Assembly (NCBI GenBank): GCA_965203195.1
Contig: OZ241860.1
Location: 642,334-706,333 of the forward strand
Source of the DNA: Dehalococcoidia bacterium
GTDB taxonomy: Bacteria; Chloroflexota; Dehalococcoidia; Lucifugimonadales; UBA3495
DNA length: 64,000 bases
Reading direction: 5' to 3'
This document shows positions 1 through 64,000 of this stretch, piece after piece. The stretch's first letter is position 1. The number at the start of each line of letters is the position of its first letter. Made by a program: the position numbers and the translations under genes. The notes beneath the pieces are model-generated. The model saw nothing but the letters and a program-made list of their open reading frames with translations, made no database searches and was not told where the DNA came from.

Positions 1-132
1 CGGGGCGACGGGGGATGGCTGAACCACCGGAACGGAAACGCTGCCGGCACAACCCCGGCGGCGACGGCCGGATGCGGCCGGCCCGGGGGAAGGGTGTCGG
101 GCCGTGGTTGGCGATAGGTTGGGCGGCAGTGG

Positions 133-966
133 TTACAGGTCGGAGACTTCCGTTTCGGTGAGGCGGCGGGACATCGGGGGTTTGACATAGCGGCCGGCGA
201 GGCCGGCGCGGCTCAAGGCTTCGGGGACGCTCTGGCCGTGGATGGGCATAGCGTCGGCGAGCAGGGGTTCCACATAGTGGCGCACCTGCTGCTGCTGGAC
301 GGCGATGGGCTGGGTGGCGTCTATGGTCATCAGCCCGAATTCCTCGGTCATGGCTTCGTACTCGTCCAGCAGTCGGCCCTGGAAGATGCGGAAGGATTGC
401 TCGCGGTCGCCGGAGAAGCCCATATCCTGGCCGGATTCGTAGTAGCCGAGTTCCTCGCGTCCGGTGTTGATGCGGTGGATGGACACGTCCAGAGGCACTT
501 TGAAGTAGAGGGCCAGGGAGGGCTGGACGGCGAAGGAGTAGATGCGGCGCAGCCAGTCGCGGTCGACGCCGCGCACGGAGTCCCGGGCGAAGGCGGTGTA
601 GACGTAGCGGTCGGCGAGGACGATGGCGCCGGCGCGGAGGGCGGGGAGGATCTGGGCGTGCACGCGGCTGGCGAAGTCGGCGGCGTGGACCAGGCTGAAG
701 GACATAGGGGTGAGCAGGTTTTCCGATTTGCCGCGTTTGGTGGTGCGCCGGACGATGGGGGAGGAGTTCCATTCGGTGAAGGCGGTCACCAGGTTGCGGC
801 TGTGGAGCCACTTGCCGAGGAGGTCGATCTGGGTGCTTTTGCCGGAGCCGTCGATGCCCTCGACGATGATGAGCCGGCCCGGATACTGGCCGTCGTCGGG
901 ATGCTGGCCGTAGCGGTCGCCCATTTTGTAGGCCGGGGCGGGGCGGGCTTGCAGGGTAGTGGTCAT
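133..966 (-). CDS. tmk: thymidylate (dTMP) kinase-like P-loop kinase
   Basis: ORF 133..1230 trimmed to the ATG at 964-966 (MTTTLQ...). It has the P-loop IIVEGIDGSGKSTQ and the DRY motif (LADRYVYTA). A 4-nt ATGA overlap joins it to the upstream ppx-like gene. Confidence 0.7.
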   Translation of the reverse strand: MTTTLQARPAPAYKMGDRYGQHPDDGQYPGRLIIVEGIDGSGKSTQIDLLGKWLHSRNLVTAFTEWNSSPIVRRTTKRGKSENLLTPMSFSLVHAADFASRVHAQILPALRAGAIVLADRYVYTAFARDSVRGVDRDWLRRIYSFAVQPSLALYFKVPLDVSIHRINTGREELGYYESGQDMGFSGDREQSFRIFQGRLLDEYEAMTEEFGLMTIDATQPIAVQQQQVRHYVEPLLADAMPIHGQSVPEALSRAGLAGRYVKPPMSRRLTETEVSDL

Positions 967-2648
967 AGTTCGTTGCCTCTTGCGGTGGTGACGCGGATGG
1001 TTTCGCCGAAGGTTTCCTGCCAGCGTTGCGACAGGCCGGGGGCGGATGATGGCGACCAGCCCGGCGTGCGTACGGTCAATGTACCGGTCAATGTACCCTG
1101 GGGGCGGTGGACGCGCACGGCGGCGGCGGGGAGTTCCGGGGGCAGACGGCAGTCCAGGTGGTCGGCCAGCGTCAGTATAACTGCCGCCTGCGCCAGGCGC
1201 TGCATATCGTCGGGGGAAAGCAGGCGGCAATTGCGGAAGCGGCGGGGCAGCCGTCCGTTTTCGGAGGCCAGCAGTATGGCGGCGATCTGGGCGGATTCCC
1301 GGTGGGTGAATCCGGGCAGGTCGGCGCGGACGACGAGGCTGGCGGCGCGGTTGGCGCGGTTGTAGAAGTCAACGGCGCTGCCGATGTCCAGGAGACGGGC
1401 GGCGCAGCGCAAAGGCGGCAGCAGGTCGGCGGGGCCGGGCGGCGGCCAGGCGGCGGCGGCGATAGCGGCGGCGAGGGCGGCGCGGCGTTCTCCCCGGCAA
1501 GCGAAACGGGGGGCGAAGCGCCGGCACAGGTCAATGGTGGCGTCGCGGCGGACGGCGGACAGGGGCGGCAGGCGGATGCTTTCCGGCGCCGGGGATGAGG
1601 TCGGGGCCGGCGCCGAGTTGGGGGCCGAGTCCGAGGTCGGCGCCAAGTCCGGGGCCGGGAGCGGGGGCAAAGGGGCCGGGTGGCGGGCCAGACCTTCCCG
1701 GAGGCCCTGGCCGGAGACGAGGATGCCGTCGGCGGCGGTGTGCTGCGCCAGGGCGTGGGCGACGACGGCGCCGCCGACGATGGAATGGACGCGTTCCGGG
1801 TTCATGCCCAGCATACCGGCGCGCTGGCGGCGGGTGAGGCCGGAGAGGGTGTGGAGGAGGCCGGCCAGGGCGTGGCTGCCGATGCGGTAGCCGTGCATTT
1901 TGATGATGGGGTAGATTTCCTCGCGGCTGCGGGCCAGACGGGAGAGGAGCCGGACGGAGCCGCCGGAGCCGACCAGGGCAGCGCCGGCGGGCAAGGGCGG
2001 CACTTCGGCTTCGGACAGGGCGGCGCGGACGTATTCGCCGGCGGCGCGCAGGTCGGCGGGGGCGGGACGGTCGGTGAGTCGGAAAAGGTTGGCGATGCGG
2101 AGGCTGCCCAGGGGCAGAGAACGGGGGGCAAGCATCGTGCGGTTTTGGAAGGGGACGATTTCGGCGCTGCCGCCGCCGATGTCGGCCAGCAGGCCATCGC
2201 TGACGGGGAGGCCGTGGATGGCGCCGATGAAGCAGTAGGCGGCTTCGTGGGCGCCGTCGATAATCCGCAGGGGGATGCCGGCGCGCCGGGCGGCGGCGGC
2301 CACGGCGGCGGCGTTGCCGGATTCGCGGAGGGCGGCGGTGGCCACGGCGTGGATGACGCCGACGCCGTAGGCGCGGGACACCAGGGCGAAATCGGCCAGG
2401 GCGTCCAGAGTGGCGGCGACGCCGGCGGCGTCGAGCATCCTGTTGGCGTCCAGGTGGCTCATCAGGTTGAGGGCGACGCTCTGCTGGGCGAGGATTTCGA
2501 TGCCGCCGCCGGGATGCGCCTGCATGACTACGGCGCGGGCGGAACCGGAGCCGATGTCAATGACGGCGGCGATGTCGCTGGGACTAGGGGAGCAAGCGGC
2601 GATTTCAGAGGGCGGCGCAGCGGCGGCGATAGTTTGGGGGCGCGTCAT
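963..2648 (-). CDS. Ppx/GppA family phosphatase (exopolyphosphatase-like)
   Basis: 561-aa ORF. The N-terminal actin-fold phosphate loop is VIDIGSGSARAVVM, and a second glycine loop is ADIGGGSAEI. It is translationally coupled to tmk. Confidence 0.75.
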   Translation of the reverse strand: MTRPQTIAAAAPPSEIAACSPSPSDIAAVIDIGSGSARAVVMQAHPGGGIEILAQQSVALNLMSHLDANRMLDAAGVAATLDALADFALVSRAYGVGVIHAVATAALRESGNAAAVAAAARRAGIPLRIIDGAHEAAYCFIGAIHGLPVSDGLLADIGGGSAEIVPFQNRTMLAPRSLPLGSLRIANLFRLTDRPAPADLRAAGEYVRAALSEAEVPPLPAGAALVGSGGSVRLLSRLARSREEIYPIIKMHGYRIGSHALAGLLHTLSGLTRRQRAGMLGMNPERVHSIVGGAVVAHALAQHTAADGILVSGQGLREGLARHPAPLPPLPAPDLAPTSDSAPNSAPAPTSSPAPESIRLPPLSAVRRDATIDLCRRFAPRFACRGERRAALAAAIAAAAWPPPGPADLLPPLRCAARLLDIGSAVDFYNRANRAASLVVRADLPGFTHRESAQIAAILLASENGRLPRRFRNCRLLSPDDMQRLAQAAVILTLADHLDCRLPPELPAAAVRVHRPQGTLTGTLTVRTPGWSPSSAPGLSQRWQETFGETIRVTTARGNEL

Positions 2649-2727
2649 TTGTTATAATCCGGCCAGCTTTGGGGAGGGGTAGCGGGGACAATTCACCGGG
2701 GGAACAAGTCAAGCAAGGAGGTTAGCG

Positions 2728-3480
2728 ATGCCCAGATTGGAAGGCAAGGTTGCCATCGTTACCGGCGCGGCGCGGGGGATGGGCGAGGTGGAAGCGCGCC
2801 TGTTCGCCGAGGAAGGGGCGGCGGTCATTCTCGCTGATGTTCGGGACGCCGAAGGGCAGCGGGTGGCCGAGGAAATCGCGTCGTCCGGGGGCGCGGCGGA
2901 GTACGTCCGCCTGAATGTGACTGATGAGGACAACTGGCGGCAAGTTACCGGCGACGCGGCGGGCAAGCACGGGCGGCTGGATATTCTGGTGAACAATGCG
3001 GGCATCTCCGGGTACGATGAGGAGGACAACCTGGGGACGACCACTTGGGACCGGCTGCTGGACATTAACGCCAAGGGCGTCTTTCTGGGGATGAAACACG
3101 CTATTGCGGTGATGGAAAGGCAGGATGACGGGGGCAGCATCGTCAACATATCGTCCATTTCCGGCATTGTGGGGCAGGATTTCATTCATATGGGCTACAA
3201 CGCGTCCAAAGGGGCGGTGCGGCTGATGACGAAATCGGCGGCGGTGCGCTGGGCGGCGGCGGGGATACGGGTTAATTCGGTGCATCCCGGCCTGATGCCG
3301 CCGATGGCGGGGGGTTCGGCCAGTTCGGCGACGCGGGCGGCGATGACGGCCAACATTCCGATGCGGCGCACGGGACGGCGGGAGGAGGTGGCCTACGCGG
3401 CGCTGTTTCTGGCCAGCGATGAGGCATCCTACATTACCGGCGCGGAGCTGGTGGTGGACGGAGGATTCACGGCGCAGTGA
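2728..3480 (+). CDS. SDR family NAD(P)-dependent oxidoreductase
   Basis: 250 aa. Motifs: TGAARGMG (TGxxxGxG), NNAG, and catalytic YNASK (YxxxK). A strong RBS, AAGGAGG, lies upstream. Confidence 0.9.
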   Translation: MPRLEGKVAIVTGAARGMGEVEARLFAEEGAAVILADVRDAEGQRVAEEIASSGGAAEYVRLNVTDEDNWRQVTGDAAGKHGRLDILVNNAGISGYDEEDNLGTTTWDRLLDINAKGVFLGMKHAIAVMERQDDGGSIVNISSISGIVGQDFIHMGYNASKGAVRLMTKSAAVRWAAAGIRVNSVHPGLMPPMAGGSASSATRAAMTANIPMRRTGRREEVAYAALFLASDEASYITGAELVVDGGFTAQ

Positions 3481-3533
3481 CGGGGCGGCGGTTCAATCGC
3501 TGCCGCGTCACCGGTTTGCTGCCGGGCGACGGG

Positions 3534-4457
3534 TTAGTTGGCGGGCAGGGCGGCGATTTCCGCTTCCAGGCGGGCGATGTCGGCTTCGTCCAGGTTGAAA
3601 TACTTGGCGTCGGGGTGGTGAAAGACGAGGGCGGATACGGAACCCTCGGGGTCCATCATATAGCCGTCGGTGAGTTCCACGCCGATGTTGTCGGTTACAT
3701 TGAGCAGGGCAAAGAGCTTGGCCTGGTCCTCCAGGCGGGGGCAGGCGGGATAGCCGAAGGAGTAACGCTTGCCGCGGTAGTTGGCGCGGAACAGGTCGCG
3801 CAGTTCGGCGGCGCCGCCGAGTTTTAGGCCGGAGGGTTCGCCGATGCCCCACATACTGCGGATGCGCTTGTGGAGCAGTTCGGCGAAGCCTTCGGCGGAT
3901 TCGATGGCCAGGGCCTGGAGGGTGTGGGAGTCCAGGTAGCGGCCGGCGTTTTTCCAGCGTTCCGCGAGGGCGCGGACGCCGGGGCCGACGGTGGTGGCGA
4001 ACATAGCCACATAGTCGTTGGGGCCGTGGCCAACCGGGCGGGCGTAGTCGGAGAGGCAGAGGCCGTCGCGGGCCTGCTGGCGGCCGAAGTAGAAGCGTTC
4101 CAGTTCGGTTGCGCCGTCGGGCCGGTAGATGACGAGCCACTGGCCCTGGGAGCGGCAGGGGAAGAATTTGAAAACGGCGCTGGCGGCGATGTCGGAGCGG
4201 GACAGCATAATGTCCTCCACGCGCTGGGCCTGGCGGCGGAGTTCCAGGGCTTTGGGTTCCTGGTTTTGCAGGGCTTCGCTGAAGCGGCCGCGGTAGCCGA
4301 GGTGGCGGACGTAGAGCATCTGCGGGTTGATGTAGCCGAAGATTTCGTCCAGGTCGTAGTCGCGCAGGACGTGGAGGCGCAGGTCGGGGGGTGGGGGGGA
4401 GGCGTCCAGCGGGGGGACGACAGGGGCATTGACAGGGGTGTGGGCAGTCATATTCAT
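3534..4457 (-). CDS. stand-alone methionine synthase reactivation (AdoMet-binding) domain protein
   Basis: 307 aa resembling the C-terminal activation domain of cobalamin-dependent MetH (YINPQMLY..., RFYFGRQ, DYVAMFATTVG, RYSFGYPACP). The metH gene at 6133..8745 lacks this domain. Confidence 0.75.
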   Translation of the reverse strand: MNMTAHTPVNAPVVPPLDASPPPPDLRLHVLRDYDLDEIFGYINPQMLYVRHLGYRGRFSEALQNQEPKALELRRQAQRVEDIMLSRSDIAASAVFKFFPCRSQGQWLVIYRPDGATELERFYFGRQQARDGLCLSDYARPVGHGPNDYVAMFATTVGPGVRALAERWKNAGRYLDSHTLQALAIESAEGFAELLHKRIRSMWGIGEPSGLKLGGAAELRDLFRANYRGKRYSFGYPACPRLEDQAKLFALLNVTDNIGVELTDGYMMDPEGSVSALVFHHPDAKYFNLDEADIARLEAEIAALPAN

Positions 4458-4735
4458 AGGGCCGGCTCCGGCGGCGAATGGGGCGTTGCGCCGTACTTGG
4501 CGAGGATGGCGTCCACGAAGGGCTTGAGGGTGGTTTCGGCGTGTTCTATGGTTAGCGCCGAGACGGCGTGGTCAAGTTCCGCGCCGGTTGTTGCGGCGTA
4601 GAACACCATTACGCCTTTGGCGATGTGTTCGCCTTCCACGCGCGATCTGCCGTTTTCAATGAACAGGGTCTGCGTGTCGGGGTAGTATAGAACGGTGGGT
4701 TCCAGTTCCGAATGCGCCACCCTCTTTTCGGCCAT
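4454..4735 (-). CDS. small DUF2283-like protein
   Basis: 93 aa. The YYPDTQTLFIE segment resembles the YDxExDxLYI signature of DUF2283. ATGA overlap with the downstream reactivation-domain gene. Confidence 0.4.
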   Translation of the reverse strand: MAEKRVAHSELEPTVLYYPDTQTLFIENGRSRVEGEHIAKGVMVFYAATTGAELDHAVSALTIEHAETTLKPFVDAILAKYGATPHSPPEPAL

Positions 4736-4833
4736 TTCGTCCTCGCTTTTGGTATCAGCTATCTCTATGTTCAGCTTGCCAATGTTTCAACGATAAGCCG
4801 GACGGGATGCAGTTCGGTTACGATGCATTATCC

Positions 4834-5271
4834 TCACAGTGGGAAATAGTATACCAGGCCGGCACTTATGTCGAGGTGGCTGGAGAGCCAGTTGCGCATC
4901 ACGTCCATACCTACCAGCGACGGCAGGCCGTAGTTGTAGTCCGTTTCAACTGCCAGGCAGATTGTCACCGGGTATGCATATTGATGCCCGGTAATCGGGT
5001 CGTCAAATGTAACGGTGGCTTCCGCTGTACGGAATGCGGCGGAACCGCCGATGCCTCCGAGTCTGGTTTGGGGCGCATCGGCTATCGCTTCCGGGGTAAT
5101 GCCCAGGCGTCGCCAGTCGGCGGGGTGCAGCACAGTGGCGGTGGCCCCGGTGTCCACAAGGAACTGCACATAGTCGTGAACATTGAGCGACGGTATGGCT
5201 ACACCGGCTTCGGCATAGGTTTGGACGTCCTGCCCGGTGACGATTCGGGTTGCCTTAATCACAGAATCCAC
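4834..5271 (-). CDS. retropepsin-like (clan AA) aspartic protease
   Basis: 145 aa with the FLVDTGATATVLH motif (D-T-G-A active-site signature). Apparent GTG start overlaps the upstream gene by 13 nt. Lies in a lower-GC region. Confidence 0.6.
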   Translation of the reverse strand: MDSVIKATRIVTGQDVQTYAEAGVAIPSLNVHDYVQFLVDTGATATVLHPADWRRLGITPEAIADAPQTRLGGIGGSAAFRTAEATVTFDDPITGHQYAYPVTICLAVETDYNYGLPSLVGMDVMRNWLSSHLDISAGLVYYFPL

Positions 5272-6041
5272 CCGTTTACCTGGGTATTCAGGAACTTGAT
5301 AGGGGTATCGCCGGGGCGCATACCTGCCTGTTTGATGCGTTCAATCAGTTCCTGGCTGGTTTTGCCGGACAGCACAGCGCCGTCATCCGCGAAAGCAATC
5401 CACTGGTCAGGGTAGTCCTTGACCAGGTTAGGAGCAGCCTTGAGCAGTCGAACGTGGGCCGCGGTGAATTGAGCCATGGTTTTCCGAGGAATGGCTTCGC
5501 TTGGCGTGGGTTCCGTGGTCGTTATCGGATACGCCTCCTTTTGCGACCGGCACACTTTATGTTCGCCGGCCCGGCACAAATGTGCAAAATGTTCAGCGAA
5601 TGCTTCGCTAACCTCTTGCCAAAGGCTAGGCGCGAGATGTTTCCTGCTGTTGACAGTGTTGAGTACTGTATATCCACCGCATTGCAACGCCTCGGCAAGC
5701 GCTTTTTCCAAGGCCGCGACTTTATCCCTTTGCTTACCGTGATCTTCGGATTTGCCCTCCGGGAGCAAAGGCCCGCGGGATACCATCTCGAACCTAGACG
5801 TTTCAGGCGTGACTCCCTTTCCTTCCAAGAGGGAGAGCATCGTGTTCGCTTTGCTGTTTTTCGCAAAGTGCGTTCCCATACGCTGGATGGGCGAAGATGC
5901 GTGTGGCGATGAGCTGTCCCCCGTGCGGCCAACGTATAGCAATTCCTTGCCTTCGGCTGTAGTGATTCTCCACACGTAGAGCCAGAACCCGCGCTGCATC
6001 ATACAGCCGTTGAATGTAAGATTGTGGGTTGAAGCGGGCAT
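5259..6041 (-). CDS. GIY-YIG-like nuclease domain fused to a C-terminal DUF5678-like domain
   Basis: Start chosen at MPAST (ATG 6039-6041) behind a GGAGG RBS. The N-terminal segment FWLYVW...ELLYVGRTG resembles GIY...YIG. The C-terminal segment YPDQWIAFADDGAVLSGKTSQELIERIKQAG resembles DUF5678. The region is A/T-richer than its flanks. Confidence 0.5.
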   Translation of the reverse strand: MPASTHNLTFNGCMMQRGFWLYVWRITTAEGKELLYVGRTGDSSSPHASSPIQRMGTHFAKNSKANTMLSLLEGKGVTPETSRFEMVSRGPLLPEGKSEDHGKQRDKVAALEKALAEALQCGGYTVLNTVNSRKHLAPSLWQEVSEAFAEHFAHLCRAGEHKVCRSQKEAYPITTTEPTPSEAIPRKTMAQFTAAHVRLLKAAPNLVKDYPDQWIAFADDGAVLSGKTSQELIERIKQAGMRPGDTPIKFLNTQVNGWIL

Positions 6042-6132
6042 AAGACGCCTCCGGCAGTGAGGTACTTTTGTTTGAGATACAATGATCGTGGTCGCCCACG
6101 ATAGCAGAGCCATTGGGGCAATGTCAATAGCT

Positions 6133-8745
6133 CTAGCGCCGCGCCGCTTCCGCCTGCAATTCCGCCGTTTCCGAGGCCAGGCGGGCCGCCATGCGTTCCC
6201 GTTCGTCGGCGTCCTGGATCAGGTTGGCGAGGGCCAAGCCGTTCATGGCGTCGGCGGCGTAGGCGACCATGCCGCCGTACTCGGGGGCGATGCGCAGGCG
6301 GGTGAAGCGGTTGGAGAGGGCAGCGCCGCCCACCAGGACGGGGACATTGATGCCGGCGGCGCGGAAGTCCTGCGCCGTTTCCACCATCATCTGCGCCGAT
6401 TTGACCAGCAGGCCGGACAGGCCGATGATGTCCGGGCTATGCTCGCGATAGCCGGCGATCAGCTCCTGGGCCGGCACCTTGATGCCCAGGTTGATGACGC
6501 GGTAGCCGTTGTTGGAGAGGATGATTTCCACCAGGTTTTTGCCGATGTCGTGGACGTCGCCCTTGACGGTGGCCAGCAGGACGCGGCCGCGGGTGGCGGC
6601 GTCGCTGCGTTCCATATAGGGTTCCAGGTGGGCCACGGCGAACTTCATGGCTTCGGCGCTTTGCAGGACTTCGGCGACGATGAGCTGGTTGGCGTTGAAC
6701 TGGCGGCCTACTTCGTCCATGCCGGCCATCAGGGGGCCGTTGATGATGGCCAAGGGGGGGCGTTCCCGGAGAGCCAGGTCCAGGTCGGCGGCCAGGCCCT
6801 CTTTGCTGCCCTCGATGATGCACCGGGCCAGCCTTTCGTCCAGGGGCAGGGCCAGGCGTTCCGCGGCGGTGGCGCGGGGGGCGCGGTCGCGGAAATGGGC
6901 GGCGAAGGCGGCTACGGGGTCGTCGCCCCGGTTCCAGATCAGATCCTCGGAAAGACGGCGTTCCGCCTCGGGGATGATGGCGTAGCGCTGCATCAGCTCC
7001 GAGTTGACGATGGCCAGATCCAGGCCGGCCTGGGTGCAGTGGTACAGAAAGACGGAGTTGAATACCTCGCGGCCGGCGGCGGGCAGTCCGAAAGACACAT
7101 TAGAGATGCCCAGCACGGTTTTGGCGCGGGGCAGGGCGTCTTTGATGAGGCGCACGCCGGCGATGGTTTCGGCGGCGGAGCCGACGTAGTTTTCGTCGCC
7201 GGTGCCGGCGGGGAACACCAGGGGGTCAAAGATGATGTCCTGTTCCGGCACGCCGTATTTTTCCGTCAGCAGGCGGTGGGAGCGGAGGGCGATTTCCAGC
7301 TTGCGCTCTTTGGTGATGGCCTGGGCCTGGTCGGGGTCGTCGTCAATGCAGCCCACGACCAGGGCGGCGCCGTAGCGGCGCGCCAGAGGGACGACGCGCT
7401 GGAAGCGTTCCTCGCCGTCCTCAAGGTTGATGGAGTTGATGATGGACTTGCCTTGCAGCCGTTTGAGGGATTGCTCAATGACGGCGGCGTCGGTGGAGTC
7501 GATCATTATGGGGGCCTTGACGCGACGGTTGAGCTGGTCCAGGAACTTGATGACGTCGGCGGTTTCGTCGCGGTCGGGGTCTTGCAGGCAGACGTCCAGG
7601 ATGTGGGCGCCGTTGCGCACCTGGCGGCGTCCGATTTCGGCGGCTTCCTCGAAGCGGTCGCGGGCGATGAGTCGCTTGAAGCGGCGGCTGCCGAGGACGT
7701 TGGTGCGCTCGCCCACGATGGTGGGGCGGGTGTCGTCGTTGACGACCACGGCTTCAATGCCGGAGACGCGGGTTTCCAGGGGCGGCGCGGCGGCGCGGGG
7801 CGTCTTGCCGTTCATTGCGACGGAGATCTGCCGGATGTGTTCGGGGCCGGTGCCGCAGCAGCCGCCGGCGATGTTGAGCCAGCCGTTGTCGGCGAAGCGG
7901 GTCAGGGCGCGGGCCAGCAGCTCCGGCGTTTGGTTGTAGTTGCCGTCCTCGTCGGGCAGGCCGGCGTTGGGGATGCAGGCGATGCCGAAGCGGGACAAGT
8001 CCTGCATGGTACGCAGGTGGTCGGTCATAAACTCGGGGCCGGTGGCGCAGTTGAAGCCGACCCACAGCAGTTCCCGGTGGGCCAGGGAGGTGTAGAGGGC
8101 TTCGGCGTCCTGGCCGGCCAGCAGGGTGCCCATAGGCTCAATGGTGCCTTGCACGGCCACGGGGACGGCGGCGTCAAGTTCGGCCCGGGCGCGGTCGATG
8201 CCCTCCAGGCCGGCCTTGACGTTGATGGTGTCCTGGCTGGTTTCCAGCAGCAGGACGTCGGCGCCGCCCTGGATGAGGCCGGCGGCCTGCTGGTGGTAGT
8301 CGGCGGCCAGTTGGTCAAAGGTGACGCCGCCGGTTACGGAGATGGCGCGGGTGGTGGGGCCCATGGCGCCGGCCACGAAGCGGGGTTTGCGGGCGTCGGC
8401 GGCGGTGTAATCGTCGGCGGCGCGGCGGGCGATGGCGGCGGCTTCCCGGTTGATGCGGCGGGCGTGGTCGGCCAGGTTGTACTCGCCGAGAACGAGGGCA
8501 GTGGCGCCGAAGGTGTTGGTCTCGATGATGTCGGCGCCGGCGTCCAGATAGGCGCGGTGGATGGCGTCGATCACATCGGGCCGGGTGATGTTGAGGTATT
8601 CGTTGCAGCCCTCGTATTCGGGGCCGCCGAAGTCGTCGGGGGTTAGGCCCCGGGCCTGGATTTGGGTTCCCATGGCGCCGTCCACCACGAGGATGCGGCG
8701 GGAGAGGGCGGTTTTGAGTTGGCTGCTGCGGGGGTTGGCATTCAT
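6133..8745 (-). CDS. metH: cobalamin-dependent methionine synthase (Hcy-binding + pterin-binding + B12-binding modules, no reactivation domain)
   Basis: ORF 6133..8922 trimmed to MNANPRS (ATG 8743-8745), giving 870 aa. Opens with ILVVDGAMGT and has pterin-binding and B12-binding segments (DVHDIGKN, GLSGLL). The protein ends right after the B12 domain. Confidence 0.9.
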   Translation of the reverse strand: MNANPRSSQLKTALSRRILVVDGAMGTQIQARGLTPDDFGGPEYEGCNEYLNITRPDVIDAIHRAYLDAGADIIETNTFGATALVLGEYNLADHARRINREAAAIARRAADDYTAADARKPRFVAGAMGPTTRAISVTGGVTFDQLAADYHQQAAGLIQGGADVLLLETSQDTINVKAGLEGIDRARAELDAAVPVAVQGTIEPMGTLLAGQDAEALYTSLAHRELLWVGFNCATGPEFMTDHLRTMQDLSRFGIACIPNAGLPDEDGNYNQTPELLARALTRFADNGWLNIAGGCCGTGPEHIRQISVAMNGKTPRAAAPPLETRVSGIEAVVVNDDTRPTIVGERTNVLGSRRFKRLIARDRFEEAAEIGRRQVRNGAHILDVCLQDPDRDETADVIKFLDQLNRRVKAPIMIDSTDAAVIEQSLKRLQGKSIINSINLEDGEERFQRVVPLARRYGAALVVGCIDDDPDQAQAITKERKLEIALRSHRLLTEKYGVPEQDIIFDPLVFPAGTGDENYVGSAAETIAGVRLIKDALPRAKTVLGISNVSFGLPAAGREVFNSVFLYHCTQAGLDLAIVNSELMQRYAIIPEAERRLSEDLIWNRGDDPVAAFAAHFRDRAPRATAAERLALPLDERLARCIIEGSKEGLAADLDLALRERPPLAIINGPLMAGMDEVGRQFNANQLIVAEVLQSAEAMKFAVAHLEPYMERSDAATRGRVLLATVKGDVHDIGKNLVEIILSNNGYRVINLGIKVPAQELIAGYREHSPDIIGLSGLLVKSAQMMVETAQDFRAAGINVPVLVGGAALSNRFTRLRIAPEYGGMVAYAADAMNGLALANLIQDADERERMAARLASETAELQAEAARR

Positions 8746-8782
8746 AAGTTCACGACCGTGATTGTGCGTAGGTTCACAAGCA

Positions 8783-8811
8783 AGGCTACCCGCAATCGCC
8801 GGCTCTGTCAA
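8783..8811 (-). promoter_or_regulatory. candidate sigma-70 promoter for metH
   Basis: On the minus strand: TTGACA, 17-nt spacer, TAGCCT. It lies about 40 nt upstream of the metH ATG. Confidence 0.35.
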
Positions 8812-9074
8812 ACGGGGCGCCCGGATGGGTGGGCGGCGGCGGGGCGGGCGGGCCGGTTTCGGGAACGCGCGCGGCCGGCGCGGCCAGCGTGGCGTGTGGG
8901 GTCTAGTGTGCTGACATTCCATCGCATCCGGTCAGCACCGCATCCGGCCAGCACAGCGCCATTCCGGGCGGTTGACTAACGGGCCCGGCGCGCCGACAAT
9001 CCGGGTGGTGGCCCAAGCTCCGCGCACCATCCCCCGGCGCAGCGCAAGGATAGGGACGACGAGGACGGGCAGCT

Positions 9075-10133
9075 ATGATGACGGCAAAGCGCAGAACCGC
9101 CCTGAAATACACTCTGCTGACGACAGCAGCAGGGCTGATTGTCGCCTGCTGGCTGGCGCTGGCCGGGGCCTGCGGGCCGGTCGCTTCCCCTTTCCCGGCG
9201 GCGCCGGGCGGCGATTCCGGGGCGACGCCTACGCCCATTCTCACGCCCACCATCTGGTGGCTGGGAGATACCCCGTCGCCGGCCGAGCTGGCGACGCCTG
9301 GTGGAGATTCCGAGGCGACGTCTACACCCACGCCGACCATCTGGATCATAGATGATACCACACCTTCTGAACTCGCTACGGCCATGGCTGCGCCCTCGGC
9401 CACGGCTTTGCCTGACGACTTCGTCTGGCCTACCGCCCCTCCTCCGCTTACTGCGGAAGATGTCGGCGCCACGCTGGCGGCGAATATAGCCACCGCGCAG
9501 GCGCAGCAGGCCAGCGAGGCCGCTTCCGAAACCCCTACGCCGGAACCTACCCCTACCCCAACGCCGCTGCCGCTAACCGAGCAGGTAACGCAGTTCGCGC
9601 GGGATATGCAGGGGCGATATAACGTAGTAGCCCGTGTCAAAGCCGAGGCCAGTCGCAATGTGTCGATCCCTGACAACCTGGCATATCCACACAATACAAA
9701 GCCCTGGGGAGAGGATAGTGTGACCCGGACACCAGTCACGGTCGTCACTACATACTATGGGGTTATGCCCGCAGGTTACGATCTGGTTACGCCGCCGTCA
9801 GCGCCGAATGCGGCGCCGGAGGCCGGGCAGGAGTATGTTCTCTTTATCCGCAACTTCTTCGCCAGCGAGAATAGCGCAGAATGTTCCGGGGCGCGCGTTC
9901 AGGGGGGGCCAATTTGTTACAACAAGGCACAGATTGACGCCATGGGCGGGCCAGGCGGTTTTCAATTCGGAGCGCAGTTGTGGATTTTGGACGGCGAGCA
10001 GGCTTGGCGAATCCCGCGCGAGCATCTGATAATTGGGCCGGCCGGCTCCGATCTGTCAGCAGCGAAGGCAGGAGGCGACACGCTGCCTTTATCGGATTTG
10101 GAGGCTGCCATACGCCGGGGAATTACGGAGTAA
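9075..10133 (+). CDS. secreted/lipoprotein-like protein, paralogue family A (Pro/Thr-rich repeat module + conserved C-terminal domain)
   Basis: 352 aa. N-terminal basic stretch, hydrophobic helix, then Cys (LALAGAC). One full and one degenerate copy of the roughly 56-aa module TPTPTIWI.DD..PSELATAMAAPSATALPDDFVWPTAPPPLT.EDVGATLAAN. C-terminus ends ...LSDLEAAIRRG. Confidence 0.8.
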   Translation: MMTAKRRTALKYTLLTTAAGLIVACWLALAGACGPVASPFPAAPGGDSGATPTPILTPTIWWLGDTPSPAELATPGGDSEATSTPTPTIWIIDDTTPSELATAMAAPSATALPDDFVWPTAPPPLTAEDVGATLAANIATAQAQQASEAASETPTPEPTPTPTPLPLTEQVTQFARDMQGRYNVVARVKAEASRNVSIPDNLAYPHNTKPWGEDSVTRTPVTVVTTYYGVMPAGYDLVTPPSAPNAAPEAGQEYVLFIRNFFASENSAECSGARVQGGPICYNKAQIDAMGGPGGFQFGAQLWILDGEQAWRIPREHLIIGPAGSDLSAAKAGGDTLPLSDLEAAIRRGITE

Positions 10134-10297
10134 CGACTACGCTGCAATTTCAGTTTTGAAGCGGCGGAGCGGGCCGCGCCGCTGGCGGAGTGGGAGGCGG
10201 GCAGCGTGGGGGAAATAATCGGGCGGGCATTGCCGCATAGTGTACACTGGCGCGCAACTGGTCGCTGGATGCGCCGGCGCCGCAAGGGGATTTCGCT

Positions 10298-11413
10298 ATG
10301 TCGCGCCGCCGCCATGCCCTTAAACTTGCCTTTCTGACCGCTGCATTGGGGCTGGTTGCCCTGTGCCTGGTGGCGCTGGCCTGCGCGCCGGCCGGGCAGA
10401 ATAGGGCGCCGGCCGGCGAAGGCCAAGCTACGCTTACGCCCACACCGACCATCTGGATTATTGGCGATGCTTCGCCCTCGGAACTCGCTACGGCTATGGC
10501 TGCGCCCTCGGCCACGCCTTTGCCTGACGACTTCGTCTGGCCTACCGCTCGTCCCCTGCTTACCATAGAAGATGTCGGCGCCACGCTGGCGGCGAATATG
10601 GCCACACCCACGCCGACCATCTGGATTTTAGATGATACCTCGCCCTCTGAACTCGCTACGGCCATGGCCGCGCCCTCGGCTACGGCTTTGCCTGACGACT
10701 TCGTCTGGCCTACCGCGCCTCCCCCGCTTACTTTGGAAGATGTAGGAGCCACGCTGGCGGCGAATATAGCCACCGCGCAGGCGCAGCAGGCCAGCGAGGC
10801 CGCTGCCGAAACCCCTACGCCGGAACCTACCCCTACCCCAACGCCGCTGCCACTAACCGAGCAGGTAACGCAGTTTGCGCGGGAGATGCAGGGGCGATAT
10901 GACATAGTCGCCCGCGTCAAGGCCGGCGACACCCGTCATATCAAAGTTTCGCGCAGCGTAGCATGGCCTCCCTATCAGGAACCGGTTTTCTCTAACTGGG
11001 ATGGACTGATGCGGACGCCGATTACTGCCGTAACTACATACTACGGCGACCTGCCGGCGGGTTACGAGCTGATTTCCCCGCCGCGCTCCCTTTACCCCAA
11101 TGTATATTTGGATTCCGGTGCGGAATATGTGATTTTTATCTGGAAAAGTTTTGTGAAGGCATCGGATTATCCCGATGCTCCAAATGACAATTTTCTTTAT
11201 AACCAGACGCAACTGGACGCTATTGGGGGCGAAGGCGGGGGGCGTTTTGGCTTGCAAGCCTGGGTAGTGGACGGCAGCACAGCCTGGCGCATTCCCGCCG
11301 AGCATATCAGGAGTCGGCAGCCGGCCGCTGATCTGGCAGTGGCGCGCGCTGCCGGTGAGAGGCTGCTCCTGTCAGAGCTGGAGGCAGCCATCCGGCGGGG
11401 CTTGCCGCAGTAA
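10298..11413 (+). CDS. secreted/lipoprotein-like protein, paralogue family A (two repeat modules)
   Basis: 371 aa. Signal-like N-terminus with Cys (LVALAC) and two tandem copies of the 56-aa module. About 300 nt (10621-10930) are near-identical to 9331-9640 of the upstream gene. Confidence 0.8.
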   Translation: MSRRRHALKLAFLTAALGLVALCLVALACAPAGQNRAPAGEGQATLTPTPTIWIIGDASPSELATAMAAPSATPLPDDFVWPTARPLLTIEDVGATLAANMATPTPTIWILDDTSPSELATAMAAPSATALPDDFVWPTAPPPLTLEDVGATLAANIATAQAQQASEAAAETPTPEPTPTPTPLPLTEQVTQFAREMQGRYDIVARVKAGDTRHIKVSRSVAWPPYQEPVFSNWDGLMRTPITAVTTYYGDLPAGYELISPPRSLYPNVYLDSGAEYVIFIWKSFVKASDYPDAPNDNFLYNQTQLDAIGGEGGGRFGLQAWVVDGSTAWRIPAEHIRSRQPAADLAVARAAGERLLLSELEAAIRRGLPQ

Positions 11414-11470
11414 TGCCGCCGCCGACCGGCAACCGCGCCGGTGCCGCAATGCGAACAGGGAGAGACTATA

Positions 11471-12346
11471 ATGACGCCAAAACGCCGGACTGCCCGGCAA
11501 TTGGGCCTGCTGGCTATGGTTGCTACGGCAGCGGCAATCTTGTTGGTGGCGGGACCGGCCTGCGCACCGGCTGCTCCGGGCGGGCAAACCTCGGGGCAGG
11601 TGAAACCGGACGCTACGGCGGAAGCAACGGCCACGGCCACCACCGCCGCAACGAACACGCCGACGTTGGAACCGTCGGCTACCGCGGGGACGACCAGCGC
11701 GGCGGCGCCGGAAACCACTCCCACGGAGCTGCCCTCACCGGAGCCGCCCCCAACCATGCCAGTAACGCCGGATATGGCAAAGCTGGGGGTGCGTACCGGG
11801 GCCGTCGTAAGGTTTCTGTCCGCGCCAACCCCCGCGGCCGTTGTTGCGGACGACGCCATCAGTGGCGCATCCGGCGCATCCGGAGTCGGTTCGTCGGCTC
11901 CGGTTATCCCGCCCATTGCCCTGCCGCCATTGATTGACGCGAGCATTTCTACCCTTAACCTGGAAGCTACGCGGAGTTTTCTGGAAGCTAACGGTGGCGC
12001 GATAACGGAGAGTTTTCAGCCGCGCGGCGCGGTTAACTGGGTTATTTCGGCTGATATGCCGCCAGCGCTGCTGCCCGCTCTTTCGCGACAGCCGGAAACG
12101 CTTCATGCCTTCGTAGGCGTGTTGTATGAAAAAGTGGACAACGAAATTGGCGAGATGGTTGTTGAATACGCCGTCAAAAAGGCCAATAATCCCGGCATAG
12201 GTTTGGGGAGCATAGTCGTAATAGTGGAAGCCACGCCGGAGGGCTACGCTAACGTCCGGCGCCTGCTCGCGCGCCACAACTTACGGCTGACTTATCCTGA
12301 CGATTTTGGAAGCGTCACGGATTTCAGATTATCCCGGCAGGGCTGA
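11471..12346 (+). CDS. secreted/lipoprotein-like protein with Pro/Thr/Ala-rich linker and an unrelated C-terminal domain
   Basis: Start at MTPKRRTA (ATG 11471). Signal-like LLAMVATAAAILLVAGPAC. No recognisable catalytic motif. Confidence 0.65.
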   Translation: MTPKRRTARQLGLLAMVATAAAILLVAGPACAPAAPGGQTSGQVKPDATAEATATATTAATNTPTLEPSATAGTTSAAAPETTPTELPSPEPPPTMPVTPDMAKLGVRTGAVVRFLSAPTPAAVVADDAISGASGASGVGSSAPVIPPIALPPLIDASISTLNLEATRSFLEANGGAITESFQPRGAVNWVISADMPPALLPALSRQPETLHAFVGVLYEKVDNEIGEMVVEYAVKKANNPGIGLGSIVVIVEATPEGYANVRRLLARHNLRLTYPDDFGSVTDFRLSRQG

Positions 12347-12547
12347 TTTTGCCGATTACGGAGCTGCCGGGGGTTACCTACATCAACAGACCTCCTATAG
12401 CAATCCCGGCGGTATTGCCGGAGTCGCAGCATCGGCCGGCTCGGCCCGCCCGGAGCGCCGGGCGGGTACACGGCGCGTTGCGCTGTGCTATGCTATGATG
12501 GCTTGCCGGCCGACCCGCGATTTTTCTTCCGGCGCGAGGCCAACGCT

Positions 12548-13438
12548 ATGACCACCCCAACCGTCGCACTGCCTTACCCGCCGCCGCCGTCCCCGACCCG
12601 CCGCCACCGCCTTACGCAGCTGCCCGACCCGCCCCAGCGTCCTATGGCATCCCAGTCGCCTTACACCGCCCGCGCCCATCTCATCCTGGAGGCACGCTTC
12701 CGGGAGTTCCGCAATGCGCTGGTGATGCAGGAGGGCTACCTGTGTCGGCACGCCGGCGAGGCGCGGGGCGCCCCGGCGCCGGATTGCATTGTGGCCTTTA
12801 ACCTGCCCGTCCCGCCGGCGGAAATTATTGCCGCCAACGGCTACATCATCAGCGAAGTGGGCAAGCCGCCCGATTTTGTGCTGGAAGTGGCCTCCCGCTC
12901 CACCGGGAGGCGGGATTACACGGTCAAGCGCGTTCTGTATGCCACCTACGGGGTGGTGGAGTACTGGCGCTTTGACCCTACGGGGGGCGATTTTCACGAT
13001 GCGGCTCTGGCCGGCGACCGGCTGGTGAACGGGGAATACCGGCCCATACGAATATATCGGATGGCCGGCGGCGGGTTCCGGGGCTACAGCGCCGCCCTGG
13101 ATCTGGAGCTGCGCTGGGAAATGGGGCGGCTGCGTTTTTGGGATCCGTCGACCCGGGAGTATCTGCCCGATCTGATTGAGTCCCGCGCGCAGACCGATAC
13201 CGCCATTGCCCAGCGGGATGCGGAAGCCGCCGCCCGGAACGAGGCCGAAACCCAGCGGGACGAGGCCATTGTGCAGCGGGATGACGCCATTGTGCAGCGG
13301 GATGACGCCATTGTGCAGCGGGATGCCGAAGCCGCCGCCCGGCGCCGCGCCGAGGAACGCCTGCGGCGGCTGGAAGCCCGGCTGGGCCAATTTTCCGATG
13401 CTGACGATGAGGAGGAGAACCCCAATGACCGAGTTTAA
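12548..13438 (+). CDS. Uma2 (DUF820) family endonuclease with a repetitive coiled-coil tail
   Basis: Start at MTTPTVAL. The PD-(D/E)xK-like core PDFVLEVASRST...YATYGVVEYWRFDP is typical of Uma2. The C-terminal tail carries AIVQRDD heptad repeats. Confidence 0.75.
   Translation: MTTPTVALPYPPPPSPTRRHRLTQLPDPPQRPMASQSPYTARAHLILEARFREFRNALVMQEGYLCRHAGEARGAPAPDCIVAFNLPVPPAEIIAANGYIISEVGKPPDFVLEVASRSTGRRDYTVKRVLYATYGVVEYWRFDPTGGDFHDAALAGDRLVNGEYRPIRIYRMAGGGFRGYSAALDLELRWEMGRLRFWDPSTREYLPDLIESRAQTDTAIAQRDAEAAARNEAETQRDEAIVQRDDAIVQRDDAIVQRDAEAAARRRAEERLRRLEARLGQFSDADDEEENPNDRV
13265..13327 (+). repeat. 3 x 21-bp in-frame tandem repeat (gccattgtgcagcgggatgac)
   Basis: Two identical copies and a third with one mismatch, read directly from the sequence. 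They encode AIVQRDD x3 within the Uma2 tail. Confidence 0.9.
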
Positions 13439-14612
13439 TTACGACGGCCTGTTCGCCGCCAATGCGCCCGTCACCACGCGGGCCGCCAACCGCCATGCGC
13501 GGTATGACTTCGCTGTGGCCTACCCCGATCCGGACACGCTGCCGCTGGACGGGCTGGCGGACGCGCTGCGGACGGCGCTGGAACGGGAAGGGCGGGATCT
13601 GGCCTACTATCCGGTGGCGGCCGGTTACCCGCCGCTGCGGGAGCTGGTGGCGGAAAAGCTGCGCCGCGACCGGCAGATGACGGTGTCGCCGGAGGACATT
13701 GTCCTCACCTCCGGTTCCGGGGAAGCCATCAATATGCTCGTCCAGGCATTTACCGACCCCGGCGATGTGCTGCTCACCGAGGAGTATGTCTATCTGGGCA
13801 CTATGCGGCAGATGCGGCTGTGGGGCGCGCAGGTGGTGGGCGTCAAGTGCGACGGCGAGGGGATAATCCCGGAAGCGCTGGACGAAACCATCCGGGCGCA
13901 GACGGCGGCCGGCCGGCGGGTCAAGTTCCTGTACACCATCCCCACTTTCCAGAACCCCCTGGGCTGGACGATGACGCTGGAACGGCGGCGGCGCGCCCTG
14001 GAAGTCTGCCAAAGCCACGGGGTGCCGGTGCTGGAGGATGACTGCTATGTTGACCTGCGCTTTGAGGGCGAGGATGTGACTTCCATCTACGGCCAGGATG
14101 ACAGCGGACAGACGCTGTATGTGGGTTCAATGTCCAAAATCATTGCGCCCGGCGTGCGGATGGGCTATCTGGTGGCGCCGGAGGCGGTGCGGCAGCGGGC
14201 GTTGAGTTTCAAGTCCGGCGGCGTCAACCAGTTCGCGGCCCTGGCGGTTGCGGAATACCTCCGCAACCATATGTACGAGCATATTGCCGACGAAAACCGG
14301 GCGCTGCGGGTCAAGCGGGACGCGATGCTGGCGGCGCTGGGGGAACACTTCGGCAACCGCGCCGAATGGACGCGGCCGGAGGGCGGGCTGTACCTGTGGC
14401 TGACGATGCCCGAAGGCACCGATCTGGCCGGCTTTCAGGAGCAGTCGTTCCGGGAAGGCGTGGGTTACTACAACGGCACGATGTTCTCGCCGGAAGGCAA
14501 CGGGGCGAATATGGCGCGCCTGTGTTTCGGGCACCCGACGGCGGAAACGGTGTCGGCGGGGATTGCGGAGCTGGCGGCGATTTTTGAGCGCAACGGGATT
14601 TTCGCCGGTTAA
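13425..14612 (+). CDS. class I/II PLP-dependent aminotransferase
   Basis: ORF 13176.. trimmed to MTEFNYDG (ATG 13425). The PLP-lysine region is GSMSKIIAPGVRMGY. 395 aa. Confidence 0.85.
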   Translation: MTEFNYDGLFAANAPVTTRAANRHARYDFAVAYPDPDTLPLDGLADALRTALEREGRDLAYYPVAAGYPPLRELVAEKLRRDRQMTVSPEDIVLTSGSGEAINMLVQAFTDPGDVLLTEEYVYLGTMRQMRLWGAQVVGVKCDGEGIIPEALDETIRAQTAAGRRVKFLYTIPTFQNPLGWTMTLERRRRALEVCQSHGVPVLEDDCYVDLRFEGEDVTSIYGQDDSGQTLYVGSMSKIIAPGVRMGYLVAPEAVRQRALSFKSGGVNQFAALAVAEYLRNHMYEHIADENRALRVKRDAMLAALGEHFGNRAEWTRPEGGLYLWLTMPEGTDLAGFQEQSFREGVGYYNGTMFSPEGNGANMARLCFGHPTAETVSAGIAELAAIFERNGIFAG

Positions 14613-14639
14613 ACGGCCGGCGGCGCAGTCCGACAAGTA

Positions 14640-14681
14640 GCGGCGGGGGGCGAATGGTGTTTCGCCCTCCGCCGCGTTTTT
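14640..14681 (+). terminator. rho-independent terminator after the aminotransferase gene
   Basis: 15-bp GC-rich stem (gcggcggggggcgaa / ttcgccctccgccgc, one G-U pair), 6-nt loop, then GTTTTT. Confidence 0.7.
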
Positions 14682-14706
14682 CCCTCCGGTGGCCGGACCG
14701 CGGCGT

Positions 14707-15894
14707 CTAGTCGGCGCCGCCGGCGACTGTTGCGGCGGCTCCGGCCCCGGCCGGCTGGCTGCCGTTGGCGCGGATGGCGAAGCGGGCCACCAGGTCGCCG
14801 ATGCTCTGCCGGAAGCCGGAGTATTCCAGCTCGCCGTAGGGCAGCATGGCGGCGCCGGACCAGCCCTGCGACCGCATGGCGATGCCCTTTTCCTGGGCCA
14901 CCTGGCGGGTGTAATCCCAGGCCGGGTTGTCAAAAAAGTCGGTGGACGATTCGGCGAACTTGCCGGCGCCGTTGATGCTGAAGCCCACGCAGGACACCAG
15001 GGGCAGGCAGTACATCCCGGTCACCGCCGTGTTGATGGGGACGGGCATCAGCGGCATTACATGGGAACCCCGGGCGTCGCCGCCAATGTAGTGGGCCTTG
15101 GTGTAGGGGGAAATCAGCTCCTCCGGGGCGGGGAAAATGCCCTGGTTGCGGACCACGGCCACCGGGTCATCCTTGCCGGTGTAGCTGCCGGCGATGTTGT
15201 GCAGCCGGGTGGCGGAGACGGCGGCGGCGGTCTGGCCGGAGTAGCGGGAGACGATGCTCTCGATGGCGAAGCGCTCGTTGTCCCGCAGCAGGACGGTGAT
15301 CTTGTAGTAGTCCTCGGGGGCGTTGAGGGAGATGAGGCTGTCGCCGGCGGTGTTGTCCATATCAATGATGTTGAAGGTGAAGCCGTCGCCCAGGCGGGGC
15401 AGCATCAGGCCGGCGCAGTACATGGGGTCGGCGAAGCCCAGGAACATAGGCAGGTTGTAGGCGCCGGGGCCGCACTTGTCGGCGGCCAGCACAAAGAAGG
15501 ATTCCGCCGGGCGCAGCGGGTTGGTCTTTACCGGGTCGTGGTCAAAGGTTATTTCGGCCACGGCGGGGCCGGCGCCGCGGATGTTGCCGGAGGGGGCGTC
15601 GACGAGCAGGTCCTGGCCGGCGCCATAGAGGCCGTACTGCCGGGCGATTTCGGTGGCTTCGATGAAGGTGTCCCAGGCGAACTGGTGGACAGCGGTGTCG
15701 TTGTCGCCCCGGGTGTGGGTGGAGGTGATGCAGATGTCGTCGCCGGTATGCCCCACATAGGCGTCGATGAGCAGGCCGCTGCGGATGGCACGGTCGGCGG
15801 CGGCGCGGGCGGCGTCCATCATTCGCGCCGACGGTTTGGTGTGGCCGCCGATGGAGCCGACGTCGGCTTTGAGCACGGAAATGGTCAAGTCCAT
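14707..15894 (-). CDS. fbp: bifunctional fructose-1,6-bisphosphate aldolase/phosphatase (class V FBPase)
   Basis: 395 aa. The N-terminus MDLTISVLKADVGSIGGHTKPS is characteristic of the archaeal-type FBP aldolase/phosphatase. Confidence 0.85.
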   Translation of the reverse strand: MDLTISVLKADVGSIGGHTKPSARMMDAARAAADRAIRSGLLIDAYVGHTGDDICITSTHTRGDNDTAVHQFAWDTFIEATEIARQYGLYGAGQDLLVDAPSGNIRGAGPAVAEITFDHDPVKTNPLRPAESFFVLAADKCGPGAYNLPMFLGFADPMYCAGLMLPRLGDGFTFNIIDMDNTAGDSLISLNAPEDYYKITVLLRDNERFAIESIVSRYSGQTAAAVSATRLHNIAGSYTGKDDPVAVVRNQGIFPAPEELISPYTKAHYIGGDARGSHVMPLMPVPINTAVTGMYCLPLVSCVGFSINGAGKFAESSTDFFDNPAWDYTRQVAQEKGIAMRSQGWSGAAMLPYGELEYSGFRQSIGDLVARFAIRANGSQPAGAGAAATVAGGAD

Positions 15895-16167
15895 ACTGAT
15901 TTCTCCCTTTCATCCGTCCGGCGCATGGGACGCAATCAATCGGCGCGCGCCAGGATGCGGTTCAAATTTGTTTGCCGTGGGCTGGCTGTTGGGCATCCGA
16001 TTGTACCATAGCATCAGCCCAGCGATGGGGTCAATTTGGGGCGGGCGGCGCGGATGGCGTGTCCGGCACCGCCCGGTGCCGCCCGGCGCCGGCGGGTTGC
16101 TTGCGCTGCCCCCGGCGCTGTACACTAGGCTGGGCTGCCCCGGCGCCGGGGCGGCCCGCAATTGATT

Positions 16168-16647
16168 ATGTATGTCCATCTTTCCAAATCCCGGCAGCGC
16201 GATACCCGCAAGCTGCTCAATGCCCTGGCCTTCGGCTCGGTGGTATGGCCCATCGTACTGCTGATAGCGTTTGCCGTTCTGCTGGGCGGGCTGGGGGCTT
16301 CGGTCGGGCTGCCGCCAGTGGAATTCGGGCTGGACTTTATCGACCGGGCGGCGCCCAGCCTGTCCGGCGTGGTGGCCAAGCTCTGGCTGATCTGCTTTTT
16401 CGGGGCGGCGTTCTGCTACGGCATTGGCCCGCGCCTGACCGGGTTCTTGCAGCACCGTTCCCTGGCGGCGCCGCCGATGGCGCGCTTCACACGGAGCGTG
16501 GCAATGAGCCTGCCGGCGGCCTTGGGCGGCAGCGTGGCCGCCTTCTTGGCCGGCCCGCACGGCCTGACGCCGGCCCTGACCCGCCCCAGCCGGATCGCAT
16601 TAAGCACGGCTTCCGACCTGGCGGGTTCCGCGCCCCGGCTGGAATAG
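16168..16647 (+). CDS. hypothetical integral membrane protein
   Basis: 159 aa from ATG 16168. At least three hydrophobic helices, and a strong GC3 codon bias consistent with coding. Confidence 0.45.
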   Translation: MYVHLSKSRQRDTRKLLNALAFGSVVWPIVLLIAFAVLLGGLGASVGLPPVEFGLDFIDRAAPSLSGVVAKLWLICFFGAAFCYGIGPRLTGFLQHRSLAAPPMARFTRSVAMSLPAALGGSVAAFLAGPHGLTPALTRPSRIALSTASDLAGSAPRLE

Positions 16648-16781
16648 CCGGGCGCCTTCTCCCGCGGCGCGTTTCCGGGGGCAGATTGCCTCCGGACGCG
16701 CGCCGCCGCGCCGCTCGAAGGCGGCGTTTCCACAGCAACTTGCCCCTTTGGGGCTCCTGTCACGCTTTGGAGAAGGCGCTT

Positions 16782-17795
16782 ATGTTCGCAATGCACCGCT
16801 ACCGTGGCGGTTTCGCCGGCGTTGCCGCCGCGGCCGTCATCATCGTCATCGCTCTGGCCTTTTGGGGCTACGGGGCGCCGGCGGCCGGCCCGCCCCCGAC
16901 GGCCCACGCCCAGCCCGCGCCGGTGCGTCCGCCGCCGAACCAGCAGGCGCGGAACACCGGGGAACCGGGCGAAGTCATCGTGACCTGGGGGATGGCAACC
17001 GGCGCGAATTCCTACCGCGTCGGCTGGCTCAATCACAATGACTACCTTGCCGCCGGCAGCGACTGGCTGCAACGGTTCACTTTCGCCAATGTGCCGCCGC
17101 GGGCGCGGGAGTATAAAATTACCCGCTTGACGCCCGGCGAGGAATACTGGTTCATTGTGGCCAGTGTGGACGCTCAAAACCGGATGTACTGGCCGGCGCA
17201 GTGGATTGAGAAATTCACGGTAACGGCGGCGCCGACGCCGACACCAATGCCGATGCCCACGCCGATGCCCACGCCTACACCCTGCCCCACGGCCGGACAC
17301 GGCCCCGGCGCGCCCGCCGGCGGCGACGGGGCTATGTGCCCCATCACCGGCCTGCCCATTGGCGAGGGGTACAAGGAAATTGGAGACCGCAAAATCTGGA
17401 ACGGCATTGGTTCACTGACTGTGCAAAGTGCACAGATTTTGGAACCTGGTCAGCATAGGTTCATCATCAGCGATGAACCTTACACCATTCCGAATAAACC
17501 GGGCCGGCGTTTTTTGAAACTGACCGTGTTTCTCAACAATTTCAGCCTGCTTGAGGATTGGGTGCTGTATCCTGGATTCGACTTCATTCTGGATACAGAC
17601 GCCGGGATTGCGTTTAACGCCAGCGGTTCGCGAGGCGCTGGTCCTTTAGCGCAAGGACAGACCGAAATGGTTTTTGAGATCCCGGAAAATGCTGAAACCG
17701 CGATTTTGGCAGCGCAACCGGGATATTACACAACCGATGCTTCACGAGTTGCTTTCAATCAACCTACACTGTGGCGCATTCCCGTTCCGCAGTAA
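16782..17795 (+). CDS. membrane-anchored protein with FN3-like domain, Pro/Thr linker and a beta-rich C-terminal domain
   Basis: Long ORF 15972..17795 trimmed to MFAMHRY behind a GGAG RBS. N-terminal TM helix, the FN3-like segment EVIVTWGMATGANSYRVGW...EYWFIV, and a PTPTPMPMPTPMPTPTP linker. Confidence 0.7.
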   Translation: MFAMHRYRGGFAGVAAAAVIIVIALAFWGYGAPAAGPPPTAHAQPAPVRPPPNQQARNTGEPGEVIVTWGMATGANSYRVGWLNHNDYLAAGSDWLQRFTFANVPPRAREYKITRLTPGEEYWFIVASVDAQNRMYWPAQWIEKFTVTAAPTPTPMPMPTPMPTPTPCPTAGHGPGAPAGGDGAMCPITGLPIGEGYKEIGDRKIWNGIGSLTVQSAQILEPGQHRFIISDEPYTIPNKPGRRFLKLTVFLNNFSLLEDWVLYPGFDFILDTDAGIAFNASGSRGAGPLAQGQTEMVFEIPENAETAILAAQPGYYTTDASRVAFNQPTLWRIPVPQ

Positions 17796-17850
17796 GGCGT
17801 TGTTGCGTTGCTTGCTGAATAGCAACGGCGGCGCAACCGGAAACCGTCAA

Positions 17851-17880
17851 GCCCCGGTACTTCGGAGTGCCGGGGCTTTT
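17851..17880 (+). terminator. rho-independent terminator
   Basis: gccccggtact-tcgg-agtgccggggc stem-loop followed by TTTT, 55 nt after the stop codon at 17795. Confidence 0.7.
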
Positions 17881-18159
17881 CCGCTGGAGCGGGTTTTCCC
17901 GCAGCGGACTGGGCAACCGGCCCGGCCCGCATCGCCAAGACATCGGAATCATCGCCGCATTTCCAGCGCGCCAGGCTGATTTGGGGCGCCGATTGGCAGC
18001 GCGGGGTGTGGTAGGGATTGACGGCGAGGTGATAGCATAGCGGCATAGGGCCGCAAGTCCCGGCCCCGGCAGCGTCCCGCCATTGTGTCCCATAGCATTG
18101 CCATCTAGTAACGCCATTACGCCGGCGCAATCCGGGCCGCCTGGCGCCCGCCTTACGGA

Positions 18160-19314
18160 ATGATACGCACCAGCGACTTTGACTATCACCTGCCCCCGGA
18201 GCGCATCGCGCAGACGCCGTGCGAGCCGAGGGACGCGTCCCGGCTGCTGGCGCTGCGCCGGCCCGCCGGCGGCGGCAATGTCAATATCAACATCAATGCC
18301 GCTGCCGCTGCCGCCGATACCGATGCCGCCGGGGGCGGCGCCGTTATTGAGCACCGCAGGTTTCGCAGTTTGCCCGATTATCTGCGGGCCGGCGATTTGA
18401 TGGTGTTCAACCGCAGCCGCGTCCTGCCGGCCCGGCTGTACGGCGCCGAAATCCGTTCCGGGGCGCGGGTGGAGCTGCTGCTAGTGCGGCGGCAGCAGCC
18501 GGGGGTGTGGCAGGCTTTGGGGCGTCCGGGCCGGCGGCTGCGCGCCGGCGCCGAGGTTATCATCGGCCCGGAAGTCGTCGGCCCGGAAGGCGCCGGGTTG
18601 GAAGGCGCCGGGGCGGCATCGGAAACCATCCGGGCTACGGTGCTGGAAACCCACGAAAACGGTCTCCGCACCGTCCGTCTTTCCGACGAAGCGGCGCTGC
18701 ATCGTCTGGGGGAAATGCCGCTGCCGCCCTACATCAAGGAAAAGCCGGCCGACCCGGAACGCTACCAGACGGTTTATGCGGACACACCCGGCAGTGTGGC
18801 GGCTCCCACCGCCGGCCTGCATTTCACCGACCGGATGTTCCGGGACATTCGCGCCCGGGGGGCGACCATAGCGTGGGTAACGCTCCATGTGGGGCTGGAC
18901 ACTTTTCGTCCGGTGCACGGCGAGGACGCCGGGGCGCACCGGATACATACCGAATGGTACGAGCTGCCCGCCGCCACTGCCGCCGCCGTCAATGGCGCGC
19001 GGCGGGCGGGCGGGCGCGTCATCGCCGTAGGCACCACCACCGTGCGCACGCTGGAACAGGCGGCGCAGGACGCCTGGCGGGCGGGGCGTACCGAAATCGT
19101 AGCCGCCACCGGGGACGCCGATTTGTTCATCTTGCCGGGGCATCCGTTCCGGCTGGTGGACGCGATGGTCACCAACTTTCACCTGCCCCGTTCCACTCTG
19201 CTGATGCTGGTGTCGGCATTCGCCGGCCGGGAGGCCATCCTGTCGGCATACCGGGAAGCCGTAGCCCGCGAATATCGCTTCTATTCCTTTGGCGATGCGA
19301 TGTTGATTCTCTGA
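18160..19314 (+). CDS. queA: S-adenosylmethionine:tRNA ribosyltransferase-isomerase
   Basis: 384 aa. The N-terminus is the classic QueA sequence MIRTSDFDYHLPPERIAQTP...RDASRLL. Also present are GRPGRRL, LPPYI and TNFHLPRSTLLMLV. It carries a low-complexity insert, NVNININAAAAAADTDAAGGG. Confidence 0.9.
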   Translation: MIRTSDFDYHLPPERIAQTPCEPRDASRLLALRRPAGGGNVNININAAAAAADTDAAGGGAVIEHRRFRSLPDYLRAGDLMVFNRSRVLPARLYGAEIRSGARVELLLVRRQQPGVWQALGRPGRRLRAGAEVIIGPEVVGPEGAGLEGAGAASETIRATVLETHENGLRTVRLSDEAALHRLGEMPLPPYIKEKPADPERYQTVYADTPGSVAAPTAGLHFTDRMFRDIRARGATIAWVTLHVGLDTFRPVHGEDAGAHRIHTEWYELPAATAAAVNGARRAGGRVIAVGTTTVRTLEQAAQDAWRAGRTEIVAATGDADLFILPGHPFRLVDAMVTNFHLPRSTLLMLVSAFAGREAILSAYREAVAREYRFYSFGDAMLIL

Positions 19315-19335
19315 ACGCCCGCGGCGCCGGCCGGA

Positions 19336-19827
19336 TCAGGGGCCGGCCTGGCGGCGGCGTTCCCGGCTGGCAATGAAGTGCGTGGCTTCGTCGGGGCTGA
19401 TGCGGCCGACGGGGCCGCTGGCGTACATTGCGCCCAGCACTACGCCGCCGCGCCCCAGCAGAAACTCGGTGGGCTGGATGTAGCCGCCGCGGTCCTCCGA
19501 CCACCAGGCGCCCAGCAGGTTGGCGTCGGCGCGGCTGACGCCGTAGGCCATGGGGAAGGTTACGCCCGCTTTGGCGGCCATTTCCTGCACCGCCGCTTGG
19601 GGTTCCACGCTGGCGGCGACAATGCGGAGGCCAATTGCGGCCAGCGCGGCGCTTTGGGACTGCCAGGCGGCCAACTGCCGCGCGCAGTAGGGTCACCAGA
19701 CGCCCCGGTAGAACAGCAGCGCCAGGTAGCGGGAGGACAGGTCGGACGGCAGCGACAGAGCGCCGCCGTCAATCAGGTTGAGGGCGAGGGGCGGCAGACG
19801 GTCGCCCTGCTGTAGTTTGGCGTTCAT
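19336..19827 (-). CDS. AhpC/TSA (peroxiredoxin-like) thiol-disulfide oxidoreductase with in-frame TGA at the catalytic Cys position (candidate selenoprotein, UxxC)
   Basis: ORFs 19693..19926 and 19336..19674 are in the same frame, separated only by the TGA at 19693-19695. The joined sequence reads ...LALLFYRGVW-[TGA]-PYCARQLAAW..., matching the FYRGxWCPxC redox motif. Start at MNAKLQ (ATG 19825-19827). Confidence 0.6.
19660..19687 (-). promoter_or_regulatory. candidate bacterial SECIS hairpin
   Basis: The minus-strand sequence ctgc-gc-gcggc-AGUUG-gccgc-ctg-gcag forms 4+5 bp stems with an internal loop. It starts 6 nt 3' of the TGA. The apical loop contains GU and begins 17 nt after the TGA. 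Confidence 0.45.
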
Positions 19828-19856
19828 AATGGCGGGTGCGCTCCTCATCGCCGGGG

Positions 19857-20348
19857 TTAACGATCGCTGGCAGTGACGCCTTCGGGCCAGAAAAGTTCGT
19901 ACAGCCGCTGCGACAGCTGTTCGCACAGGCGCACGCCACTGGCGACGCGCGCCGGCGAGGCTTCGTCCTCATAAAAGTTCGTGTGCAGGTAGCGGGCGAC
20001 GCTGAAAGCGTTGTTGAGCCAAGTCTCCGTGTCGGCATCGCCAGATTGTCCGACCAGGGCGCTCAATTCCTCCAGCACGCTCCAGATGGCGCGGTGGGTG
20101 TGGATGACGCCGCCGTGGTGGGCGCTGATGGCTTTGACGGTTTCGGCGACCATCCCCCACGCCTTGTTGGAGGCTTGGGGCAAGTCGCCATCCTCCCGGA
20201 GGTGTTTCCAGGCGCCAGCGCGGAAATCACGGCTCATGCGGGCGTACTTTGCCGGCGACCGGCTGGCGTCATTAGGGGATGGCCGGTCGCGCACGGATGC
20301 CAGGCCGCGCCTGACCGCCGCCGCAGTGTCGTTAGCGGAGTAAATCAT
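19857..20348 (-). CDS. PaREP1-like / HEPN-fold-like all-helical protein (paralogue 1)
   Basis: 163 aa. The segment AWKHLREDGDLPQASNKAWGMVAETVKAISAHHG resembles the PaREP1 pattern (..GD..QASEK.WGA...A.KA.A...). Confidence 0.5.
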   Translation of the reverse strand: MIYSANDTAAAVRRGLASVRDRPSPNDASRSPAKYARMSRDFRAGAWKHLREDGDLPQASNKAWGMVAETVKAISAHHGGVIHTHRAIWSVLEELSALVGQSGDADTETWLNNAFSVARYLHTNFYEDEASPARVASGVRLCEQLSQRLYELFWPEGVTASDR

Positions 20349-20390
20349 CGGGTTGCCTTTTGCCGACGGACGCCGGCGATGGGGGGTTCA

Positions 20391-20873
20391 CTAATCAGAG
20401 GCGTCGGCGCCTTCGGGCCAGAACGTTTGGTAGAGCAGCTGCGACAGCGTCTCACACAGCACAAGGCCATCGGCAACTTCTGCCGCTGTTTCCTCATCCT
20501 CATAATAATTGGAATGGAGGGCGCGCGCGGTGCGGAAGGCGTTGTTAATCAGGTTACGCGCTTCCAAATCGCCGGCGGCTTCGGCCAGCCCCGCCAGTTC
20601 CCGCATCACCAGCCAGATTGAGCCGTGAGCGTGAATGATGCCGCCGTGGTGGGCGCTGATGGCTTTGACGGTTTCGGCGACCAGCCCCCACGCCTTGCTG
20701 GAGGCTTGCGGCAAGTCGCCATCCTCCCGGAGGTGTTTCCAGGCGCCAGCGCGGAAATCCCGGCTGAGGCGGGCGTATTTCTCCGGGGTGCGGCCGGCGT
20801 CACCCGGCTGCGGCGGGTCGCGGCGCAGCGCGCGGGCCACGGCGGCGGCGATGTCATCGCTGGTATAAGTCAT
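20391..20873 (-). CDS. PaREP1-like / HEPN-fold-like all-helical protein (paralogue 2)
   Basis: 160 aa tandem paralogue of 19857..20348. The central roughly 140 nt are near-identical between the two genes. Confidence 0.5.
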   Translation of the reverse strand: MTYTSDDIAAAVARALRRDPPQPGDAGRTPEKYARLSRDFRAGAWKHLREDGDLPQASSKAWGLVAETVKAISAHHGGIIHAHGSIWLVMRELAGLAEAAGDLEARNLINNAFRTARALHSNYYEDEETAAEVADGLVLCETLSQLLYQTFWPEGADASD

Positions 20874-20948
20874 CGGGTTGCCTCATACAAAATGATGACG
20901 GAAAGTGCGCGGGGGCGGCATAACAACCGTCCCCGCCCGGGTTCGGGG

Positions 20949-22172
20949 TTAGCAGGTGGCGCCGCCGGCGGCGGGCTGCTTGAGCTTCTCCGGCCACCAG
21001 GGGTCATCGTAGTCGGTGAACAGATCCTTCACATAAGGCATCACTTCGGTGGCGAACAGGTCGGTGTTCTTCCGCACCAGTTCGGGCGGCATACTGCCGA
21101 TCTGGAGCAGCACCATCAGGTGTCCGATGCGGAGCAGTTCGCAGGCTTCGGTCAGCTTCTGCCGCACGGTTTCGGGGCTGCCGCCGATGACATGGCCCTG
21201 CCGGATGTAATCCTGCCAGGTGTTTTCGGTGGCGGCGCGCTGGGCTTCCTCGCCCATCTGCGGGCGCAGGGACTTGCGGATGGAGTCCAGCGAGCGGTAG
21301 CCGGGCGATTCGGCGAAGGGCGGATAGACGCGCAGCATCTTTTCGTAAAAGTACTTGACGTGCTGCTCGTAGTCCTGCTCCGCCTGGGCGTCGGTTTCGG
21401 AGACGCAGACCAGTTGCAGGAAGCCCAGCCGGTGGGGGTTGTCGTCCACGCCCCTTTCGGCAACCCGCTCCCAGTAGCCCTTGACGATGTTGTGGCCGCG
21501 CAGATACCCGTAGTAGGACAGGTAGCAGTACACATAGTCCCGGTCCAGCACCCAGTCCCAGGTTTCCAGGCTGCCGGAGCCGGGAATCCAGACCGGCGGG
21601 TGCGGTTCCTGCATCGGGCGGGGCCAGATGCTGATGTAGCGCAGCTTGTTGTACTTGCCGTTGAATATAGTGGGCTGGCGCTGCGTCCACGCCTGCATCA
21701 CCACATCGTGGGCTTCGGTGTGGCGGTCGCGCAGGGTGATGGGAACCTGGCCGTAGGAAAAGGTGGTGTCCATTGAGGTGCCGACCGGGAAGCCGGCCAC
21801 CAGCCGCCCGCCGGAGATGACATCCAGCATGGCCATTTCCTCGGCCACGCGCACGGGCGGGTTGTACAGCGCCAAGCTGTTGCCCAGCACGATGAGGGCG
21901 CCGTTGCTGGTGGTGTTCGCCAGCACCGAGGCGATGAGGTTGGGCGACGGCATAATGCCGTAAGCGTTGTTGTGGTGTTCGTTGACGCAGATGCCGTCAA
22001 AGCCCACTGCGTCGGCGTAGCGCAGCTGGTCGATATAGTCGGCGTAGTACCGGCTGCCCTTGTCCGGGTCGAAATTTTCGTTGGGCAGGTCAACCCAGGC
22101 CGAATGGTGCTGCTGGGCGAAATCGTCGGGCAGGTCCTGGTAGGGCATCAGGTGGAAGAAGGAGACTTTCAT
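20949..22172 (-). CDS. LLM class (luciferase-like) flavin-dependent oxidoreductase
   Basis: Start at MKVSFFHLMPY. Motifs VNEHHNN and DVISGGRL. Paralogous to 40123..41358 and 49818..50945. Confidence 0.8.
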   Translation of the reverse strand: MKVSFFHLMPYQDLPDDFAQQHHSAWVDLPNENFDPDKGSRYYADYIDQLRYADAVGFDGICVNEHHNNAYGIMPSPNLIASVLANTTSNGALIVLGNSLALYNPPVRVAEEMAMLDVISGGRLVAGFPVGTSMDTTFSYGQVPITLRDRHTEAHDVVMQAWTQRQPTIFNGKYNKLRYISIWPRPMQEPHPPVWIPGSGSLETWDWVLDRDYVYCYLSYYGYLRGHNIVKGYWERVAERGVDDNPHRLGFLQLVCVSETDAQAEQDYEQHVKYFYEKMLRVYPPFAESPGYRSLDSIRKSLRPQMGEEAQRAATENTWQDYIRQGHVIGGSPETVRQKLTEACELLRIGHLMVLLQIGSMPPELVRKNTDLFATEVMPYVKDLFTDYDDPWWPEKLKQPAAGGATC

Positions 22173-22296
22173 GATGGCGTACCTCGGCGGCGCAGTGCCG
22201 CCCGCGCGTGTTGGATGACCGGATTGTACCACAGCGGTGAGCGGATGCTCATGGAGTGGATCTGGATAAATCAGTGACGGGATGTTTCATCCGCAG

Positions 22297-23211
22297 TCAT
22301 TGGCCTGTCCAATCCTTTGCCAGCTGTAGTAATTGTTTTGGATTAATTTCACCGCGGTGATCCTGAACGTGCCTGATGACGCCTAACTGCGGCGAAATTG
22401 AAAGAGTGCAACGTGGGCCATCGTCTTTTGAAGGGCAATAGTATGCGATGATTCCCTCTCTCCGTGCCGATGGCCAATTAGTCTGCATTAGGGTAGCACC
22501 ATGGAGCGGGCATATGTACTCCCCTGACTCATTTGTTGGACAGGCGTTAATGGTATCCATTGCAATTTCCACCCCGGTATTAGTGCGATTCTTTGAGGGG
22601 GAATCTGCGTTGGGTGCGGCGTGATTGCTCAAGCTAGACGACGGGAAAAGGTCATCTACAGCACAAGCGAAGCCGGGCAGCACGGGTTCGGCAGTGATAG
22701 TGTCGCCGGGGCGGAACACCGCAGCCTGGTCCGGCGCAAAGGCAATGACGGAGCGGCGCTCCGGGAACATCTGCCACACCAGCCGCACGCCGGCCGCCAG
22801 ATATTCCTCAACCTTGCTGAACATATCGGCAGCGGTGTTGTTCGGCGATATGATTTCAATGGCAAAGGCGGGAACCAGGTAGTAGATCGCTTCCGCAGCA
22901 ACAGGCGGTTCGCCCACGAACAGAGCCAGGTCAGGCTTCCGCATCCGCTCCCGGTTGGCACCAACTATGATAGCCGGTCCGTGCAACACTTCGCCCAAGC
23001 CGTGCTGGTCGGCGAAGGCGCCGATACGGCGGTCAACGCGCCCAGCTACCCTGGCGTGATTGTACATCGGCGGCGTCATGCCTTTGCCCTCGCCATCCCA
23101 GACGTGCTTTTTGACCAAGCGGCCGTCAATCAGCTCGCAGCCGTCGGTCATATCCTCCGGCAGCGTCCAGAATTCCTCCACCGTGTACAGCCTTTCGGCA
23201 GCGGCAACCAT
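22297..23211 (-). CDS. Uma2 family endonuclease with a low-GC Cys-containing C-terminal extension
   Basis: Start at MVAAAERLYTVEEFW. Uma2 core PDLALF...PAFAIEIISPNN...YLAAGVRLVWQMFP. The last roughly 100 aa (22297-22640) are A/T-rich and contain CPTNESGEYICPLHG...YYCPSKDDGPRC. Confidence 0.65.
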   Translation of the reverse strand: MVAAAERLYTVEEFWTLPEDMTDGCELIDGRLVKKHVWDGEGKGMTPPMYNHARVAGRVDRRIGAFADQHGLGEVLHGPAIIVGANRERMRKPDLALFVGEPPVAAEAIYYLVPAFAIEIISPNNTAADMFSKVEEYLAAGVRLVWQMFPERRSVIAFAPDQAAVFRPGDTITAEPVLPGFACAVDDLFPSSSLSNHAAPNADSPSKNRTNTGVEIAMDTINACPTNESGEYICPLHGATLMQTNWPSARREGIIAYYCPSKDDGPRCTLSISPQLGVIRHVQDHRGEINPKQLLQLAKDWTGQ

Positions 23212-23290
23212 GTTTTTTACCTCCACAAAGACAAAGCGTCCGGCCCCCCAATGTGCGTCCGCCGGCCTTGCGCCCGGGTATCTATCACCT

Positions 23291-23392
23291 TTACCTGTCG
23301 GGGCCGCTTCCCTGTCGCGCCGTTTCCGACGATGGGATTGTACCACAAAGGAATTCACCCACCGTGTAGAGTTTTTCGGCAACGGAAACCAT
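23291..23392 (-). pseudogene. 5' relic of a Uma2 gene
   Basis: MVSVAEKLYTVGEFL... parallels MVAAAERLYTVEEFW of the intact gene 180 nt downstream, with nucleotide-level similarity. It then diverges and stops after 33 codons. Confidence 0.4.
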
Positions 23393-23540
23393 CGGATTTA
23401 CCCTCCGATACGGGGAGGCCGGTTCGGATTTGGAAACCGGCAAACAGAATTGCGGCGGCGGCAAACACATTGCCCACCGCCGCGCTATGCCGGTGTTCGT
23501 TTGGCATCGTCCGGGGCCGCATCCGGATCGGCCGGCGGCA

Positions 23541-24383
23541 TCAGCCGGCCAGCCAGTTCCTGACGGCGGCGATGAAGTCCGCCGGGTTGTCCTCAAAGAC
23601 CATGTGGCCGGCCCGTTCGATTTCCGCCAGAGCCCCCTGGGGCAGGGCGTCAATCATCTGCCGGGCGGTTGCCACGGTGAGCAAATCGGTTTCCGTGCCG
23701 CGCGCCAGCAGGGTGGGGCAAGTTATCCGTTCCAGCGCCGGCCAGAGGTCGACGGACGGCGCGGCGGTACCGTTGATGCGCTGCTCCCGGATGGCGGGGT
23801 CAAACTTCCAGCCGATTTTGCCGTTGGGCAGTTGCCGGGTCTGGCCGGCGAGGCGGCGGCGCATTACCCGCTCCGCGGCGAAACGGTTTCCGGTCTGGAC
23901 ATGGGCCAGGGCATCCTCAAAAGTGTCAAATTCGGGCGGCAGGTCGCGCAGCTCCCCGGTGATGCGGTTGCCGCCGGCGGGTTCAATGCGGGGGCCGATG
24001 TCCACGATGCACAGCCGTTCCAGCCGGTGGGGATAGCGGGCGGCGTAAGCCATGCTGTTGCGCCCGCCCATAGAATGGCCGAACAGGATGAACTGGTCCA
24101 GGCCGATGGCGTCCACAAAGCCGGCCAGGTCGGCCACAAAGGCGTCTATGGAATAGTCGCCGCCGGGGGCGTGGTCGGTGTCGCCGCGGCCCCGCTGGTC
24201 CAGGGCGAACACGTGGTAGTCGCCGCAGAGGGCTTCGGCCACATCGTCCCAGACGTGGGCGTGGCCGCGCAGGCCGTGGAGCAGAACCAGCGGGGGCGCG
24301 CCCTCGGTGCCCCAGTCGAGATAGTGCAGGTTGATGCCGTTGGCGGTTACGGTCTTGCTCCTGGGCAGCGTCATAGTGGTCAT
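23541..24383 (-). CDS. alpha/beta hydrolase
   Basis: 280 aa. HG oxyanion region LVLLHGL and nucleophile elbow GHSMGG. Confidence 0.85.
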   Translation of the reverse strand: MTTMTLPRSKTVTANGINLHYLDWGTEGAPPLVLLHGLRGHAHVWDDVAEALCGDYHVFALDQRGRGDTDHAPGGDYSIDAFVADLAGFVDAIGLDQFILFGHSMGGRNSMAYAARYPHRLERLCIVDIGPRIEPAGGNRITGELRDLPPEFDTFEDALAHVQTGNRFAAERVMRRRLAGQTRQLPNGKIGWKFDPAIREQRINGTAAPSVDLWPALERITCPTLLARGTETDLLTVATARQMIDALPQGALAEIERAGHMVFEDNPADFIAAVRNWLAG

Positions 24384-25021
24384 AGCGATGGCTCCTTGTG
24401 CTTGTGTTTGCGCCCGGTGAAAAGAGAGGCCAGGATTTGTAAAAAGGACGGGCGGTAGTCGCCGGCGGCGCCGGCGGCGCGATACTCCGTTGCCGCGGCG
24501 GCGAAGCCGGGCGGCGGGTCAAAGAGGCCGGGGTGGGCAAGGCGCAGTTCGGCGGCGATGGCCGGGTCGATGCCGGCCGTTTGGTACAGGGAACGGGTGG
24601 CGGCCAGCTGCGCCGCCGTGTAGCCGGTGGCGAATTGCAGGTCGGCGCCGGCGAGGTCAGCGTCGGACAGGTTTGCCCCTTCCAGCCGGCAGTGGCGCAG
24701 ATTGGCGGAAACTAGGCTGGCGTTGACCAGACTGGCCTGGCCGAAGTTGGCGCGGTTGGCGTCAACCGACTCCATCCTGGCGCCGTCCAGGTTGGCTTCC
24801 CGCAGATCGCTGCCGATGAAAGAAACGCTCCGCAGATCGGCGGCGGTCAGTTTGGCCTGCCGCAGGTCGGCGTCATTGACGCGGGAATCCCACAGAATGG
24901 CCCGGCTCAGATCAGACTGGATCAGCTTGCTGCGGCTGAAGTCCGATTTGTCCAGCAGCATACCCTGGAATTTCAGCCGGCTGAGGTCAGCCGCCATCTT
25001 CCGCTGCTTCCGCTTCTTCAT
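24380..25021 (-). CDS. pentapeptide repeat protein
   Basis: 213 aa of A(D/N)LxX-type repeats (ADLRQAKLTAADLRSVSFIGSDLREANLDGA...). ATGA overlap with the downstream hydrolase gene. Confidence 0.85.
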   Translation of the reverse strand: MKKRKQRKMAADLSRLKFQGMLLDKSDFSRSKLIQSDLSRAILWDSRVNDADLRQAKLTAADLRSVSFIGSDLREANLDGARMESVDANRANFGQASLVNASLVSANLRHCRLEGANLSDADLAGADLQFATGYTAAQLAATRSLYQTAGIDPAIAAELRLAHPGLFDPPPGFAAAATEYRAAGAAGDYRPSFLQILASLFTGRKHKHKEPSL

Positions 25022-25547
25022 AGAAAACCCCTTCGGCGTCGTCTATTCCCCGTATCATCCGCAAAACCGTTTCGTATTCTACGGCAGGCTGACCGGAAAG
25101 TTGCGCGGCATCGGGTACGGAATCGGAAATCCCGGCCAGGTGGGCAATCAGTAGTCCATATATCGTGCGGCGGTAGTCCGGCGCGTCTATGGCGATATGG
25201 CGCAGTTGGTACAGGGCTCCAATCCTGACGACGGAGTTGTCGCTGCCCAGGTTGGCGATGGCGGCGTTGAGGCGGTCGGTGATGTTCCCCAGTTCCGTCA
25301 GTTCGGCGACCCGCTCGGCGGAGGATGCCCGGCGATTGGCGACCGCAATCTGCCAGATCAGCAGCGCGCCGCCCACCGCCAGCAGGTACACCCGCACCAG
25401 ATCAAGCCGTTGCTCCGCCGGCAGGCCCAGGCGGGCGGCGGCCGGCTCCAGGAACCACCACAGCAGCGCCAGTCCGCCCACGGCCAACATTCCCGCCAGG
25501 GCTACCGGCGCCAGCCGGCGCAGAGCGTGGTACACTCCGGCCGGCAT
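24987..25547 (-). CDS. membrane-anchored helical protein (possible detached N-terminal module of the pentapeptide protein)
   Basis: 186 aa with two N-terminal TM helices and a RIGALYQLRHIAIDAP segment. It overlaps the pentapeptide ORF by 35 nt in a different frame. Confidence 0.5.
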   Translation of the reverse strand: MPAGVYHALRRLAPVALAGMLAVGGLALLWWFLEPAAARLGLPAEQRLDLVRVYLLAVGGALLIWQIAVANRRASSAERVAELTELGNITDRLNAAIANLGSDNSVVRIGALYQLRHIAIDAPDYRRTIYGLLIAHLAGISDSVPDAAQLSGQPAVEYETVLRMIRGIDDAEGVFYEEAEAAEDGG

Positions 25548-25601
25548 TGTCCGCCGTCTGCCGCCGGACGCCCGGTCCGCCAGCCGCGCCGCCGCCTGGC
25601 C

Positions 25602-26390
25602 CTACTTCAGCTGCCAGTTGGGGCGGCGTTTCTCGGCGAAAGCGCGCGGCCCTTCCTTGCTGTCCTCGGTGGTCAGAATGTGGTCATAGGCCACATAGGT
25701 TCTGGCGCTGATTTCGGCAATGGACAGATCCAGGCTGTCGTAGGCCAGTTCCTTGATGGTACGCACCGCCAGGGGGGCGTTCTGCGCGATGCTTTCCGCC
25801 ATCTTGACGGCTTCCGGCAGCAGGTCGCCGGCCGGCACGACCTTGTTGAGAAAGCCCATTTCCTTGACCCGGGGCGCCGGCAGCAGGTCGGCGGTCATCA
25901 CCAGTTCCAGCACATTGGCGATGCCGATCATTTTGGTGAGTTCCACGGCGAAGGGCGGCATCAGGCTCCACTTGGTTTCGGTGATGCCCAGCCGGGCGTC
26001 CTCGGCGGCCAAGCGCACATCGCACATCTGCGCGATGGACCAGCCCCCGGCGGCGGCGGCGCCATTGACAGCCGCCACCAGCGGCTTGGCCGGGCGTTCC
26101 CACATATGCGGCTTGTTGGGCGACATACTGTTTTCGGCGCGGGCCCGCACGCCGGCGGCGTTGTCGGCGGCCCGCTCTTTCAGGTCCCGGCCGGCGCAGA
26201 AATTGCGCCCGGCGCCGGTAATCACCGCCACCCACGCCTCATCGTCCGCGTGGTCAAAGTGACTGATAACCTCCTGCAACTCCCGGCGCAGCTGCCGGTT
26301 GATGGCGTTGGACGACTCCGGGCGGTTCAGGGTGATGACGGCGACATGGTTGTCGGCGCCGGTCTTTTCGTAGCGTACGGTTTCAGGCAT
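25602..26390 (-). CDS. enoyl-CoA hydratase/isomerase (crotonase) family protein
   Basis: 262 aa. Crotonase-type segments VITGAGRNFCAGRDL and PLVAAVNGAAAAGG. Confidence 0.85.
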   Translation of the reverse strand: MPETVRYEKTGADNHVAVITLNRPESSNAINRQLRRELQEVISHFDHADDEAWVAVITGAGRNFCAGRDLKERAADNAAGVRARAENSMSPNKPHMWERPAKPLVAAVNGAAAAGGWSIAQMCDVRLAAEDARLGITETKWSLMPPFAVELTKMIGIANVLELVMTADLLPAPRVKEMGFLNKVVPAGDLLPEAVKMAESIAQNAPLAVRTIKELAYDSLDLSIAEISARTYVAYDHILTTEDSKEGPRAFAEKRRPNWQLK

Positions 26391-26504
26391 TGCAGTGCGG
26401 TCTCCTTGGAATGACGGATGGCGATAATGGATGGCGATGACGGATGATAGCCGGCAGCCCGGGCGGCGAAAGATGTTCCGGCGCCGGGCGGGGCGGACGC
26501 CGCG

Positions 26505-26864
26505 TCAGGCGTAATGGCCGAGGTATTGTCCGCCGATGACGTGCAGGTGGCCGTGGGGCTGGCTTTGCAGGCCATCGTAGCCGAAATTAGAGAGGATGCG
26601 AAACCCGTTGGGGCAGTACATACAACCCAGGTTGACGGCCACATCGCCCAGGCGGTTCATAATGCCGCTGCTCCACATTTCCAGCTGCGACATATGACGG
26701 CGGGGCATCACCAGCAGCATTATAGGCACCCAGGTTAGCCGGTTGACGAAGGCGATGATGTCGTTGTCCAAGTAGCGAATCCGCGCCGGTTCCCGCCCGG
26801 CGACGATTTCGCAGAACACGCAGTAGGGGGCAGCGGGTTGGGGGGTGAGGGCTTGACTGGTCAT
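26505..26864 (-). CDS. HIT family protein
   Basis: ORF trimmed to MTSQALT (119 aa). N-terminal CVFCEI and C-terminal histidine triad HGHLHVIGG. Confidence 0.8.
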   Translation of the reverse strand: MTSQALTPQPAAPYCVFCEIVAGREPARIRYLDNDIIAFVNRLTWVPIMLLVMPRRHMSQLEMWSSGIMNRLGDVAVNLGCMYCPNGFRILSNFGYDGLQSQPHGHLHVIGGQYLGHYA

Positions 26865-26910
26865 ATTGCTCCATCGCCGGCAGAAGGTTCGGGGCGGCTT
26901 CGGCTGCCGG

Positions 26911-27630
26911 CTACTGGCGGGAGTGGCCGTTGTTCCGGTCGGCCAGCAGCCGGTTGAGCACCTGCTGCGACTCGTTGAGATTGCGCATTGCATGGAGGAG
27001 TTCCTGATTAACTTGCGCCGCGTATTCGGCGCGCCGGCCCTCGCGGCCGGCCTGCTCGCGTTGCAATTCAACGCGTTCGTCGCCGGCCGCGGCGGCGAGG
27101 GCCGCTTCGTCTTGAGCCCGTTCCTTGGCCGCGGCGGCATCGGCTCTGGCCCGCTCCCCGGAGATAATGCTGACCGTTGCGGATGCGGCTTTTACCGCGG
27201 CGCGGGCGGCTTCGATGGCGGCAGTCCTGCTCCGCTCCTCGGTTAACAAAAGCCGCATCTCATAGACTTTGGCCCGCTCCTCCTCGGCTTTGGCCCCCTC
27301 CTCCTCACGCTTGGCCCGTTCATTGTCGGCCCGCGCGCGTTCCCAGTCGGCCCGCGCTTGCTCATAGTCGGCGCGCTGCGTTTCGCCCATTGTGAACCAC
27401 ATTTGCAAAACCCCCGCTACGGTAATGGCGGCAACTCCGTTGATGTAGGCCGCGCTGAACACATCGCGCAAAGCCTGGCCGGGGTCGCCCGGCAGGGCCA
27501 GAGTAACCCCGCCAGCCAGCGCCCCCAGGCCCACCGGCAGCGCCGCAAAGAGGGCAAAGTGCCTGATCCTCTCTGAACGGCTGCGCTTCAGCGTCGGCGC
27601 AAGTTCCCGCTGCCCGTTATTGTAACCCAT
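26911..27630 (-). CDS. membrane protein with long charged coiled-coil (ERA[RK]-rich)
   Basis: Start at MGYNNG. Two TM helices are followed by RADYEQARADWERARADNERAKREEEGAKAEEERAK. No enzymatic motif. Confidence 0.55.
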   Translation of the reverse strand: MGYNNGQRELAPTLKRSRSERIRHFALFAALPVGLGALAGGVTLALPGDPGQALRDVFSAAYINGVAAITVAGVLQMWFTMGETQRADYEQARADWERARADNERAKREEEGAKAEEERAKVYEMRLLLTEERSRTAAIEAARAAVKAASATVSIISGERARADAAAAKERAQDEAALAAAAGDERVELQREQAGREGRRAEYAAQVNQELLHAMRNLNESQQVLNRLLADRNNGHSRQ

Positions 27631-27775
27631 ATTAATGCCGCGTTCCCGCTGTCGCCGCCGGCAGCGCCGCGACCGCATTCAGGCCGGGACAAAACGTCCG
27701 CAGGCCAGTTTTGGAACATCATACCACCAGTTGCCGCCCGGCGCAGCGCCGCCCGGCTCTGCCGCCGCCGGCCGG

Positions 27776-28444
27776 CTATCCTGCCATTGCCGCCAGCTTG
27801 CGCTCCAGACGGCGCTGCTGGAGGGATATGGTGAGGTCGCCGCGGGTGCGTTCCAGGACGCCGCGCATTGCGTCGGCGCTGCGGCGCAGGCCCCCGGTTA
27901 CGGGTTCGGGGAAATCTACCGTAACCAGGATGCCGTAGATTTCGTCCATCACGGCCATCAGTTCCTCGCCACGGGCGGCTTCGTCCCGGCGCAGGGCGTC
28001 CAGGATGTAGCGCCGGAGTTCACCGATCACTTCCGCCATCCCGTTGAGGTAGGCCGGCGGGTCAATGTCCAGGGCGCCGGCGTCGGGGATGTCCTCGCCG
28101 GCGATAATCGCCAGGGCGATGTTCGCTTCGGCGTACTCCTTGCGGGCGTCGGCGAGGAAACCGGCGTGGTAGATTTCCGGGTTGTCGGCGCGAATGCTCC
28201 GGGTTTCGGACAGCAGCCCGCCGGCTTCGGCAATCAGCCGCCGGGCCGCGTCAAAATCGTTGCGGTGCACGGCGCGGATGGCGTTGGCCGAATGGCGGAT
28301 GACCCGGCGGGAAATGGCCAGAGCCTGCTCCCGGGCCCGGTTCCGGGCGGCCAGCTCGGCAATGGCCGGCGCGGATATGTCCGCCAGCCGGCGAGAGTAG
28401 CGCGTAGTGGCGGGTGTGGTAGGCGTGGTAGGCGTAGTGGGCAT
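27776..28444 (-). CDS. translin family protein
   Basis: 222 aa helical protein. YLNGMAEVIGELRRY matches the translin YLxGxxDxxGELxR motif. Confidence 0.6.
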   Translation of the reverse strand: MPTTPTTPTTPATTRYSRRLADISAPAIAELAARNRAREQALAISRRVIRHSANAIRAVHRNDFDAARRLIAEAGGLLSETRSIRADNPEIYHAGFLADARKEYAEANIALAIIAGEDIPDAGALDIDPPAYLNGMAEVIGELRRYILDALRRDEAARGEELMAVMDEIYGILVTVDFPEPVTGGLRRSADAMRGVLERTRGDLTISLQQRRLERKLAAMAG

Positions 28445-28456
28445 AGCGGAAACATC

Positions 28457-29473
28457 CTAGACGCGGCCGCCGGCGGCGGCGATGGCGGCGACCAGCGCGG
28501 CGGCGGCGGCTTCCGGATCCAGCGCCCGGCCCACCGCGGCGGTTACGCAGACGGCATCGGCGCCGGCCGCAACTACCGGAGCCACATTGTCCGCCGTGAT
28601 GCCGCCAATGGCCACCAGAGGAACGCTGGCCACCGCGCGGGCCTGCTTGAGACGCGCCGGCCCCTGGGGGGCGCGGGTCACCTGCTTGGTAGTGGTGGTG
28701 TACATTGCGCCAAAGGCCACATGGTCGGCGCCCATCCGCTGGGATTCCACAATCAGGTCAATTTCCCGGTTGGAGCGCCCCAGCATCTGGCCGGGAGCCA
28801 GGATTTTGCGGGCTTCGGCTACGGGCAGATCCGTCTGGCCTACGTGGAGGCCCACGGGTTCCGGGCCGACGGCGGCGGCCAGGTCGGCATGGTCGTTGAT
28901 GATCAGCAGAGCGTTGTGGGCGGCGCACAAGTCGCGGAGGGCAACGGCCAGGGGCAGCTGTTCGCCCTTGTCGCGGAGCTTGTCGCGGATCTGGAGCATC
29001 CGGGCGCCGCCGTTGAGCGCGGCGCGGGCGATGTCCAGCGGGTCGCGGCCATTGGTCACTTCCGGGTCAATGATCACATAGAGGCCGTGGATGCGATGGG
29101 CCTGGGCGCGGCGCAGGGCGGCGCCGATGCGGGCCACGGCGTCGTCCAGGGCGCGGCGCAGCTGGAGGGCGGCGTCGGCGCTGACGACGCCGGCGCCGGC
29201 GACAACTTCCAGCAAGCCGGCCGCCGCGCCGGCGCCGGCCAGGGCGGCGTAACGGTCCGGCGCGAGGCCGGCGGATACGGGCTCGGGGCGGCGGCCGGCC
29301 CGGCCGCTGTCCAGCCAGCCGATTTCACCGGGCGTCAAACCTTCGGGTACGGCGTCCGTGGCCAGGACGCTTTCCAGGCAGCCCAGCAGGGCCGGCAGCA
29401 GGGCGGCGGCGTCGCCAGGAATGCCGGCGGCGGGAATGCCGGCGGCAGCGTTGTGATGTTCGGGAGTAGTCAC
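28457..29473 (-). CDS. thiE: thiamine-phosphate synthase with about 120-aa N-terminal extension
   Basis: The C-terminal 210 aa carry LYVIIDPE, MLQIRDK, LIINDH, GLHVGQTDL and PLVAIGGI. Apparent GTG start. Confidence 0.8.
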   Translation of the reverse strand: MTTPEHHNAAAGIPAAGIPGDAAALLPALLGCLESVLATDAVPEGLTPGEIGWLDSGRAGRRPEPVSAGLAPDRYAALAGAGAAAGLLEVVAGAGVVSADAALQLRRALDDAVARIGAALRRAQAHRIHGLYVIIDPEVTNGRDPLDIARAALNGGARMLQIRDKLRDKGEQLPLAVALRDLCAAHNALLIINDHADLAAAVGPEPVGLHVGQTDLPVAEARKILAPGQMLGRSNREIDLIVESQRMGADHVAFGAMYTTTTKQVTRAPQGPARLKQARAVASVPLVAIGGITADNVAPVVAAGADAVCVTAAVGRALDPEAAAAALVAAIAAAGGRV

Positions 29474-29488
29474 GGGCCAATTCCTATT

Positions 29489-29830
29489 CTACAGGTCGAT
29501 TCCCTGGGGCGCTTCGCCGCTGCGGGCGGCGTCTATGGACTGGCGGACGGAGTCCGGCATCGCTACGCCGTGTTTGGCGAAGGATTCCTCTATGTTACGT
29601 CCGATGTTGCGGGGGTCGCGGTAGTAATCCCGGTTAGGGCTGCCGGCGGGGTGCGCTTCGTGGACGCCGGCGGTGGTCTTGCCCAGCGCAAAGGTGGACA
29701 TACGGCGGGCCACAGCGGAGCTGCCGCAGGCCCGGCAGGCCGGCGTAAAGGCGGCGGCGGCGCCGCCGGAACGCACCAGGAAAGCGGAAACTTCCCGGCA
29801 CTCCTGGCAGCGATATTCGTAGATGGGCAT
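29489..29830 (-). CDS. FmdB family zinc-ribbon protein
   Basis: MPIYEYRCQEC...CRACGS (CxxC...CxxC) is the typical FmdB/CxxC_CxxC_SSSS N-terminus. Confidence 0.8.
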   Translation of the reverse strand: MPIYEYRCQECREVSAFLVRSGGAAAAFTPACRACGSSAVARRMSTFALGKTTAGVHEAHPAGSPNRDYYRDPRNIGRNIEESFAKHGVAMPDSVRQSIDAARSGEAPQGIDL

Positions 29831-29970
29831 AGCGCAAGCCTCAAATTCAGCGGGGGCAACCGGTCGGCGGCGGCGGCTGGCTTCAGAGGCATAAAACTGA
29901 AATATCGCCTATATGATGTACGGCTATCGGCGTCAGTTTTGCCTACCTGTTCCCTATCCGCTCCGCAATG

Positions 29971-30288
29971 TCAAGCTTCCGTGTCCCGTATTTCGCGGCG
30001 GTGCTGGTGGAAATCGGGGGTGACGCGGCCGCCCATAGCCTGGCTCATCCGGCCCAGATGGGCGTCAATGCTGCCGGCGTTGGTGTCGTCCAGGTCGGCG
30101 GCGGCGTGGTCGGGCATCCAGTTGAGGCTTTCGCCCCAGGAACGGTGGAAGGAAAACCCGGAGACCAGGCGGGCCAGGTCGGGGCTGGCGCAGTGGGCGC
30201 AGGCCAGGCTGCCGGCGGGCGTCCAGCTGTACACCAGCCGGGACTGGCGCTGGCCGCACTGGCGACAGCGGTATTCGTAGATGGGCAT
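29971..30288 (-). CDS. FmdB family zinc-ribbon protein (second copy)
   Basis: ORF trimmed to MPIYEYRCRQCG...CAHC, 105 aa. Confidence 0.75.
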   Translation of the reverse strand: MPIYEYRCRQCGQRQSRLVYSWTPAGSLACAHCASPDLARLVSGFSFHRSWGESLNWMPDHAAADLDDTNAGSIDAHLGRMSQAMGGRVTPDFHQHRREIRDTEA

Positions 30289-30605
30289 AACGCACCTTTG
30301 TGACTGCGATTGCGATGGCGGTTTGCGATGGCGGCGTGGCGCCGGCATCGGCAATTGCCGGCATTGTAGCACAACGGATTGCGCGGTTGCCGGCGGCAAA
30401 CCGGAATAAGGATTGCCAGTCCGCCCTGCCGAGCAACCGCGTTGTCGGCGTGTACATTGCCCGCTCCGGTATGACCCGGCAGCAGATGTGCGACCTCATG
30501 CCGCAAGCCGGACGTGCCTTGCCCCTATTGCCCCACGCCCCAAACCCGGCCCGCCACCGCCGAGGTTCCGGCCACGCCATCCGCCCGGCCAAATCACGCG
30601 CCCAC

Positions 30606-30633
30606 TTGCGCCGGCCTCTTTTTGCGCTATAAT
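30606..30633 (+). promoter_or_regulatory. candidate sigma-70 promoter
   Basis: TTGCGC, 16-nt spacer, consensus TATAAT. It lies about 50 nt upstream of the 30685 start. Confidence 0.4.
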
Positions 30634-30684
30634 CGGGCGGCGGGCAGCGTCCAAGACGCCCGCTCAACCCGCCGACTGCGCCGG

Positions 30685-31206
30685 ATGCCGTCAATGCTGG
30701 ACCTGAACGACCTGCCTACTGATTATCCTGGCGGCATCGGCGCCGCCTGGGCGCAAGCCGGGGCCATTTGCCTGGAATCGCAGAACCACACGCCCGGCGT
30801 TGCCCTTGCTGTCCGCGGCAATGCGGACGGCGCCAGTAGCTATCGTTTAAACTGGACGCCTACCGCCAGCGGAGACAACGCGATATGGCAGCACAATCGC
30901 GCCACTGAAATGGGGGCGGAAGCCGTTGCTATTTTGTTGGCCAAGAACGAAACGCCATACTCGGTTGTTGAAGCCGCAACCTCGAGAACAGGCATCGACT
31001 TCTGGCTGGGAGAGGATCCCGATTTTTATTTTCAACGCAAAGCGCGATTGGAAGTATCAGGCATCCGCAGCGGCAGCGACGCCGCGATCGCGAGACGGGT
31101 CAGGGAAAAACTTGTTCAAACGAATCAATCCGACCATTCACAAACTGCCGTCTATGTAATTGTAGTTGAGTTTAGCCGACCCGTGGCTGAAATCCGCGTA
31201 AGATGA
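30685..31206 (+). CDS. hypothetical protein, possible restriction-endonuclease-like (DUF4365-like) fold
   Basis: 173 aa. The pattern ATEMGAEAVAILLA...TGIDFWLGE...ARLEVSGI is reminiscent of a PD-(D/E)xK-type core (D...E-x-[K/S]). Lower-GC region. Confidence 0.35.
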   Translation: MPSMLDLNDLPTDYPGGIGAAWAQAGAICLESQNHTPGVALAVRGNADGASSYRLNWTPTASGDNAIWQHNRATEMGAEAVAILLAKNETPYSVVEAATSRTGIDFWLGEDPDFYFQRKARLEVSGIRSGSDAAIARRVREKLVQTNQSDHSQTAVYVIVVEFSRPVAEIRVR

Positions 31207-31580
31207 GTACTTCAAGAGATTTTCACCACCGCGCAATGGGTTTCGTCGGCCAGGGTTTTATGGCGCAAATGGGCCCCGACCCGGACGCCGCCATACCCCT
31301 CTTTGAGCAGGCCCTGGAGCTGGAGCTGGCCGCCATTGCCGAGCTGCCCGAGCTCGTTGAGCCGACCTACTCGGTGTTGCACCGCAGCGCCGGGTGGATG
31401 GCGTTTCACTGCCGGCAGTTTCGCCAGGCTGAGCGGCTGGCCAGCAAAGCGCTGGCCGGCGAGCCCCCGGCGGACATCGCCGCCGAACTGCGCGACCTCC
31501 TGGAACAATCCAAACTCCAACGGAGCACCGCAGTAACCGCTAACCCGAGCGGTTGCCCGGATCCTCTAGAAAGCGCTTGA
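31203..31580 (+). CDS. hypothetical helical (TPR-like) protein
   Basis: 125 aa. ATGA overlap with the upstream gene. Helical repeat-like composition (AIPLFEQALELE..., FRQAERLASKAL). Confidence 0.4.
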   Translation: MSTSRDFHHRAMGFVGQGFMAQMGPDPDAAIPLFEQALELELAAIAELPELVEPTYSVLHRSAGWMAFHCRQFRQAERLASKALAGEPPADIAAELRDLLEQSKLQRSTAVTANPSGCPDPLESA

Positions 31581-31998
31581 CAACCCGGGCCATCAAAATC
31601 TCGTTTCGGCAGATCAACGCCAGAACCAGCACGACTGCGAAAGTCATAAGCACTACCCAAGCCTGCCACAGCAGGGCGTAGCCGCCAAGAAAAAATCCGG
31701 CGACGGACACGGCCGATACGAACAGGCCGGCGTAAACGCAGTGCATCAAATAGGCCAGGATGTCGTGGTGGTACCCGGTGCGCAGGGCCACCCGCAGCAC
31801 GGTAGAACCGCGCATACCCAGCAGCATATTGCGCTGCGTCGCGGCGAACCCGGCTACGACGATGCCGAATGTCATCGTGCCGGCAGGAAGCGCCTTCGAC
31901 ACCGGGCCAAAGGCACAGGCGAACACAGCGATTGCAGCCAGCATGGCTGCAATCGCCGCTACGCAGAAGGGGAGCACCTTTTCAGTTCTGGCCGACAT
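31540..31998 (-). CDS. hypothetical 4-TM membrane protein
   Basis: 152 aa with four clear hydrophobic helices. Overlaps the upstream 285-aa gene by 17 nt, and overlaps the convergent 31203..31580 gene by 41 nt. Confidence 0.6.
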   Translation of the reverse strand: MSARTEKVLPFCVAAIAAMLAAIAVFACAFGPVSKALPAGTMTFGIVVAGFAATQRNMLLGMRGSTVLRVALRTGYHHDILAYLMHCVYAGLFVSAVSVAGFFLGGYALLWQAWVVLMTFAVVLVLALICRNEILMARVVKRFLEDPGNRSG

Positions 31999-32839
31999 TG
32001 GAGAGAAATTCCTGCCGAATGTCTATGAGAGCCTTCCAGCGTACCTCGTGAGAAACCTTGCGCGTCGCTGGATCAACCGGAAGCATACGGTCTCTCTTCT
32101 CGCGATGCTGAATCAGGTCGATAACCTCGTACCCTTCATCATCGTGCTCTCTGCCCGTAACTTTTAGTTGAGTGACTGTATGATCACCTCCGGAGTTGAG
32201 AATTGCATCTATTGCCTCCCAAACTCGACCGGGGATGAGTGAACGATTTCTCTCGGGTAACGACTTGAGCACAATGTCGATATGCCCGGCACCAAAGCCT
32301 TCGCCAAAGGCTTTAAGTACCCCCATACCAGCATCATGGTCTGCATCTGTGATCGGCCCCATTCCTACGCGGATGGAGAGATTGCGGATTGTTTGATGGC
32401 CACGCGCTCGTGCCGCTGCTTCGTCGTCCAGCCTTGGGGACAACTGGTACGTTCCTTCGCCGGCAAATTCTTCAAAATAGCTGGCAATGGCACCCGACCC
32501 CATTCCCCCTAGAGTGGACTCAACAAATGCCAAGGCAGTCTCCGGATCGTACAGAATGGCCGTGTCGTGCGTGAAGTATTCGTCAGGGTCGAGATCGATA
32601 AGCTCAGCTGGCGTTACCGGCCTGGACCGTCCGGGGCCAGCATATTCAAACGTGAGAAAGTTCAGCAGATAGACACCATCCCGGCGCTCGTCGTGCTCTA
32701 GCCGCCGCCCCTTTCCGTTTGCCACTCGATACCTCATGCCAGGCGGCTGTGCAATGGCGTTGTCCACCGCCGTGCTGAACGGGATCCCCTCCGGGGGCCC
32801 GACATCGTAGATATTGACCCTGAACCGCTTTTCAGGCAT
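31982..32839 (-). CDS. hypothetical 285-aa cytoplasmic protein (no recognised family)
   Basis: Start at MPEKRFRVNIYDV (ATG 32837-32839), 7 nt behind a perfect AGGAGG RBS. Lower GC. I could not find a catalytic motif. Confidence 0.65.
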   Translation of the reverse strand: MPEKRFRVNIYDVGPPEGIPFSTAVDNAIAQPPGMRYRVANGKGRRLEHDERRDGVYLLNFLTFEYAGPGRSRPVTPAELIDLDPDEYFTHDTAILYDPETALAFVESTLGGMGSGAIASYFEEFAGEGTYQLSPRLDDEAAARARGHQTIRNLSIRVGMGPITDADHDAGMGVLKAFGEGFGAGHIDIVLKSLPERNRSLIPGRVWEAIDAILNSGGDHTVTQLKVTGREHDDEGYEVIDLIQHREKRDRMLPVDPATRKVSHEVRWKALIDIRQEFLSNVGQN

Positions 32840-32884
32840 TTCCAGTCCTCCTAAAGGCAGCATTCCGATTGCCAGATAGGCGGC

Positions 32885-32914
32885 AGTATACCCCATCGCT
32901 GCCCTGCTCTGCAA
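32885..32914 (-). promoter_or_regulatory. candidate sigma-70 promoter for the 32839->31540 two-gene cassette
   Basis: Minus strand: TTGCAG, 18-nt spacer, TATACT. A 7-bp inverted repeat (ggcaatt..aattgcc) lies at 32937-32955, just upstream. Confidence 0.45.
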
Positions 32915-33140
32915 CTATTTATTTGACATAATCTGCGGCAATTTTGCCAATTGCCGTACCCTACTTACCTACGCCCCACACACGGCCTACCGCCGCCGCG
33001 ATGCGGCCCGCCATCCGTTCCGCCAAGCCGCGCGCCTGTTCTACCGCCGCAGCCTCCGCTTCCAGCTCGGACACTATGGCCTGCTGGACGGCAAGCGGCG
33101 GACAGGGCGATGGGTATGGCCGCAATGTCACGCTGGGCGT

Positions 33141-33449
33141 CTAGAGCGGTACTCCGACGAATTTGATAAGCCGTGAGGCGACCGCCCAAGTGATGCCTGC
33201 TGACAGTAAGAAGCCTGCACCATACACCATCAGGATATTCCCAATGGCATAGCGACCATCGGAACGTTCTATCAGCAATGACGCAGCGCGGCGGGTAACT
33301 GCATGAACTGTGTTCCAGGTTGCCAGGTAAGTCCCGATGACAAAGAACTTTCCCCAAGCATCGTTGCCTTCCATTGCCAGGAGCACAGCCCCTACGAACA
33401 GTGCAATGGTCAGTCCAGCGGACCCCAAATGCAGTGCTATATTAGCCAT
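33141..33449 (-). CDS. hypothetical small 3-TM membrane protein
   Basis: ORF trimmed to MANIALH behind a GAGGAGG RBS, 102 aa. It starts 40 nt downstream of the hsdM-S stop. Confidence 0.5.
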   Translation of the reverse strand: MANIALHLGSAGLTIALFVGAVLLAMEGNDAWGKFFVIGTYLATWNTVHAVTRRAASLLIERSDGRYAIGNILMVYGAGFLLSAGITWAVASRLIKFVGVPL

Positions 33450-33489
33450 CTGGAACCTCCTCAGTGCGCGATGACGTACCAAGCTTCGT

Positions 33490-35418
33490 TCAGCGTTCCC
33501 ACACACGTTCTATTGCCACGTCAATCTCTGCTTCAGTTTGCTTGATGAGTTGACTCGCCTCGTCAATCACCCGCTGATACCCCTCAATCTCCGCCACCAG
33601 CTCCCGCTGCATCTCCGGCGGCGGCAATGGGATTGTGATGTTGCCGATTTCACGGCTAATCCCGCCGATAATGCCCTTGATGTACGGGCGCAAAATCTCC
33701 TGGAAGCCGTTACTGCTGATGATTGAGTAAAGGTAATACGGCAGTATGCCGTCCTGCGCCCGGATGATAAAGACGTGCTCATTTACCGCCGCCGGCATAT
33801 CGTAAGCGAAATACCCGCATTTTCCGGTAGTCGCGCCATCTTTGACCAGCATAGTATCCCCGAGTTGCAGTATGCCTTTTTTCATACCACTGAAATGCGC
33901 TTCGGATACGAACTTCATCTTGTCAAAACGAATTGAACCATCCGGCGCAATCTGCTCGCCGCCGATGCTGGGAATGCCCTCGCCGACGGCACCGCCCTTT
34001 TGGCGCGAGCCGCTTTCTATCGTTGCGACTTTATTCAACTCAACCATTGGCCATTGTGCAGCAGTCGGCTTATCCTGCTGATACCGCTCCCCTCTCAAGC
34101 CATACTCTCCGTCCGCCGCAATCCGCTCCTTGTCCACCACCAGCCCCAGCGTAGGCCGGTAATCGTCCAGCGCTATGCCCTGCCGCACCCGGCGCAGGTA
34201 TTCGGTCAGCTCGGCCTGGGCGGTGGGCAGGTCGTTGTCCGCAACGGGGCGGCGTTGTGCGCCCAGGTCGTAGCCGTCGCTGGCAATCTTGAAGAAGGCG
34301 ATGCCGTGCGCGCGCGGCGCCAGGGTCCGGTCCAGTATCAGGATGGAGGTTTTGACGCCGCTGTAGGGCTGGAACACGCCGGCGGGCAGCGACACTACGG
34401 CCACCAGATAGTCCGCCACCAGCAGGCGGCGCAGCTGCGTGTGCCCGCGCTGGCTCTGGAAGATGACGCCCTCCGGCACGATGACGCCGGCCCGTCCGCC
34501 GGGCGTAAGATGTTCGGCAATATAGTCCACAAACAACACTTCGCTGCGGCGGGATGGCACCGAAAAGCGCTGGTGGGGCCGGATGCCGCCTTTGGGGGAC
34601 ATAAAGGGCGGGTTGGCCATAATCACATCGGCAAAGTCCTGCCAGCGTTCCTCACTGGTCAGGGTGTCATATTCATAGATCTGCGGGTCGGCAAACCCGT
34701 GCAGATACATATTGACCAGCGACAGGCGCACCAGATCCGGCGACAGGTCATAGCCGTGCAGGTTGCCGGCCAGCCGCCGCCTTTCGTCGGGCGTCAGGGC
34801 AACGGCGCCGTTGGCGTCGGTATTGGCGGCCAGAATATGCTTGTAGGCGGAGATTAGAAAGCCGGCCGTGCCGCAGGCGGGATCCAGAATAGTTTCATCT
34901 TTTTTAGGGTCAATAACGGCCACGATAAAGTCAATAATATGGCGGGGCGTGCGGAACTGCCCGGCGTCGCCTTGCGCGTCCAGCGCCGCCAGCAGACTCT
35001 CAAAAGCGTCGCCCAGGCTTTCGGAGTCATCGTAGCTGAATTCGTCGATGACCTTGAGAAACTCGCGCAGGGTTTCCGGGTCGCGGTAGGGCAGATAAGC
35101 GTTGCTGAAGATGTTGCGGAACAGGGGCGGCAGGCCGGGGTTTTCGGGCATCCGGTAGATGGCCTCGGCGTAGCGGTTGAGCATTTCCTGCCCGCCGAGG
35201 CCGGCGCGCAGCAGCTGCGCCCAGCCGTAGTGGGCAAAGTCGCCGGCGAAGAACTTGCGCTGTCCGCCCAGTTCCTCGCTCTGGGCGTCCATATCGTCCA
35301 TAAACTTGTAGATGAGGGCAATAGTGATTTGCTCCACCTGGCTTTTGGGGTCGGGCACGCGGCCCACCAGAATGTTGCGCGCAGTGTCAATGCGGCGCTT
35401 GGTAACGGCGTCCAGCAT
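33490..35418 (-). CDS. hsdM: Type I restriction-modification methyltransferase fused to a single-TRD specificity module (HsdM-HsdS fusion)
   Basis: 642 aa. HsdM-type N-terminus (ARNILVGRVPDPKSQVEQITIALIYKFM), AdoMet motif DPACGTAGF and catalytic NPPF. The C-terminal 200 aa look like one HsdS target-recognition domain (GDTMLVKDGATTGK..., IPLPPPEMQRELVAEIE). Confidence 0.85.
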   Translation of the reverse strand: MLDAVTKRRIDTARNILVGRVPDPKSQVEQITIALIYKFMDDMDAQSEELGGQRKFFAGDFAHYGWAQLLRAGLGGQEMLNRYAEAIYRMPENPGLPPLFRNIFSNAYLPYRDPETLREFLKVIDEFSYDDSESLGDAFESLLAALDAQGDAGQFRTPRHIIDFIVAVIDPKKDETILDPACGTAGFLISAYKHILAANTDANGAVALTPDERRRLAGNLHGYDLSPDLVRLSLVNMYLHGFADPQIYEYDTLTSEERWQDFADVIMANPPFMSPKGGIRPHQRFSVPSRRSEVLFVDYIAEHLTPGGRAGVIVPEGVIFQSQRGHTQLRRLLVADYLVAVVSLPAGVFQPYSGVKTSILILDRTLAPRAHGIAFFKIASDGYDLGAQRRPVADNDLPTAQAELTEYLRRVRQGIALDDYRPTLGLVVDKERIAADGEYGLRGERYQQDKPTAAQWPMVELNKVATIESGSRQKGGAVGEGIPSIGGEQIAPDGSIRFDKMKFVSEAHFSGMKKGILQLGDTMLVKDGATTGKCGYFAYDMPAAVNEHVFIIRAQDGILPYYLYSIISSNGFQEILRPYIKGIIGGISREIGNITIPLPPPEMQRELVAEIEGYQRVIDEASQLIKQTEAEIDVAIERVWER

Positions 35419-35427
35419 AGCAACCTC

Positions 35428-38004
35428 CTAGGCGGCGAACTGGTTCAAGGATATGTAACCCTTAATGTATTCGGGTATGGCGATGCGGTACTGCTCCGGC
35501 ACCTGGCGCAGTTGCTCCAGGTTGAATTCGGGGTTGGTGGCCAGGTCGGTGAACTCCCGGCGGTCGATGATGTCCCGCATCCGGTTGCTGGCGGCGTAGG
35601 ATTTGAAGAAGGCGCGCATTGCCGGCAGGCTGGTGGCGGCGTCAACCTCAACCCGGCGGTCGGCGACGAACTTGGCGAACTCCTCATCCAGCAGTTCGTC
35701 TTTGGACTTGAACCTGGGTATCAGCTCAAAGACCAGTGACAGTATCTCTTTAATGTCCAAACGGCGGTCGGCGGCGACGGCGCGGCGCAGTTTTTCCAGC
35801 GTGTAGTAATCCTCGGGCCGGTTCAGCACTTCCCGGTTCACATAGTCAATCACGCTGTCCCATTGCCCGTCATCCACCGCCCGGGCGATAAAGGCGTCGT
35901 TCCGCACAGTATCGGCAAAGCGGTCAAAGAACATCCGGTCAATCCGCATTCCCTGGTAGCCAATCTGCCGCTCGCTGATGGACGCCAGGGCGTCGGCGCC
36001 GCGATGGATGTACACGCCGGGCGGCGGATGAGGCCCGCCGGCGTCGTTGCCGTTGCCGTTGTCGCCGCCGCTGCCCTGGCGGGGGAGCGCCAGTGTTTCG
36101 TCGTAGTTGAATTCGGTCTCAAAATACTCGCAATTGGCGAAGAAGTCAAAGAGCTTGAAGGCCGTCTTTTCGGCGGTTCCGGTGTCCGCCGGCCGGCTTT
36201 CGTCTTGCCGGCTTTCGTCTTGCCGGCCGGAGTTCCGCAGCAGGTCCAGGAAGTTATGGCGCCGGGTGCCGCGCCCCTTGATTTGGATAAAGTCGGTGGG
36301 CGAAAAGACGGGCCGGAACAGGCCCAGGTTCAGCAGGTCGGGGCAGTCGTAGCCGGTGGTCATCATTCCTACGGTGACGCACAAGCGCGCCTTGCTGGTG
36401 CGATATTCCGGCAGAAAGTTGCCGGCGCCCAGCAGGTTGTTGTTGGCGAACCGGATGGCGAGCTGCTGCGCTTCCGGAACCTGCGAAGTAACCTGCACCG
36501 CAAAGTCCGACTGATACTTGCCGGGATACATCAGGTGGGCGATTTCGTTGAATATGTTGGTCAGCCGGGCGGCATGGCTTTGGCTGACGGCAAAGACAAC
36601 CGACTTGCCGATTTCGCCGCTCACCGGATCCAGCAGGGCGTTTTCCAGAAAGGTCCGGCAGAAGAGACGGTTGGTGTCCGCGGAGAAGAATCGGTTCTCA
36701 AAGTCCCGATGTTCGTAGCTTTCCGTGCCCTCAGCTCCGGTTTCCTGGTCGGTGAATGCAACCCGGAAACCCTGTTGGGAGAGCAGCTGCGTAGTGGTGT
36801 CGGTGCGGGCGTCCACTACGATGGGGTTGATCAGCACGCCGTCCCGTACGCCGTCCACCAGTGAGTAGCGGAAAGTGGGTTCGCCGCTTTCGCAGCCGAA
36901 AGTGCGGTAGGTGTCCAGCAGCAGCCGGCGCTCTTTTGCGCGCGGGTCATCTGCTGCCGCTACTGCCGGCGCGCCGCGCAGGTAGTCGCGGGGCGTTGCG
37001 GTCAGCCCCAGCTTGTACCCCACGAAATAGTCAAACACGGCGCGGGCGTTGCCGCTGATGGAACGGTGCGCTTCGTCCGAAATCACCAGGTCAAAATCCG
37101 TGGGCGAAAACAGATCCCGGTACTTGTTGTTGAACAGCAGCGACTGGACGGTAGTGACCACGATTTCGGCGCGCCGCCAGTCATCCCGCCGTTCCTTGTA
37201 AATCACGGCGGTGAAGTCATTGGCGAGCAGATCGCGAAACACCTTGTCCGCCTGGTTTTCCAGTTCCAGCCGGTCCACCAGGAACAGAACCCGCCGCGCG
37301 TTGCCCGTCCGCAGAAACAGTTTGATGACGGCGGCGGCTACCAGCGTTTTGCCGGCGCCGGTAGCCATTTCAAACAGAAAGCGGTCATTGCCGGCGTGGA
37401 CGGCCCGCTGCAAGGCGTGGACGGCGCGCAGCTGGTAGTCGCGCAGGAAACGCAGCCCGCGCTCCCGGATGAAGCCGGGGCGTTCCGCGGCGTTGCGCCA
37501 GGCGGCTTGCGCGGCATAACTGGCGTACTGCGTCAATGCGATATAGTCGTCGTCAACTCTTTCGTCCACCAGCCGCTGCGGGTTGGGCGTAATCCGCCGG
37601 TATCGGCCTACCGAGTCGGGCGCCGGAAACGCGGTGATGATGTGGGGGCTGCCGCGTTTCAGATCCCAGAAGTAATGCAGGTTGCCGTTGGATAATATGA
37701 CGAACCGGCAGTTCAGCGCGCGGGCGTAGCGGCGGGCCTGCTCCTTGCCGGCCAGGGGTTCTATCGCTTCCGACTTGGCTTCCAGTACTACCAACGGGAA
37801 GCCGCGGTCGTCCAGCAGCAGGAAGTCGACGAACCCTCTGGGGTTGCCCTCAAAATCGGCGCCCAGTCCGTCCAGGTCGGAGCGGGACAGGGCTGCATTC
37901 GGTTCCAGACGGATGTTGGCCGGCCCGTTGTCGTCGTCAAAGAACTTCCAGCCGGCCGCTTTCAGCATCCGGTTGATTTTAATGCGGGCAGTGGCTTCGT
38001 TCAT
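35428..38004 (-). CDS. hsdR: Type I restriction enzyme R subunit (HsdR-like SF2 helicase-nuclease)
   Basis: Start at MNEATARIKINR. N-terminal nuclease core FVDFLLLDD...VVLEAKSE, helicase motif I MATGAGKT and motif II DEAH (VISDEAHRS). 858 aa. Confidence 0.85.
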   Translation of the reverse strand: MNEATARIKINRMLKAAGWKFFDDDNGPANIRLEPNAALSRSDLDGLGADFEGNPRGFVDFLLLDDRGFPLVVLEAKSEAIEPLAGKEQARRYARALNCRFVILSNGNLHYFWDLKRGSPHIITAFPAPDSVGRYRRITPNPQRLVDERVDDDYIALTQYASYAAQAAWRNAAERPGFIRERGLRFLRDYQLRAVHALQRAVHAGNDRFLFEMATGAGKTLVAAAVIKLFLRTGNARRVLFLVDRLELENQADKVFRDLLANDFTAVIYKERRDDWRRAEIVVTTVQSLLFNNKYRDLFSPTDFDLVISDEAHRSISGNARAVFDYFVGYKLGLTATPRDYLRGAPAVAAADDPRAKERRLLLDTYRTFGCESGEPTFRYSLVDGVRDGVLINPIVVDARTDTTTQLLSQQGFRVAFTDQETGAEGTESYEHRDFENRFFSADTNRLFCRTFLENALLDPVSGEIGKSVVFAVSQSHAARLTNIFNEIAHLMYPGKYQSDFAVQVTSQVPEAQQLAIRFANNNLLGAGNFLPEYRTSKARLCVTVGMMTTGYDCPDLLNLGLFRPVFSPTDFIQIKGRGTRRHNFLDLLRNSGRQDESRQDESRPADTGTAEKTAFKLFDFFANCEYFETEFNYDETLALPRQGSGGDNGNGNDAGGPHPPPGVYIHRGADALASISERQIGYQGMRIDRMFFDRFADTVRNDAFIARAVDDGQWDSVIDYVNREVLNRPEDYYTLEKLRRAVAADRRLDIKEILSLVFELIPRFKSKDELLDEEFAKFVADRRVEVDAATSLPAMRAFFKSYAASNRMRDIIDRREFTDLATNPEFNLEQLRQVPEQYRIAIPEYIKGYISLNQFAA

Positions 38005-38038
38005 CTTGGGCGCCCCTGAAAGGCCAGGCACTGTGCCG

Positions 38039-38066
38039 ATTCTACAACCGCCGGGCCGCCTGTCAA
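38039..38066 (-). promoter_or_regulatory. candidate sigma-70 promoter for hsdR-hsdMS
   Basis: Minus strand: TTGACA, 16-nt spacer, TAGAAT. It ends 35 nt upstream of the hsdR ATG. Confidence 0.5.
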
Positions 38067-38144
38067 CGCTCCCGGGCCCAACTGCCCCGCCTGCTGTGCC
38101 GCGCGGCCAAAGCGAAGGGGGTATGCAGTCCTGGCGGCCGTTGA

Positions 38145-38246
38145 GGGCTGCCAGGGCGCGCCAGTCGCCGGGATCTGCGCTCGCTCAACGACGCCGGCAT
38201 CGACCTGGTGTGCATTGACCCGCCCTTTGACCGGAATGAGGATTGA
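38145..38246 (+). pseudogene. relic of a DNA methyltransferase (DPPF motif fragment)
   Basis: A short frame bounded by stop codons reads GLPGRASRRDLRSLNDAGIDLVCIDPPFDRNED*. It resembles the ..LRSLPD.S[VI]DL[IV].[TI]DPP[YF] region of N4/N6 methyltransferases. Confidence 0.35.
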
Positions 38247-38333
38247 CGGCCGCAGCGCAAGGCGTGGCTATCCCGTGATATTATTGGTGGGGCAGTGGTC
38301 CGGTCAAACTGCCTGTTCCTGTCCCGAGCGATT

Positions 38334-39539
38334 ATGAATGCTGCCGCCGACAACCATCCCGCAACGCCGGCGCCGGCATCCGCCAGCGCCGGTCAGCGCG
38401 CCACCGCCCGCGTGCCGGTGGCGCCGGTCGTGTTGCGCTGGGCGATGGCGCGCTCCGGCAAAGACCCGGCGGCGCTGCATCAGCGATTCGTCAAGTTGGA
38501 CGCCTGGGAACGGGGCGAAACAGCCCCTACCCTCCATCAGCTGGAGGATTTCGCCAGGGCCACTTATGTGCCCGTGGGCTATCTGTTCCTCCCGGAACCG
38601 CCGGATGAGGAAATGCCAATCCCCGACCTGCGTACCATTGACGGCCAGGGCGTCGGACATCCCAGCGCCAACCTGCTGGACACCATTTACATCTGCCAGC
38701 GGCGGCAGGATTGGTATCGCGAGTATGCGCTGTCCATCGGAGAGGAGCCGCTGGCCTTTATCGGCTCGGCAAGCCTCAACAGCCCGGCCGGGGAGACGGC
38801 CGCCAGGATGCGGCAGGATTTGAACCTGGACACCGATAGGTGGCGCCGGCACTCCGGTTGGGAGGAATCCATGCGGGATTTTATTGACCAGGTTGAGGAC
38901 GCCGGCATACTGGTGATGGTCAGCGGCATTGTGGGCAATAATACCAGACGGAAGCTGGAACCGCAGGAGTTTCGCGGGTTTGCGCTGTGCGACGATCTGG
39001 CTCCGCTGGTGTTTATCAACAATGCCGATGCCAGGGCGGCGCAGATGTTCACGCTGGCCCACGAACTGGCGCACTTGTGGCACGGGGTATCGGCTCTCTC
39101 CGATGCCAGCCCAAGGCCGGCGCCGGATCGTCGTGTGGAAGCGTGGTGCAACGGCGTGGCGGCAGAACTGCTGCTGCCGCTGGCAGAACTGGAGCAAATC
39201 CTGCCACCCGGCAGCAACCCGGTAGATGAAATCCAAAATATCCGGCGTCGTTTTAAGGTTAGCAGTCTGGTCGTCTTGCGCTGTCTTTATGAAGCCGGCC
39301 GGCTGTCCGATGACGAATTTGAGCAGGCTTATGATACCGAGCGGCAACGGATTCGGCCCCAGTCAGGCAGTGGTGGCAACTTTTACCCGACACTGATGGC
39401 GCGGGTAGGTCGTCGCTTCGCGCTAGCGGTGGTGCGAAACGCTGCCGCCGGCGAAACCCTGTACCGGGACGCTTACGGGCTCCTCGGCATCAAAAAAACG
39501 GCCACTTTCAACGAACTGCGCGCGCAGTTAGGATGTTAG
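38334..39539 (+). CDS. XRE-type HTH + ImmA/IrrE family metallopeptidase
   Basis: Start at MNAAADN. An HTH-like N-terminal region is followed by the zinc motif HELAHLWHG (HExxH). 401 aa. Confidence 0.75.
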   Translation: MNAAADNHPATPAPASASAGQRATARVPVAPVVLRWAMARSGKDPAALHQRFVKLDAWERGETAPTLHQLEDFARATYVPVGYLFLPEPPDEEMPIPDLRTIDGQGVGHPSANLLDTIYICQRRQDWYREYALSIGEEPLAFIGSASLNSPAGETAARMRQDLNLDTDRWRRHSGWEESMRDFIDQVEDAGILVMVSGIVGNNTRRKLEPQEFRGFALCDDLAPLVFINNADARAAQMFTLAHELAHLWHGVSALSDASPRPAPDRRVEAWCNGVAAELLLPLAELEQILPPGSNPVDEIQNIRRRFKVSSLVVLRCLYEAGRLSDDEFEQAYDTERQRIRPQSGSGGNFYPTLMARVGRRFALAVVRNAAAGETLYRDAYGLLGIKKTATFNELRAQLGC

Positions 39540-39543
39540 CCCG

Positions 39544-40062
39544 ATGGCCTACGTCGTGGACAGCAACGGCTTTATTCAAGCCGACAATCTTTATTACAGC
39601 AGGGATTTCTGCCCGGCGTACTGGGATTGGCTACAAGCAGAGGGGCAAGCCGGCCGGGTTATCAGCATAGACCGGGTCTATACCGAAATTCAGGCGAAAC
39701 AGGATGACCTCGCTCAGTGGGCGTCCCGGCCGGAAGTGCGCGGCCTGTTCCTGCCTTCCGGCGATGCGGCAACGGTGGCAGCTTTCAGGCGTATCGTTGC
39801 TTGGGTGCAATCCCGCCAGCGCAATGACGGCAGCCAATTTTACCGCAATGCGGCGCGGAACGATTTCTTTGGCGGCGGGGCGGATCCATACCTCATTGCC
39901 TACGCCCTGGCGCAAGGTCATACCGTTGTAACCGTAGAAGGCAACAACCCGGCGAACCGGAGCAAAGCCCTCATTCCGGTCGTTTGCGACGGACTTGATG
40001 TAGAATGGGTTTCGATTTTTGATCTGCTGCGTCGCGAACAGGCCCGGTTTGTGCTGGGCTGA
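39544..40062 (+). CDS. DUF4411 family (PIN-like) protein
   Basis: 172 aa. The N-terminus MAYVVDSNGFIQADNLYYSRDFCPAYWDWL is typical of DUF4411. It starts 4 nt after the ImmA-like stop. Confidence 0.65.
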   Translation: MAYVVDSNGFIQADNLYYSRDFCPAYWDWLQAEGQAGRVISIDRVYTEIQAKQDDLAQWASRPEVRGLFLPSGDAATVAAFRRIVAWVQSRQRNDGSQFYRNAARNDFFGGGADPYLIAYALAQGHTVVTVEGNNPANRSKALIPVVCDGLDVEWVSIFDLLRREQARFVLG

Positions 40063-40122
40063 CGCGCGCGCGCATTGTTCGTCCGCCGCAGCCGCGCTAC
40101 CGCCCAGGCAGGAGGCCGCCTT

Positions 40123-41358
40123 ATGTTTCTGATGCGTTTTACCGAGCGCGCCTATGTGAACTACACCGAGGAGGATGTCCGCAATTCCCCCAACCAGGCG
40201 GTGCGCCTCACCTTCTCCAACGCCAACTTCGACCCCCAGGAAGGGCACATCCTCTACAATATGTACCTGGACGAGTACCAGTACTCGGAGGAAGTGGGCT
40301 TTGACGGCCTGATGCTCAACGAGCATCACAACACCCCCACCTGCCTGGGCGCCACGATGAACCTGGAGGCGGCCATCCTGGCGCGCACTACCCAGAAGCC
40401 CAAAATCGTCCTGCTGGGCAACCCGCTGCCCATCTTTGACAATCCCATCCGGCTGGCCGAGGAACTGGCGGAGATTGATATGATTTCCGGCGGCCGGCTG
40501 GTGTCGGGCTTCGTGCGCGGCACCGGCGTGGAGAGCCTGGCCACCAACACCAACCCTCTGCACAACCGGGAACGGTTTGAGGAAGCCCACGACCTGGTGC
40601 TCAAAACCTGGACTACCCCCGGCCCCTTCCGCTGGGAGGGCAACCACTATCACTTCCGCGTGGTCAATCCCTTCCAGACGCCGCTGCAAAAGCCGCACCC
40701 GCCCATCTGGATACCCGGCACCGGCAGCCCGGAGACGCTGGTGTGGTGCGCCGAGCGCAACTATCCTTACATTTTCCTGGAAACCGACCCGCAAGGGACG
40801 CAGGATATGAAGGCCATCTACGCCGAAACCGCCCGCGAACACGGCTACGAACCGGGGCCGGAAAACTTCGGCTACCTGGTGCGGATTCACGTGCAGGACA
40901 CCGACGAAAAGGCGTATGATGTGGGCAAGGGGTATATGGTGGGCAACATTGGCGTGGGGCGCATTCCCCTGCCGCGGGATTACGCCTCGCCGGTGGGCTA
41001 CGGCAGCCGCAGCAACGACCCGCGCTTCCTGCGTCTGCGCGAGCAGATACGCAGCGACCCCTTCCGGGTGGGCGGCCTGGACGGCGCGCAGTACGACGCC
41101 ATCCTGGACTCGCGGCGCTGGATCATCGGCAGCCCGGATACGGTCATCAGCCAGCTGCGGGAAGTGCTGAGCTTTATGCGCCCCGGCATCCTGGCGGTGT
41201 GGACCAACGACGGTGCCATCAGCCACGAGGACACTATGCGCTGCCTGGAGCTGATGGGACAGGAGGTGCTGCCGGCCCTGCGGGAAATCGGCGAGGAACT
41301 GGAGCTGACCGACCCGTTCCAAAAGGAAGGCGCTCAGCCGGGAGTAAGCGCCGGCTGA
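40123..41358 (+). CDS. LLM class flavin-dependent oxidoreductase
   Basis: Start at MFLMRFTERAY. Motifs LNEHHNT and DMISGGRL. Paralogue of 20949..22172 and 49818..50945. Confidence 0.8.
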   Translation: MFLMRFTERAYVNYTEEDVRNSPNQAVRLTFSNANFDPQEGHILYNMYLDEYQYSEEVGFDGLMLNEHHNTPTCLGATMNLEAAILARTTQKPKIVLLGNPLPIFDNPIRLAEELAEIDMISGGRLVSGFVRGTGVESLATNTNPLHNRERFEEAHDLVLKTWTTPGPFRWEGNHYHFRVVNPFQTPLQKPHPPIWIPGTGSPETLVWCAERNYPYIFLETDPQGTQDMKAIYAETAREHGYEPGPENFGYLVRIHVQDTDEKAYDVGKGYMVGNIGVGRIPLPRDYASPVGYGSRSNDPRFLRLREQIRSDPFRVGGLDGAQYDAILDSRRWIIGSPDTVISQLREVLSFMRPGILAVWTNDGAISHEDTMRCLELMGQEVLPALREIGEELELTDPFQKEGAQPGVSAG

Positions 41359-41514
41359 CCCCGTTTGCCCGACATATGCAAAGTGGGTCGCGCGAGGCCG
41401 GAATGGAAACGCTACCAGCCGGGGCACCGGGGGTTGACGCCGCCGCCGGCGCGCCGCTAGTGTAGCCCCATCGCAGTTTTTTTGATGCGCCTCCGGGCCG
41501 GGAGCAGAGGATAT

Positions 41515-41892
41515 ATGAGCAGGGCAATGTCCAGCCGGATACGGCCGGCGTTCTGGTGGGCGGCAGTGGTTTTGGTGACGGTTCTGGCGGCGTTGGCCGT
41601 CGTGCCGGCAACAGCGGAGGCGCAGGCGGGGCCGCTGGGCAACCCCGCCGGGCTGACGGTGGAGCCCGGCCCCGGCGTGGGCGCGGTTACTCTCGCCTGG
41701 ACGCCGGCCCCCAACGCCGCTGCGCAGGCGGTGTGGTCGGTGCGCGCCGACGGCTCCGGCAGCCGGTGGCACAACGCCGCCGGCGACGCCAATACCCTCG
41801 CCATAGATGGCCTGGAAGCCACCGGCGGGGACAGCGCGGGATGGCGAATAGGCCGGGGCGACTACGGCCAGCCTCATCAGCAGCAGAAGTAG
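41515..41892 (+). CDS. small secreted protein with FN3-like domain
   Basis: Start at MSRAMSS behind an AGAGGA RBS. Signal peptide ...AVVPATAEAQA, then the FN3-like segment LTVEPGPGVGAVTLAWTP. Confidence 0.5.
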   Translation: MSRAMSSRIRPAFWWAAVVLVTVLAALAVVPATAEAQAGPLGNPAGLTVEPGPGVGAVTLAWTPAPNAAAQAVWSVRADGSGSRWHNAAGDANTLAIDGLEATGGDSAGWRIGRGDYGQPHQQQK

Positions 41893-41913
41893 TACCAAAA
41901 TTCAAAAATAAAC

Positions 41914-41952
41914 CCCAAAATGCCCGCCATCCTTGACGACAGGCATTTTGGG
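41914..41952. repeat. perfect 11-bp inverted repeat (cccaaaatgcc / ggcattttggg) with 17-nt spacer
   Basis: Read directly from the sequence. The spacer contains the -35 box of the downstream promoter. As RNA it could also terminate the 41515..41892 transcript, since a moderately U-rich tail follows. Confidence 0.8.
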
Positions 41953-41961
41953 ATTTATGAT
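41933..41961 (+). promoter_or_regulatory. near-consensus sigma-70 promoter for the 41998->44897 operon
   Basis: TTGACG, 17-nt spacer, TATGAT, within an A/T-rich intergenic stretch. It ends 36 nt upstream of the ATG at 41998. Confidence 0.55.
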
Positions 41962-41997
41962 TTCAGCAGTCAATTTCACCAGCGAGAGGAGGGCATC

Positions 41998-43983
41998 ATG
42001 GCTATCGGAGCAGCTCGGGTAATGGCCGCCGGCAAGGCTGGCCTGGAAAGCCTGCCGATTTTCGTGGACGAGCTCATGGCGCAGGGTATCCCCCAACTCG
42101 CGCCGTGGGCGATTGACCACAGCCAGGACCAGATCGACGAGCTGCGCGCGATGACGTGGGAGCGGGTAAAAGGGAGCTGGCAATCCTTGTTTGGAATCGG
42201 CGTATCGGCGCCTGGCATAACCATGGACGCGGATACTGCACCGAACCGTCGCCTGCTCTTGCTGGAAAATCCTCTGGCTGCTGAAGCCACCGAGCTGGCG
42301 GACTCGCCGGCGCAGCTCGGCGTGTGGTGCCGCCGGCAGCTGGGCGCAATCTGCCGGGACACCGAAAATATATGGGAACACTACAAGGCCGTGAACGGAC
42401 TGACAAGCTCTTACCAGCTGGCCGTGGTGATTCCCTACTGCCCGGAGGGACCGACTTCGGGAACCGTCGGTATGTACTTGGGCGCGGCGTTGCGTGAACA
42501 TTTCAAAAATGAAGGCAAATCCGATGAACTGGTCGTGTGGGGCGTTGAACTCTGTCCGCCGATAGGTTCGGGAGGTTCCGGTGGGATGGACCGGCTGGCG
42601 GTTCAGAACGCTTTCCGCGGCTATGTCGCCCGCCAGGAACTGATAGCAGGCGTGCCTCTGTCGGAACAGGAAAACGATACCAAGCGGCACCAGTGCTTTG
42701 ACATCAACATCGTTTTTGACGGTGGTACGGCTAGGTTGCCCACTGCGTCAGGGCCGGAGGTAATATGGCAGGCTATTGACCGGGCCGCGGCGCAAGTCAC
42801 TGCCTGCCTGCTCAATGGCGCCGGCGGTGGTGACAAACCTGAGGCCACCGTACAGTTAAAGCAGGGGCAGCGCTGGAACGCTCACTTGGCGCACGTGGTC
42901 TCGGAACTGTCTTACGAACACGCCAGCCGCTATCTCACCTACCAGGTGACTTTGCCCTGGCATCGCGACCCGGAAGCTTGGGAAAACGCATCGGTCGTGG
43001 TGCGCAAAGACGCTTTGCTGTATCGCATCGACAATGACATCAAACCGCGCCTACAGTACGAACAGAATGCCATCGTCAAGAAACACTTCCAGGATCTGGC
43101 GGGGCAAGCTGACAAAATGGCCGGCATTGATATAAAAGGCAAGTGGAATAACCTTCTGACGAGAAATCGAGAAAAGGCACTGGAGGAGCTTAAAGGATTG
43201 CTCGAACGGGCTGTGCACGACGACCAACTCAATTACTTGGAAGTCCGCACTGATCCCGAAAGGATTATTGCCCGGAGCGACCTTTTCTGCATCAACCTGG
43301 TGCTTCCGGAGGAACAGCGGCATCAAGCGGCACTGATACAGCGGGACAACGGCATACCCGGGCCCATTGCCGACGTACTGGGGGACGCCGGCGTCACAGA
43401 TGTGCGAGGGCGGCTCACCACACTTTGCCGCGAGGTTCTGACTCGGAAAGACTGTGACCCAGTGGAGGCCGATTCCGAAGCGTTTTATCACGAAGTGATG
43501 TCCATATCAGTTGCCGACGGCAGCCGCGACAGCAATAACGGTTTCCGGCCCTCACGCGAGTTCCTGAACTATTTCATCGCCGCTGACCGGCGCGGCGTTC
43601 CCGGCGCGTTTTCGGAGCTGTTTTTTGACCTGAACAAGGTCATCCCCCGTCAACAGTCTGGCGATGACAGGCCAACACAGCCGGCGACTCTGATGTGGCG
43701 GTTGAGCGACGGGGATTATGATGTGCCAGTGGAGTATAGCATTCTGACGCTGGCGCGCGTCAACAGTGACGACGGTTTCAAAGACATCAGCACCTACCAG
43801 GAACTCAAGGAGAATTACGACAAGCTTACCGGCGACCGGGAAGGCTGGCGGGAATACGCCCGTTATTACGGTATAAAGCCGCCACCCGAATTGTTGTCGA
43901 ATGAAACGCCGCGGTCGCCTGTTGCCGAACCCGGCGTGAATGGCCAGCCGGCCCGCACATTTGTAGCAGGGGGAACCGCATAA
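41998..43983 (+). CDS. 661-aa hypothetical protein with a tubulin/FtsZ-like glycine-loop motif (family not recognised)
   Basis: Start at MAIGAARV behind a GGAGG RBS. It has a beta-strand/Gly-loop/helix segment, LAVVIPYCPEGPTSGTVGMYLGAALREHF, and a second Gly run, PPIGSGGSGG. There is no Walker lysine and no other catalytic motif. GC is lower than in the flanking core genes. Confidence 0.7.
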   Translation: MAIGAARVMAAGKAGLESLPIFVDELMAQGIPQLAPWAIDHSQDQIDELRAMTWERVKGSWQSLFGIGVSAPGITMDADTAPNRRLLLLENPLAAEATELADSPAQLGVWCRRQLGAICRDTENIWEHYKAVNGLTSSYQLAVVIPYCPEGPTSGTVGMYLGAALREHFKNEGKSDELVVWGVELCPPIGSGGSGGMDRLAVQNAFRGYVARQELIAGVPLSEQENDTKRHQCFDINIVFDGGTARLPTASGPEVIWQAIDRAAAQVTACLLNGAGGGDKPEATVQLKQGQRWNAHLAHVVSELSYEHASRYLTYQVTLPWHRDPEAWENASVVVRKDALLYRIDNDIKPRLQYEQNAIVKKHFQDLAGQADKMAGIDIKGKWNNLLTRNREKALEELKGLLERAVHDDQLNYLEVRTDPERIIARSDLFCINLVLPEEQRHQAALIQRDNGIPGPIADVLGDAGVTDVRGRLTTLCREVLTRKDCDPVEADSEAFYHEVMSISVADGSRDSNNGFRPSREFLNYFIAADRRGVPGAFSELFFDLNKVIPRQQSGDDRPTQPATLMWRLSDGDYDVPVEYSILTLARVNSDDGFKDISTYQELKENYDKLTGDREGWREYARYYGIKPPPELLSNETPRSPVAEPGVNGQPARTFVAGGTA

Positions 43984-44897
43984 TGACCGCCGCTATCACA
44001 CGCCGCTATTGCCGGCTGGCTGCCGCGTTTGCCGGCCTGTTTCTGGCAGCGGTGCTGCTGACGTTGCCGGCGTCGCCTATGCCGCTCAATGCCGCTGGGC
44101 CGTTCCAGGCCAACGGCTCCGTGGACATCGCTGACAAGGAATGCTCTTTCTGGCTTGACTACGACCAGGACGGCGAGGGGGACAGCCGGATTGAGACCGA
44201 CTCCGGCGGCTACGTCAGTCAGGAAACCGCAGTAGTCGGCTCCTGCGAATTCCGGCTCAACACGCCGACCGAATCCACGTTGCTGGTAGCATCGGAACTG
44301 ATTGGCTGGAACTCTGAAGTGGAGATTACCCGTGAACCCGGCTCCCCCAGAAGGGTAATCCTGCATCCGGGCGACACCGAAATACCGGGTTTGGTAGGCG
44401 GTTACCGGGTTATCATCAAACATAATGGCGCAACGCCGCGCAGCGGCAAGAGCCGTTCCGTGGGGGATGGCTATCATCACGATGTGCAAATCCCGTTATC
44501 CCTGCGTCTATTGGAAGTCACTGTGACTACCGCCGACGGCACCAGCGACCGCCTTGAGGAAAACATACAATCCGCCAGCAACGCCTACATTGTTGCCCAC
44601 GGGCGCATTGCCAAAGCGGACGATGATGGTGCCACCCCGGACGCCGTTATCACCTTGGCCAGCGAGCTTCTGGCGGAGGGCTATCCACAAATTGCCGACC
44701 GGGTACTTGCGTTGGAGGTGGCACCTGCCGGCGGTGGCGGCGTGAGCCTGTGGATGTGGATTGCCATCATCATCGCCGTTGCAGTCTTGATCGCAGCTAT
44801 TGTAATACTCTTGGCGGTATTCTCGCGCCGGCAAGGGAGAACCGGGGACAGGGAGGCGGAGGAAACCACGCCTTCTGAGCGACGCAGTCAGATGTAG
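43983..44897 (+). CDS. bitopic membrane protein (N-terminal signal/anchor, about 250-aa extracytoplasmic domain, C-terminal TM + charged tail)
   Basis: TAATG start/stop overlap with the upstream gene. N-terminal hydrophobic LAAAFAGLFLAAVLLTL, acidic DYDQDGEGDSRIETD (DxDxDG-like), and C-terminal TM LWMWIAIIIAVAVLIAAIVILLAVF followed by RRQGRTGDREAEE. Confidence 0.7.
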   Translation: MTAAITRRYCRLAAAFAGLFLAAVLLTLPASPMPLNAAGPFQANGSVDIADKECSFWLDYDQDGEGDSRIETDSGGYVSQETAVVGSCEFRLNTPTESTLLVASELIGWNSEVEITREPGSPRRVILHPGDTEIPGLVGGYRVIIKHNGATPRSGKSRSVGDGYHHDVQIPLSLRLLEVTVTTADGTSDRLEENIQSASNAYIVAHGRIAKADDDGATPDAVITLASELLAEGYPQIADRVLALEVAPAGGGGVSLWMWIAIIIAVAVLIAAIVILLAVFSRRQGRTGDREAEETTPSERRSQM

Positions 44898-45101
44898 CCC
44901 GGCGGCAACAAACGGCTGGCAAGCCGCCCCTGCGGTCATAGTGGCCAACGGCCTCCCGCCGGGTGTGGACGGCGCGCTGGACGGACGCGCACCAAAGGAA
45001 GCCTTGGCGCGGGTCAGAGAGGTTATCGACATCAATCTGACCGACTGCCCCGCCGGTGACCTGCCCACGCTGCCGGCAGCCCGCCCCGGAGGATGATTGC
45101 T

Positions 45102-45521
45102 ATGTCCAGTCCCGCCGGCATTGCCGCGCCGCGCGCCGATGCCAAACCCGCCGGCGACGCCGTGGCCGTGGCCCGTTACCGTGCGGAGAGTCGGCGTTCC
45201 CTGGCCCAGGTTGACGCCGCGCTGGCCGCGGGCGCATTGGAACAGGCGTCCCAGGCCCTCTGGGACGCCGCCGCCCACGCCGTGCGGGCCGCCGCCGCCC
45301 GGCGCGGCTGGCCCGGCGCCGCCCCCGGCGACCTGGGCCAGGTCATCATCCGCCTGATTGAGGACGAGGGCGGTTCCATTGACCTGAACACCAACTTCTT
45401 TATCGCCCACAGCTTCGACCGGATTGACCGGGAATGGGAGCTGCCCGTCAGCGCGGATGGCATTCGCCACTGCAAAGGGCCGGTCATAGATCTCCTTCGA
45501 ATGCTGGAAGGTATGAACTGA
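45102..45521 (+). CDS. PaREP1-like / HEPN-fold-like helical protein
   Basis: The segment ALEQASQALWDAAAHAVRAAAARRGW follows the same pattern as the 19857/20391 pair. Start chosen at MSSPAG, 9 nt after GGAGG; an alternative ATG lies at 45093. Confidence 0.5.
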   Translation: MSSPAGIAAPRADAKPAGDAVAVARYRAESRRSLAQVDAALAAGALEQASQALWDAAAHAVRAAAARRGWPGAAPGDLGQVIIRLIEDEGGSIDLNTNFFIAHSFDRIDREWELPVSADGIRHCKGPVIDLLRMLEGMN

Positions 45522-45886
45522 TGACTACCCAGCGCGCCCCGGAACATTACCGGGAACGCAGCCACCATTTTCTGGTGCTGGTGGACGAACTGCTGGACCA
45601 GGGCGAGTTGGAACTGGCTTGCGAATCATTATGGGGAGCGGCGGCATACGCCATTAAAGCTTTGGCAGCCCAAAGGCAATGGCCCCACAATAGCCATATC
45701 CTGCTCGAGGCGACTGTTGTACGCCTGGTTAACGATGGCGCCCCGGAACGCCTGACCGGGCAGTACTATATGACGGCCGCTTTTCATCAAGGCTTCTACG
45801 GCGACCGTATTTTCAATGCTGCCCACATCCGCTACGCCAAAGAGCCGGTTGCAGACTTCATCGCAACTCTGGAAAGGCTGGCCTGA
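45521..45886 (+). CDS. PaREP1-like / HEPN-fold-like helical protein
   Basis: TGATG overlap with the previous gene. The segment GELELACESLWGAAAYAIKALAAQRQWPHNSH is present. 121 aa. Confidence 0.5.
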   Translation: MTTQRAPEHYRERSHHFLVLVDELLDQGELELACESLWGAAAYAIKALAAQRQWPHNSHILLEATVVRLVNDGAPERLTGQYYMTAAFHQGFYGDRIFNAAHIRYAKEPVADFIATLERLA

Positions 45887-45957
45887 CCGGACAGCCTGTG
45901 CCGCAGCATAAAAGCGAATAATCACCCGCCTCTACCGGACCAAGGAGATGATCAACA

Positions 45958-46737
45958 ATGGCAAACTTCACCGAGGAAACGATTTCGGTCGCCGACTGCC
46001 GGTTGCAGGTTTATAAAGGCGGCGCCGGCGAGCCACTGCTGGCGCTGCACGGCGCCGGGGGCAACGCCGGCCCGCGCCGCTACGCCCACGCCCTGGCCGA
46101 AAAGTTCACCGTCTATCTGCCCTCCCATCCCGGCTACGGCAAGAGCGAGCGCCCGGACTGGGTAGAGACTATGCAGGATCTGGCCTGCTTCTATACCTGG
46201 TATCAGGAACAGGAAGGGCTGGAAAACGTGCGCGCCATGGGCTTTTCTATGGGCGGCTGGCTGGCGGCGGAAATGCTGTCTATGACCGGCCACGCTTTCC
46301 GCAAGGTGATGCTGGTGGGCGCGGCGGGCATCAAGCCCAAAGAGGGCGAGATTGCCGACATCTTTATCATCAGCCCCCAGCAGGTGCGGGAGCTGGCGTA
46401 CCACGACCCGGCGCAGGTTCCCGAATGGGACGAGCTGTTCGGCAGCGCCCCCACGCCGGAACAGGCGGAAATGGCGGAACGCGACCGGGAGATGGCCATC
46501 CGGCTGACCTGGCGCCCCTATATGCACAACCCGCGCCTGCCGGCCAAACTGGGGCGGGTCGGCATCCCCACGCACATCGTGTGGGGGGAGCGCGACAACC
46601 TGGTGCCGGTGGAGTGCGCGGAGCTGTACCGGCAGGCCATCGCCGGGGCGCAGGCCACGGTTATTCCCAACTGCGGCCACTCGCCGCAGATTGAAAAGCC
46701 GGACGAGTTCGTGCGGACGGCGCTGGCCTTTTTCTAG
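45958..46737 (+). CDS. alpha/beta hydrolase (meta-cleavage-product-hydrolase-like)
   Basis: 259 aa. LLALHGAGG and nucleophile elbow GFSMGG. C-terminal CGHSPQIEKPDEF. AAGGAG RBS. Confidence 0.85.
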   Translation: MANFTEETISVADCRLQVYKGGAGEPLLALHGAGGNAGPRRYAHALAEKFTVYLPSHPGYGKSERPDWVETMQDLACFYTWYQEQEGLENVRAMGFSMGGWLAAEMLSMTGHAFRKVMLVGAAGIKPKEGEIADIFIISPQQVRELAYHDPAQVPEWDELFGSAPTPEQAEMAERDREMAIRLTWRPYMHNPRLPAKLGRVGIPTHIVWGERDNLVPVECAELYRQAIAGAQATVIPNCGHSPQIEKPDEFVRTALAFF

Positions 46738-46779
46738 GCCGGCGTCGTGCCGGCGCCAAGTCCGTAATGGAGGGCGACG

Positions 46780-47343
46780 ATGACCACGGCAACTGTCGGA
46801 CAGGAACTGCTGACCGCCGCCGACCTGCTGCGCCTGCACCGCAAAGGCGTCAAGGGCGAACTGGTACGGGGGGAGTTGCGCGAAACTAGGTCATCCGGTG
46901 GTGAACACGGCGAAATTGCCGGCGCGCTGCTCGCGGAAATCCGGGCCTATGTCCGGCCGCGCCGTATGGGGCGGGTAAGCGGTTCCGACGCCGGCGTACG
47001 CCTGGAGAGAGACCCGGATACGGTGCGGGAACCGGACGTCGTCTATATCGCCGCGGAAAAATTGCCTCTGGATGTGAAGGTTAGGGGATACTATGAAGTC
47101 ATTCCCGACCTGGTGGCAGAGGTTGTGTCGCCCAACGACCGCCCGCGGGAAGTGGCCGGGCGGGTCGCGATGTGGCACTCCTACGGCGTAGCAATGGTCT
47201 GGGCGGTTTATCCGGCGCAGCGAATGGTGGCGGCGCACCCGCTGGGCGGCGCGGCGGTTATACTGGGGGAGGATGATCTGTTGGACGGCGGGGAAGTCAT
47301 TCCCGGCTTCCAATGTCTGGTGCGGGATATACTTGACCTGTAG
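46780..47343 (+). CDS. Uma2 family endonuclease
   Basis: 187 aa. PDVVYI...PDLVAEVVSPND...YGVAMVWAVYP. Confidence 0.8.
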   Translation: MTTATVGQELLTAADLLRLHRKGVKGELVRGELRETRSSGGEHGEIAGALLAEIRAYVRPRRMGRVSGSDAGVRLERDPDTVREPDVVYIAAEKLPLDVKVRGYYEVIPDLVAEVVSPNDRPREVAGRVAMWHSYGVAMVWAVYPAQRMVAAHPLGGAAVILGEDDLLDGGEVIPGFQCLVRDILDL

Positions 47344-47456
47344 CCGGCGCAATGTGACCGTCGTATGCGCTGCGCCCAAAAAGCGCAGCGGTTCCGATAC
47401 GCTCTTTGCCGGCCGGCGCCGCGCCGATGCCAAACCGGGACTAACGGAGTACGACG

Positions 47457-48023
47457 ATGATAACGGCAACTGTCGGACAGGAACTGCTGACCGCCGCCGA
47501 CCTGCTGCGCCTGCACCGCAAAGGCGTCAAGGGCGAACTGGTACGGGGGGTTTTACACGAACTTATGTCGACCAGCGGTGAACACAGCGAAGTCGCCGCC
47601 GCCCTGGCCGGCGCAATTTGGGCTCACGTCCGCCCCCGCCGGTTGGGGCGGGTGTCAGCTTCCGATGGCGGCGTCCTCCTGGAGCGCGATCCCGACACGG
47701 TCAGGGAGATGGATGTCGGCTATTTTTCCGCCGAAACCCTGCCGCTGGACGCCAGAGTGCGCCATAGCTACTACGAAGTCATCCCCGACCTGGTGGTGGA
47801 AATTGTGTCGCCCAACCACCGCCCGGGGGAAGTCGCCGACCGGATTGCCATGTGGCACGCCTACGGCGTAGCAATGGTCTGGGCCGTCTATCCGGCGCAG
47901 CGTATGGTGGCGGCGCACCCGCTGGGCGGCGCGGCGGTTATACTGGGGGAGGATGATCTGCTGGACGGCGGGGAAGTCATTCCCGGCTTCCAATGTCTGG
48001 TGCGGGATATACTTGACCCGTAG
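47457..48023 (+). CDS. Uma2 family endonuclease (tandem paralogue)
   Basis: 188 aa. The first roughly 95 nt and last roughly 150 nt are near-identical to 46780..47343; the centre has diverged. Confidence 0.8.
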   Translation: MITATVGQELLTAADLLRLHRKGVKGELVRGVLHELMSTSGEHSEVAAALAGAIWAHVRPRRLGRVSASDGGVLLERDPDTVREMDVGYFSAETLPLDARVRHSYYEVIPDLVVEIVSPNHRPGEVADRIAMWHAYGVAMVWAVYPAQRMVAAHPLGGAAVILGEDDLLDGGEVIPGFQCLVRDILDP

Positions 48024-48053
48024 CGGGGCGCTCTGCCGCCCAGCAAGGGGACG

Positions 48054-49184
48054 ATGATGAAAATCCGGTCGCTTACCGCCAGAAACTACCGCAGCATACG
48101 GGACGCCACCATTGAGCTGGGCGACCTGTCGCTGTTCATCGGCGCCAACGCCACCGGGAAAAGCGCCATCCTGGATGCGCTCCGCCTGCTCAGCGAAGCC
48201 GTCCGGGGGCGCGATTTCCGCGGGCCCGTCTATTCGCGTGGCGGCTTTCTGAACCTGGCTTGGAAAGGGGCAGAAGCCGACCGGGTCGATCTCACCGTGA
48301 CTGTGGAAGGTGAGAGGAACTTTGAGTGGTCGGTAGCTTTGGAGCGGCATGGGCACGACCTTACCGTGGCGGAATCGGTATATGAAACGCCGCGAGGGTC
48401 TCCTCGCCTTGAGCTGTTGCGCGCCGAATCCGGCCGTGGTTCATGGTGGTCGGGAGAGGAGGCCGCATCGGTCAAGCTCCTGCAAGGAGCATCCGTTTGC
48501 GCTTTGGCCGCAGCTTCTGCTGACGCCTCGTTCCCGGCGCGCCAAGTCGCTGAATTTGTGAGTCAGTGGAGCTTCTTTGACCCCAGCCCCTTCTTGCTAC
48601 GACGCGACTGGAACCTGCCCAACGCCGTCGGGTTTGACCCCTATGGTCGCAACTTGGGCGAAACGCTGTATAACCTTCGGAATGCACACCCTGAAGTCCT
48701 TGACCAGGTTGTAGAAGCGACGCGGTCAATTGTAGGACTTCCTGATGAGATTGAACCTCGCGAAGCGGAGGATCGCTTCTATTTTGTGCAACGCGAACCC
48801 GGACTGCAATTCCCGGTCAATCAGATGGGCGTTTCCAGTGGAAGTTTGCGGGTACTAGCGTTGATGACCGCGCTGTACGGGCAACCGGGAACGAAGCTCA
48901 TCGGCATTGAGGAACCGGAGAACTACATTCACCCTACGGCGCTTGAAGCGCTGGTTGCGCACATTCATTCCGCACGGGAGAGTACGCAGTTTCTGATAAC
49001 TACCCACTCGTCCCTGTTGCTCAGCTACCTGGACGACCCGGCGGCAGTGAGCGTTGTCAAGCGGGATGACCACCTCGGCGCCATCATCCGGAAGGAACGC
49101 GACCCGGAGGGCGTGCGCAAAGGGCTGGAAGCGTCCGGGTTCGGCCTGGGCGAGTACCACGAAACCAAAGGGTTCGGAGGCTAA
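48054..49184 (+). CDS. AAA family ATPase (ABC/OLD-like, AAA_21-type)
   Basis: 376 aa. Walker A GANATGKSAILDAL. C-terminal signature/Walker B region LIGIEEPENYIHP and TTHS. Confidence 0.8.
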   Translation: MMKIRSLTARNYRSIRDATIELGDLSLFIGANATGKSAILDALRLLSEAVRGRDFRGPVYSRGGFLNLAWKGAEADRVDLTVTVEGERNFEWSVALERHGHDLTVAESVYETPRGSPRLELLRAESGRGSWWSGEEAASVKLLQGASVCALAAASADASFPARQVAEFVSQWSFFDPSPFLLRRDWNLPNAVGFDPYGRNLGETLYNLRNAHPEVLDQVVEATRSIVGLPDEIEPREAEDRFYFVQREPGLQFPVNQMGVSSGSLRVLALMTALYGQPGTKLIGIEEPENYIHPTALEALVAHIHSARESTQFLITTHSSLLLSYLDDPAAVSVVKRDDHLGAIIRKERDPEGVRKGLEASGFGLGEYHETKGFGG

Positions 49185-49189
49185 CCGGA

Positions 49190-49792
49190 ATGCTTAAGCG
49201 TGTATTGGTCATCGCCTCCGGCAACACGGAACGGCTGGCGCTGCCGCATTTGACCGCGCGCCTGCGGGACTATGGCATCGCCGTAGATGTCAGCATCCCG
49301 CCCAAGCATCGCGCGATTACGGCCCGCGAGGCGTACCGCATAATAGAATCGGAGCGGTATAGCTTGCCCGCCCCGGACAAGTATGTAATACTGGTTGACG
49401 CCGACGGCAAACTGCCTGAAACTGTTCTGCGACCGATACAATCGGGATTGTCGCAACGACTTGGCGAACACTTTGAAGCCGCCGTTTTGTACGCCTACGC
49501 GCAGTGGCATCTGGAAGCCTGGTTTTTTGCCGATGACCGTAACCTGCGGGCATATCTCGGTGGCCGGGCGCTGGGCAGCGTTGACACCACACAACCCGAC
49601 CGCATCCGAAACCCGAAAGAGCATCTCAAGAACCTGCTTTCCGGCTGCGCCTATGCCGCCCGGATCGCCGGCCAAATCGCATCGGCATTGGAACCTGACA
49701 CCATCGCCCAACGCAGCCCCAGCTTTGCCGGCTTCCTGTCCGCCGTCCGCAACGGCGCCGGCGATGGCGACGGAAACCGCGCCGGCGCCTGA
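49190..49792 (+). CDS. DUF4276-like protein (partner of the ATPase)
   Basis: 200 aa. It starts 6 nt after the ATPase stop. N-terminal VLVIASGNTERLALPHL and later ILVDADG resemble the DUF4276 / Toprim-like pattern. Confidence 0.55.
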   Translation: MLKRVLVIASGNTERLALPHLTARLRDYGIAVDVSIPPKHRAITAREAYRIIESERYSLPAPDKYVILVDADGKLPETVLRPIQSGLSQRLGEHFEAAVLYAYAQWHLEAWFFADDRNLRAYLGGRALGSVDTTQPDRIRNPKEHLKNLLSGCAYAARIAGQIASALEPDTIAQRSPSFAGFLSAVRNGAGDGDGNRAGA

Positions 49793-49817
49793 CCCCAGCC
49801 CAAAGGAGCCCCAGCCG

Positions 49818-50945
49818 ATGGACGTTTTCTACTTTACCGAAATGCCTTACGCCGAGTTCCCTGAAGCGGAAGCGGAGAAGTATCCCTCAATGCGTCTCAC
49901 CTTCCCCAACACTTACTTCGACCAGCCCACCGCAACCGGCCTGCTGAACCGCTACCTGGACGAATACCAGTATGCCGAGGAAATGGGCTTTGACGGGCTG
50001 ATGATTAACGAACACCACAACACGCCGTCGTGTATGGACGTGGAAGTGAACATCACCGGCGGCATTCTGGCGCGCATCACCAGCCGGGCCAAAATCCTGA
50101 TGCTGGGCAATATGCTGCCCACTTCCGACAACCCCGTGCGGCTGGCCGAGGAAATTGCCCTGCTGGATGTCATCTCCGGCGGGCGCATCATTTCCGGCTT
50201 CGTGCGCGGCATCGGCATTGAGTCCTGGGCCAACAACACCAACCCGATCCACAACCGGGAGCGGTTCGAGGAATGCCACGACCTGGTGGTCAAGACCTGG
50301 ACCACGCCGGGGCCATTCCGCTGGGAAGGCACCCACTACCACTACCGGGCAGTGAACCCGTGGATGCTGCCCGTGCAGAAACCCCATCCGCCGGTGTGGG
50401 TGCCGGGCACCGGCAGCCCGAAGACGGTGGAATGGACGGCGCGCCATCGCTACACCTACGCCGCCTTTCTGACGCCGCTGGAGGTGGCGAAAAACCTGTT
50501 CGCCCGCTACCGGGAACACGCCGCCGCCGACGGCTGGGAACCGGGGCCGGAGCAGTTCGCCTTTATGATTTGCTGCCATGTCAACGACACCGACGCCAAA
50601 GCGCAGGAAGCAGGCCGGGCGTTCCTGTGGCGGATGAACTACCCGCTGCGGGGGCCGCGGGAATACTGGTCGCCGCCGGGCTATGCCTCCCGCGCCGGCG
50701 CCGCGGCCGTAGCCGCGCGCCGGCCCACGCCGTTGCACGAACTGTCCTATGCGGAATTGCAGCAGCGGTATCACCTGGTGGTGGGCAGCCCGGACACCGT
50801 CATCAAAAAGCTGCGCCACATCCGGGACGAGCTGGGCGTAGGTTCCCTGCTGCTGGAGGCCCAGGGCGGGCAATTGTCGCACGCCGACACAATGCGCTCC
50901 ATTGAGCTGTTCGGCAAAGAGGTAATACCGGCGCTTAAGGAGTAA
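49818..50945 (+). CDS. LLM class flavin-dependent oxidoreductase
   Basis: ORF 49395.. trimmed to MDVFYFTEMPY behind an AAAGGAG RBS. Motifs INEHHNT and DVISGGRI. 375 aa. Confidence 0.8.
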   Translation: MDVFYFTEMPYAEFPEAEAEKYPSMRLTFPNTYFDQPTATGLLNRYLDEYQYAEEMGFDGLMINEHHNTPSCMDVEVNITGGILARITSRAKILMLGNMLPTSDNPVRLAEEIALLDVISGGRIISGFVRGIGIESWANNTNPIHNRERFEECHDLVVKTWTTPGPFRWEGTHYHYRAVNPWMLPVQKPHPPVWVPGTGSPKTVEWTARHRYTYAAFLTPLEVAKNLFARYREHAAADGWEPGPEQFAFMICCHVNDTDAKAQEAGRAFLWRMNYPLRGPREYWSPPGYASRAGAAAVAARRPTPLHELSYAELQQRYHLVVGSPDTVIKKLRHIRDELGVGSLLLEAQGGQLSHADTMRSIELFGKEVIPALKE

Positions 50946-50996
50946 CGGCGGCGACGGCGACACAATTGCGGCGCCCGCCGGAGGTTCTGAACACAG

Positions 50997-51551
50997 TTAT
51001 ACGGCGCCATGCAGGTTGGCGACGCCGTCGAGGAAAACGGCAAAGCTGCGCGAGCGATTGCCATTGCGGGTCAGGTGGTTGGCCATCAAGCGCGCGCCGC
51101 TGCTTTTCCCAAAGCCTGGAACCAGTCTTCGGAGCTCGCGCGAGGGTTTGGCGATGACATCCGGGTCGCGGTAGCGGGCGCGGTTTCCGATACCGCGCAA
51201 CCCGTCGTTGCCAAAAGCAGCGGCCAAAGCGTCCGGGTCGCCAATGTACCAGGATTCCAGTTCCTGGCAAACGATTCGTATCAGGACATCGTCCCTGTAG
51301 CCCGCTTGGCAAAGCTGGCGGAGGTTTTCCTTGCGCTCCAGACAATCGCCTCCGTCGTTGTCCCGCACGATAACGAAGCGGTCTCCAGGGTTGCCCCAGC
51401 CCCGTAGCTTGCGCGGGATACTGCGTTCCAGGTCGGTTTTGCCCCGGTGGGGGATACACAGGAAATCGAGGTTCGGAAAGACCCGGGGCAACAAGCCTTC
51501 CAGCAAGTCTTTCATTGATGGTTCCTCAAGCAGGAATACCAGTCTGCTCAT
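50997..51551 (-). CDS. DUF4276 family protein
   Basis: 184 aa with LVFLLEEPSMKDLLEGLLPRVF, VIVRDNDGGD and ELESWY. ATGA overlap with the upstream ATPase gene. Confidence 0.6.
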   Translation of the reverse strand: MSRLVFLLEEPSMKDLLEGLLPRVFPNLDFLCIPHRGKTDLERSIPRKLRGWGNPGDRFVIVRDNDGGDCLERKENLRQLCQAGYRDDVLIRIVCQELESWYIGDPDALAAAFGNDGLRGIGNRARYRDPDVIAKPSRELRRLVPGFGKSSGARLMANHLTRNGNRSRSFAVFLDGVANLHGAV

Positions 51552-52732
51552 GGCAGTTCCGCATCAAGCAGCCCATGCGTCCAAAGGACGCCGGGCAGAT
51601 CTCCTTCTTGAACCAGACGGCGCAAGGTTTCGGATTCCGACACGCGGCGCGCCGTGCTGAAGCCGTTCTGTTTGGTCAGCCGGAAGATTTCGTCCAGCTC
51701 GACGCCATTCAAAAAATCCGGGGAGTGGGTAGATACGAACACCTGCCCGCCGCGCCGGGCATAGTCCCGAAACTCCTCGGCCAATTCCATCAAAAGCTCC
51801 GGGTAAAGCTGATTTTCCGGCTCCTCAACCGCCAGCAACGGATGCGGCCTGGGGTCGTAAAGTAGCATCAGATAGGCAAACATCTTGATGGTGCCATCCG
51901 ATACGTAGCGGGCGATGAACGGGTCTTTGAAACTGCCGTCCTGAAAACTCAATACCAGCCTGCCGTCGAGGGTGGGCCGGGCTTCAACCTGGCGCACTCC
52001 CGGCACACGCCGGCTCATTGCCGCTAACGCCTGGTCAAAACGCTCGCGGTGGTTTTCATAAAGATATTGGGCAACCAACGCTACATTGTCGCCGCGCGTG
52101 TTGAGATGCTCGGCGTACCCGGCGTCCGCGCTGGGACGGGCTTCGGCGATGTGAAAGTCGGAGATATACCAGCTTTCAATCAAACTGCGGAACTCGGAAA
52201 CCACACGAAAACCCCGAAACTGCCCCAGGCCCTTGATTGCCAGGATGCTGGGGTCGTCCAAAGTGTAATCCTCCCGTTGCTCTACCGCCCCGCCTTCCCC
52301 ATAGGCCGCCTCATTGGTGATTGCCCTGCCGGCGCCTTGACTGAAATCCACAAACCGCCACGGGCGGCCGCGCTGCCCGCGCCGATAGCTGAGAACTTCG
52401 CGCTCTACTACCGCACGGCGCGCCTGCTCGCCCACCGCCAGTTGGTAGGTGACCAACCGTCCGCCGCTTTCCCGAAACTTGACCGTTATCTCGAACGGGC
52501 CATCAGCATCGCGACTGACCAGTTCCCGGAATCCCCCGCGCTTGGTCACTGCGCTGGCGACGTTGTCGGCCAGGGCGTCCTTGAGAAACTTGAACACGTC
52601 GAACAGCGTGGACTTGCCGGAACCGTTGGCTCCCACCACCACCGCCATGCGCGGCAGGTTGCTCAATGCGACATTGCGAAAGAGACGGTAGTTCTTGATC
52701 TCAATGCCCTCAATTTGCATAGCGCTCGGCAT
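51548..52732 (-). CDS. AAA family ATPase (ABC/OLD-like, AAA_21-type)
   Basis: 394 aa. Walker A GANGSGKSTLFDVF, then LLAVEEPENQLYP and STHSP. Confidence 0.8.
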   Translation of the reverse strand: MPSAMQIEGIEIKNYRLFRNVALSNLPRMAVVVGANGSGKSTLFDVFKFLKDALADNVASAVTKRGGFRELVSRDADGPFEITVKFRESGGRLVTYQLAVGEQARRAVVEREVLSYRRGQRGRPWRFVDFSQGAGRAITNEAAYGEGGAVEQREDYTLDDPSILAIKGLGQFRGFRVVSEFRSLIESWYISDFHIAEARPSADAGYAEHLNTRGDNVALVAQYLYENHRERFDQALAAMSRRVPGVRQVEARPTLDGRLVLSFQDGSFKDPFIARYVSDGTIKMFAYLMLLYDPRPHPLLAVEEPENQLYPELLMELAEEFRDYARRGGQVFVSTHSPDFLNGVELDEIFRLTKQNGFSTARRVSESETLRRLVQEGDLPGVLWTHGLLDAELP

Positions 52733-52820
52733 GGCGACACTCCCGGCGCCCCGTTAACTGGCCGCGTCCGCGCTTCTTCGCGCCTTATGCCGGATGGCGG
52801 AGCAAGGCTGCCGTACGTCG

Positions 52821-53897
52821 TTAGAACGGACAGTCAATCCCCAGCTCCCCGCAGGTGTCGTGGAACCATTCCACCACCTCCTGGTGCAAGGGGATGCCCT
52901 CCACCCGCCGGATGGCCTCCATCTCCGCCTCCGGCTGCCCCGCCACCAGCACCCGCTCCTCCCCCGGCGCCGGACGCGTGCTTTTCATCATCCGCAGCCA
53001 TTCGTCCATCTGGTCCTTGAAATGCTCCGGGTCGTCAAACCCGGCCACATTGTACGCCGCCACATAGTGGCCGAAGTTGGGCCGGCCGGGAACCGCCCCA
53101 TAGCCGAAGCCCGTGAGTACGCCGGCCAGGATGTCCACCATGCAGGACAGCCCGTAGCCCTTGTGGGAACCCAGCTCGCGGGTGCTGCCCAGCGTCAGTA
53201 GCGTGTAGTTGTCCGGCGGATCGGCCTCCTCCATTATCGGGTTGCCCTCGGCGTCCGCCAGCCAGCCCGGCTCCAGCCGGACGCCCAGCCGCCGCGCGAT
53301 GCCCACCTTGTTGCCCGCCACGGCGCTGGTGGCCGCGTCAAACACAAAGGGCGCCTCGTGCCGCGCCGGCGCCGCAATGGCAATAGGATTCGTCCCCAGA
53401 CGCGGCTCCGCCCCGAAAGTCGGCACCACCGACGGCGGGCAACTGGTCATACAGACGCCAATCATATCGTGTTCCAGGGCCATCATCGCATGGTAGGATG
53501 CCATCCCCAGATGCCGCGCGTTGCCGATGGTGACCATGCCCACGCCCACTTCGCCCGCCTTGCGGATGGCGATTTCCATCGCCTTGGGCGTGGTGATGAT
53601 GCCCAGCCCCCGGTCGGAGTCAATGCTGGCGGTGCCGGGAGTTTCCCGGACAATCCGCAGCTCGGGCTTCGGGTTGATCTGCCCGGCCGTGTAGCCGCTG
53701 ACATAGCTGCGCAGCATATTGGAAACGCCGTGCGAATCCACGCCCCGCAGGTCGGCCAGAACCAGCACATCGGCGCCCAGCCGGGCATCCTCCGGCGGCA
53801 CGCCCATTTTCTCAAACACGGCGGCCACGGTGGACTTCAGCGCGTCCCCCGAAACCATCGTCGCCTCGTCCAGACTCACGCGAAACTTGGGTAACAC
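52821..53897 (-). CDS. Ldh_2 family (malate/L-lactate/ureidoglycolate-type) dehydrogenase
   Basis: 358 aa. The DLRGVDSHGV motif is typical of the family. GTG start behind a GGAGG RBS. Confidence 0.8.
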   Translation of the reverse strand: MLPKFRVSLDEATMVSGDALKSTVAAVFEKMGVPPEDARLGADVLVLADLRGVDSHGVSNMLRSYVSGYTAGQINPKPELRIVRETPGTASIDSDRGLGIITTPKAMEIAIRKAGEVGVGMVTIGNARHLGMASYHAMMALEHDMIGVCMTSCPPSVVPTFGAEPRLGTNPIAIAAPARHEAPFVFDAATSAVAGNKVGIARRLGVRLEPGWLADAEGNPIMEEADPPDNYTLLTLGSTRELGSHKGYGLSCMVDILAGVLTGFGYGAVPGRPNFGHYVAAYNVAGFDDPEHFKDQMDEWLRMMKSTRPAPGEERVLVAGQPEAEMEAIRRVEGIPLHQEVVEWFHDTCGELGIDCPF

Positions 53898-54066
53898 AAC
53901 ATACCTCCGGCGCGGCCTGTCGTCAGCAAGATGGCGCCCGGGCCACAGGGTCAGAATAATGTAGTCAGCGCGCAGGTACAGTATAGCGCCGGATCGTCCG
54001 CCGTCAAGCCGCTGAGACTGCGCCGGGCTTTCCAGCCGCCTATGCCCTTATGCCCCCGCCAAGGGC

Positions 54067-55278
54067 CTACCCCTCAAAATAGCCTTCCGCCCGGAACAGC
54101 TCCGCCAGCCGGCCCACGCCCTCCGTGATCTCCGCCGGCGTGTTGTGGCTGTAAGCCAGCCGCAGGCAGTTGTTGCGCTGCCGGTCGGCGCGGAACACCC
54201 CGCCGGGGTTGTACTTGACCTCCCGCGCCACCGCTTTCGGCAGCAGCTTCCAGGTATCCGCTCCCTCCGGCAGCCGCACGAACGCCAGCATCCCGCCCGC
54301 CGGCTGCGTCCATTCGCAAAAGGCCGGAAAGTCCCGCGCCAGCGCCCCCAGCATCGCATCCCGCCGCGCCTGCAACGCCTGCCGCACCGCCTCAATATGC
54401 GCCGCTTCGTGTTCCCGCAGGTATTCGTACACCAGCATTGTCGCCAGATGGCTTACTCCCCGGCGGGGCATATTCCCGGCGCCCGCCGGCGGCAGCGCCG
54501 CCCGCGCCCCCGCCGGCAGCGTCCCGAAACCTACCCGCAGCCCGCAGCCCAGCAGCTTGGTGAACGACGATACATAGAACACATCGTCCCCGGCGCTGAT
54601 GCCGGCGAAAGACGGCGGCAGCGGCGCGCCGTCAATCCGAAAATCGGCGTAAGAATCGTTCTCCAGCACCGGAACCCCGTAGCGCTGGGCCACCGCCAGC
54701 AGTTCCCGCCGCCGCGTCTCCGGCGTCGTGAAGCCCAGCGGATTCTGGTACACCGGAATCAGCCAGACGAACTTCGCCCGCCGTCCGTTGCGTTCCAGCG
54801 TCGCCAGGGCGTCATCCAGCGCCGCCGGCGTCATCCCGTCATCGTCCCCGGCGATGTGAATGGGTTCCGCGCCCCGTTCCAGCATCATCCGCAGGCTGCC
54901 CATATAGGTGAATTCCTCCACCAGGATGGCGTCGCCGGGGTTGATAAACGCTTCCAGCAGGATGCTGATGGCGCCGCCGGCCCCGTCGGAGATGAACACA
55001 TCGGCCGGATCGGCGTCAAAACCCCGGTTGGCGGACAGCCTTTGCGCCACCAGTTCCCGCAGCCCGGTATGGCCGCCCGGCGGCGGGTAGCCGGCTAAAG
55101 CGTTGGGGCCGCCCGACTCCAGCCCGGCGCCCACCGCCGCCAGGTACGCCTTAAAGTCGATTACCTCCGGCACCGCATTGGTGATGGAAAACAGATACTT
55201 GGCCGACGCATCCGCCCCGGCGGGCATCGCTACCGCGCGGGGCATATTGCGGGAAAACAGCGCCGCATAGTCCACCAT
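54067..55278 (-). CDS. class I/II PLP-dependent aminotransferase
   Basis: ORF trimmed to MVDYAALF, 403 aa. The PLP-lysine region is SSFTKLLGCGLRVGF. Confidence 0.8.
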   Translation of the reverse strand: MVDYAALFSRNMPRAVAMPAGADASAKYLFSITNAVPEVIDFKAYLAAVGAGLESGGPNALAGYPPPGGHTGLRELVAQRLSANRGFDADPADVFISDGAGGAISILLEAFINPGDAILVEEFTYMGSLRMMLERGAEPIHIAGDDDGMTPAALDDALATLERNGRRAKFVWLIPVYQNPLGFTTPETRRRELLAVAQRYGVPVLENDSYADFRIDGAPLPPSFAGISAGDDVFYVSSFTKLLGCGLRVGFGTLPAGARAALPPAGAGNMPRRGVSHLATMLVYEYLREHEAAHIEAVRQALQARRDAMLGALARDFPAFCEWTQPAGGMLAFVRLPEGADTWKLLPKAVAREVKYNPGGVFRADRQRNNCLRLAYSHNTPAEITEGVGRLAELFRAEGYFEG

Positions 55279-55861
55279 AAAGCAGCCCTCCCCAGGCAGG
55301 ATCAAAATCGGCGCCGGCAACCGTGCCGCATTGCGCCACGCTGCGCCGCGCCACAGCCCGGCAAACTGCCCGCCGTCGCCGGCGCCCCATATGGCGGCAC
55401 AGCATAAAGCAAGCGCCGGCCCGGTGTCTATGCTCCGACCTAACCGGGTAGCGTTTCCAATCGGGTGATTTTGATATTTACCCGTCGTTCCGGCGCCAGC
55501 CGGCATCTGGGCGTTTCCAGTGAACTTCGGCTTGCCCCGGAGCGACGCGCTGATAGCTGAACCGCTTGAAAAGAAGCGCTACCCGCCGGCCAGCCCAAAC
55601 GCGCCCCTTTGTCCTCCGGCAGCATTGCCGCCGGAGGGCATTCCATTTTCCGGCGCCCACAGCCCGCTACCGGCAGCCCCCAATCACCGGCAACCCCCAA
55701 TCCGATGAAAGCGCAGCGGCGTATTCCGGCGTATAATGCCCCTTGCCCCGGTGTCCGGCCCTATCGGTGTTGGCCCTTTGCCGGCGCCGTTATCGGCAAC
55801 CCAACCGGGACCAGCCCCCATACCAGCGGGATTAGCCCCCATACCAAATTGAGGAAGCGTT

Positions 55862-58468
55862 ATGCGCCGGCTTGCCCACCACATCAGCCACTCCGCCCGC
55901 CGCGCCTGGCCCGACCGTCCGGCCCGCCGGCCCGGAATGACCGGATTTGCGGGCGTTGTGGTAGCCGCTGCGCTGGTCGCCGTTCTCCTGCTCTTGGGCG
56001 GCGGTGGCGCCACCGCCACGGCGGTGACCACCGACCACTACCGCCCGGCCGCCGCAGCCCCTGCCTTGCCCATTCCCCAAATGCCGACGCCCTGCGAAAG
56101 TCTGAACGCCAACCAGGGCGGCGATACCACGCCGGGCGATACCTTTAACCTCACCCTGCAATTCACGCCGGCGGGCTGCGCCCCGGACGCCGACGGCAGC
56201 CTGGCCGGCGAAATCACCATCACTCTGCACCACGACATTGGGCTGCCCGCCGGCTTCAACAAGGATAGCATTCGCTTCAGCGCCGGCCAGCGCTTCAACC
56301 TCCAGTACGCCGACATTACCCGCAGCGACGAAGCCAACGAACCCCACGAAATCGTCCTGCCCGGTTGCGCCGGTTGGCGTGCCATCGGCGCCAGCGACCC
56401 GGGCGCCTGCGCCAGTGTGGGCTTCCCGGTAAGCGTCGCCCTGCGCGGCCTGCGCCTGCCCGCCAAACCCGCCACCGAAGGCGACGGATACCAGGTAACC
56501 ATACAATGGGATAACGGGCGGCAATTCACGGATACCATAAACGTCGACGCCGCCCTGGAGGTTGTCGGGGATGACGAATTCAGCTACGGCGAAACCGCAC
56601 AGTTCCGGGGTTCCGGGTTCACCGATGGCCTTACCGTCAACCTCTACATCCAGCAAGGTACCAGCTCCGTAGCCTGCAACAACCGCACCGGCAACTGGAA
56701 CAGCGCCGACCTGGCCACCGTTGACGCCGGCAACCGCTTTACCCTGGCTGTGGACATCGCCACCGCCCTGTTCCCCAGGTCGGGCAAATACCAGATCTGC
56801 GCCGTTGACGGCGCCGGCGTGCACAGCGGAACCTCCATTGACATTGAAATCAAAGCCGGCCTGGCCGTGGTAGGCGCCGGCGAAGTCCGCCCCGGCGGCG
56901 AGATTTCCCTGCGTATCAGCGGCGGCAGCAACCTGGTGGTTGATAGCGTATTCGTCGGCGGGCAACGGCTGGACAACCGGCAGTGGCGACTATCCGGCAG
57001 CAGCCTCACTGTCACCCTGCCGCCTAGGGTGGCCGGCGTCGTCTCCGTCCGCGTCGAGTTCCGAACCGGCGCCTCCGCCCAGGCCAGTGTCACGATCAAA
57101 GACGCCGAGCTGTCGGTAAGCGGCCTCGCCGCGACGGGCGCCGGCCTGGGCCAAAGCCTGTTCGTCTCCGCCGACAACCTGTCCGGCGATATGGTCTGCA
57201 TGGTCAGTCTGGGCGGTGTCAGCTTGGCCTTTCTGGACGGCGACCGGATTTACGACACCGGCGATTGCCCCCAGGTCCACCGGGGACGCTTCAACGCCCC
57301 GGTAGCGGTCACCGACCGCAACGGGCGCATCACCGCCGACCTGATTAACAAGTTCCTGACCAGCGATGGCGCCGAAAACCTGGAAATCGTCGACAGCGAA
57401 GGCGTAAAAGCCAAAGCGGAGGTCAAAATCGCCCAGCCCTCGGTGTCCCTGGACAAGGTCGACGGCGCTATCACCGCCGGCGCCACTATCACCATCCGGG
57501 GCCGCCACTTCCCGCCCCAGCGGGGTTATTACAACAGCCCGCGCGTCGTGCTGGCAGTCAATGGCCGCACGGCGTGCAACATCTACAGCGAAAGCAGTCA
57601 ATGGACTTGCCCCTACAAAGTTTCCTCCCGCCTGGAGCCTGGGCAGCGCATCAATGTAAGCGTCTCCATTGATGGGCACCCCCTACCCAGCCTCACTTCA
57701 GACCTCAAAATTGAGGTGGAACCGCCGGGCATCACCGCCAGCCTCAAATCCCTGCGCATCGGCGAGCCTTTCCAAGTTGTGGTAACCGGGTTGAAACGGT
57801 TTATTCACGGCTACACGGTTGAGCTCCCCAACGGGCCCAATCTGCGGTTTGACGGCGAAAGCGCCTTCCTCTCCGACGGCGCCGGGCGGTTCACCGGCGA
57901 AACCGTCATCCCCGAGGATTTCCACGAGGAGGAAACTCGCAACGGGGAGCGCCTCCTCACTATGTACGTGCGCGATGCTGATGACAAGCGAACCGGCGCC
58001 TTCGCGGTCGTAACCCTATTGCCCGATCCCGTGCCGACGCCCACGCCCGTTCCCACCGCAACGCCCGTTCCCACGCCCACACCCACGCCGACGCCCGTGC
58101 CTACGCCCACGCCGGTTCCTACCGCAACGCCGCTGCCTACCCCCACCCCGACGCCCACGCCGGTGCCCACCGCAACGCCGCTGCCTACCCCCACGCCGGT
58201 TCCTGCCGACACCCCGGCGCCGCCCACCGCCACGCCCACGCCGCTGCCCACTATTGACGGCGCCAGCATTGAGGCCACCATCACCGCCGCGGTTCAGGGC
58301 GAAACGGTGGTGCGCGACCGGCCCACCGGCGCAGCCCCGGACGACGGCGGGAACAACTATCTGGCGATCGCTCTGATTGCCCTGGGCGCGCTGGCCGCCC
58401 TGGGCGCGGCCATCCTGGTAGTGGCGCTGCTGCTACGACGCCGGAGGCCGGGTCAGGGTGCAACATAG
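55862..58468 (+). CDS. large cell-surface protein (N-terminal anchor, multiple Ig-like/IPT-like beta domains, Pro/Thr linker, C-terminal TM anchor)
   Basis: 868 aa. N-terminal [16 protein letters not shown] and repeated beta-rich modules. [18 protein letters not shown]... linker is encoded at about 58020-58250. C-terminal [25 protein letters not shown] followed by RRRR. Confidence 0.75.
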
Positions 58469-58592
58469 ACGGATTGACGCCCCGCACAGAAATCCCGGCG
58501 GGGTGCCCCGCCCGCCTGTTGCCGTAGCCGCCGCCCGAAGGCAGCGGGCCGGATGAACCGAGCCGGGGAAACCGGAACCCGGCCGCCTGCGG

Positions 58593-60029
58593 TCAGGCGT
58601 CCTTATTGTTGGTCAGGCTGGTCAGAAACTCGCTGTTGGTGCGGGTGCGCGCCAGCCGTTCCAGGACGCGCTTGGTGGCATCCCCCATATTGGCCTGGTC
58701 GCTGCCCGAAGCCAGCGTCACCATCCGGCGCAGCAGCCAGATCTGCGGCACGGCGTCGGCATCGTAAAGCAGCTCCTCCCGCCGGGTGCCGCTGCGCACC
58801 ACATCAATGGCCGGGAAATAACGCTGGTCGGCCAGCCGCCGGTCCAGATGCAGCTCCATATTGCCGGTGCCTTTGAACTCTTCGTAAATCACTTCGTCCA
58901 TCCGGCTGCCCGTGTCCAGCAGGCAGGTGGCGATGATGGTCAGGGAGCCGCCCTCCTCCAGATTGCGCGCCGCGCCGATGAACCGCTTGGCGGGGTACAG
59001 GGCCGCCGGGTCAATGCCGCCGGACATTGTGCGCCCCGAGGTGGGCAGCGCCAGGTTATAGGCCCGCGTCAGCCGGGTAATGCTGTCCAGCAGGATGACC
59101 ACATCAAGCCCGGTCTCGGTCATCCGCTTGGCCCGTTCCACGGCCAGCTCCGCCACGCGGCACTGCTCCTCAACGGATTCGTCAAAGGTGGAGGCGAACA
59201 CATCGCCTTTCACGGCGCGGCGCATCTCCGTGACTTCCTCCGGCCGCTCGCCGATCAGCACTACCATCAGCAGCAACTCGGGCCAATTTTCGGTGATGGC
59301 GGCGGCAATCTGCCGCAGGACGGTGGTCTTGCCCGCTTTGGGCGGCGACACCACCAGCCCCCGCTGCCCCAGCCCGATGGGGGCAAAGAGGTCAATCATC
59401 CGCGAGGGCAACCCGCCCTGCGGGTGTTCCAGCGCAATATGCTCGTTGGGGAAAATGGGCGTCAGCGACTCGAAAATGCGCCGCGCGCCGGGTTTCTGCT
59501 CCTCCGGATCCAGCAGGTTGATCTCGGTCGGGCGTACCAGTTCGTAGTCGTACCGGCGCTGCCGGTCTTTGGGCGGACGCACCAGGCCGGTGATGGTGTC
59601 CCCGGTCTTGAGGTTATGGCGCCGGATTTGCGCCTGCTCCACATAGGCGTCCCCGGCAATGGGCGGGTACTGCAAGGAGCGCATCAGCCCATGCCCGGCG
59701 TCCATCACTTCCAGCACGCCCGTGGCCTTCAGCCGGTTCCGGCTGGCGGCGGCCAGGCGCACTTTGTTGAGCAGAAGTTCCCGGTTGCCGTCCGCCGGCG
59801 CGTCGTCGGTGCGGGCGCCAACTTCAGGGGCCAGCTCCAGCAGCCCCGCAACGGACATCGTGGACAACTCGGCAATGTCCACCGGCTGTCCTTCCGGGGC
59901 GTCCGGGATGGCCGGGGGCGGAAGCCCGTCGGCCAATCCGGGCGGAGCTTTGCCGTTGGGCGCCCCGGGCGGACGGCGGCGGGGACGGCGGGTAGGCGGG
60001 GCCGTTGCGGCCGGTCGCGCGCGGACCAT
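58593..60029 (-). CDS. rho: transcription termination factor Rho (with basic/Pro-rich N-terminal extension)
   Basis: 478 aa. Walker A PPKAGKTT. Rho-typical segments [14 protein letters not shown] and [30 protein letters not shown]. Confidence 0.9.
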
Positions 60030-60033
60030 AGTG

Positions 60034-60693
60034 TCAGCCTCCGGATGCTTGCTGCCAGTCTTTGAGGAATTGGGCTAAACCGGCGTCGGTGAGCGGGTGT
60101 TTAATCATCTGCGTCAGTACCCCGTAGGGGATGGTGGCAATGTCGGCGCCCGCCGCGGCGGCCGCCACGCAGTGGCGCGCCCCGCGGATGCTGGCCGCCA
60201 TCACCATCGTTTCAATCTCCTGGGCGCGGTACACGGCCACAATGTCCCGCACCAGAGCCATTCCGTCCTGCCCGATGTCGTCCAGACGGCCCACGAAGGG
60301 GCTAACCACAGCGCTGCCCGCGTTGGCGCCCAGCAGGGCCTGGTTGACGGAAAACACCAGTGTCTGGTTGATTTTGATGCCATCCCGCGCCAGCGCGCTG
60401 ATGGCCTTGAATCCCTCGGCGGTGCTGGGTATTTTGACCCAGGGGTTGGGAATCCACTCGGCAATGTCCCGGCCCTCGGCAATCATCCCGGCGGCGTCGG
60501 TACTGACTACTTCCACGGAGATGGGGCCGTCAATGAGGTCCGCGATCTCCTGCACGGCGGCGCGGTAGCCGGCGGCCCCCCCGATGCCCTCTTTGGCGGC
60601 CAGGGACGGGTTGGTGGTAATGCCGGAAATGACGCCCAGCTCGGCGCCCTGCCGGATTTCGTCAATGTTGGCGGTGTCCAGAAAAAGTTTCAC
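60034..60693 (-). CDS. tal: transaldolase / fructose-6-phosphate aldolase (class I, short subfamily 3B)
   Basis: GTG start giving VKLFLDTANIDEIRQGAELGVISGITTNPSL, 219 aa. The gene ends 4 nt before the rho start. Confidence 0.85.
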   Translation of the reverse strand: MKLFLDTANIDEIRQGAELGVISGITTNPSLAAKEGIGGAAGYRAAVQEIADLIDGPISVEVVSTDAAGMIAEGRDIAEWIPNPWVKIPSTAEGFKAISALARDGIKINQTLVFSVNQALLGANAGSAVVSPFVGRLDDIGQDGMALVRDIVAVYRAQEIETMVMAASIRGARHCVAAAAAGADIATIPYGVLTQMIKHPLTDAGLAQFLKDWQQASGG

Positions 60694-60718
60694 AAGTATC
60701 CTGCTCCTGGCGTCAAAA

Positions 60719-62371
60719 TCAGGCGGTGAATGACCACCAGCCGGGGCGATGCAGAGGCAGCTGCCGGCCCTCCCGGATGGTGCGCTGCGCCTGCCCAATC
60801 AGGGCCTGGAACAGCGGATGCGGACGGTTGGGGCGGGACCGGAATTCCGGGTGGAACTGCACGCCCACCATAAAGGGATGGTCGGGGATTTCGGCGGCTT
60901 CCACCAGCGCCCCGTCGGGGGACAAGCCGCTCATCATCATACCGGACGCTACCAGCTTCTTCCGGTAGCGGTTGTTGACTTCGTAGCGGTGGCGATGGCG
61001 CTCCATCACCTGGGGCGCGGCGTAGGCCCCGGCGGCGCGCGTGCCGCCCTGGGGAACGCAGGGATACTGCCCCAGCCGCATCGTGCCGCCCAGGTCGGTG
61101 ACGCCGATTTGCCCATTCATTATATCAATAACCGGGTGTTCACAGTCGGGATCCAGTTCGGACGAATTGGCGCGCTTGAGGCCGGCGACATCCCGCGCCC
61201 AGTCAATCACCATCACCTGCATCCCCAGGCAAAGGCCCAGATAAGGCACGCCCTTGTCGCGGGCGTAGCGGCTGGTGTCCACCATGCCCTCCACGCCGCG
61301 CGGCCCGAAACCGCCGGGAACCACAATGCCGCTGACATCCTTCAGGTAAGCGTCCGGGCCGTCGCGTTCCACCGCTTCCGAGTGCACCCAGCGCACTTCG
61401 GCGCGCAGGCCGCAGGCGGCGGCGGCGTGGCGCAAAGCTTCCCGCACCGACATATAGGAATCGGGGTATTCCACATACTTGCCCACCACGGCAATGGACA
61501 CCGTATCCCGGGCGGAATTCATCCGCTCCACCAGCGTCCGCCATTCCCCCAGCTCGCACTGCCCGTCCAGCCCCAGCGCCTGCGAAAGGATGCGCCCCAT
61601 GCCGAACTGTTCCATTATCAGCGGCACTTCATAGACGTTGCCCACGGTGGGCATCGGGAACACGGCTTCCGTTTCCACATCGCAGAACAGGGAAAGCTTT
61701 TCCTGTATGGGGCGGGTCACTTCGCTGTCGCTGCGGCAGATGAGGGCGTCGGGCTGGATGCCGATGCTGCGCAGCTCCTTGACGCTGTGCTGGGTAGGCT
61801 TGGTTTTGAGTTCCTCCGATGCGGATATGTACGGCAGCAGGGTCAAGTGCACATAAAAAACATTGTTGCGCCCGACCAGGTTGCGCATCTGGCGGATGGC
61901 CTCCAGAAAGGGCAGCCCTTCAATGTCGCCCACGGTGCCGCCCACTTCCACCACCACCACATCGGCGCCGGATTTGGCGGCCAGCCCCACCAGCCGGTCT
62001 TTGATTTCGTTGGTAAGGTGCGGCACGGTCTGGATGGTGCCGCCGAGGAAATCCCCGCGCCGTTCCCGGGTAATCAGCCCCACATAGGCTTGCCCGGCGG
62101 TGACATTGCTGTCGCGAGTCAGTTCCACATCAATGAACCGCTCGTAGTGGCCCAGGTCAAGGTCGGTTTCGCCGCCGTCGCAGGTTACGAAAACCTCCCC
62201 ATGCTGGTAGGGAGACATCGTGCCGGGGTCCACATTCAGATAAGGGTCCAGCTTGACCACGGTGACGGCAAGGCCCTGGCTTTTCAGGATGCGCCCGATA
62301 GACGCAACGCAGATGCCCTTGCCGATGGAGCTGACCACGCCCCCGGTTACGAATATGTACTTGGCAGCCAT
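60719..62371 (-). CDS. pyrG: CTP synthase
   Basis: ORF trimmed to MAAKYIFVTGGVVSSIGKG. The C-terminal glutaminase module has GLCLGMQ and QFHPEF. 550 aa. Confidence 0.95.
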   Translation of the reverse strand: MAAKYIFVTGGVVSSIGKGICVASIGRILKSQGLAVTVVKLDPYLNVDPGTMSPYQHGEVFVTCDGGETDLDLGHYERFIDVELTRDSNVTAGQAYVGLITRERRGDFLGGTIQTVPHLTNEIKDRLVGLAAKSGADVVVVEVGGTVGDIEGLPFLEAIRQMRNLVGRNNVFYVHLTLLPYISASEELKTKPTQHSVKELRSIGIQPDALICRSDSEVTRPIQEKLSLFCDVETEAVFPMPTVGNVYEVPLIMEQFGMGRILSQALGLDGQCELGEWRTLVERMNSARDTVSIAVVGKYVEYPDSYMSVREALRHAAAACGLRAEVRWVHSEAVERDGPDAYLKDVSGIVVPGGFGPRGVEGMVDTSRYARDKGVPYLGLCLGMQVMVIDWARDVAGLKRANSSELDPDCEHPVIDIMNGQIGVTDLGGTMRLGQYPCVPQGGTRAAGAYAAPQVMERHRHRYEVNNRYRKKLVASGMMMSGLSPDGALVEAAEIPDHPFMVGVQFHPEFRSRPNRPHPLFQALIGQAQRTIREGRQLPLHRPGWWSFTA

Positions 62372-62534
62372 AGGCGCTTGTTTATAGTGGGCAGTGAGTA
62401 ATGGGTTACGACGATGCCGGCCGGTTGGAATACCCGCCCTCCGGCGCGTTGGGGCCGGCCGTGCCACAACAACAGCCGTACCGTAACGACATCACAAGTG
62501 CGGTTTGCGGCGCCTTGCCGGGCAGCATTGCGGC

Positions 62535-62582
62535 GGGGCCAATTTCCAGACGGGGCGATTTCCAGGCGGGGCCAATTTCCAC
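62535..62582. repeat. three direct repeats of a 14-15-nt motif at 16-17-nt spacing (ggggcCAatttccaG / ggggcgatttccag / ggggccaatttccac)
   Basis: Read directly from the sequence. The repeats lie inside the predicted pyrG 5' leader. Confidence 0.85.
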
Positions 62583-62639
62583 AGGACGCGCATTCCGCCC
62601 CTCGCCGCACTGCACTATACCAGCCTCTGATGGCGCCGC

Positions 62640-62669
62640 ATTATAAGCGGTAGCATTTTACTATGTCAA
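62640..62669 (-). promoter_or_regulatory. consensus sigma-70 promoter (TTGACA-N18-TATAAT) pointing toward pyrG
   Basis: Both hexamers are perfect on the minus strand. This implies a 5' leader of about 260 nt before the pyrG ATG at 62371. Confidence 0.6.
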
Positions 62670-62813
62670 ACGTAGTCGTCGCCCGCGCGTAGCCACTTTC
62701 AGAATGACGCCGGCGGCTTGCCCCGCCGCCCGCCTATCGCTACCATACCATCAAACCCGGGCCCCAATCCCCCGCAGCGCCAACAGCCCACCCAGCCCCG
62801 GCAGGAGACAATT

Positions 62814-64000
62814 ATGCCCGGCCAGCCCACCGGCGGACTCCACGAACAAAACGCCAACACCATCATCGCCCAGTGGCTGAACAACACCGGGCGCCAGTGG
62901 CACGCCCTCGGGGAGCGCACGCGCACCATCATCGGCAGCAACGACCGCCCCGACATCGTCATCGCCGAGGGCGGACGGATGCCGGTCATCGTGGAATGCG
63001 AGTACGACGACAAGCCCAGCCCGGCCGTCGCCGACGCCCAAAAGCGGCTGGGCAAAACGCTGGTGAACGAAACCCGGCCCTTCACCGAAATCATCGCCGT
63101 GGGCATCGCCGCCGCTTGCAAGCACGACAGCGAGGCACAGTTCCGCCAACGGCTGGACGACAACGAGCCCATCCTGACCGTCCAACTGGTTTCCCAGGCC
63201 GGCGACAACACGGTCAAGGTCTGGCCCAACCGGCCCCTGCCGGCCACTCCCAACGACCTGGCCGCCTACTGCGAATACGCGCAGGTGCCGCAGTCGGTCA
63301 TTGACCAGGAAAGCGCCAGCGTGGCCCGGCAGATTGACGCCGCCGGCCAGAAACTGCTGGACGGCATTGCGCTAACCAGCGCCGCCGGCGCCACCCTGGC
63401 CGCCCTGCGCCAGCTCACCGGCTGCGACCACGACGCATCGGCCACCCGCACCGCCGCCGCCATCTGGCTCATCGCCATTGACCTGCAAAACGACCTGGCC
63501 CAGTACAGCGCCGACCTGCGCGCCCGCAACCTGAAAGCCACCGGCGAACTGAAAGACACCGCCCTGCTCAACCGCCTGACCCGCGACGACCTGCTGGCCC
63601 AATGGCGCATCATCGCCGTCGTCAACTACCTGCCCGTCATTGAGCTGGCCATCGACACCCTGTCCGCCGGCGCTATGGGCGACGGCTTGTCCGATGTGCT
63701 GGAACATCTGCACGCCCTCAGCGTCCAGCTCAACGCCCTGCACGCCAAGCACATCTACAACTTCGCCGGCGAACTCTGGCAGCGCATTGTCCCCGACCGG
63801 GAGGAACGCGCCGCCCACTACACCCAGCCCGAAATCGCCGAGCTGCTGTCGGCATTAGCCGCCGACCGCTTTGCCGGCCGGACGGCGCCACAGCTGGCCG
63901 AACTGAAAATTATGGACGCCGCCAGCGGCACCGGCACCCTGATCGGCGCCGGCGAGCGCGCCCTCCGCCGCCAGTACCTGGCCCGGGGCGGCAACGAGCC
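62814..64000 (+). CDS. N6-adenine DNA methyltransferase with N-terminal nuclease-like region (type IIG / BREX-PglX-like), 3'-truncated by the window edge
   Basis: I translated this frame by hand from the ATG at 62814 (AGGAG RBS). It has no stop codon through position 64000, so it is absent from the ORF track. N-terminal segment RPDIVIAEGGRMPVIVECEY, then AAHYTQPEIAELL and the AdoMet motif I-like IMDAASGTGTL. Confidence 0.6.
   Translation, partial: MPGQPTGGLHEQNANTIIAQWLNNTGRQWHALGERTRTIIGSNDRPDIVIAEGGRMPVIVECEYDDKPSPAVADAQKRLGKTLVNETRPFTEIIAVGIAAACKHDSEAQFRQRLDDNEPILTVQLVSQAGDNTVKVWPNRPLPATPNDLAAYCEYAQVPQSVIDQESASVARQIDAAGQKLLDGIALTSAAGATLAALRQLTGCDHDASATRTAAAIWLIAIDLQNDLAQYSADLRARNLKATGELKDTALLNRLTRDDLLAQWRIIAVVNYLPVIELAIDTLSAGAMGDGLSDVLEHLHALSVQLNALHAKHIYNFAGELWQRIVPDREERAAHYTQPEIAELLSALAADRFAGRTAPQLAELKIMDAASGTGTLIGAGERALRRQYLARGGNE

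Follow-up and report, generated by a model that had tools for sequence, protein, structure and literature searches.

Two open reading frames on the minus strand of the 64-kb window (the whole stretch of DNA that was analyzed) lie in one frame and are kept apart by a single TGA. The question raised by this locus is whether that TGA disables a redoxin gene, separates two products, or is decoded within one product, and in this last case by which amino acid. In this study, we report the structure of the gene, the behavior of the TGA and of the RNA that follows it among relatives, and the predicted fold, active site and family of the product.

Structure of the gene

The frame is opened by the ATG at 19827..19825 (minus strand) and continues to a TGA at 19338..19336, its sole interruption being codon 45, a TGA at 19695..19693. 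Under translation table 11 the locus is divided into two ORFs of the same frame (19693..19926 and 19336..19674), and reading the TGA as selenocysteine (Sec, U) gives a product of 163 residues containing FYRGVW-U-PYCARQL. Both observations agree with the sequence-only reading, in which the two ORFs were parted only by the TGA at 19693-19695 and formed an AhpC/TSA motif once they were joined. The product matched PF00578 (AhpC-TSA) at 5e-17, with 62.4 bits against a cutoff of 26, and PF08534 (Redoxin) at 9e-10. The features of the gene are the following.

19336..19827, minus strand: complete gene of a probable selenoprotein, 163 codons plus a TGA stop, predicted Prx-like (AhpC/TSA-fold) UxxC redoxin
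19693..19695, minus strand: predicted Sec codon UGA, residue 45, position 1 of UxxC; homologous codon in 84/84 loci and Cys in the Cys-form homologues
19684..19686, minus strand: Cys48 codon TGC, putative resolving partner in U-P-Y-C; invariant in 50/50 aligned sequences
19336..19338, minus strand: true stop TGA, by direct translation
19841..19846, minus strand: Shine-Dalgarno-like GAGGAG, 13 nt before the ATG, read from the sequence; putative function

The start at 19827 is taken as right because the orthologues, which are 156-168 aa in length, begin at the same M-x-x-KLQQGD. Further disabling mutations were looked for and were absent, both from the gene at 19336..19827 (no frameshifts and no extra stops) and from the orthologues.

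The internal TGA and its counterparts in relatives

The gene was compared across 84 loci, 80 of which came from a one-genome-per-species scan of Dehalococcoidia, Chloroflexota and SAR202 and four from metagenome contigs. In all 84 loci the homologous codon was TGA, over identities of 57-97% (57-84% for the 80 species-level genome loci). A TGA at other positions in relatives had been set beforehand as a possible refutation of the selenoprotein reading, and the position proved to be the same throughout. The terminal stops of the 84 orthologues were TAG in 39, TGA in 24 and TAA in 21; the lineage thus uses TGA to end genes in the ordinary way, and it is the internal codon alone that is always TGA. 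Both flanks of this codon evolve under purifying selection, as dN/dS computed with 49 close relatives was 0.12 over the 40 codons that precede it and 0.22 over the 60 that follow. The public runs that contain the sequence are sponge and marine metagenomes. In the Logan contigs of four independent runs, no variants were found at 19693-19695 or at 19667-19681 (the hairpin core described below); other sites of the gene showed ordinary polymorphism.

The closest database proteins (73-96% identity) were nearly all fragments of 93-121 aa that cover only the part after the TGA, and full-length database relatives were 53-59% identical. Two of these fragments were traced to their contigs, and each had an in-frame TGA upstream at the same codon together with a conserved N-terminal part. 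Fragments that start just past the TGA are the usual annotation footprint of a selenoprotein.

Alignment with the Cys forms P0008, P0010, P0012, P0014, P0015 and P0045 placed C in the column of Sec45, so that the identity of this column with that of Cys-containing homologues, as the earlier reading presumed, was borne out. Sampling of the wider family at 50% identity gave C at the motif position in 74 of the best 150 cluster representatives, and many of the others were post-TGA fragments. In the tree, the Sec clade was monophyletic (100/100) and five Cys forms made up a separate sister clade (100/100), with the Cys form P0012 nested within the otherwise all-Sec clade.

P0012 (240 aa) is encoded at 3001-3723 of locus L090. 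The residues R-Q-L-A-A after the motif are kept, the codons are different (AGG CAG CTC GCG GCG), and the hairpin is absent. This gene looks like a Sec-to-Cys conversion that was followed by decay of the SECIS element. The called protein also carries a 75-residue N-terminal extension, which may be due to a mis-called start.

Trp is found at the Sec position in the public "full-length peroxiredoxin" entries P0002, P0004, P0005, P0007, P0130, P0145, P0151 and P0156. P0002, a JGI "full-length" protein (L089, 559-1056) and the sole W entry that was traced, matches its own DNA only when TGA is translated as W; therefore, it is a Sec form that was read by the wrong table. Copies of a redoxin domain of the FYRGxWCPxC type, fused to other regions, were observed in the long proteins P0124 (561 aa), P0127 (1430 aa), P0133 (444 aa) and P0137 (504 aa), with up to four matched stretches within a single protein.

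The hairpin after the TGA

The RNA immediately downstream of the internal TGA can be folded into a hairpin with two parts.

19667..19681, minus strand: putative SECIS core, 5-bp stem GCGGC/GCCGC with the pentaloop AGUUG; the stem starts 11 nt after the UGA
19659..19688, minus strand: extended hairpin, lower stem ACUGC/GCAGU plus the core, from the MFE fold; clade-specific and less certain

Counting the U of UGA as 1, ACUGC (8-12) pairs with GCAGU (33-37) and, after an internal loop, GCGGC (15-19) pairs with GCCGC (25-29), which closes the loop AGUUG (20-24). The hairpin and its AGUUG loop had already been proposed from the sequence alone and are retained here, but the dimensions given for them are corrected by the MFE fold: the stems are of 5+5 bp instead of 4+5 bp, the offset from the TGA is 4 nt instead of 6 nt, and the loop starts at 16 nt instead of 17 nt.

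The 71 nt after the TGA were no stabler than shuffled sequences (MFE -24.6, mean of the shuffles -30.0, z +1.74). Because the folding energy alone is not special, the significance of the hairpin comes only from the comparison across genomes. A scan of the whole 64-kb window at the Rfam gathering thresholds gave no match of any kind.

In the 83 distinct sequences compared, codons +5 to +8 after the TGA were CGG (83/83), CAG (83/83), TTG or TTA (83/83, never CTN) and GCC (81/83). Elsewhere in the gene, columns of Arg, Leu and Ala had 1.3-2.0 bits of synonymous entropy, with CGC and CTG preferred. The conserved element, CGGC-AGUUR-GCCG, begins 12 nt after the TGA, and a flanking pair extends its helix to 5 bp. 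This core helix was 98.9% paired and its closing or flanking pair co-varied (52 sequences with G-C, 14 with U-A); when the partners were slid by 1-3 columns as a control, pairing fell to 21-62%, and a range of 31-47% was also obtained for the core helix with slid partners. The G-U of the loop AGUUR was invariant across the family. The lower helix was 73% paired across relatives, and its pair 9-36 co-varied as well (C-G in 29, U-A in 13). In the Cys-form genes the element was absent from all four that were examined, and the core motif had no other occurrence in the approximately 600 kb formed by the window and the loci. The frozen synonymous sites, the compensatory pair and the absence from Cys forms give comparative backing to the claim that a SECIS-like hairpin follows the TGA.

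In the bacterial SECIS of E. coli fdhF, the minimal upper stem-loop lies 11 nt after the UGA and SelB contacts the G-U of the apical loop. The present element resembles it in lying within the coding sequence, in the 11-nt spacer between the UGA and the helix, and in its invariant loop G-U. It differs in that the core is shorter and simpler, with a pentaloop AGUUR that has no bulged U, and its binding by SelB is putative. In its spacing, stem and invariant loop G-U, the element has the geometry of a bacterial SECIS.

Search for selenocysteine machinery, and selenoproteins of the lineage

No tRNA-Sec was found by ARAGORN in the 64-kb window or in any of the fetched loci, and tblastn searches of the same DNA with the E. 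coli proteins (NC_000913.3) gave no match for SelA, SelB or SelD. Other in-frame TGA codons with coding-like GC3 on both sides were sought throughout the 64-kb window, and none was convincing besides that of the redoxin gene. With respect to the lineage, the ten bacteria richest in selenoproteins include Dehalococcoidia MAGs of the same naming series, with 46 and 49 genes (PMC13326102), and SelA and SelB are found together in most sponge-symbiont bins (PMC5649159).

ARAGORN also called an unusually long tRNA-Pro(CGG) of 86 nt at 58488-58573 (minus strand), and the Rfam gathering scan gave no tRNA match (RF00005) there. This call is either false or corresponds to an atypical or intron-bearing tRNA.

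Alternative explanations of the internal TGA

The splitting of the gene into two ORFs by table 11 is also what would be expected of a nonsense pseudogene, in which a redoxin gene in decay would have been disabled by the TGA, and the sequence-only reading had kept this as its alternative. That explanation is contradicted by the sharing of the same TGA by 84/84 loci over 57-97% identity, by dN/dS values of 0.12 and 0.22 on the two sides of the codon, by a frame without frameshifts or extra stops, by an internal codon that is always TGA while the terminal stops use all three, and by the conserved RNA element that follows it. We regard it as essentially excluded. Gene callers annotate this locus and most of its relatives in a way that would also suit two separate products, namely a 44-residue peptide and an independently initiated C-terminal protein of 112 residues from the TTG at 19674. 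However, neither redox residue would be present in such a C-terminal protein, nor would, according to the structural model, beta strands 1 to 3 of the fold. In addition, the starts of the called fragments differ among relatives (lengths of 93-121 aa), and purifying selection is stronger on the first 44 codons than on the remainder of the gene. We consider this arrangement highly improbable.

The only rival that we still consider live is the decoding of the UGA without Sec, either by near-cognate readthrough with Trp or Cys or by a lineage-specific suppressor, the hairpin being then merely stimulating. Hairpins located after stop codons are able to stimulate readthrough in other systems, and public gene calls do give W at the codon. 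Nevertheless, the W entry that was traced is an artefact of the translation table, and TGA is a normal terminator both in 24/84 orthologues and at the end of this very gene. Moreover, the site is the redox Cys of a CxxC and is occupied by Cys in homologues, and the spacing, stem and invariant G-U loop are those expected of a bacterial SECIS. The lineage, furthermore, is documented as very rich in Sec (PMC13326102). In attention to these points, Sec-independent decoding appears very unlikely, and the comparative sequence evidence indicates that 19336..19827 is very probably one intact gene whose internal TGA encodes selenocysteine.

Fold and active site of the product

The AlphaFold2 model, built from an alignment of 50 sequences, had a pLDDT of 92 and a pTM of 0.88. 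The best folds retrieved by Foldseek were BCP/PrxQ (3hjp, TM 0.83/0.86) and ResA (TM 0.72/0.84), the score being slightly better for the former. Among solved structures, the best sequence matches were a "thioredoxin family protein" of Geobacter metallireducens (3kcm), which was the top one (2.3e-7), and ResA of B. subtilis (1st9/3c71). In the alignment with 3kcm and ResA, W-U-P-Y-C falls on W-C-x-x-C, so that Sec45 corresponds to the first Cys and Cys48 to the second (WCEPC in ResA), and in that with 3kcm the cis-Pro loop (VP) falls on Q118-P119. In the model, Sec45 directly precedes the helix 46-57.

The alignment with E. coli Bcp obtained with hhalign gave the correspondence with a peroxiredoxin active site. 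With FYPKAMTPGC of Bcp against FYRGVWUPYC, Arg41 stands at the conserved Pro, Sec45 at the Thr and Cys48 at the peroxidatic Cys; with IHRISFLID against IQPTEFLLG, Pro119 stands at the catalytic Arg. The protein has neither the PxxxT/SxxC motif nor the catalytic Arg of canonical peroxiredoxins. A true peroxiredoxin was considered and rejected on this alignment: with Arg41, Sec45 and Pro119 in place of the catalytic Pro, Thr and Arg of peroxiredoxins, the protein is no canonical peroxidase. The proposal that Sec occupies the catalytic Cys of a peroxiredoxin-like protein thus holds for the fold and fails for the peroxidatic position, as Sec45 corresponds to the Thr of Bcp and to the first Cys of the ResA CxxC. 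Since Sec45 lies on the first thioredoxin-type Cys and not on the peroxidatic Cys, the designation "Prx-like thiol:disulfide oxidoreductase" (PF00578, UxxC) is the one that applies. By its predicted activity, the protein is an oxidoreductase of the thioredoxin type that carries UxxC on the scaffold of a Prx.

The redoxin is like ResA/TlpA in that the W-C-x-x-C and the cis-Pro loop of these proteins align with its W-U-P-Y-C and Q118-P119. Unlike them, which are membrane-anchored, extracytoplasmic and use Cys, it has no signal or anchor sequence and uses Sec. With BCP/PrxQ and the Sec-containing peroxiredoxins it shares the Pfam family and the overall fold, with Cys48 at the position of the peroxidatic Cys. 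It differs from the Sec-containing peroxiredoxins (TxxU), in which Sec replaces the peroxidatic Cys, in having its Sec three residues earlier.

Selenoprotein family

Scores against the NCBIfam selenoprotein families were well below their cutoffs: 16.7 bits against 270 for PrxU (NF040737), 19.2 against 120 for the SelL-related redox protein and 16.2 against 300 for WAxxUGC. A Prx-like protein was already listed as a selenoprotein in the Sargasso Sea study (PMC1088965), and the GOS study described "Prx-like 1, pfam00578, UxxC" as a marine selenoprotein family comprising 225 sequences with Sec and 2,740 with Cys (PMC2398784). A 2026 review lists the "Prx-like thiol:disulfide oxidoreductase", PF00578, with UxxC/UxxU and the Geobacter protein WP_010940744.1 as example (PMC13188914). 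These three sources confirm the earlier statement that Prx-like UxxC proteins are an established class of bacterial selenoproteins.

The redoxin shares with Prx-like 1 the PF00578 domain, the thioredoxin-like UxxC (U45-P-Y-C48), its occurrence in marine bacteria, the many Cys homologues and a SECIS placed right after the UGA. It differs from the catalogued Prx-like 1, for whose founding Geobacter member 3kcm served as the nearest stand-in, in forming a distinct Dehalococcoidia/SAR202 subfamily with FYRG-x-W-U-P-Y-C, an invariant YASGPVGR and a C-terminal helix. In the sampled genomes this subfamily almost always has Sec (84/84). The redoxin therefore belongs to a known kind of selenoprotein, described since 2004-2008, and its recognition is a correct but ordinary find.

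Proposed mechanism

We propose that the ribosome reads the UGA at codon 45 as selenocysteine. The hairpin 11 nt downstream would serve as the bacterial SECIS, presumably by bringing SelB-GTP-Sec-tRNA(Sec) to the ribosome, and the TGA at codon 164, which has no such hairpin, would terminate. The product would be a cytoplasmic redox protein of 163 residues with a thioredoxin fold on a peroxiredoxin/BCP scaffold and the active site Sec45-Pro-Tyr-Cys48. Located just before the first active-site helix, the Sec45 selenolate may take the role that the first, nucleophilic Cys has in CxxC motifs of the thioredoxin/ResA type and attack a substrate, probably a disulfide or another oxidized sulfur species. 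Cys48 would then resolve the intermediate, giving an intramolecular selenenylsulfide that a cellular reductant would reduce again.

Genomic neighborhood

Upstream of the redoxin gene, on the same strand, the following genes were found.

19857-20348 and 20391-20873, minus strand: two tandem PaREP1-family genes (PF05942, 1.4e-10 and 6.7e-8), directly upstream of the redoxin gene
20949..22286, minus strand: luciferase-like monooxygenase, open frame (PF00296, 9.6e-34); orthologues of 407 aa

No specific NCBIfam subfamily was matched by the luciferase-like monooxygenase. It was present on the same strand and upstream of the redoxin gene in 49/49 loci of the close clade (L005-L053), at 86-95% identity, and 0, 1 or 2 PaREP1 copies lay between the two genes in related genomes. 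In the distant clade (L054-L084) this neighbor was absent. Across species the monooxygenase is far more conserved (86-95%) than the Sec-redoxin (73-84%). From the downstream side, queA converges on the redoxin gene. The ORF translation of QueA shows a low-complexity insertion (…GGGNVNININAAAAAADTDAAGGGA…) between conserved segments, at 18265-18335 of the window (plus strand).

Two further ideas are put forward together as a single speculative reading, which on the whole we consider unlikely. According to it, the redoxin may be a dedicated selenol partner of the upstream luciferase-like monooxygenase rather than a free-standing antioxidant, the two making up a redox module of two components that is specific to SAR202 and depends on Sec in nearly all cases, and the invariant minimal SECIS (CGGC-AGUUR-GCCG, at 11 nt from the UGA) may be the motif that the SelB of this lineage recognizes.

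Significance

The redoxin selenoprotein reveals no new mechanism. The family constitutes a natural experiment on the minimal bacterial SECIS, in which 83 Sec forms with frozen synonymous sites stand against Cys forms where these sites are relaxed. The main value of the finding is the correction of the annotation, given that gene callers split the gene and databases store either fragments of about 100 residues or false-Trp entries that stem from reading TGA by code 4. These split and false-Trp entries lead to under-counting of both the redox capacity and the selenium dependence of sponge-associated and marine SAR202 bacteria.

What the first reader, a model, noticed from the sequence alone, without database searches (positions are those of the whole stretch)
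31540..32914. Self-contained two-gene cassette (unknown 285-aa protein + 4-TM protein) directly downstream of a Type I R-M system
A TTGCAG-N18-TATACT promoter and a perfect AGGAGG RBS precede a 285-aa ORF (MPEKRFRVNIYDV...). I cannot assign this ORF to any family. Its last 17 nt overlap the start of a 152-aa protein with four hydrophobic helices. The cassette is visibly A/T-richer than the core genome. It runs co-directionally after hsdR, hsdM-S and a small 3-TM gene.

A soluble sensor/effector paired with a small multi-TM protein is the typical layout of abortive-infection modules. Kiwa, for example, pairs a TM protein with a roughly 300-aa protein, but in the opposite gene order. I cannot assert homology to Kiwa.
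Basis: partly seen in the sequence, partly recalled or inferred. Interest (0 to 1): 0.66.

Follow-up and report, generated by a model that had tools for sequence, protein, structure and literature searches.

The report
Distant RexAB-like phage-exclusion gene pair
The two-gene cassette is real and is most likely a very distant relative of phage lambda's RexA/RexB abortive-infection system, sitting in a chromosomal defence island directly behind a Type I restriction system rather than in a prophage.

Summary
The cassette exists as described, on the minus strand. ORF-A (285 aa, 31982-32839) overlaps ORF-B (152 aa, four helices, 31540-31998) by 17 nt, with a perfect RBS, a conserved promoter-like motif and lower G+C than the core genome.

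ORF-A is not an orphan. It belongs to Pfam DUF6731, about 1,500 clusters at 50% identity, with no papers found. Its AlphaFold model has the RexA/RdgC fold; lambda RexA is the top PDB hit. Sequence profiles do not link it to RexA.

ORF-B belongs to a membrane-protein family found immediately downstream of DUF6731 genes in 55 of 56 loci examined. Distant members match RexB models directly. Sizes, gene order, overlap and predicted topology match lambda rexA-rexB.

Close relatives lie directly behind restriction systems: Type I, Type ISP and Type II. Prophage-borne relatives lie behind CI/Cro-type repressors, as in lambda.

Best reading: a RexAB-type abortive-infection module, with a DNA-binding sensor and a membrane effector. 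Function is inferred, not shown. Kiwa membership is rejected. This is a new member of a known kind, of moderate interest. The conserved linkage to restriction systems is the open question.

The parts
32885..32914 (-). Promoter-like element: TTGCAG (32914-32909), 18-nt spacer, TATACT (32890-32885)
   Evidence: Read directly from the sequence. The generic sigma-70 scan is negative. The TTGCG-N17/18-TAnAnT motif is conserved upstream of the homologous gene in 10 loci with unrelated upstream genes.
32847..32852 (-). Ribosome-binding site AGGAGG, 7 nt upstream of the ORF-A ATG
31982..32839 (-). ORF-A, 285 aa: DUF6731 family protein with a RexA/RdgC-like fold; proposed soluble DNA-binding sensor
   Evidence: Pfam PF20505, E 2e-17, 64 bits against a cut-off of 27. 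phrog_10865. 66 homologues. AlphaFold pLDDT 83. Foldseek top PDB hits are lambda RexA 8twq (E 6e-6) and RdgC 2owl (E 3e-5). dN/dS about 0.25.
31540..31998 (-). ORF-B, 152 aa: four-helix inner-membrane protein; remote RexB relative; proposed membrane effector
   Evidence: 110 homologues, none with a Pfam family. AlphaFold pLDDT 86, four long helices. Same family as the partners of distant DUF6731 genes (hhalign probability 99.6%). Five of 29 of those partners hit PADLOC RexB, best E 7.7e-6. hhalign of the partner family against the RexB family gives 67% probability and score 35, against controls of 18 or less.
31982..31998 (-). 17-nt overlap of the ORF-A stop and the ORF-B start (translational coupling)
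   Evidence: Overlaps of 1, 4 or 17 nt are conserved in related loci.
33490..35418 (-). Context: Type I hsdM-hsdS fusion (642 aa, only one target-recognition domain)
   Evidence: Pfam N6_Mtase and Methylase_S; PADLOC MTase_I and Specificity_I. The orthologue in syntenic L013 is 813 aa with two recognition domains.
35428..38031 (-). Context: Type I hsdR
   Evidence: Pfam HSDR_N and ResIII; PADLOC REase_I.
32961..33131 (-). Context: out-of-frame remnant of the conserved C-terminal helix of hsdS
   Evidence: tblastn of L013 HsdM-S residues 767-812: 93% identity, in a different frame.
33141..33506 (-).
   Evidence: No family hits. No homologue in any related locus except the identical contig L012. 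Occupies the position of hsdS recognition domain 2.

Best explanation
The cassette is a distant RexAB-type two-component phage-exclusion (abortive-infection) module.

ORF-A is a cytoplasmic protein with the RexA/RdgC fold. It has a split globular domain and an inserted dimerisation domain. It probably dimerises, binds DNA or a phage-made DNA-protein complex, and acts as the infection sensor.

ORF-B is a four-helix inner-membrane protein with both termini and a conserved Arg-rich central loop on the cytoplasmic side. It is probably kept silent until ORF-A activates it. It would then compromise the membrane (depolarisation or leak, ATP loss), arresting the infected cell and aborting phage growth.

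The pair is expressed from its own conserved promoter-like element and is translationally coupled, which would fix the A:B ratio.

- **Shown here:** family membership, fold similarity, obligate gene pairing, remote RexB homology of the partner family, defence and prophage-immunity contexts, and purifying selection.
- **Inferred:** DNA binding, A-B interaction, membrane damage and any anti-phage phenotype.
For: 1. **Fold of ORF-A.** The AlphaFold model (pLDDT 83, pTM 0.72) has lambda RexA (8twq) as its best PDB match over the full length (Foldseek E 6e-6, probability 1.0). E. coli RdgC comes next (E 3e-5). RexA is published as RdgC-like (PMC11077077).
2. **Topology of ORF-A.** The order of secondary-structure elements fits the published RexA plan of residues 1-139, 143-234 and 248-279:
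   - an N-terminal sheet with helices (residues 3-135);
   - an inserted unit of four strands and four helices (141-241);
   - a return strand and a long C-terminal helix (248-282).
3. **Architecture.** ORF-A is 285 aa followed by ORF-B at 152 aa with four helices. Lambda has RexA at 279 aa followed by RexB at 144 aa with four transmembrane helices.
4. **Obligate pairing.**
   - An ORF-B homologue lies directly after the A gene in 19 of 19 close loci.
   - A 136-186-aa multi-TM ORF follows in 36 of 37 distant loci.
   - The same is true in Aeribacillus phage AP45 and on a Niallia plasmid.
5. **RexB link by sequence.**
   - ORF-B's family and the distant partners are one family (hhalign 99.6%, E 9e-24).
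   - Five of 29 partners hit PADLOC's RexB model (best E 7.7e-6).
   - A RexB HMM built here aligns end to end with several partners.
   - Profile-profile comparison gives score 35 and 67% probability. The reversed control scores 16 and the maximum of 30 shuffles is 18.
6. **Context like lambda.** Prophage-borne family members sit directly behind S24/HTH CI-type repressors and Cro-type genes.
7. **Defence context.**
   - Close relatives sit directly behind Type I R-M (window, L001, L003, L013, L016, L017).
   - Others sit behind Type ISP (L014).
   - L002 has a methyltransferase plus a His-Me nuclease upstream.
   - L021 has an EcoO109I-type R-M next to it.
   - The Niallia plasmid copy is next to a Type I system.
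   - Of 53 distant DUF6731 proteins, 37 partly match PADLOC's defence candidate PDC-M67A.
8. **Precedent.** The P. putida RexAB-type system was assigned on the same kind of evidence, remote and structural for A and none for B. It was then shown to defend against phage through RexB-dependent membrane damage (PMC12894663).
Against: - No sequence-level link between DUF6731 and RexA was found:
  - hhalign probability is 7% or lower;
  - a RexA HMM scores at background;
  - ORF-A does not hit Pfam RexA or PADLOC RexA.
- The fold match has low global TM-scores (0.31 to RexA, 0.39 to RdgC). I attribute this to domain hinging but did not test it domain by domain.
- ORF-B itself does not hit any RexB model; the link is transitive.
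- Four-helix membrane proteins are prone to spurious similarity, although the controls argue against that here.
- The window copy is not in a prophage.
- No experiment exists for any DUF6731 pair ('DUF6731' returned 0 papers).
- Even for lambda Rex, the trigger and the role of DNA binding in exclusion are unresolved (PMC11077077).
Confidence: 0.6

Rival explanations
1. Same two proteins, opposite polarity, as in Kiwa or the mycobacteriophage Butters gp30/gp31 system. The membrane protein ORF-B would be the sensor or the sequestering anchor. The DNA-binding ORF-A would be the effector, released on infection to bind phage DNA and block replication or late expression.
For: ORF-A has a DNA-clamp-like RdgC/RexA fold. 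It has many invariant Arg/Lys residues (R46, R146, R260; K43, R45, R71, R144, R152, R230, R246, R267). In Butters the RexA-like protein is the effector and the RexB-like protein only sequesters it (PMC12894663, discussion). In Kiwa the membrane protein senses and the soluble KwaB binds DNA (PMC13276650).
Against: There is no KwaA, KwaB or DUF4868 match, and the gene order is opposite to Kiwa. Four of the five described Rex-like systems use the membrane protein as effector (PMC12894663). Nothing in the sequence decides the polarity.
Confidence: 0.12
2. The pair is a functional accessory of the upstream restriction enzyme: a second-line guard comparable to PrrC with EcoprrI. It would trigger membrane-mediated abortive infection when restriction is inhibited by a phage anti-restriction protein, or when restriction products accumulate.
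For: The block hsdR, hsdM-S, A, B is conserved in six Dehalococcoidia lineages even though A identity falls to 57%. Independent juxtapositions occur with Type ISP, with two Type II systems, and with a separate-subunit Type I system on a Bacillota plasmid.
Against: The cassette has its own conserved promoter-like element. It also occurs alone between housekeeping genes (L005, L006, L008), among transposases (L018) and in prophage immunity regions. It is therefore autonomous and mobile. Clustering of unrelated defence systems in islands is common and needs no functional coupling.
Confidence: 0.1
3. Not an immune system. It could be an RdgC-like DNA-metabolism or nucleoid protein with a membrane tether. 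Alternatively it could be a toxin-antitoxin-like addiction pair that stabilises the mobile island. In prophages it could be a modulator of the lysis-lysogeny switch, as RexA is in lambda.
For: RdgC is a recombination-associated DNA-binding protein and is the second-best fold match. Lambda RexA has a RexB-independent role in the CI-Cro switch (PMC11077077). Many family members sit beside repressors.
Against: The window copy has no prophage and no repressor beside it. The patchy, horizontally scattered distribution across Chloroflexota, Paracoccaceae, Bacillota, phages and a plasmid is typical of defence cargo, not housekeeping. So are the lower G+C and the defence-island setting.
Confidence: 0.1

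Closest known systems
Phage lambda RexA/RexB exclusion system (Pfam PF15969/PF15968; PADLOC RexA/RexB)
   Same: - Gene order is soluble then membrane protein.
- Sizes are 285/152 aa here against 279/144 aa in lambda.
- The A protein has a RexA/RdgC-type predicted fold with the same domain plan.
- The B protein has four helices, with predicted cytoplasmic termini and central loop.
- The B family shows remote sequence similarity to RexB.
- Prophage-borne relatives sit behind a CI-type repressor.
   Different: - There is no detectable A-level sequence similarity.
- ORF-B is linked to RexB only through intermediate family members.
- The window copy is chromosomal. It lies in a defence island behind a Type I R-M system, not in a prophage immunity region.
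- The two genes overlap by 17 nt here. In lambda a 15-nt gap separates them.
- The host is a marine-type Dehalococcoidia (Chloroflexota), not an enterobacterium.
RexAB-type systems recognised by structure or architecture: P. putida RexABpp (PP_5643/5644), Sbash gp30/gp31, CarolAnn gp44/gp43 (PMC12894663, PMC6426596)
   Same: These were also assigned to the Rex type without ordinary sequence similarity, and they have the same two-gene plan. A 165-aa Sbash protein is the fourth-best BFVD fold match of ORF-B (TM-score 0.63). I could not confirm that it is gp31. The central cytoplasmic loop is the most conserved part of B, as reported for Sbash gp31.
   Different: - All five described systems are prophage-encoded.
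- The actinophage RexA-like proteins are longer (337-372 aa).
Pfam DUF6731 (PF20505), phrog_10865 and PADLOC candidate PDC-M67A
   Same: ORF-A is a bona fide DUF6731 member. Distant DUF6731 proteins partly match PDC-M67A (37 of 53).
   Different: These entries carry no function. ORF-A itself does not reach PDC-M67A at E 0.1 or better. No paper mentions either name.
Kiwa (KwaA four-TM protein plus KwaB, DUF4868)
   Same: A small four-TM protein paired with a DNA-binding protein of about 300 aa, found in defence islands.
   Different: The gene order is opposite. There is no KwaA, KwaB or DUF4868 profile match. No Kiwa chain is among the 50 listed PDB fold matches.
PrrC anticodon nuclease embedded in the EcoprrI Type I R-M locus
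   Same: An abortive-infection function physically linked to a Type I restriction locus.
   Different: The protein is unrelated (an ATPase-nuclease). PrrC is embedded between the hsd genes and regulated by them. Here the pair is downstream, has its own promoter-like element, and also occurs without R-M.

Membership tests
RexAB-type phage exclusion system | Two adjacent co-directional genes: a soluble protein of about 280-370 aa followed by a four-TM protein of about 140-170 aa | tested here: met
   285 aa then 152 aa with a 17-nt overlap. The pairing holds in 19 of 19 close loci and 36 of 37 distant loci.
RexAB-type phage exclusion system | The A protein has the RexA fold: a split globular domain with an inserted four-strand, four-helix dimerisation domain and a C-terminal helix (RdgC-like) | tested here: met
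   This applies to a predicted structure only. Foldseek places 8twq first (E 6e-6, probability 1.0, TM-score 0.31) and RdgC second. The order of secondary-structure elements matches the published topology.
RexAB-type phage exclusion system | The A protein matches RexA sequence models (Pfam PF15969, PADLOC RexA) | tested here: not met
   No hit at E 0.1 or better. hhalign of a 125-sequence DUF6731 profile against five RexA sequences gives 7% probability. A RexA HMM scores at background. The lambda RexA control hits both models.
RexAB-type phage exclusion system | The B protein is homologous to RexB (Pfam PF15968, PADLOC RexB) | tested here: inconclusive
   ORF-B itself has no hit. Its family joins the distant partners at 99.6%. 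Five of 29 of those partners hit PADLOC RexB at up to 7.7e-6. Profile-profile comparison gives 67% probability and score 35, against controls of 18 or less.
RexAB-type phage exclusion system | The B protein has four TM helices with cytoplasmic N- and C-termini and a functionally important central cytoplasmic loop | tested here: met
   This is a prediction only. The model has four long helices. Positive charges cluster at the N-terminus, in the loop at 55-75 and in the C-terminal tail. The invariant GF.ATQRN and RNE motifs flank the cytoplasmic segments.
RexAB-type phage exclusion system | Location in a prophage immunity region next to a CI-type repressor | tested here: not met
   The window copy lies between core genes, behind a Type I R-M system, with no prophage genes nearby. 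The feature is met by distant family members L048, L065, L027 and L035.
RexAB-type phage exclusion system | A dimerises and binds DNA; A interacts with or activates B; B damages or depolarises the membrane; the pair excludes phage | not testable with these tools
   These need biochemistry and phage assays. No DUF6731 pair has been studied.
Pfam DUF6731 (PF20505) | Score above the family's gathering threshold | tested here: met
   64.1 bits against a cut-off of 27; E 2e-17; residues 50-266. All 65 homologues with a recorded Pfam annotation carry PF20505.
Kiwa | KwaA and KwaB (DUF4868) profile matches, with gene order kwaA then kwaB | tested here: not met
   No PADLOC or Pfam hit for either protein at E 0.1 or better. 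The order here is soluble protein first.
PADLOC candidate system PDC-M67 | Match to the PDC-M67A model | tested here: not met
   ORF-A has no hit at E 0.1 or better. Of 53 distant DUF6731 relatives, 37 match a segment of about 50 residues (best E 8e-10). The families are therefore related, but the window protein is outside the model's reach.
RdgC (recombination-associated protein) | Sequence membership in the RdgC family | tested here: not met
   No Pfam RdgC hit. The resemblance is by fold only (2owl, E 3e-5).

The most novel reading that the evidence does not exclude
The RexAB-like pair is not merely parked next to the restriction genes but wired to them. It would be a membrane-acting second line that fires when the upstream Type I or Type ISP enzyme is blocked by a phage anti-restriction protein, or when it senses restriction-generated DNA ends through its RdgC-like DNA clamp. 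That would be a PrrC-like 'guard of restriction' built from a Rex module. It would also make DUF6731 pairs a large, unrecognised Rex superfamily spanning Chloroflexota, Proteobacteria, Bacillota and their phages.
Probability: 0.12. Interest if true: 0.75.

Novelty: new member of a known kind. Interest (0 to 1): 0.45.

Why it matters
Only five Rex-like systems have been described, and all are in prophages (PMC12894663). If this reading holds, the uncharacterised Pfam family DUF6731 and its unnamed membrane partner form a Rex-type superfamily. A profile search finds about 1,500 clusters at 50% identity. Neither window protein hits any PADLOC model.

The family occurs in:
- prophage immunity regions;
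- a plasmid;
- chromosomal defence islands, including those of uncultured marine-type Dehalococcoidia/SAR202.

This would give a functional annotation to a widespread DUF. It would add a membrane-acting abortive-infection system to the known defences of an environmentally abundant phylum. It would also supply many natural variants for working out how RexA-like sensors activate RexB-like effectors, which is still unresolved 70 years after the rII experiments.

The recurrent position directly behind restriction enzymes of several types is a testable lead on cooperation between first-line and abortive defences.

Tried and rejected
- **Direct family searches.** ORF-A and ORF-B had no hits in NCBIfam or PADLOC. 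ORF-B had none in PHROGs either. Pfam gave nothing credible for ORF-B: only a chance BTB_KLHL33 hit at E 0.026, below its cut-off.
- **Kiwa.** Rejected.
- **hmmsearch of DUF6731 profiles against PDB sequences.** Nothing relevant.
- **hhalign against single lambda sequences.** The close-family profiles against RexA, and against RexB alone or its low-diversity family, showed no signal. A signal appeared only after widening the partner profile with distant loci.
- **Widening the DUF6731 profile.** This did not link A to RexA. Scores of 27 and 18 compare with a reversed control of 15-16. The A assignment therefore rests on predicted structure.
- **The search for related loci with the very diverse alignment A4.** It failed for lack of a conserved stretch. 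A 12-sequence subset (A5) worked.
- **Generic sigma-70 and terminator scan.** No promoter was reported, and the terminator-like sites were at chance level.
- **Sbash gp31.** I tried to confirm that the Sbash protein matching ORF-B by fold is gp31. The paper gives no length or accession, and a guessed accession turned out to be another phage. This remains unverified.
- **P. putida RexApp.** I could not obtain its sequence to test whether it is a DUF6731 member.
- **Prophage origin of the window copy.** Considered and rejected. The flanks are core genes syntenic with L013, and no phage genes are present.
Full report
**1. Observation**

The cassette lies on the minus strand.
- ORF-A runs from the ATG at 32839 to the stop at 31982 (285 aa, MPEKRFRVNIYDV...).
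- ORF-B runs from 31998 to 31540 (152 aa).
- They overlap by 17 nt.
- AGGAGG sits 7 nt before the ORF-A ATG.
- TTGCAG-N18-TATACT lies at 32914-32885.

A generic sigma-70 scan does not report this site, because its -35 hexamer matches only 3 of 6. I aligned the 150 nt upstream of the homologous gene from ten other loci. These have different upstream genes and otherwise unalignable spacers. The same TTGCG-N17/18-TAnAnT arrangement appears at the same distance from the start codon. The promoter call is therefore supported by conservation rather than by consensus strength.

G+C is 53-60% over the cassette, against 62-74% in the core genes to its left. A longer TTG start (310 aa) is possible. The family N-terminus MP.K.F is conserved in 40 homologues, which favours the 285-aa form. 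Both genes evolve under purifying selection: dN/dS is 0.24-0.25 for A and 0.17-0.29 for B, measured against three relatives.

**2. ORF-A is not an orphan**

- It matches Pfam DUF6731 (PF20505) at E 2e-17, well above the curated threshold, and the unannotated phrog_10865.
- It has no NCBIfam or PADLOC match.
- The word-indexed search found 66 homologues. The 65 with a recorded annotation all carry PF20505, and none has a name.
- An exhaustive profile search of 1.84 billion representatives found 1,497 clusters at E 1e-3 or better, and 738 at 1e-10 or better.
- 'DUF6731' occurs in no paper of the library.

**3. Fold of ORF-A**

An AlphaFold model built on 40 homologues is confident (pLDDT 83, pTM 0.72). 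The best PDB matches are:
- phage lambda RexA (8twq), E 6e-6, probability 1.0, aligned over the whole length;
- E. coli RdgC (2owl), E 3e-5.

The global TM-scores are low (0.31 and 0.39). RexA is a hinged two-domain protein crystallised in a closed state (PMC11077077), so a rigid superposition is expected to be poor. I could not run a domain-wise comparison.

The order of elements in the model reproduces the published RexA plan:
- a sheet with flanking helices (residues 3-135);
- an inserted unit of four strands and four helices (141-241);
- a return strand and a long C-terminal helix (248-282).

The published plan is a split globular domain (1-139 plus 248-279), a dimerisation domain of four strands and four helices (143-234), and a terminal helix alpha-8.

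Sequence profiles do not connect DUF6731 to RexA:
- hhalign of a 125-sequence profile against five RexA sequences gave 7% probability (score 27, against 15 for the reversed control).
- A second alignment gave background scores.
- A RexA HMM found nothing.

The A-level assignment is therefore structural only.

**4. ORF-B and the pairing**

ORF-B has 110 homologues and no Pfam family. Its model (pLDDT 86) shows four long helices, a short helix in the central loop and an amphipathic C-terminal extension.

Positive charges sit at the N-terminus, in the loop at 55-75 and in the tail. This predicts cytoplasmic termini and a cytoplasmic central loop, the topology described for RexB and Sbash gp31 (PMC6426596). 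The invariant residues cluster at the ends of helices 2 and 4 (TFG..GF.ATQRN and RNE).

The partner accompanies the A gene everywhere:
- An ORF-B homologue follows the DUF6731 gene in 19 of 19 close loci.
- A 136-186-aa multi-TM ORF follows within -91 to +18 nt in 36 of 37 distant loci from IMG/VR and metagenomes.
- The same holds in Aeribacillus phage AP45 (gp35/gp36) and on a Niallia plasmid.

The close and distant partners are one family (hhalign 99.6%, E 9e-24).

**5. Link of the partner family to RexB**

- With only the close family, no similarity to RexB was seen.
- With the distant partners, hhalign against a 13-sequence RexB alignment gave 67% probability and score 35 over 70 collinear columns. 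These columns cover helix 1, the loop, helix 2 and the cytoplasmic loop, including the YGY/sGY motif.
- The reversed control scored 16, and the best of 30 column shuffles scored 18.
- Independently, PADLOC's own RexB model hits 5 of 29 partner proteins (best E 7.7e-6).
- A RexB HMM built here aligns end to end (model positions 3-138) with several partners.
- Lambda RexA and RexB hit the PADLOC and Pfam Rex models as positive controls.

ORF-B is thus a remote, transitively linked RexB relative.

By fold, the best BFVD match of ORF-B comes from the same uncultured siphovirus (ctylc9) that provides the best BFVD match of ORF-A. The fourth-best match is a 165-aa protein of mycobacteriophage Sbash (TM-score 0.63). 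Sbash gp30/gp31 is an experimentally proven Rex-like system, but I could not verify that this protein is gp31.

**6. Genomic context**

*Close relatives (39-82% identity), mostly Dehalococcoidia/SAR202, other Chloroflexota and Paracoccaceae MAGs:*

| Context | Loci |
|---|---|
| Directly downstream of, and co-directional with, a Type I hsdR plus hsdM-S fusion | window, L001, L003, L013, L016, L017 |
| Downstream of a 1,637-aa Type ISP enzyme | L014 (L015 carries the same A and B behind a truncated 1,195-aa ORF) |
| Downstream of a methyltransferase plus a His-Me nuclease | L002 |
| Beside an EcoO109I-type R-M | L021 |
| Alone between housekeeping genes | L005, L006, L008 |
| Among transposases | L018 |
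| Next to a terminase-like gene and HigBA-like genes | L004 |
| Split by an inserted gene | L011 |

A 22%-identical copy on a Bacillota plasmid is immediately followed by hsdM, hsdS and hsdR.

*Distant, virus-derived loci:* the commonest neighbour families are HTH_3, HTH_31, Peptidase_S24, P22_Cro, integrase and tail or lysis genes. An S24 or HTH repressor-like gene lies directly upstream and co-directional in L048, L027 and L035. A full CI-like gene lies two genes upstream in L065. This is the lambda cI-rexA-rexB layout.

The family therefore behaves as mobile cargo of defence islands and prophage immunity regions. Of 53 distant DUF6731 proteins, 37 partly match PADLOC's unvalidated defence candidate PDC-M67A. 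ORF-A does not.

**7. The window's island**

Compared with the syntenic relative L013 (A 82% and B 97% identical), the island lies between a luciferase-like monooxygenase gene and the Zn-ribbon/TMP-TENI genes.

- In L013 it holds an XcyI-type R-M, the Type I system and the pair.
- In the window the XcyI genes are replaced by a Peptidase_M78 (ImmA/IrrE-like) gene plus a DUF4411 gene.
- The window's hsdM-S has a different first recognition domain and ends after the central conserved region.
- The second recognition domain is replaced by about 450 bp carrying the 121-aa hydrophobic ORF.
- The conserved C-terminal helix of hsdS survives as an out-of-frame remnant at 32961-33131.

**8. Mechanism**

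The best-supported model is that of lambda Rex and of the P. putida and actinophage Rex-like systems. A cytoplasmic dimeric DNA-binding sensor (A) detects an infection-specific cue. It then activates a four-helix membrane protein (B). The resulting depolarisation or leak and ATP loss arrest the cell and abort the infection (PMC11077077, PMC12894663, PMC6426596). The 17-nt overlap would couple translation and fix stoichiometry, which matters in lambda and P. putida (PMC12894663).

Everything past fold, family and context is inference. The polarity could be reversed, as in Butters or Kiwa. The recurrent position behind restriction enzymes could reflect functional coupling rather than island clustering. 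I rate the Rex-type model at 0.6 and the rivals at about 0.1 each.

**9. Comparison and novelty**

The pair is not a member of the RexA or RexB sequence families as currently modelled, and it is not Kiwa. It is a DUF6731 member and, by architecture, fold, topology, transitive RexB similarity and family context, a RexAB-type system.

That makes it a new and very divergent member of a known kind, in a new setting: chromosomal, linked to R-M, in Chloroflexota. The wider point, that DUF6731 plus its partner form a large unrecognised Rex-like superfamily, appears unreported in the searched literature. Interest is moderate at 0.45.

Noticed in passing
window 32961-34081 (minus strand): The hsdM-hsdS fusion is remodelled relative to the syntenic relative L013. 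The first recognition domain is swapped. The reading frame ends after the central conserved region (642 aa against 813 aa). The second recognition domain is replaced by about 450 bp carrying a unique 121-aa hydrophobic ORF (33141-33506). The conserved C-terminal helix of hsdS is left as an out-of-frame remnant (32961-33131). The enzyme may work as a half-S dimer or be defective.
   Followed up: partly
window 38295-40062 (plus strand): Divergent from hsdR is a Peptidase_M78 (ImmA/IrrE-like) gene of 414 aa. It hits the PADLOC RmrA and capP models. It is followed by a DUF4411 gene of 172 aa. In syntenic L013 this slot holds an XcyI-type restriction gene, a 474-aa gene and a 104-aa gene instead. 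The stretch of about 30.5-40.1 kb is therefore a variable defence island between conserved core genes.
   Followed up: partly
window 30514-31580 (plus strand): Two small genes (230 aa or shorter, and 125 aa) overlap each other by 4 nt and converge on the cassette. The second overlaps the 3' end of ORF-B by 41 nt. Both are conserved in L013 (169 and 125 aa). There are no family hits beyond faint TPR matches, and their function is unknown.
   Followed up: no
window 31540-32839 compared with L013 10001-11315: Divergence is asymmetric within the pair between two syntenic genomes. ORF-A is 82% identical (dS 0.36) and ORF-B is 97% identical (dS 0.08). This suggests recombination inside the cassette or faster turnover of the putative sensor.
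   Followed up: no
L011 10001-12865: In one Dehalococcoidia MAG the DUF6731 gene is split by an inserted segment carrying a 471-aa ORF. The 3' part of the gene and the membrane partner follow the insert. This copy is an inactivated one.
   Followed up: no
L024 (Niallia plasmid NZ_CP137637, 101152-109392) and L023 (Aeribacillus phage AP45, gp35-gp36): Very distant DUF6731 plus membrane-partner pairs occur in Bacillota. On the plasmid the pair sits immediately upstream of hsdM-hsdS-hsdR. In the temperate phage it sits near HicAB and a NERD-domain gene, just before the terminase genes.
   Followed up: partly
loci L026-L065 (partner proteins, alignment A8): Two or three of the membrane partners also hit PADLOC candidate models PDC-M18B (best E 4e-5). 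This hints that another unvalidated PADLOC candidate system shares this membrane component.
   Followed up: no
L016 6770-7147: In one relative, a PDDEXK_3 gene of 125 aa is inserted between hsdR and hsdM-S of the Type I system that precedes the pair.
   Followed up: no

What the first reader, a model, noticed from the sequence alone, without database searches (positions are those of the whole stretch)
41914..45886. Lower-GC four-gene cassette: tubulin/FtsZ-loop-like 661-aa protein + coupled bitopic membrane protein + two PaREP1/HEPN-like proteins; best candidate for an undescribed system
Seen in the sequence:
- An A/T-rich intergenic region holds a near-consensus promoter (TTGACG-N17-TATGAT). 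A perfect 11-bp inverted repeat straddles its -35 box.
- The promoter drives a 661-aa ORF whose stop overlaps the start of a 304-aa gene (TAATG).
- The large protein has none of the usual nuclease, ATPase, protease or methylase motifs. It does have a beta-strand/Gly-loop/helix element, LAVVIPYCPEGPTSGTVGMYLGAALREHF. Next come a hydrophobic strand (LVVWGVELCPP) and a glycine run (GSGGSGG).
- To my eye this resembles the T4 GGGTGSG nucleotide loop of the tubulin/FtsZ superfamily, including the bacterial tubulin-like (Tubulin_2-type) proteins. It lacks a P-loop lysine. The extreme N-terminus (AIGAARVMAAGKAG) could be a degenerate T1 loop.
- The partner protein has an N-terminal anchor, an extracytoplasmic domain with an acidic DxDxDG-like stretch, a C-terminal TM helix and a charged cytoplasmic tail.
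- About 200 nt downstream lie two overlapping (TGATG) paralogous helical proteins. They belong to the same PaREP1/HEPN-like family as the tandem pair at 19857..20873.

Inference: a cytoplasmic NTP-binding scaffold tethered to, or signalling through, an envelope-spanning partner sits inside an accessory region rich in defence-type genes. I cannot match this architecture to any named system.
Basis: partly seen in the sequence, partly recalled or inferred. Interest (0 to 1): 0.78.

Follow-up and report, generated by a model that had tools for sequence, protein, structure and literature searches.

The report
Hidden tubulin-like protein with membrane partner
Two translationally coupled genes encode an unannotated protein predicted to have the tubulin/FtsZ fold and a single-pass surface protein; the pair always occurs together in Dehalococcoidia genomes, so it is probably a new membrane-linked cytoskeletal module rather than a defence system.

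Summary
The 661-aa protein (A, 41998-43983) matches no Pfam, NCBIfam or PADLOC model. A confident AlphaFold2 model (pLDDT 90.6) matches tubulins in the PDB (354 hits at E<=1e-3, best 2.4e-7, TM up to 0.59) and phage tubulin/PhuZ/FtsZ models.

Its most conserved residues sit where the tubulin T1, T4 and T7 loops should be. The canonical GGGTGSG signature is replaced by an invariant EGPTSGT, and no sequence method links it to known tubulins.

The 304-aa partner (B, 43983-44897) has a signal peptide or anchor, a β-sandwich with a DxDxDG motif, a helical stalk, a TM helix and a basic tail. B follows A in 24 of 24 Dehalococcoidia loci and in three more distant branches.

The PaREP1 pair and the defence-type neighbours are shared only with a near-identical strain. 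The real unit is therefore two genes, not four.

Best reading (confidence 0.5): a lineage-specific, membrane-anchored tubulin-like filament or scaffold that connects to the cell surface. Nucleotide binding and polymerisation are untested.

Novelty: a new, very divergent family of a known superfamily, with a new kind of partner.

The parts
41914..41952 (.). Inverted repeat (perfect 11-bp arms at 41914-41924 and 41942-41952) that extends into a longer hairpin. It overlaps the -35 box and coincides with the synteny breakpoint to a near-identical relative.
   Evidence: Not conserved in other loci, so a regulatory role is unproven.
41933..41961 (+). Sigma-70-like promoter TTGACG-N17-TATGAT for the A-B operon
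   Evidence: 10 of 12 matches. TTGAC-type -35 boxes lie 65-120 nt upstream of A in about half of the homologous loci. This is a consensus match only.
41984..41993 (+). Shine-Dalgarno GAGAGGAGGG, 4 nt before the ATG of A
   Evidence: GGAGG-type sites lie before the same start in homologous loci.
41998..43983 (+). Gene A: 661-aa cytoplasmic protein with a predicted tubulin/FtsZ fold. It belongs to an unnamed family.
   Evidence: AF2 model pLDDT 90.6, pTM 0.90. Foldseek vs PDB: 354 hits at E<=1e-3, top hits alpha/beta/gamma-tubulin. BFVD: phage tubulin/PhuZ/FtsZ. 106 homologue clusters, none with a Pfam domain or a name.
42031..42042 (+). T1-like loop, G12-K-A-G15, between strand 3-11 and helix 12-28
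   Evidence: G12 and G15 are present in 58/59 members. Position assigned from the secondary-structure order of the model.
42433..42465 (+). T4-like loop P146-Y-C-P-E-G-P-T-S-G-T156 between strand 140-147 and helix 152-171. It stands in place of the GGGTGSG signature.
   Evidence: P146, C148, E150, G151, T153, S154, G155 and T156 are invariant in 59/59. The best ungapped match of residues 141-170 in beta-tubulin falls on its T4 loop (39/1000 shuffles score as well).
42832..42843 (+). T7-like D279-K-P-E282 at the junction between helix 253-272 (H7-like) and helix 280-290 (H8-like)
   Evidence: E282 is present in 59/59 and D279 in 53/59. Position assigned from the model's secondary structure. No 3D check was possible.
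43903..43980 (+). Disordered, acidic C-terminal linker of A, ending in a semi-conserved NG[QH]-x11 peptide
   Evidence: pLDDT <50 for residues 636-661. NG occurs in the last 25 aa of 56/96 homologues against a 9.5% background; the last 40 aa carry a net charge of -3.2.
43983..44897 (+). Gene B: 304-aa bitopic or type I membrane protein, translationally coupled to A. Signal peptide or anchor (residues 3-27), beta-sandwich (48-198), three-helix stalk (200-243), TM helix (256-285), basic tail.
   Evidence: It follows A in 24/24 loci.
44157..44183 (+). D59-x-D-x-D-G-E-G-D67, an acidic DxDxDG-type (calcium-site-like) loop in the ectodomain, lying between the invariant C54 and C88
   Evidence: D59, D63, G66 and D67 are invariant; D61, G64 and E65 are >=90% conserved.
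44748..44837 (+). C-terminal transmembrane helix of B, preceded by the conserved EGYPQIA helix and the WMW motif
45093..45886 (+). Neighbours that are not part of the module: two PaREP1/HEPN-like paralogues (45093-45521, and 45521-45886 as a 121-aa product with R96-x5-H102)
   Evidence: Linked to A-B only in the near-identical strain L037.

Best explanation
The functional unit is a two-gene, translationally coupled operon.

Gene A encodes a very divergent member of the tubulin/FtsZ structural superfamily:
- a nucleotide-binding-type N-domain;
- a core helix corresponding to tubulin H7;
- a C-terminal domain that carries a three-helix insertion;
- an acidic disordered linker;
- a short conserved C-terminal peptide.

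Gene B encodes a surface-exposed single-pass protein: a Ca-site-like β-sandwich head, a helical stalk, a TM helix and a short basic cytoplasmic tail.

The most likely mechanism is as follows. A binds a nucleotide with its T1/T4-like loops. It self-associates head-to-tail, so that the invariant T7-like Glu of one subunit completes the active site of the next. This produces a filament or oligomer under the membrane. B anchors that assembly to the membrane and couples it to the outside of the cell.

On this reading the module is a lineage-specific cytoskeletal and envelope-organising system of Dehalococcoidia. Published analysis says the orders Dehalococcoidales and SAR202 of this class lack the peptidoglycan (dcw) genes yet keep ftsZ; which orders these carriers belong to was not determined.

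Shown here: the predicted fold, the conservation pattern, the obligate A-B pairing, the topology of B and the phyletic restriction.
Inferred only: nucleotide binding, polymerisation, A-B contact and the cellular role.
For: Fold of A:
- The AF2 model has pLDDT 90.6 and pTM 0.90.
- Foldseek vs PDB gives 354 hits at E<=1e-3. The top 50 are all tubulins, with E down to 2.4e-7 and TM normalised to the target of 0.41-0.59, and most alignments span roughly the whole model.
- The best viral hits are phage tubulin, PhuZ and FtsZ.

Conservation in A:
- Invariant or near-invariant residues fall in the loops that follow successive strands of the N-domain: G12/G15; D40-H41; N91; P146-T156; E184/C186/P187; D241-G-G.
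- They also fall in the H7-like helix (D261, R262, A264-A265-Q266) and at the H7/H8 junction (D279, E282).
- A conserved acidic residue at the T7 position is needed only when another subunit's nucleotide is contacted. This rests on established FtsZ/tubulin knowledge.

Domain layout of A: core, then disordered acidic linker, then conserved C-terminal peptide. This parallels FtsZ.

Pairing with B:
- B follows A in 24/24 GTDB loci, mostly with overlapping stop and start, and no third gene is conserved.
- Distant branches (P0166, P0169, P0148) also have a B-like partner immediately downstream.
- Pairwise identities of A and B correlate across loci (r = 0.79).

Topology of B: a positively charged N-terminus, an invariant Cys pair plus DxDxDG in the middle domain, and a basic tail after the last TM helix.

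Context: canonical ftsZ/ftsA are reported in Dehalococcoidales and SAR202 genomes, which have lost the peptidoglycan dcw genes (PMC10608941). That makes A an additional paralogue rather than the division protein.
Against: - No sequence method links A to tubulin/FtsZ. There are no Pfam or NCBIfam hits in 59 members. The profile search of PDB sequences found no tubulin or FtsZ even at E<=10. hhalign probability was 0.1. A search seeded from the most distant clade found no bridging sequences.
- The GGGTGSG signature kept by all characterised nucleotide-binding tubulin families is replaced by EGPTSGT, so GTP binding may be altered or lost.
- The T1 and T7 assignments rest on secondary-structure order.
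- The cytoplasmic tail of B is only 0-6 residues long in some homologues (L013, L015, L026), which argues against a universal tail-to-A contact.
- There are no expression, localisation or biochemical data.
Confidence: 0.5

Rival explanations
1. Transmembrane signalling pair. B acts as a receptor whose Ca-site-like ectodomain senses an external ligand or the state of the envelope. A is a non-filamentous nucleotide-dependent switch or dimerising scaffold that relays the signal inside the cell.
For: - B has an ectodomain with an invariant DxDxDG loop and a Cys pair, a single TM helix and a short tail.
- Pairing with A is strict.
- The altered T4 loop could mean different nucleotide chemistry.
- The T7-like Glu is equally compatible with a dimer.
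Against: - No output domain (DNA-binding, kinase or cyclase) is present in A or conserved nearby.
- The very short tails of B in some homologues give little surface for signal transfer.
- All characterised proteins with the tubulin fold act by polymerising (established knowledge).
Confidence: 0.2
2. A is a structural pseudo-GTPase. It keeps the tubulin fold but binds no nucleotide, and it serves as a static cytoplasmic platform or assembly factor for the surface protein B.
For: - The canonical GGGTGSG is absent.
- No sequence similarity to nucleotide-binding tubulins was detected.
- Invariant C148 and C186 next to the loop suggest a different chemistry, such as metal binding or redox.
Against: - The loop P146-T156 is invariant across sequences that are otherwise only 34% identical, and T1-, T6- and T7-like positions are also conserved. 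This is the pattern expected of a ligand pocket with an inter-subunit catalytic residue.
- In the distant clade the cysteines are lost, but G-x-T-S-G is kept (NPDGQTSG).
Confidence: 0.15
3. Anti-phage or conflict system. A is an NTP-dependent sensor or oligomeriser, and B is a membrane effector that kills or arrests the infected cell. This is in the spirit of the first reader's proposal.
For: - In this window the pair is flanked by type I R-M, M78+DUF4411, Uma2, AAA_15/21+DUF4276 and PaREP1/HEPN genes.
- The operon has lower GC than its flanks in 18/20 loci.
- Tubulin-domain proteins are known in some GTPase-centred conflict systems (PMC7159879).
Against: - There are no PADLOC hits and no relatives on viral contigs.
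- In other genomes the flanks are mostly metabolic or housekeeping genes such as leuCD, methionine synthase, uvrB, fumarase and amidohydrolase.
- In the 98%-identical relative the upstream flank is infC-rpmI-rplT.
- Synteny blocks are shared among subsets of genomes, and only one genome was found with two copies; these suggest mainly vertical descent, although no gene-versus-species tree was built.
- None of the components of the published tubulin conflict systems (vWA, HSP70, GAP1-type GTPase) is present.
- B has a folded ectodomain rather than a pore-forming or lytic architecture.
Confidence: 0.1
4. DNA-segregation system of the TubZ/PhuZ type, belonging to a plasmid, phage or integrated element.
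For: The best viral structural matches are phage tubulin and PhuZ.
Against: - The loci lie on 2.6-4.5 Mb chromosomes or on large or unplaced MAG contigs; none could be tied to a plasmid or phage.
- There are no viral contigs.
- The conserved partner is a surface membrane protein, not a DNA-binding adaptor, and no centromere-like repeats were noted.
Confidence: 0.03

Closest known systems
FtsZ with its membrane anchors (FtsA, ZipA, SepF)
   Same: - Predicted tubulin/FtsZ two-domain fold.
- Layout of core, disordered linker and conserved C-terminal peptide.
- A dedicated membrane protein encoded next to it.
- A conserved acidic residue at the T7 position.
   Different: - No detectable sequence similarity.
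- EGPTSGT instead of GGGTGTG.
- 661 aa, with a three-helix insertion and extra C-terminal elements.
- The partner is mostly extracytoplasmic (β-sandwich plus stalk) with only a short tail. ZipA, FtsA and SepF instead bind FtsZ through cytoplasmic domains.
- The carrier lineages are reported to keep canonical ftsZ/ftsA (PMC10608941).
FtsZl1 / Pfam Tubulin_2 (Makarova & Koonin 2010, PMC2875224)
   Same: - A highly divergent prokaryotic tubulin-superfamily protein with family-specific inserts between T1 and T4.
- Helical regions after the GTPase domain.
- A predicted membrane-associated role.
- It coexists with canonical FtsZ.
   Different: - FtsZl1 keeps GGGTG(S/T)G, is about 1000 aa long with a long coiled coil, and lacks recognisable T6-H7 and C-terminal domains.
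- FtsZl1 sits in operons with vWA, P-loop GTPase, OmpA and kinase genes.
- Here there is no PF13809 match, the H7- and C-domain-like parts are present in the model, and the only partner is B.
FtsZl2 (Proteobacteria; same paper)
   Same: A stand-alone divergent tubulin-like protein with an extra region after the GTPase domain.
   Different: FtsZl2 retains all canonical motifs, is detectable with PF00091 by HHpred, is restricted to Proteobacteria and has no conserved neighbour.
CetZ, TubZ/RepX, PhuZ, BtubA/B (other prokaryotic and phage tubulins)
   Same: Same fold. PhuZ-like and phage tubulins are the best viral structural matches.
   Different: - All of these are recognisable by sequence profiles and keep the Gly-rich T4 signature.
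- TubZ and PhuZ are plasmid- or phage-borne and work with DNA adaptors or phage nuclei.
- None has an obligate surface-protein partner.
Tubulin-containing GTPase-centred conflict systems (Kaur, Burroughs, Iyer & Aravind 2020, PMC7159879)
   Same: A tubulin-domain protein in a multigene locus with membrane-associated partners.
   Different: Those systems are defined by GAP1-type GTPases, vWA, FNIII and HSP70 components, in Firmicutes and Actinobacteria. None of these is present here.

Membership tests
Tubulin/FtsZ superfamily | Two-domain fold: six-stranded nucleotide-binding domain, core helix H7, C-terminal (intermediate) domain | tested here: met
   AF2 model pLDDT 90.6, pTM 0.90. Foldseek vs PDB: 354 hits at E<=1e-3; top 50 all tubulin; best E 2.4e-7; TM normalised to target up to 0.59. 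BFVD: tubulin, PhuZ and FtsZ on top. This rests on a predicted structure, not a solved one.
Tubulin/FtsZ superfamily | Match to sequence profiles (Pfam PF00091 Tubulin, PF13809 Tubulin_2, the FtsZ_C and Tubulin_C domains) or to solved family members | tested here: not met
   No Pfam family among 59 members at E<=10. NCBIfam gave none. The profile search of PDB sequences gave no tubulin or FtsZ at E<=10.
Tubulin/FtsZ superfamily | T4 signature [SAG]-G-G-T-G-[SA]-G between S4 and H4 | tested here: not met
   The loop at the equivalent position reads E150-G-P-T-S-G-T156 and is invariant in 59/59. Only G151, T153 and the small residues line up. The best ungapped match of residues 141-170 in beta-tubulin falls on its T4 loop, but the match is weak (39/1000 shuffles).
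Tubulin/FtsZ superfamily | Gly-rich T1 loop after S1, and an acidic catalytic residue in T7 before H8 | tested here: inconclusive
   G12-x-x-G15 is present in 58/59 members, and the distant clade has GQAG. D279 is present in 53/59 and E282 in 59/59, at the junction of helices 253-272 and 280-290. Positions were assigned from secondary-structure order only. Segment similarity is not significant, and no coordinates were available.
Tubulin/FtsZ superfamily | GTP binding, polymerisation-dependent GTPase activity, filament formation | not testable with these tools
   Needs biochemistry or electron microscopy.
FtsZl1 (Tubulin_2) membrane-remodelling system | PF13809 domain with GGGTG(S/T)G; long coiled coil; operon with vWA, P-loop GTPase, OmpA or kinase genes | tested here: not met
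   No PF13809 hit. The signature is different. The only conserved neighbour in 24 loci is B. Family definition taken from PMC2875224.
TubZ/PhuZ-type segregation systems | Plasmid or phage location with an adjacent DNA-binding adaptor or centromere | tested here: not met
   The loci are on Dehalococcoidia MAG chromosomes or contigs, none identified as a plasmid or phage. There were no confirmed hits in 2.9 million viral contigs. The partner is a membrane protein.
Known anti-phage defence systems | Match to defence-system protein models; recurrent location in defence islands | tested here: not met
   PADLOC gave no hits for A, B or the two PaREP1-like proteins. Seven annotated neighbourhoods from other genomes are mostly metabolic or housekeeping. 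The defence-type flank is shared only with the near-identical strain, and only downstream. No formal enrichment statistic was computed.
PaREP1/HEPN (the two downstream genes only) | Match to Pfam PF05942 or PF05168; HEPN R-x4-6-H motif | tested here: inconclusive
   The 45434/45521-45886 product scores 25.4 bits against a cut-off of 24.4, matches HEPN at E 0.012, and carries R96-x5-H102. The 45093-45521 product scores 18.3 bits (below the cut-off) but is 35% identical to its neighbour. These genes are not conserved next to A-B.

The most novel reading that the evidence does not exclude
A previously unrecognised branch of the tubulin/FtsZ superfamily is invisible to every sequence profile and carries a rewritten nucleotide loop. 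It forms cytoplasmic filaments that are wired through a dedicated single-pass stalk-and-head protein to the outside of the cell. This would be a bacterial transmembrane link between cytoskeleton and surface, organising the envelope, shape or surface layer of carriers that may, like Dehalococcoidales and SAR202, have lost peptidoglycan. The stalk length is adjustable through repeats of the GYP helical unit.
Probability: 0.3. Interest if true: 0.85.

Novelty: new variant of a known kind. Interest (0 to 1): 0.62.

Why it matters
New deep branches of the tubulin/FtsZ superfamily are rare, and each has revealed a distinct cell-biological machine: division, plasmid and phage DNA positioning, archaeal cell shape.

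This family has three unusual properties:
- It is missed by the Pfam-based collection strategy used in surveys of the superfamily.
- It has an invariant non-canonical nucleotide loop that tests what the fold needs in order to bind GTP.
- It comes with an obligate surface-exposed partner, which would give a direct physical route from a cytoplasmic filament to the cell exterior.

The carriers are Dehalococcoidia, a class in which the orders Dehalococcoidales and SAR202 are reported to lack a peptidoglycan wall and in which the determinants of shape and envelope organisation are unknown. That question would become testable with two small genes.

The case also shows that motif-level reading plus structure prediction can recover homology that profile searches miss.

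Tried and rejected
- Pfam, NCBIfam and PADLOC scans of A, B and distant homologues gave nothing usable.
- PF22255 (Gp44-like) hits in one subclade are below the cut-off (21-24 bits vs 27) and fall inside the GTPase-like domain. I judged them spurious.
- The profile of A against PDB sequences returned only designed helical proteins at E>0.1.
One alternative register placed DINIVFDGGT on the tubulin T4 loop. I rejected it because it would leave too few strands after it.
- Segment-level BLOSUM tests for T1 and T7 were not significant.
- A search for a sequence bridge, seeded from the most distant clade, returned only the family itself.
- The exhaustive profile search of 1.84 billion representatives found only 52 hits, all from the family or fragments of it, apart from a weak match to a repetitive protein that is probably spurious (P0175).
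- Foldseek on the B model gave only generic Ig-like or β-sandwich matches (RhoGDI, ApaG, CBM-type domains) at E about 3e-4 with low TM-scores, so the ectodomain has no specific assignment.
- The 11-bp inverted repeat as a conserved operator: rejected, because it is absent or different in other loci and imperfect in the 98%-identical relative.
- The 687-aa ORF start at 41920: rejected, because it has no Shine-Dalgarno and the homologues start at MAIGA.
- The four-gene cassette and the defence-island membership: rejected as properties of the family.
I relied on PMC10608941 instead.

Full report
**1. What is in the sequence**

The region holds four + strand genes.

- A runs 41998-43983 and encodes 661 aa. 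Its ATG lies 4 nt after GAGAGGAGGG. The same MAIGA... start with a GGAGG-type ribosome-binding site recurs in homologous loci, so the longer 687-aa ORF from 41920 is not the gene.
- B runs 43983-44897 and encodes 304 aa. It starts on the last base of A's TAA stop (CATAATGACC).
- After a 195-nt spacer come two overlapping (TGATG) paralogues, 45093-45521 and 45521-45886. They are 35% identical (E 6e-12). The second reaches the Pfam PaREP1 cut-off and the first does not.
- The tandem pair at 19857-20873 is clearly PaREP1.
- The 105-nt region upstream of A has 44% GC. It holds TTGACG-N17-TATGAT at 41933-41961 (10 of 12 consensus matches).
- It also holds the perfect 11-bp inverted repeat at 41914-41924 / 41942-41952.
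- The cassette has 60.6% GC against 64.3% for the window (6.7th percentile). GC3 is 0.68-0.69 against 0.85 in neighbouring genes.

**2. Protein A has a predicted tubulin/FtsZ fold**

A and its homologues match no Pfam, NCBIfam or PADLOC model, even at E<=10 across 59 members.

There are 106 homologue clusters at 90% identity. Nearly all are 630-720 aa long, none carries a Pfam domain, and the only name any source gives is 'hypothetical protein'. An exhaustive profile search of 1.84 billion representative proteins found only 52 hits at E<=1e-3, many of them fragments.

An AlphaFold2 model built on a 59-sequence alignment is confident, with mean pLDDT 90.6 and pTM 0.90. Only the last 26 residues are disordered.

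- Foldseek against the PDB gives 354 matches at E<=1e-3. The top 50 are all alpha-, beta- or gamma-tubulin. The best E-value is 2.4e-7 and TM-scores normalised to the target are 0.41-0.59, and most alignments span roughly the whole model.
- Against predicted viral structures the top matches are a phage 'Tubulin', PhuZ and phage FtsZ.

The order of secondary-structure elements fits the superfamily topology, with two additions:

| Element (tubulin naming) | Residues in the model |
|---|---|
| S1 | 3-11 |
| H1 | 12-28 |
| S2 | 37-40 |
| family-specific insert | between S2 and H3 |
| H3 | 104-133 |
| S4 | 140-147 |
| H4 | 152-171 |
| S5 | 178-186 |
| H5 | 199-217 |
| S6 | 236-241 |
| H7 | 253-272 |
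| H8 | 280-290 |
| S7 | 292-302 |
| three-helix insertion | 333-416 |
| remaining strands and helices of the C-terminal domain | after 416 |

**3. Conservation pattern in A**

The invariant and near-invariant residues concentrate at the loops that follow the N-domain strands, and at the junction of H7 and H8.

- After S1: G12-[KQ]-A-G15. The distant clade has GQAG.
- After S2: D40-H41.
- N91-P92.
- After S4: P146-Y-C-P-E-G-P-T-S-G-T156, of which eight positions are invariant in 59/59.
- After S5: E184, C186, P187.
- After S6: D241-G-G.
- In H7: D261, R262, A264-A265-Q266.
- Between H7 and H8: D279 (53/59) and E282 (59/59).

This is the pattern expected for a tubulin-type nucleotide pocket (T1-T6 loops and H7) plus a T7 'synergy' residue that acts on the neighbouring subunit.

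That mapping is an inference from topology. I had no model coordinates to test whether these residues cluster in space.

At the sequence level, only the T4-H4 segment finds its counterpart. The best ungapped match of residues 141-170 in beta-tubulin is [30 protein letters not shown], and 39 of 1000 shuffles score as well. The T1 and T7 segments are not significant.

The canonical GGGTGSG signature is not kept. A search seeded from the most divergent clade found no bridging sequences.

A therefore belongs to the superfamily by predicted structure. It is not a member of any described sequence family.

**4. C-terminus of A**

A is acidic (pI about 5). After the conserved ARYYG[VI]KPP segment it ends in a variable, acidic, disordered linker with net charge -3.2 over the last 40 residues.

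In many homologues the linker is followed by a short conserved peptide. NG occurs in the last 25 residues of 56 of 96 full-length homologues, against 9.5% for other 25-residue windows. In about 38 of them the N lies 14-16 residues from the end.

The layout of core, linker and C-terminal peptide is the same as in FtsZ.

**5. Protein B**

The 31-sequence alignment and the AF2 model (pLDDT 79) show the following parts:

- an N-terminal hydrophobic helix preceded by Arg residues, which is either a signal peptide or an anchor;
- a β-sandwich at residues 48-198, with invariant C54 and C88 and the loop D59-x-D-x-D-G-E-G-D67;
- three helices at 200-243 carrying the conserved LLxEGYPQIA motif;
- a WMW motif leading into a TM helix at 256-285;
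- a short basic tail with mean net charge +2.3. The tail often ends in ...RR..NM, and 34 of 58 sequences end in Met.

Foldseek finds only generic Ig-like or β-sandwich matches for B.

The positive-inside rule, the Cys pair and the acidic DxDxDG loop place the β-sandwich and the stalk outside the cell.

**6. The unit is two genes**

A scan of one genome per GTDB species found 24 loci, all in Dehalococcoidia MAGs. One of them is labelled SAR202, and one chromosome carries two copies.

In 24 of 24 loci B follows A on the same strand, usually with overlapping stop and start. No third gene is conserved. Pairwise identities of A and B correlate across loci (r = 0.79).

The pairing persists in the most distant branches:

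- P0166 is followed after 5 nt by a 343-aa protein with the same architecture.
- P0169 is followed, with overlap, by a 305-aa protein carrying LLDDGYPTQAAAVL and WQW.
- P0148 is followed by a 655-aa B-like protein in which the GYP helical unit is repeated about seven times. The result is a much longer stalk on the same head and anchor.

No relatives were found on 2.9 million viral contigs.

**7. Context**

Neighbourhoods in other genomes are variable and mostly metabolic or housekeeping, with scattered toxin-antitoxin or defence-type genes. Examples are mutS, enoyl-CoA hydratase, amidohydrolase, leuCD, methionine synthase, uvrB, fumarase, CO dehydrogenase and MFS transporters.

The PaREP1 pair, the α/β-hydrolase, the two Uma2 genes and the AAA_15/21+DUF4276 genes follow A-B only in a strain whose A-B region is 98% identical at the DNA level (L037). 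They do not follow it in the 74%-identical relative, which has a PIN gene there.

Upstream, similarity to L037 stops at window position 41918, inside the left arm of the inverted repeat. L037 has infC-rpmI-rplT, an M20 peptidase and PAC2 there. The window instead has a luciferase-like monooxygenase, M78+DUF4411 and a type I R-M system.

The 'defence-rich accessory region' therefore abuts the operon in this strain only. It is not a property of the family.

The lower GC, by contrast, is a property of the operon. A+B is less GC-rich than its flanks in 18 of 20 loci, by 3.9 points on average. This remains unexplained.

**8. Mechanism**

The best-supported reading is a membrane-associated tubulin-like assembly.

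- A binds a nucleotide and self-associates longitudinally. The invariant T7-like Glu is hard to explain otherwise.
- B anchors or couples this assembly to the membrane and projects a Ca-site-like head on a helical stalk outside the cell.
- The acidic tail and C-terminal peptide of A, together with the basic tail of B, are candidate contact elements. However, some B homologues have almost no tail (L013, L015, L026), so the contact may involve the TM region or membrane lipid instead.

According to PMC10608941, Dehalococcoidales and SAR202 keep ftsZ/ftsA next to mraZ/mraW but have lost the peptidoglycan dcw genes. Dehalococcoides mccartyi has an S-layer-like wall.

A is thus an extra paralogue in a wall-less or wall-reduced lineage, where a link between cytoskeleton and surface would make sense.

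I give this reading 0.5 and the fold assignment alone about 0.85. The rivals are:

- a non-filamentous signalling switch (0.2);
- a nucleotide-free structural platform (0.15);
- a defence system (0.1);
- a DNA-segregation system (0.03).

**9. Comparison with known systems**

- FtsZl1 (Pfam Tubulin_2) keeps GGGTG(S/T)G, is about 1000 aa long with a coiled coil, lacks recognisable H7 and C-terminal domains, and sits with vWA, GTPase and OmpA genes (PMC2875224).
- FtsZl2 is proteobacterial, keeps the canonical motifs and has no conserved partner (PMC2875224).
- The 2023 survey of the superfamily collected members with PF00091 and PF13809 (PMC9871819). It would have missed this family.
- The tubulin-containing conflict systems are defined by GAP1-type GTPases, vWA, FNIII and HSP70 components (PMC7159879).

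None of these definitions is met here.

I found no paper describing this family in the searchable library. That is not proof that none exists.

**10. Verdict**

- The tubulin-like interpretation is supported by predicted structure.
- The Tubulin_2 label, the four-gene cassette and the defence framing are not supported.
- Novelty: a new, extremely divergent family of a known superfamily, with a new kind of obligate partner.
- Interest: 0.62.

Noticed in passing
window 41912-41954 (both strands): Read as minus-strand RNA, the inverted repeat forms a 24-bp hairpin (-35.8 kcal/mol, z -7.3) followed by a U-run, which looks like a strong intrinsic terminator pointing away from gene A. As plus-strand RNA it is much weaker (-21.3 kcal/mol). 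No convincing minus-strand gene lies upstream of it. An antisense transcript from the promoter-like site at 42395-42367 is conceivable.
   Followed up: partly
window 41918; L037:7921: DNA similarity (98%) to a close relative begins exactly inside the left arm of the hairpin. Upstream, the window carries an LLM monooxygenase, M78+DUF4411 and a type I R-M system, whereas the relative carries infC-rpmI-rplT, an M20 peptidase and PAC2. This is a strain-level rearrangement or insertion junction next to the A promoter.
   Followed up: partly
L001-L025 (A+B vs flanks); window 41998-44897: The A-B operon has lower GC than its flanks in 18 of 20 loci (mean -3.9 points). In the window its GC3 is 0.68-0.69 against 0.85 in neighbouring genes. 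The cause (transfer among Dehalococcoidia, low expression or amino-acid composition) is unknown.
   Followed up: partly
L035:2354-4321: In a distant branch the B-like partner is 655 aa long because the juxtamembrane LLxxG[YF]PxQSL helical unit is repeated about seven times. This gives a long extracellular stalk between the Cys-pair β-domain and the TM helix.
   Followed up: partly
window 43903-43980 and homologues P0001-P0106: A ends in an acidic disordered linker plus a semi-conserved C-terminal peptide, with NG[QH] placed 14-16 residues from the end in about 38 of 96 homologues. This resembles the linker and C-terminal peptide of FtsZ.
   Followed up: partly
L006 and L007 (chromosome OZ220731.1): One Dehalococcoidia chromosome carries two diverged copies of the A-B pair (60% and 53% identity to the window's A). 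Each copy has its own B.
   Followed up: no
window 48054-49792 (+) and 50997-52732 (-): There are two AAA_15/AAA_21 ATPase + DUF4276 gene pairs in opposite orientation, plus tandem Uma2 genes at 46780-48023 that are about 83% identical at the DNA level.
   Followed up: no
window 31982-40062: A cluster of defence-type genes: DUF6731 (31982-32914), a type I R-M methylase (33490-35418) and its HsdR-like helicase (35428-38031), and an M78 peptidase + DUF4411 pair (38295-40062).
   Followed up: no
window 45521-45886: The second PaREP1-like protein (121 aa from the TGATG start) carries R96-x5-H102, a HEPN-type motif. Its upstream paralogue lacks this motif. Single PaREP1 genes are also scattered in related genomes (L027, L028).
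   Followed up: partly
window 41482-41892: An ORF of 136 aa with a signal-peptide-like N-terminus and no Pfam match lies directly upstream of the hairpin. It is absent from the close relative L037. I did not establish whether it is a real gene.
   Followed up: no
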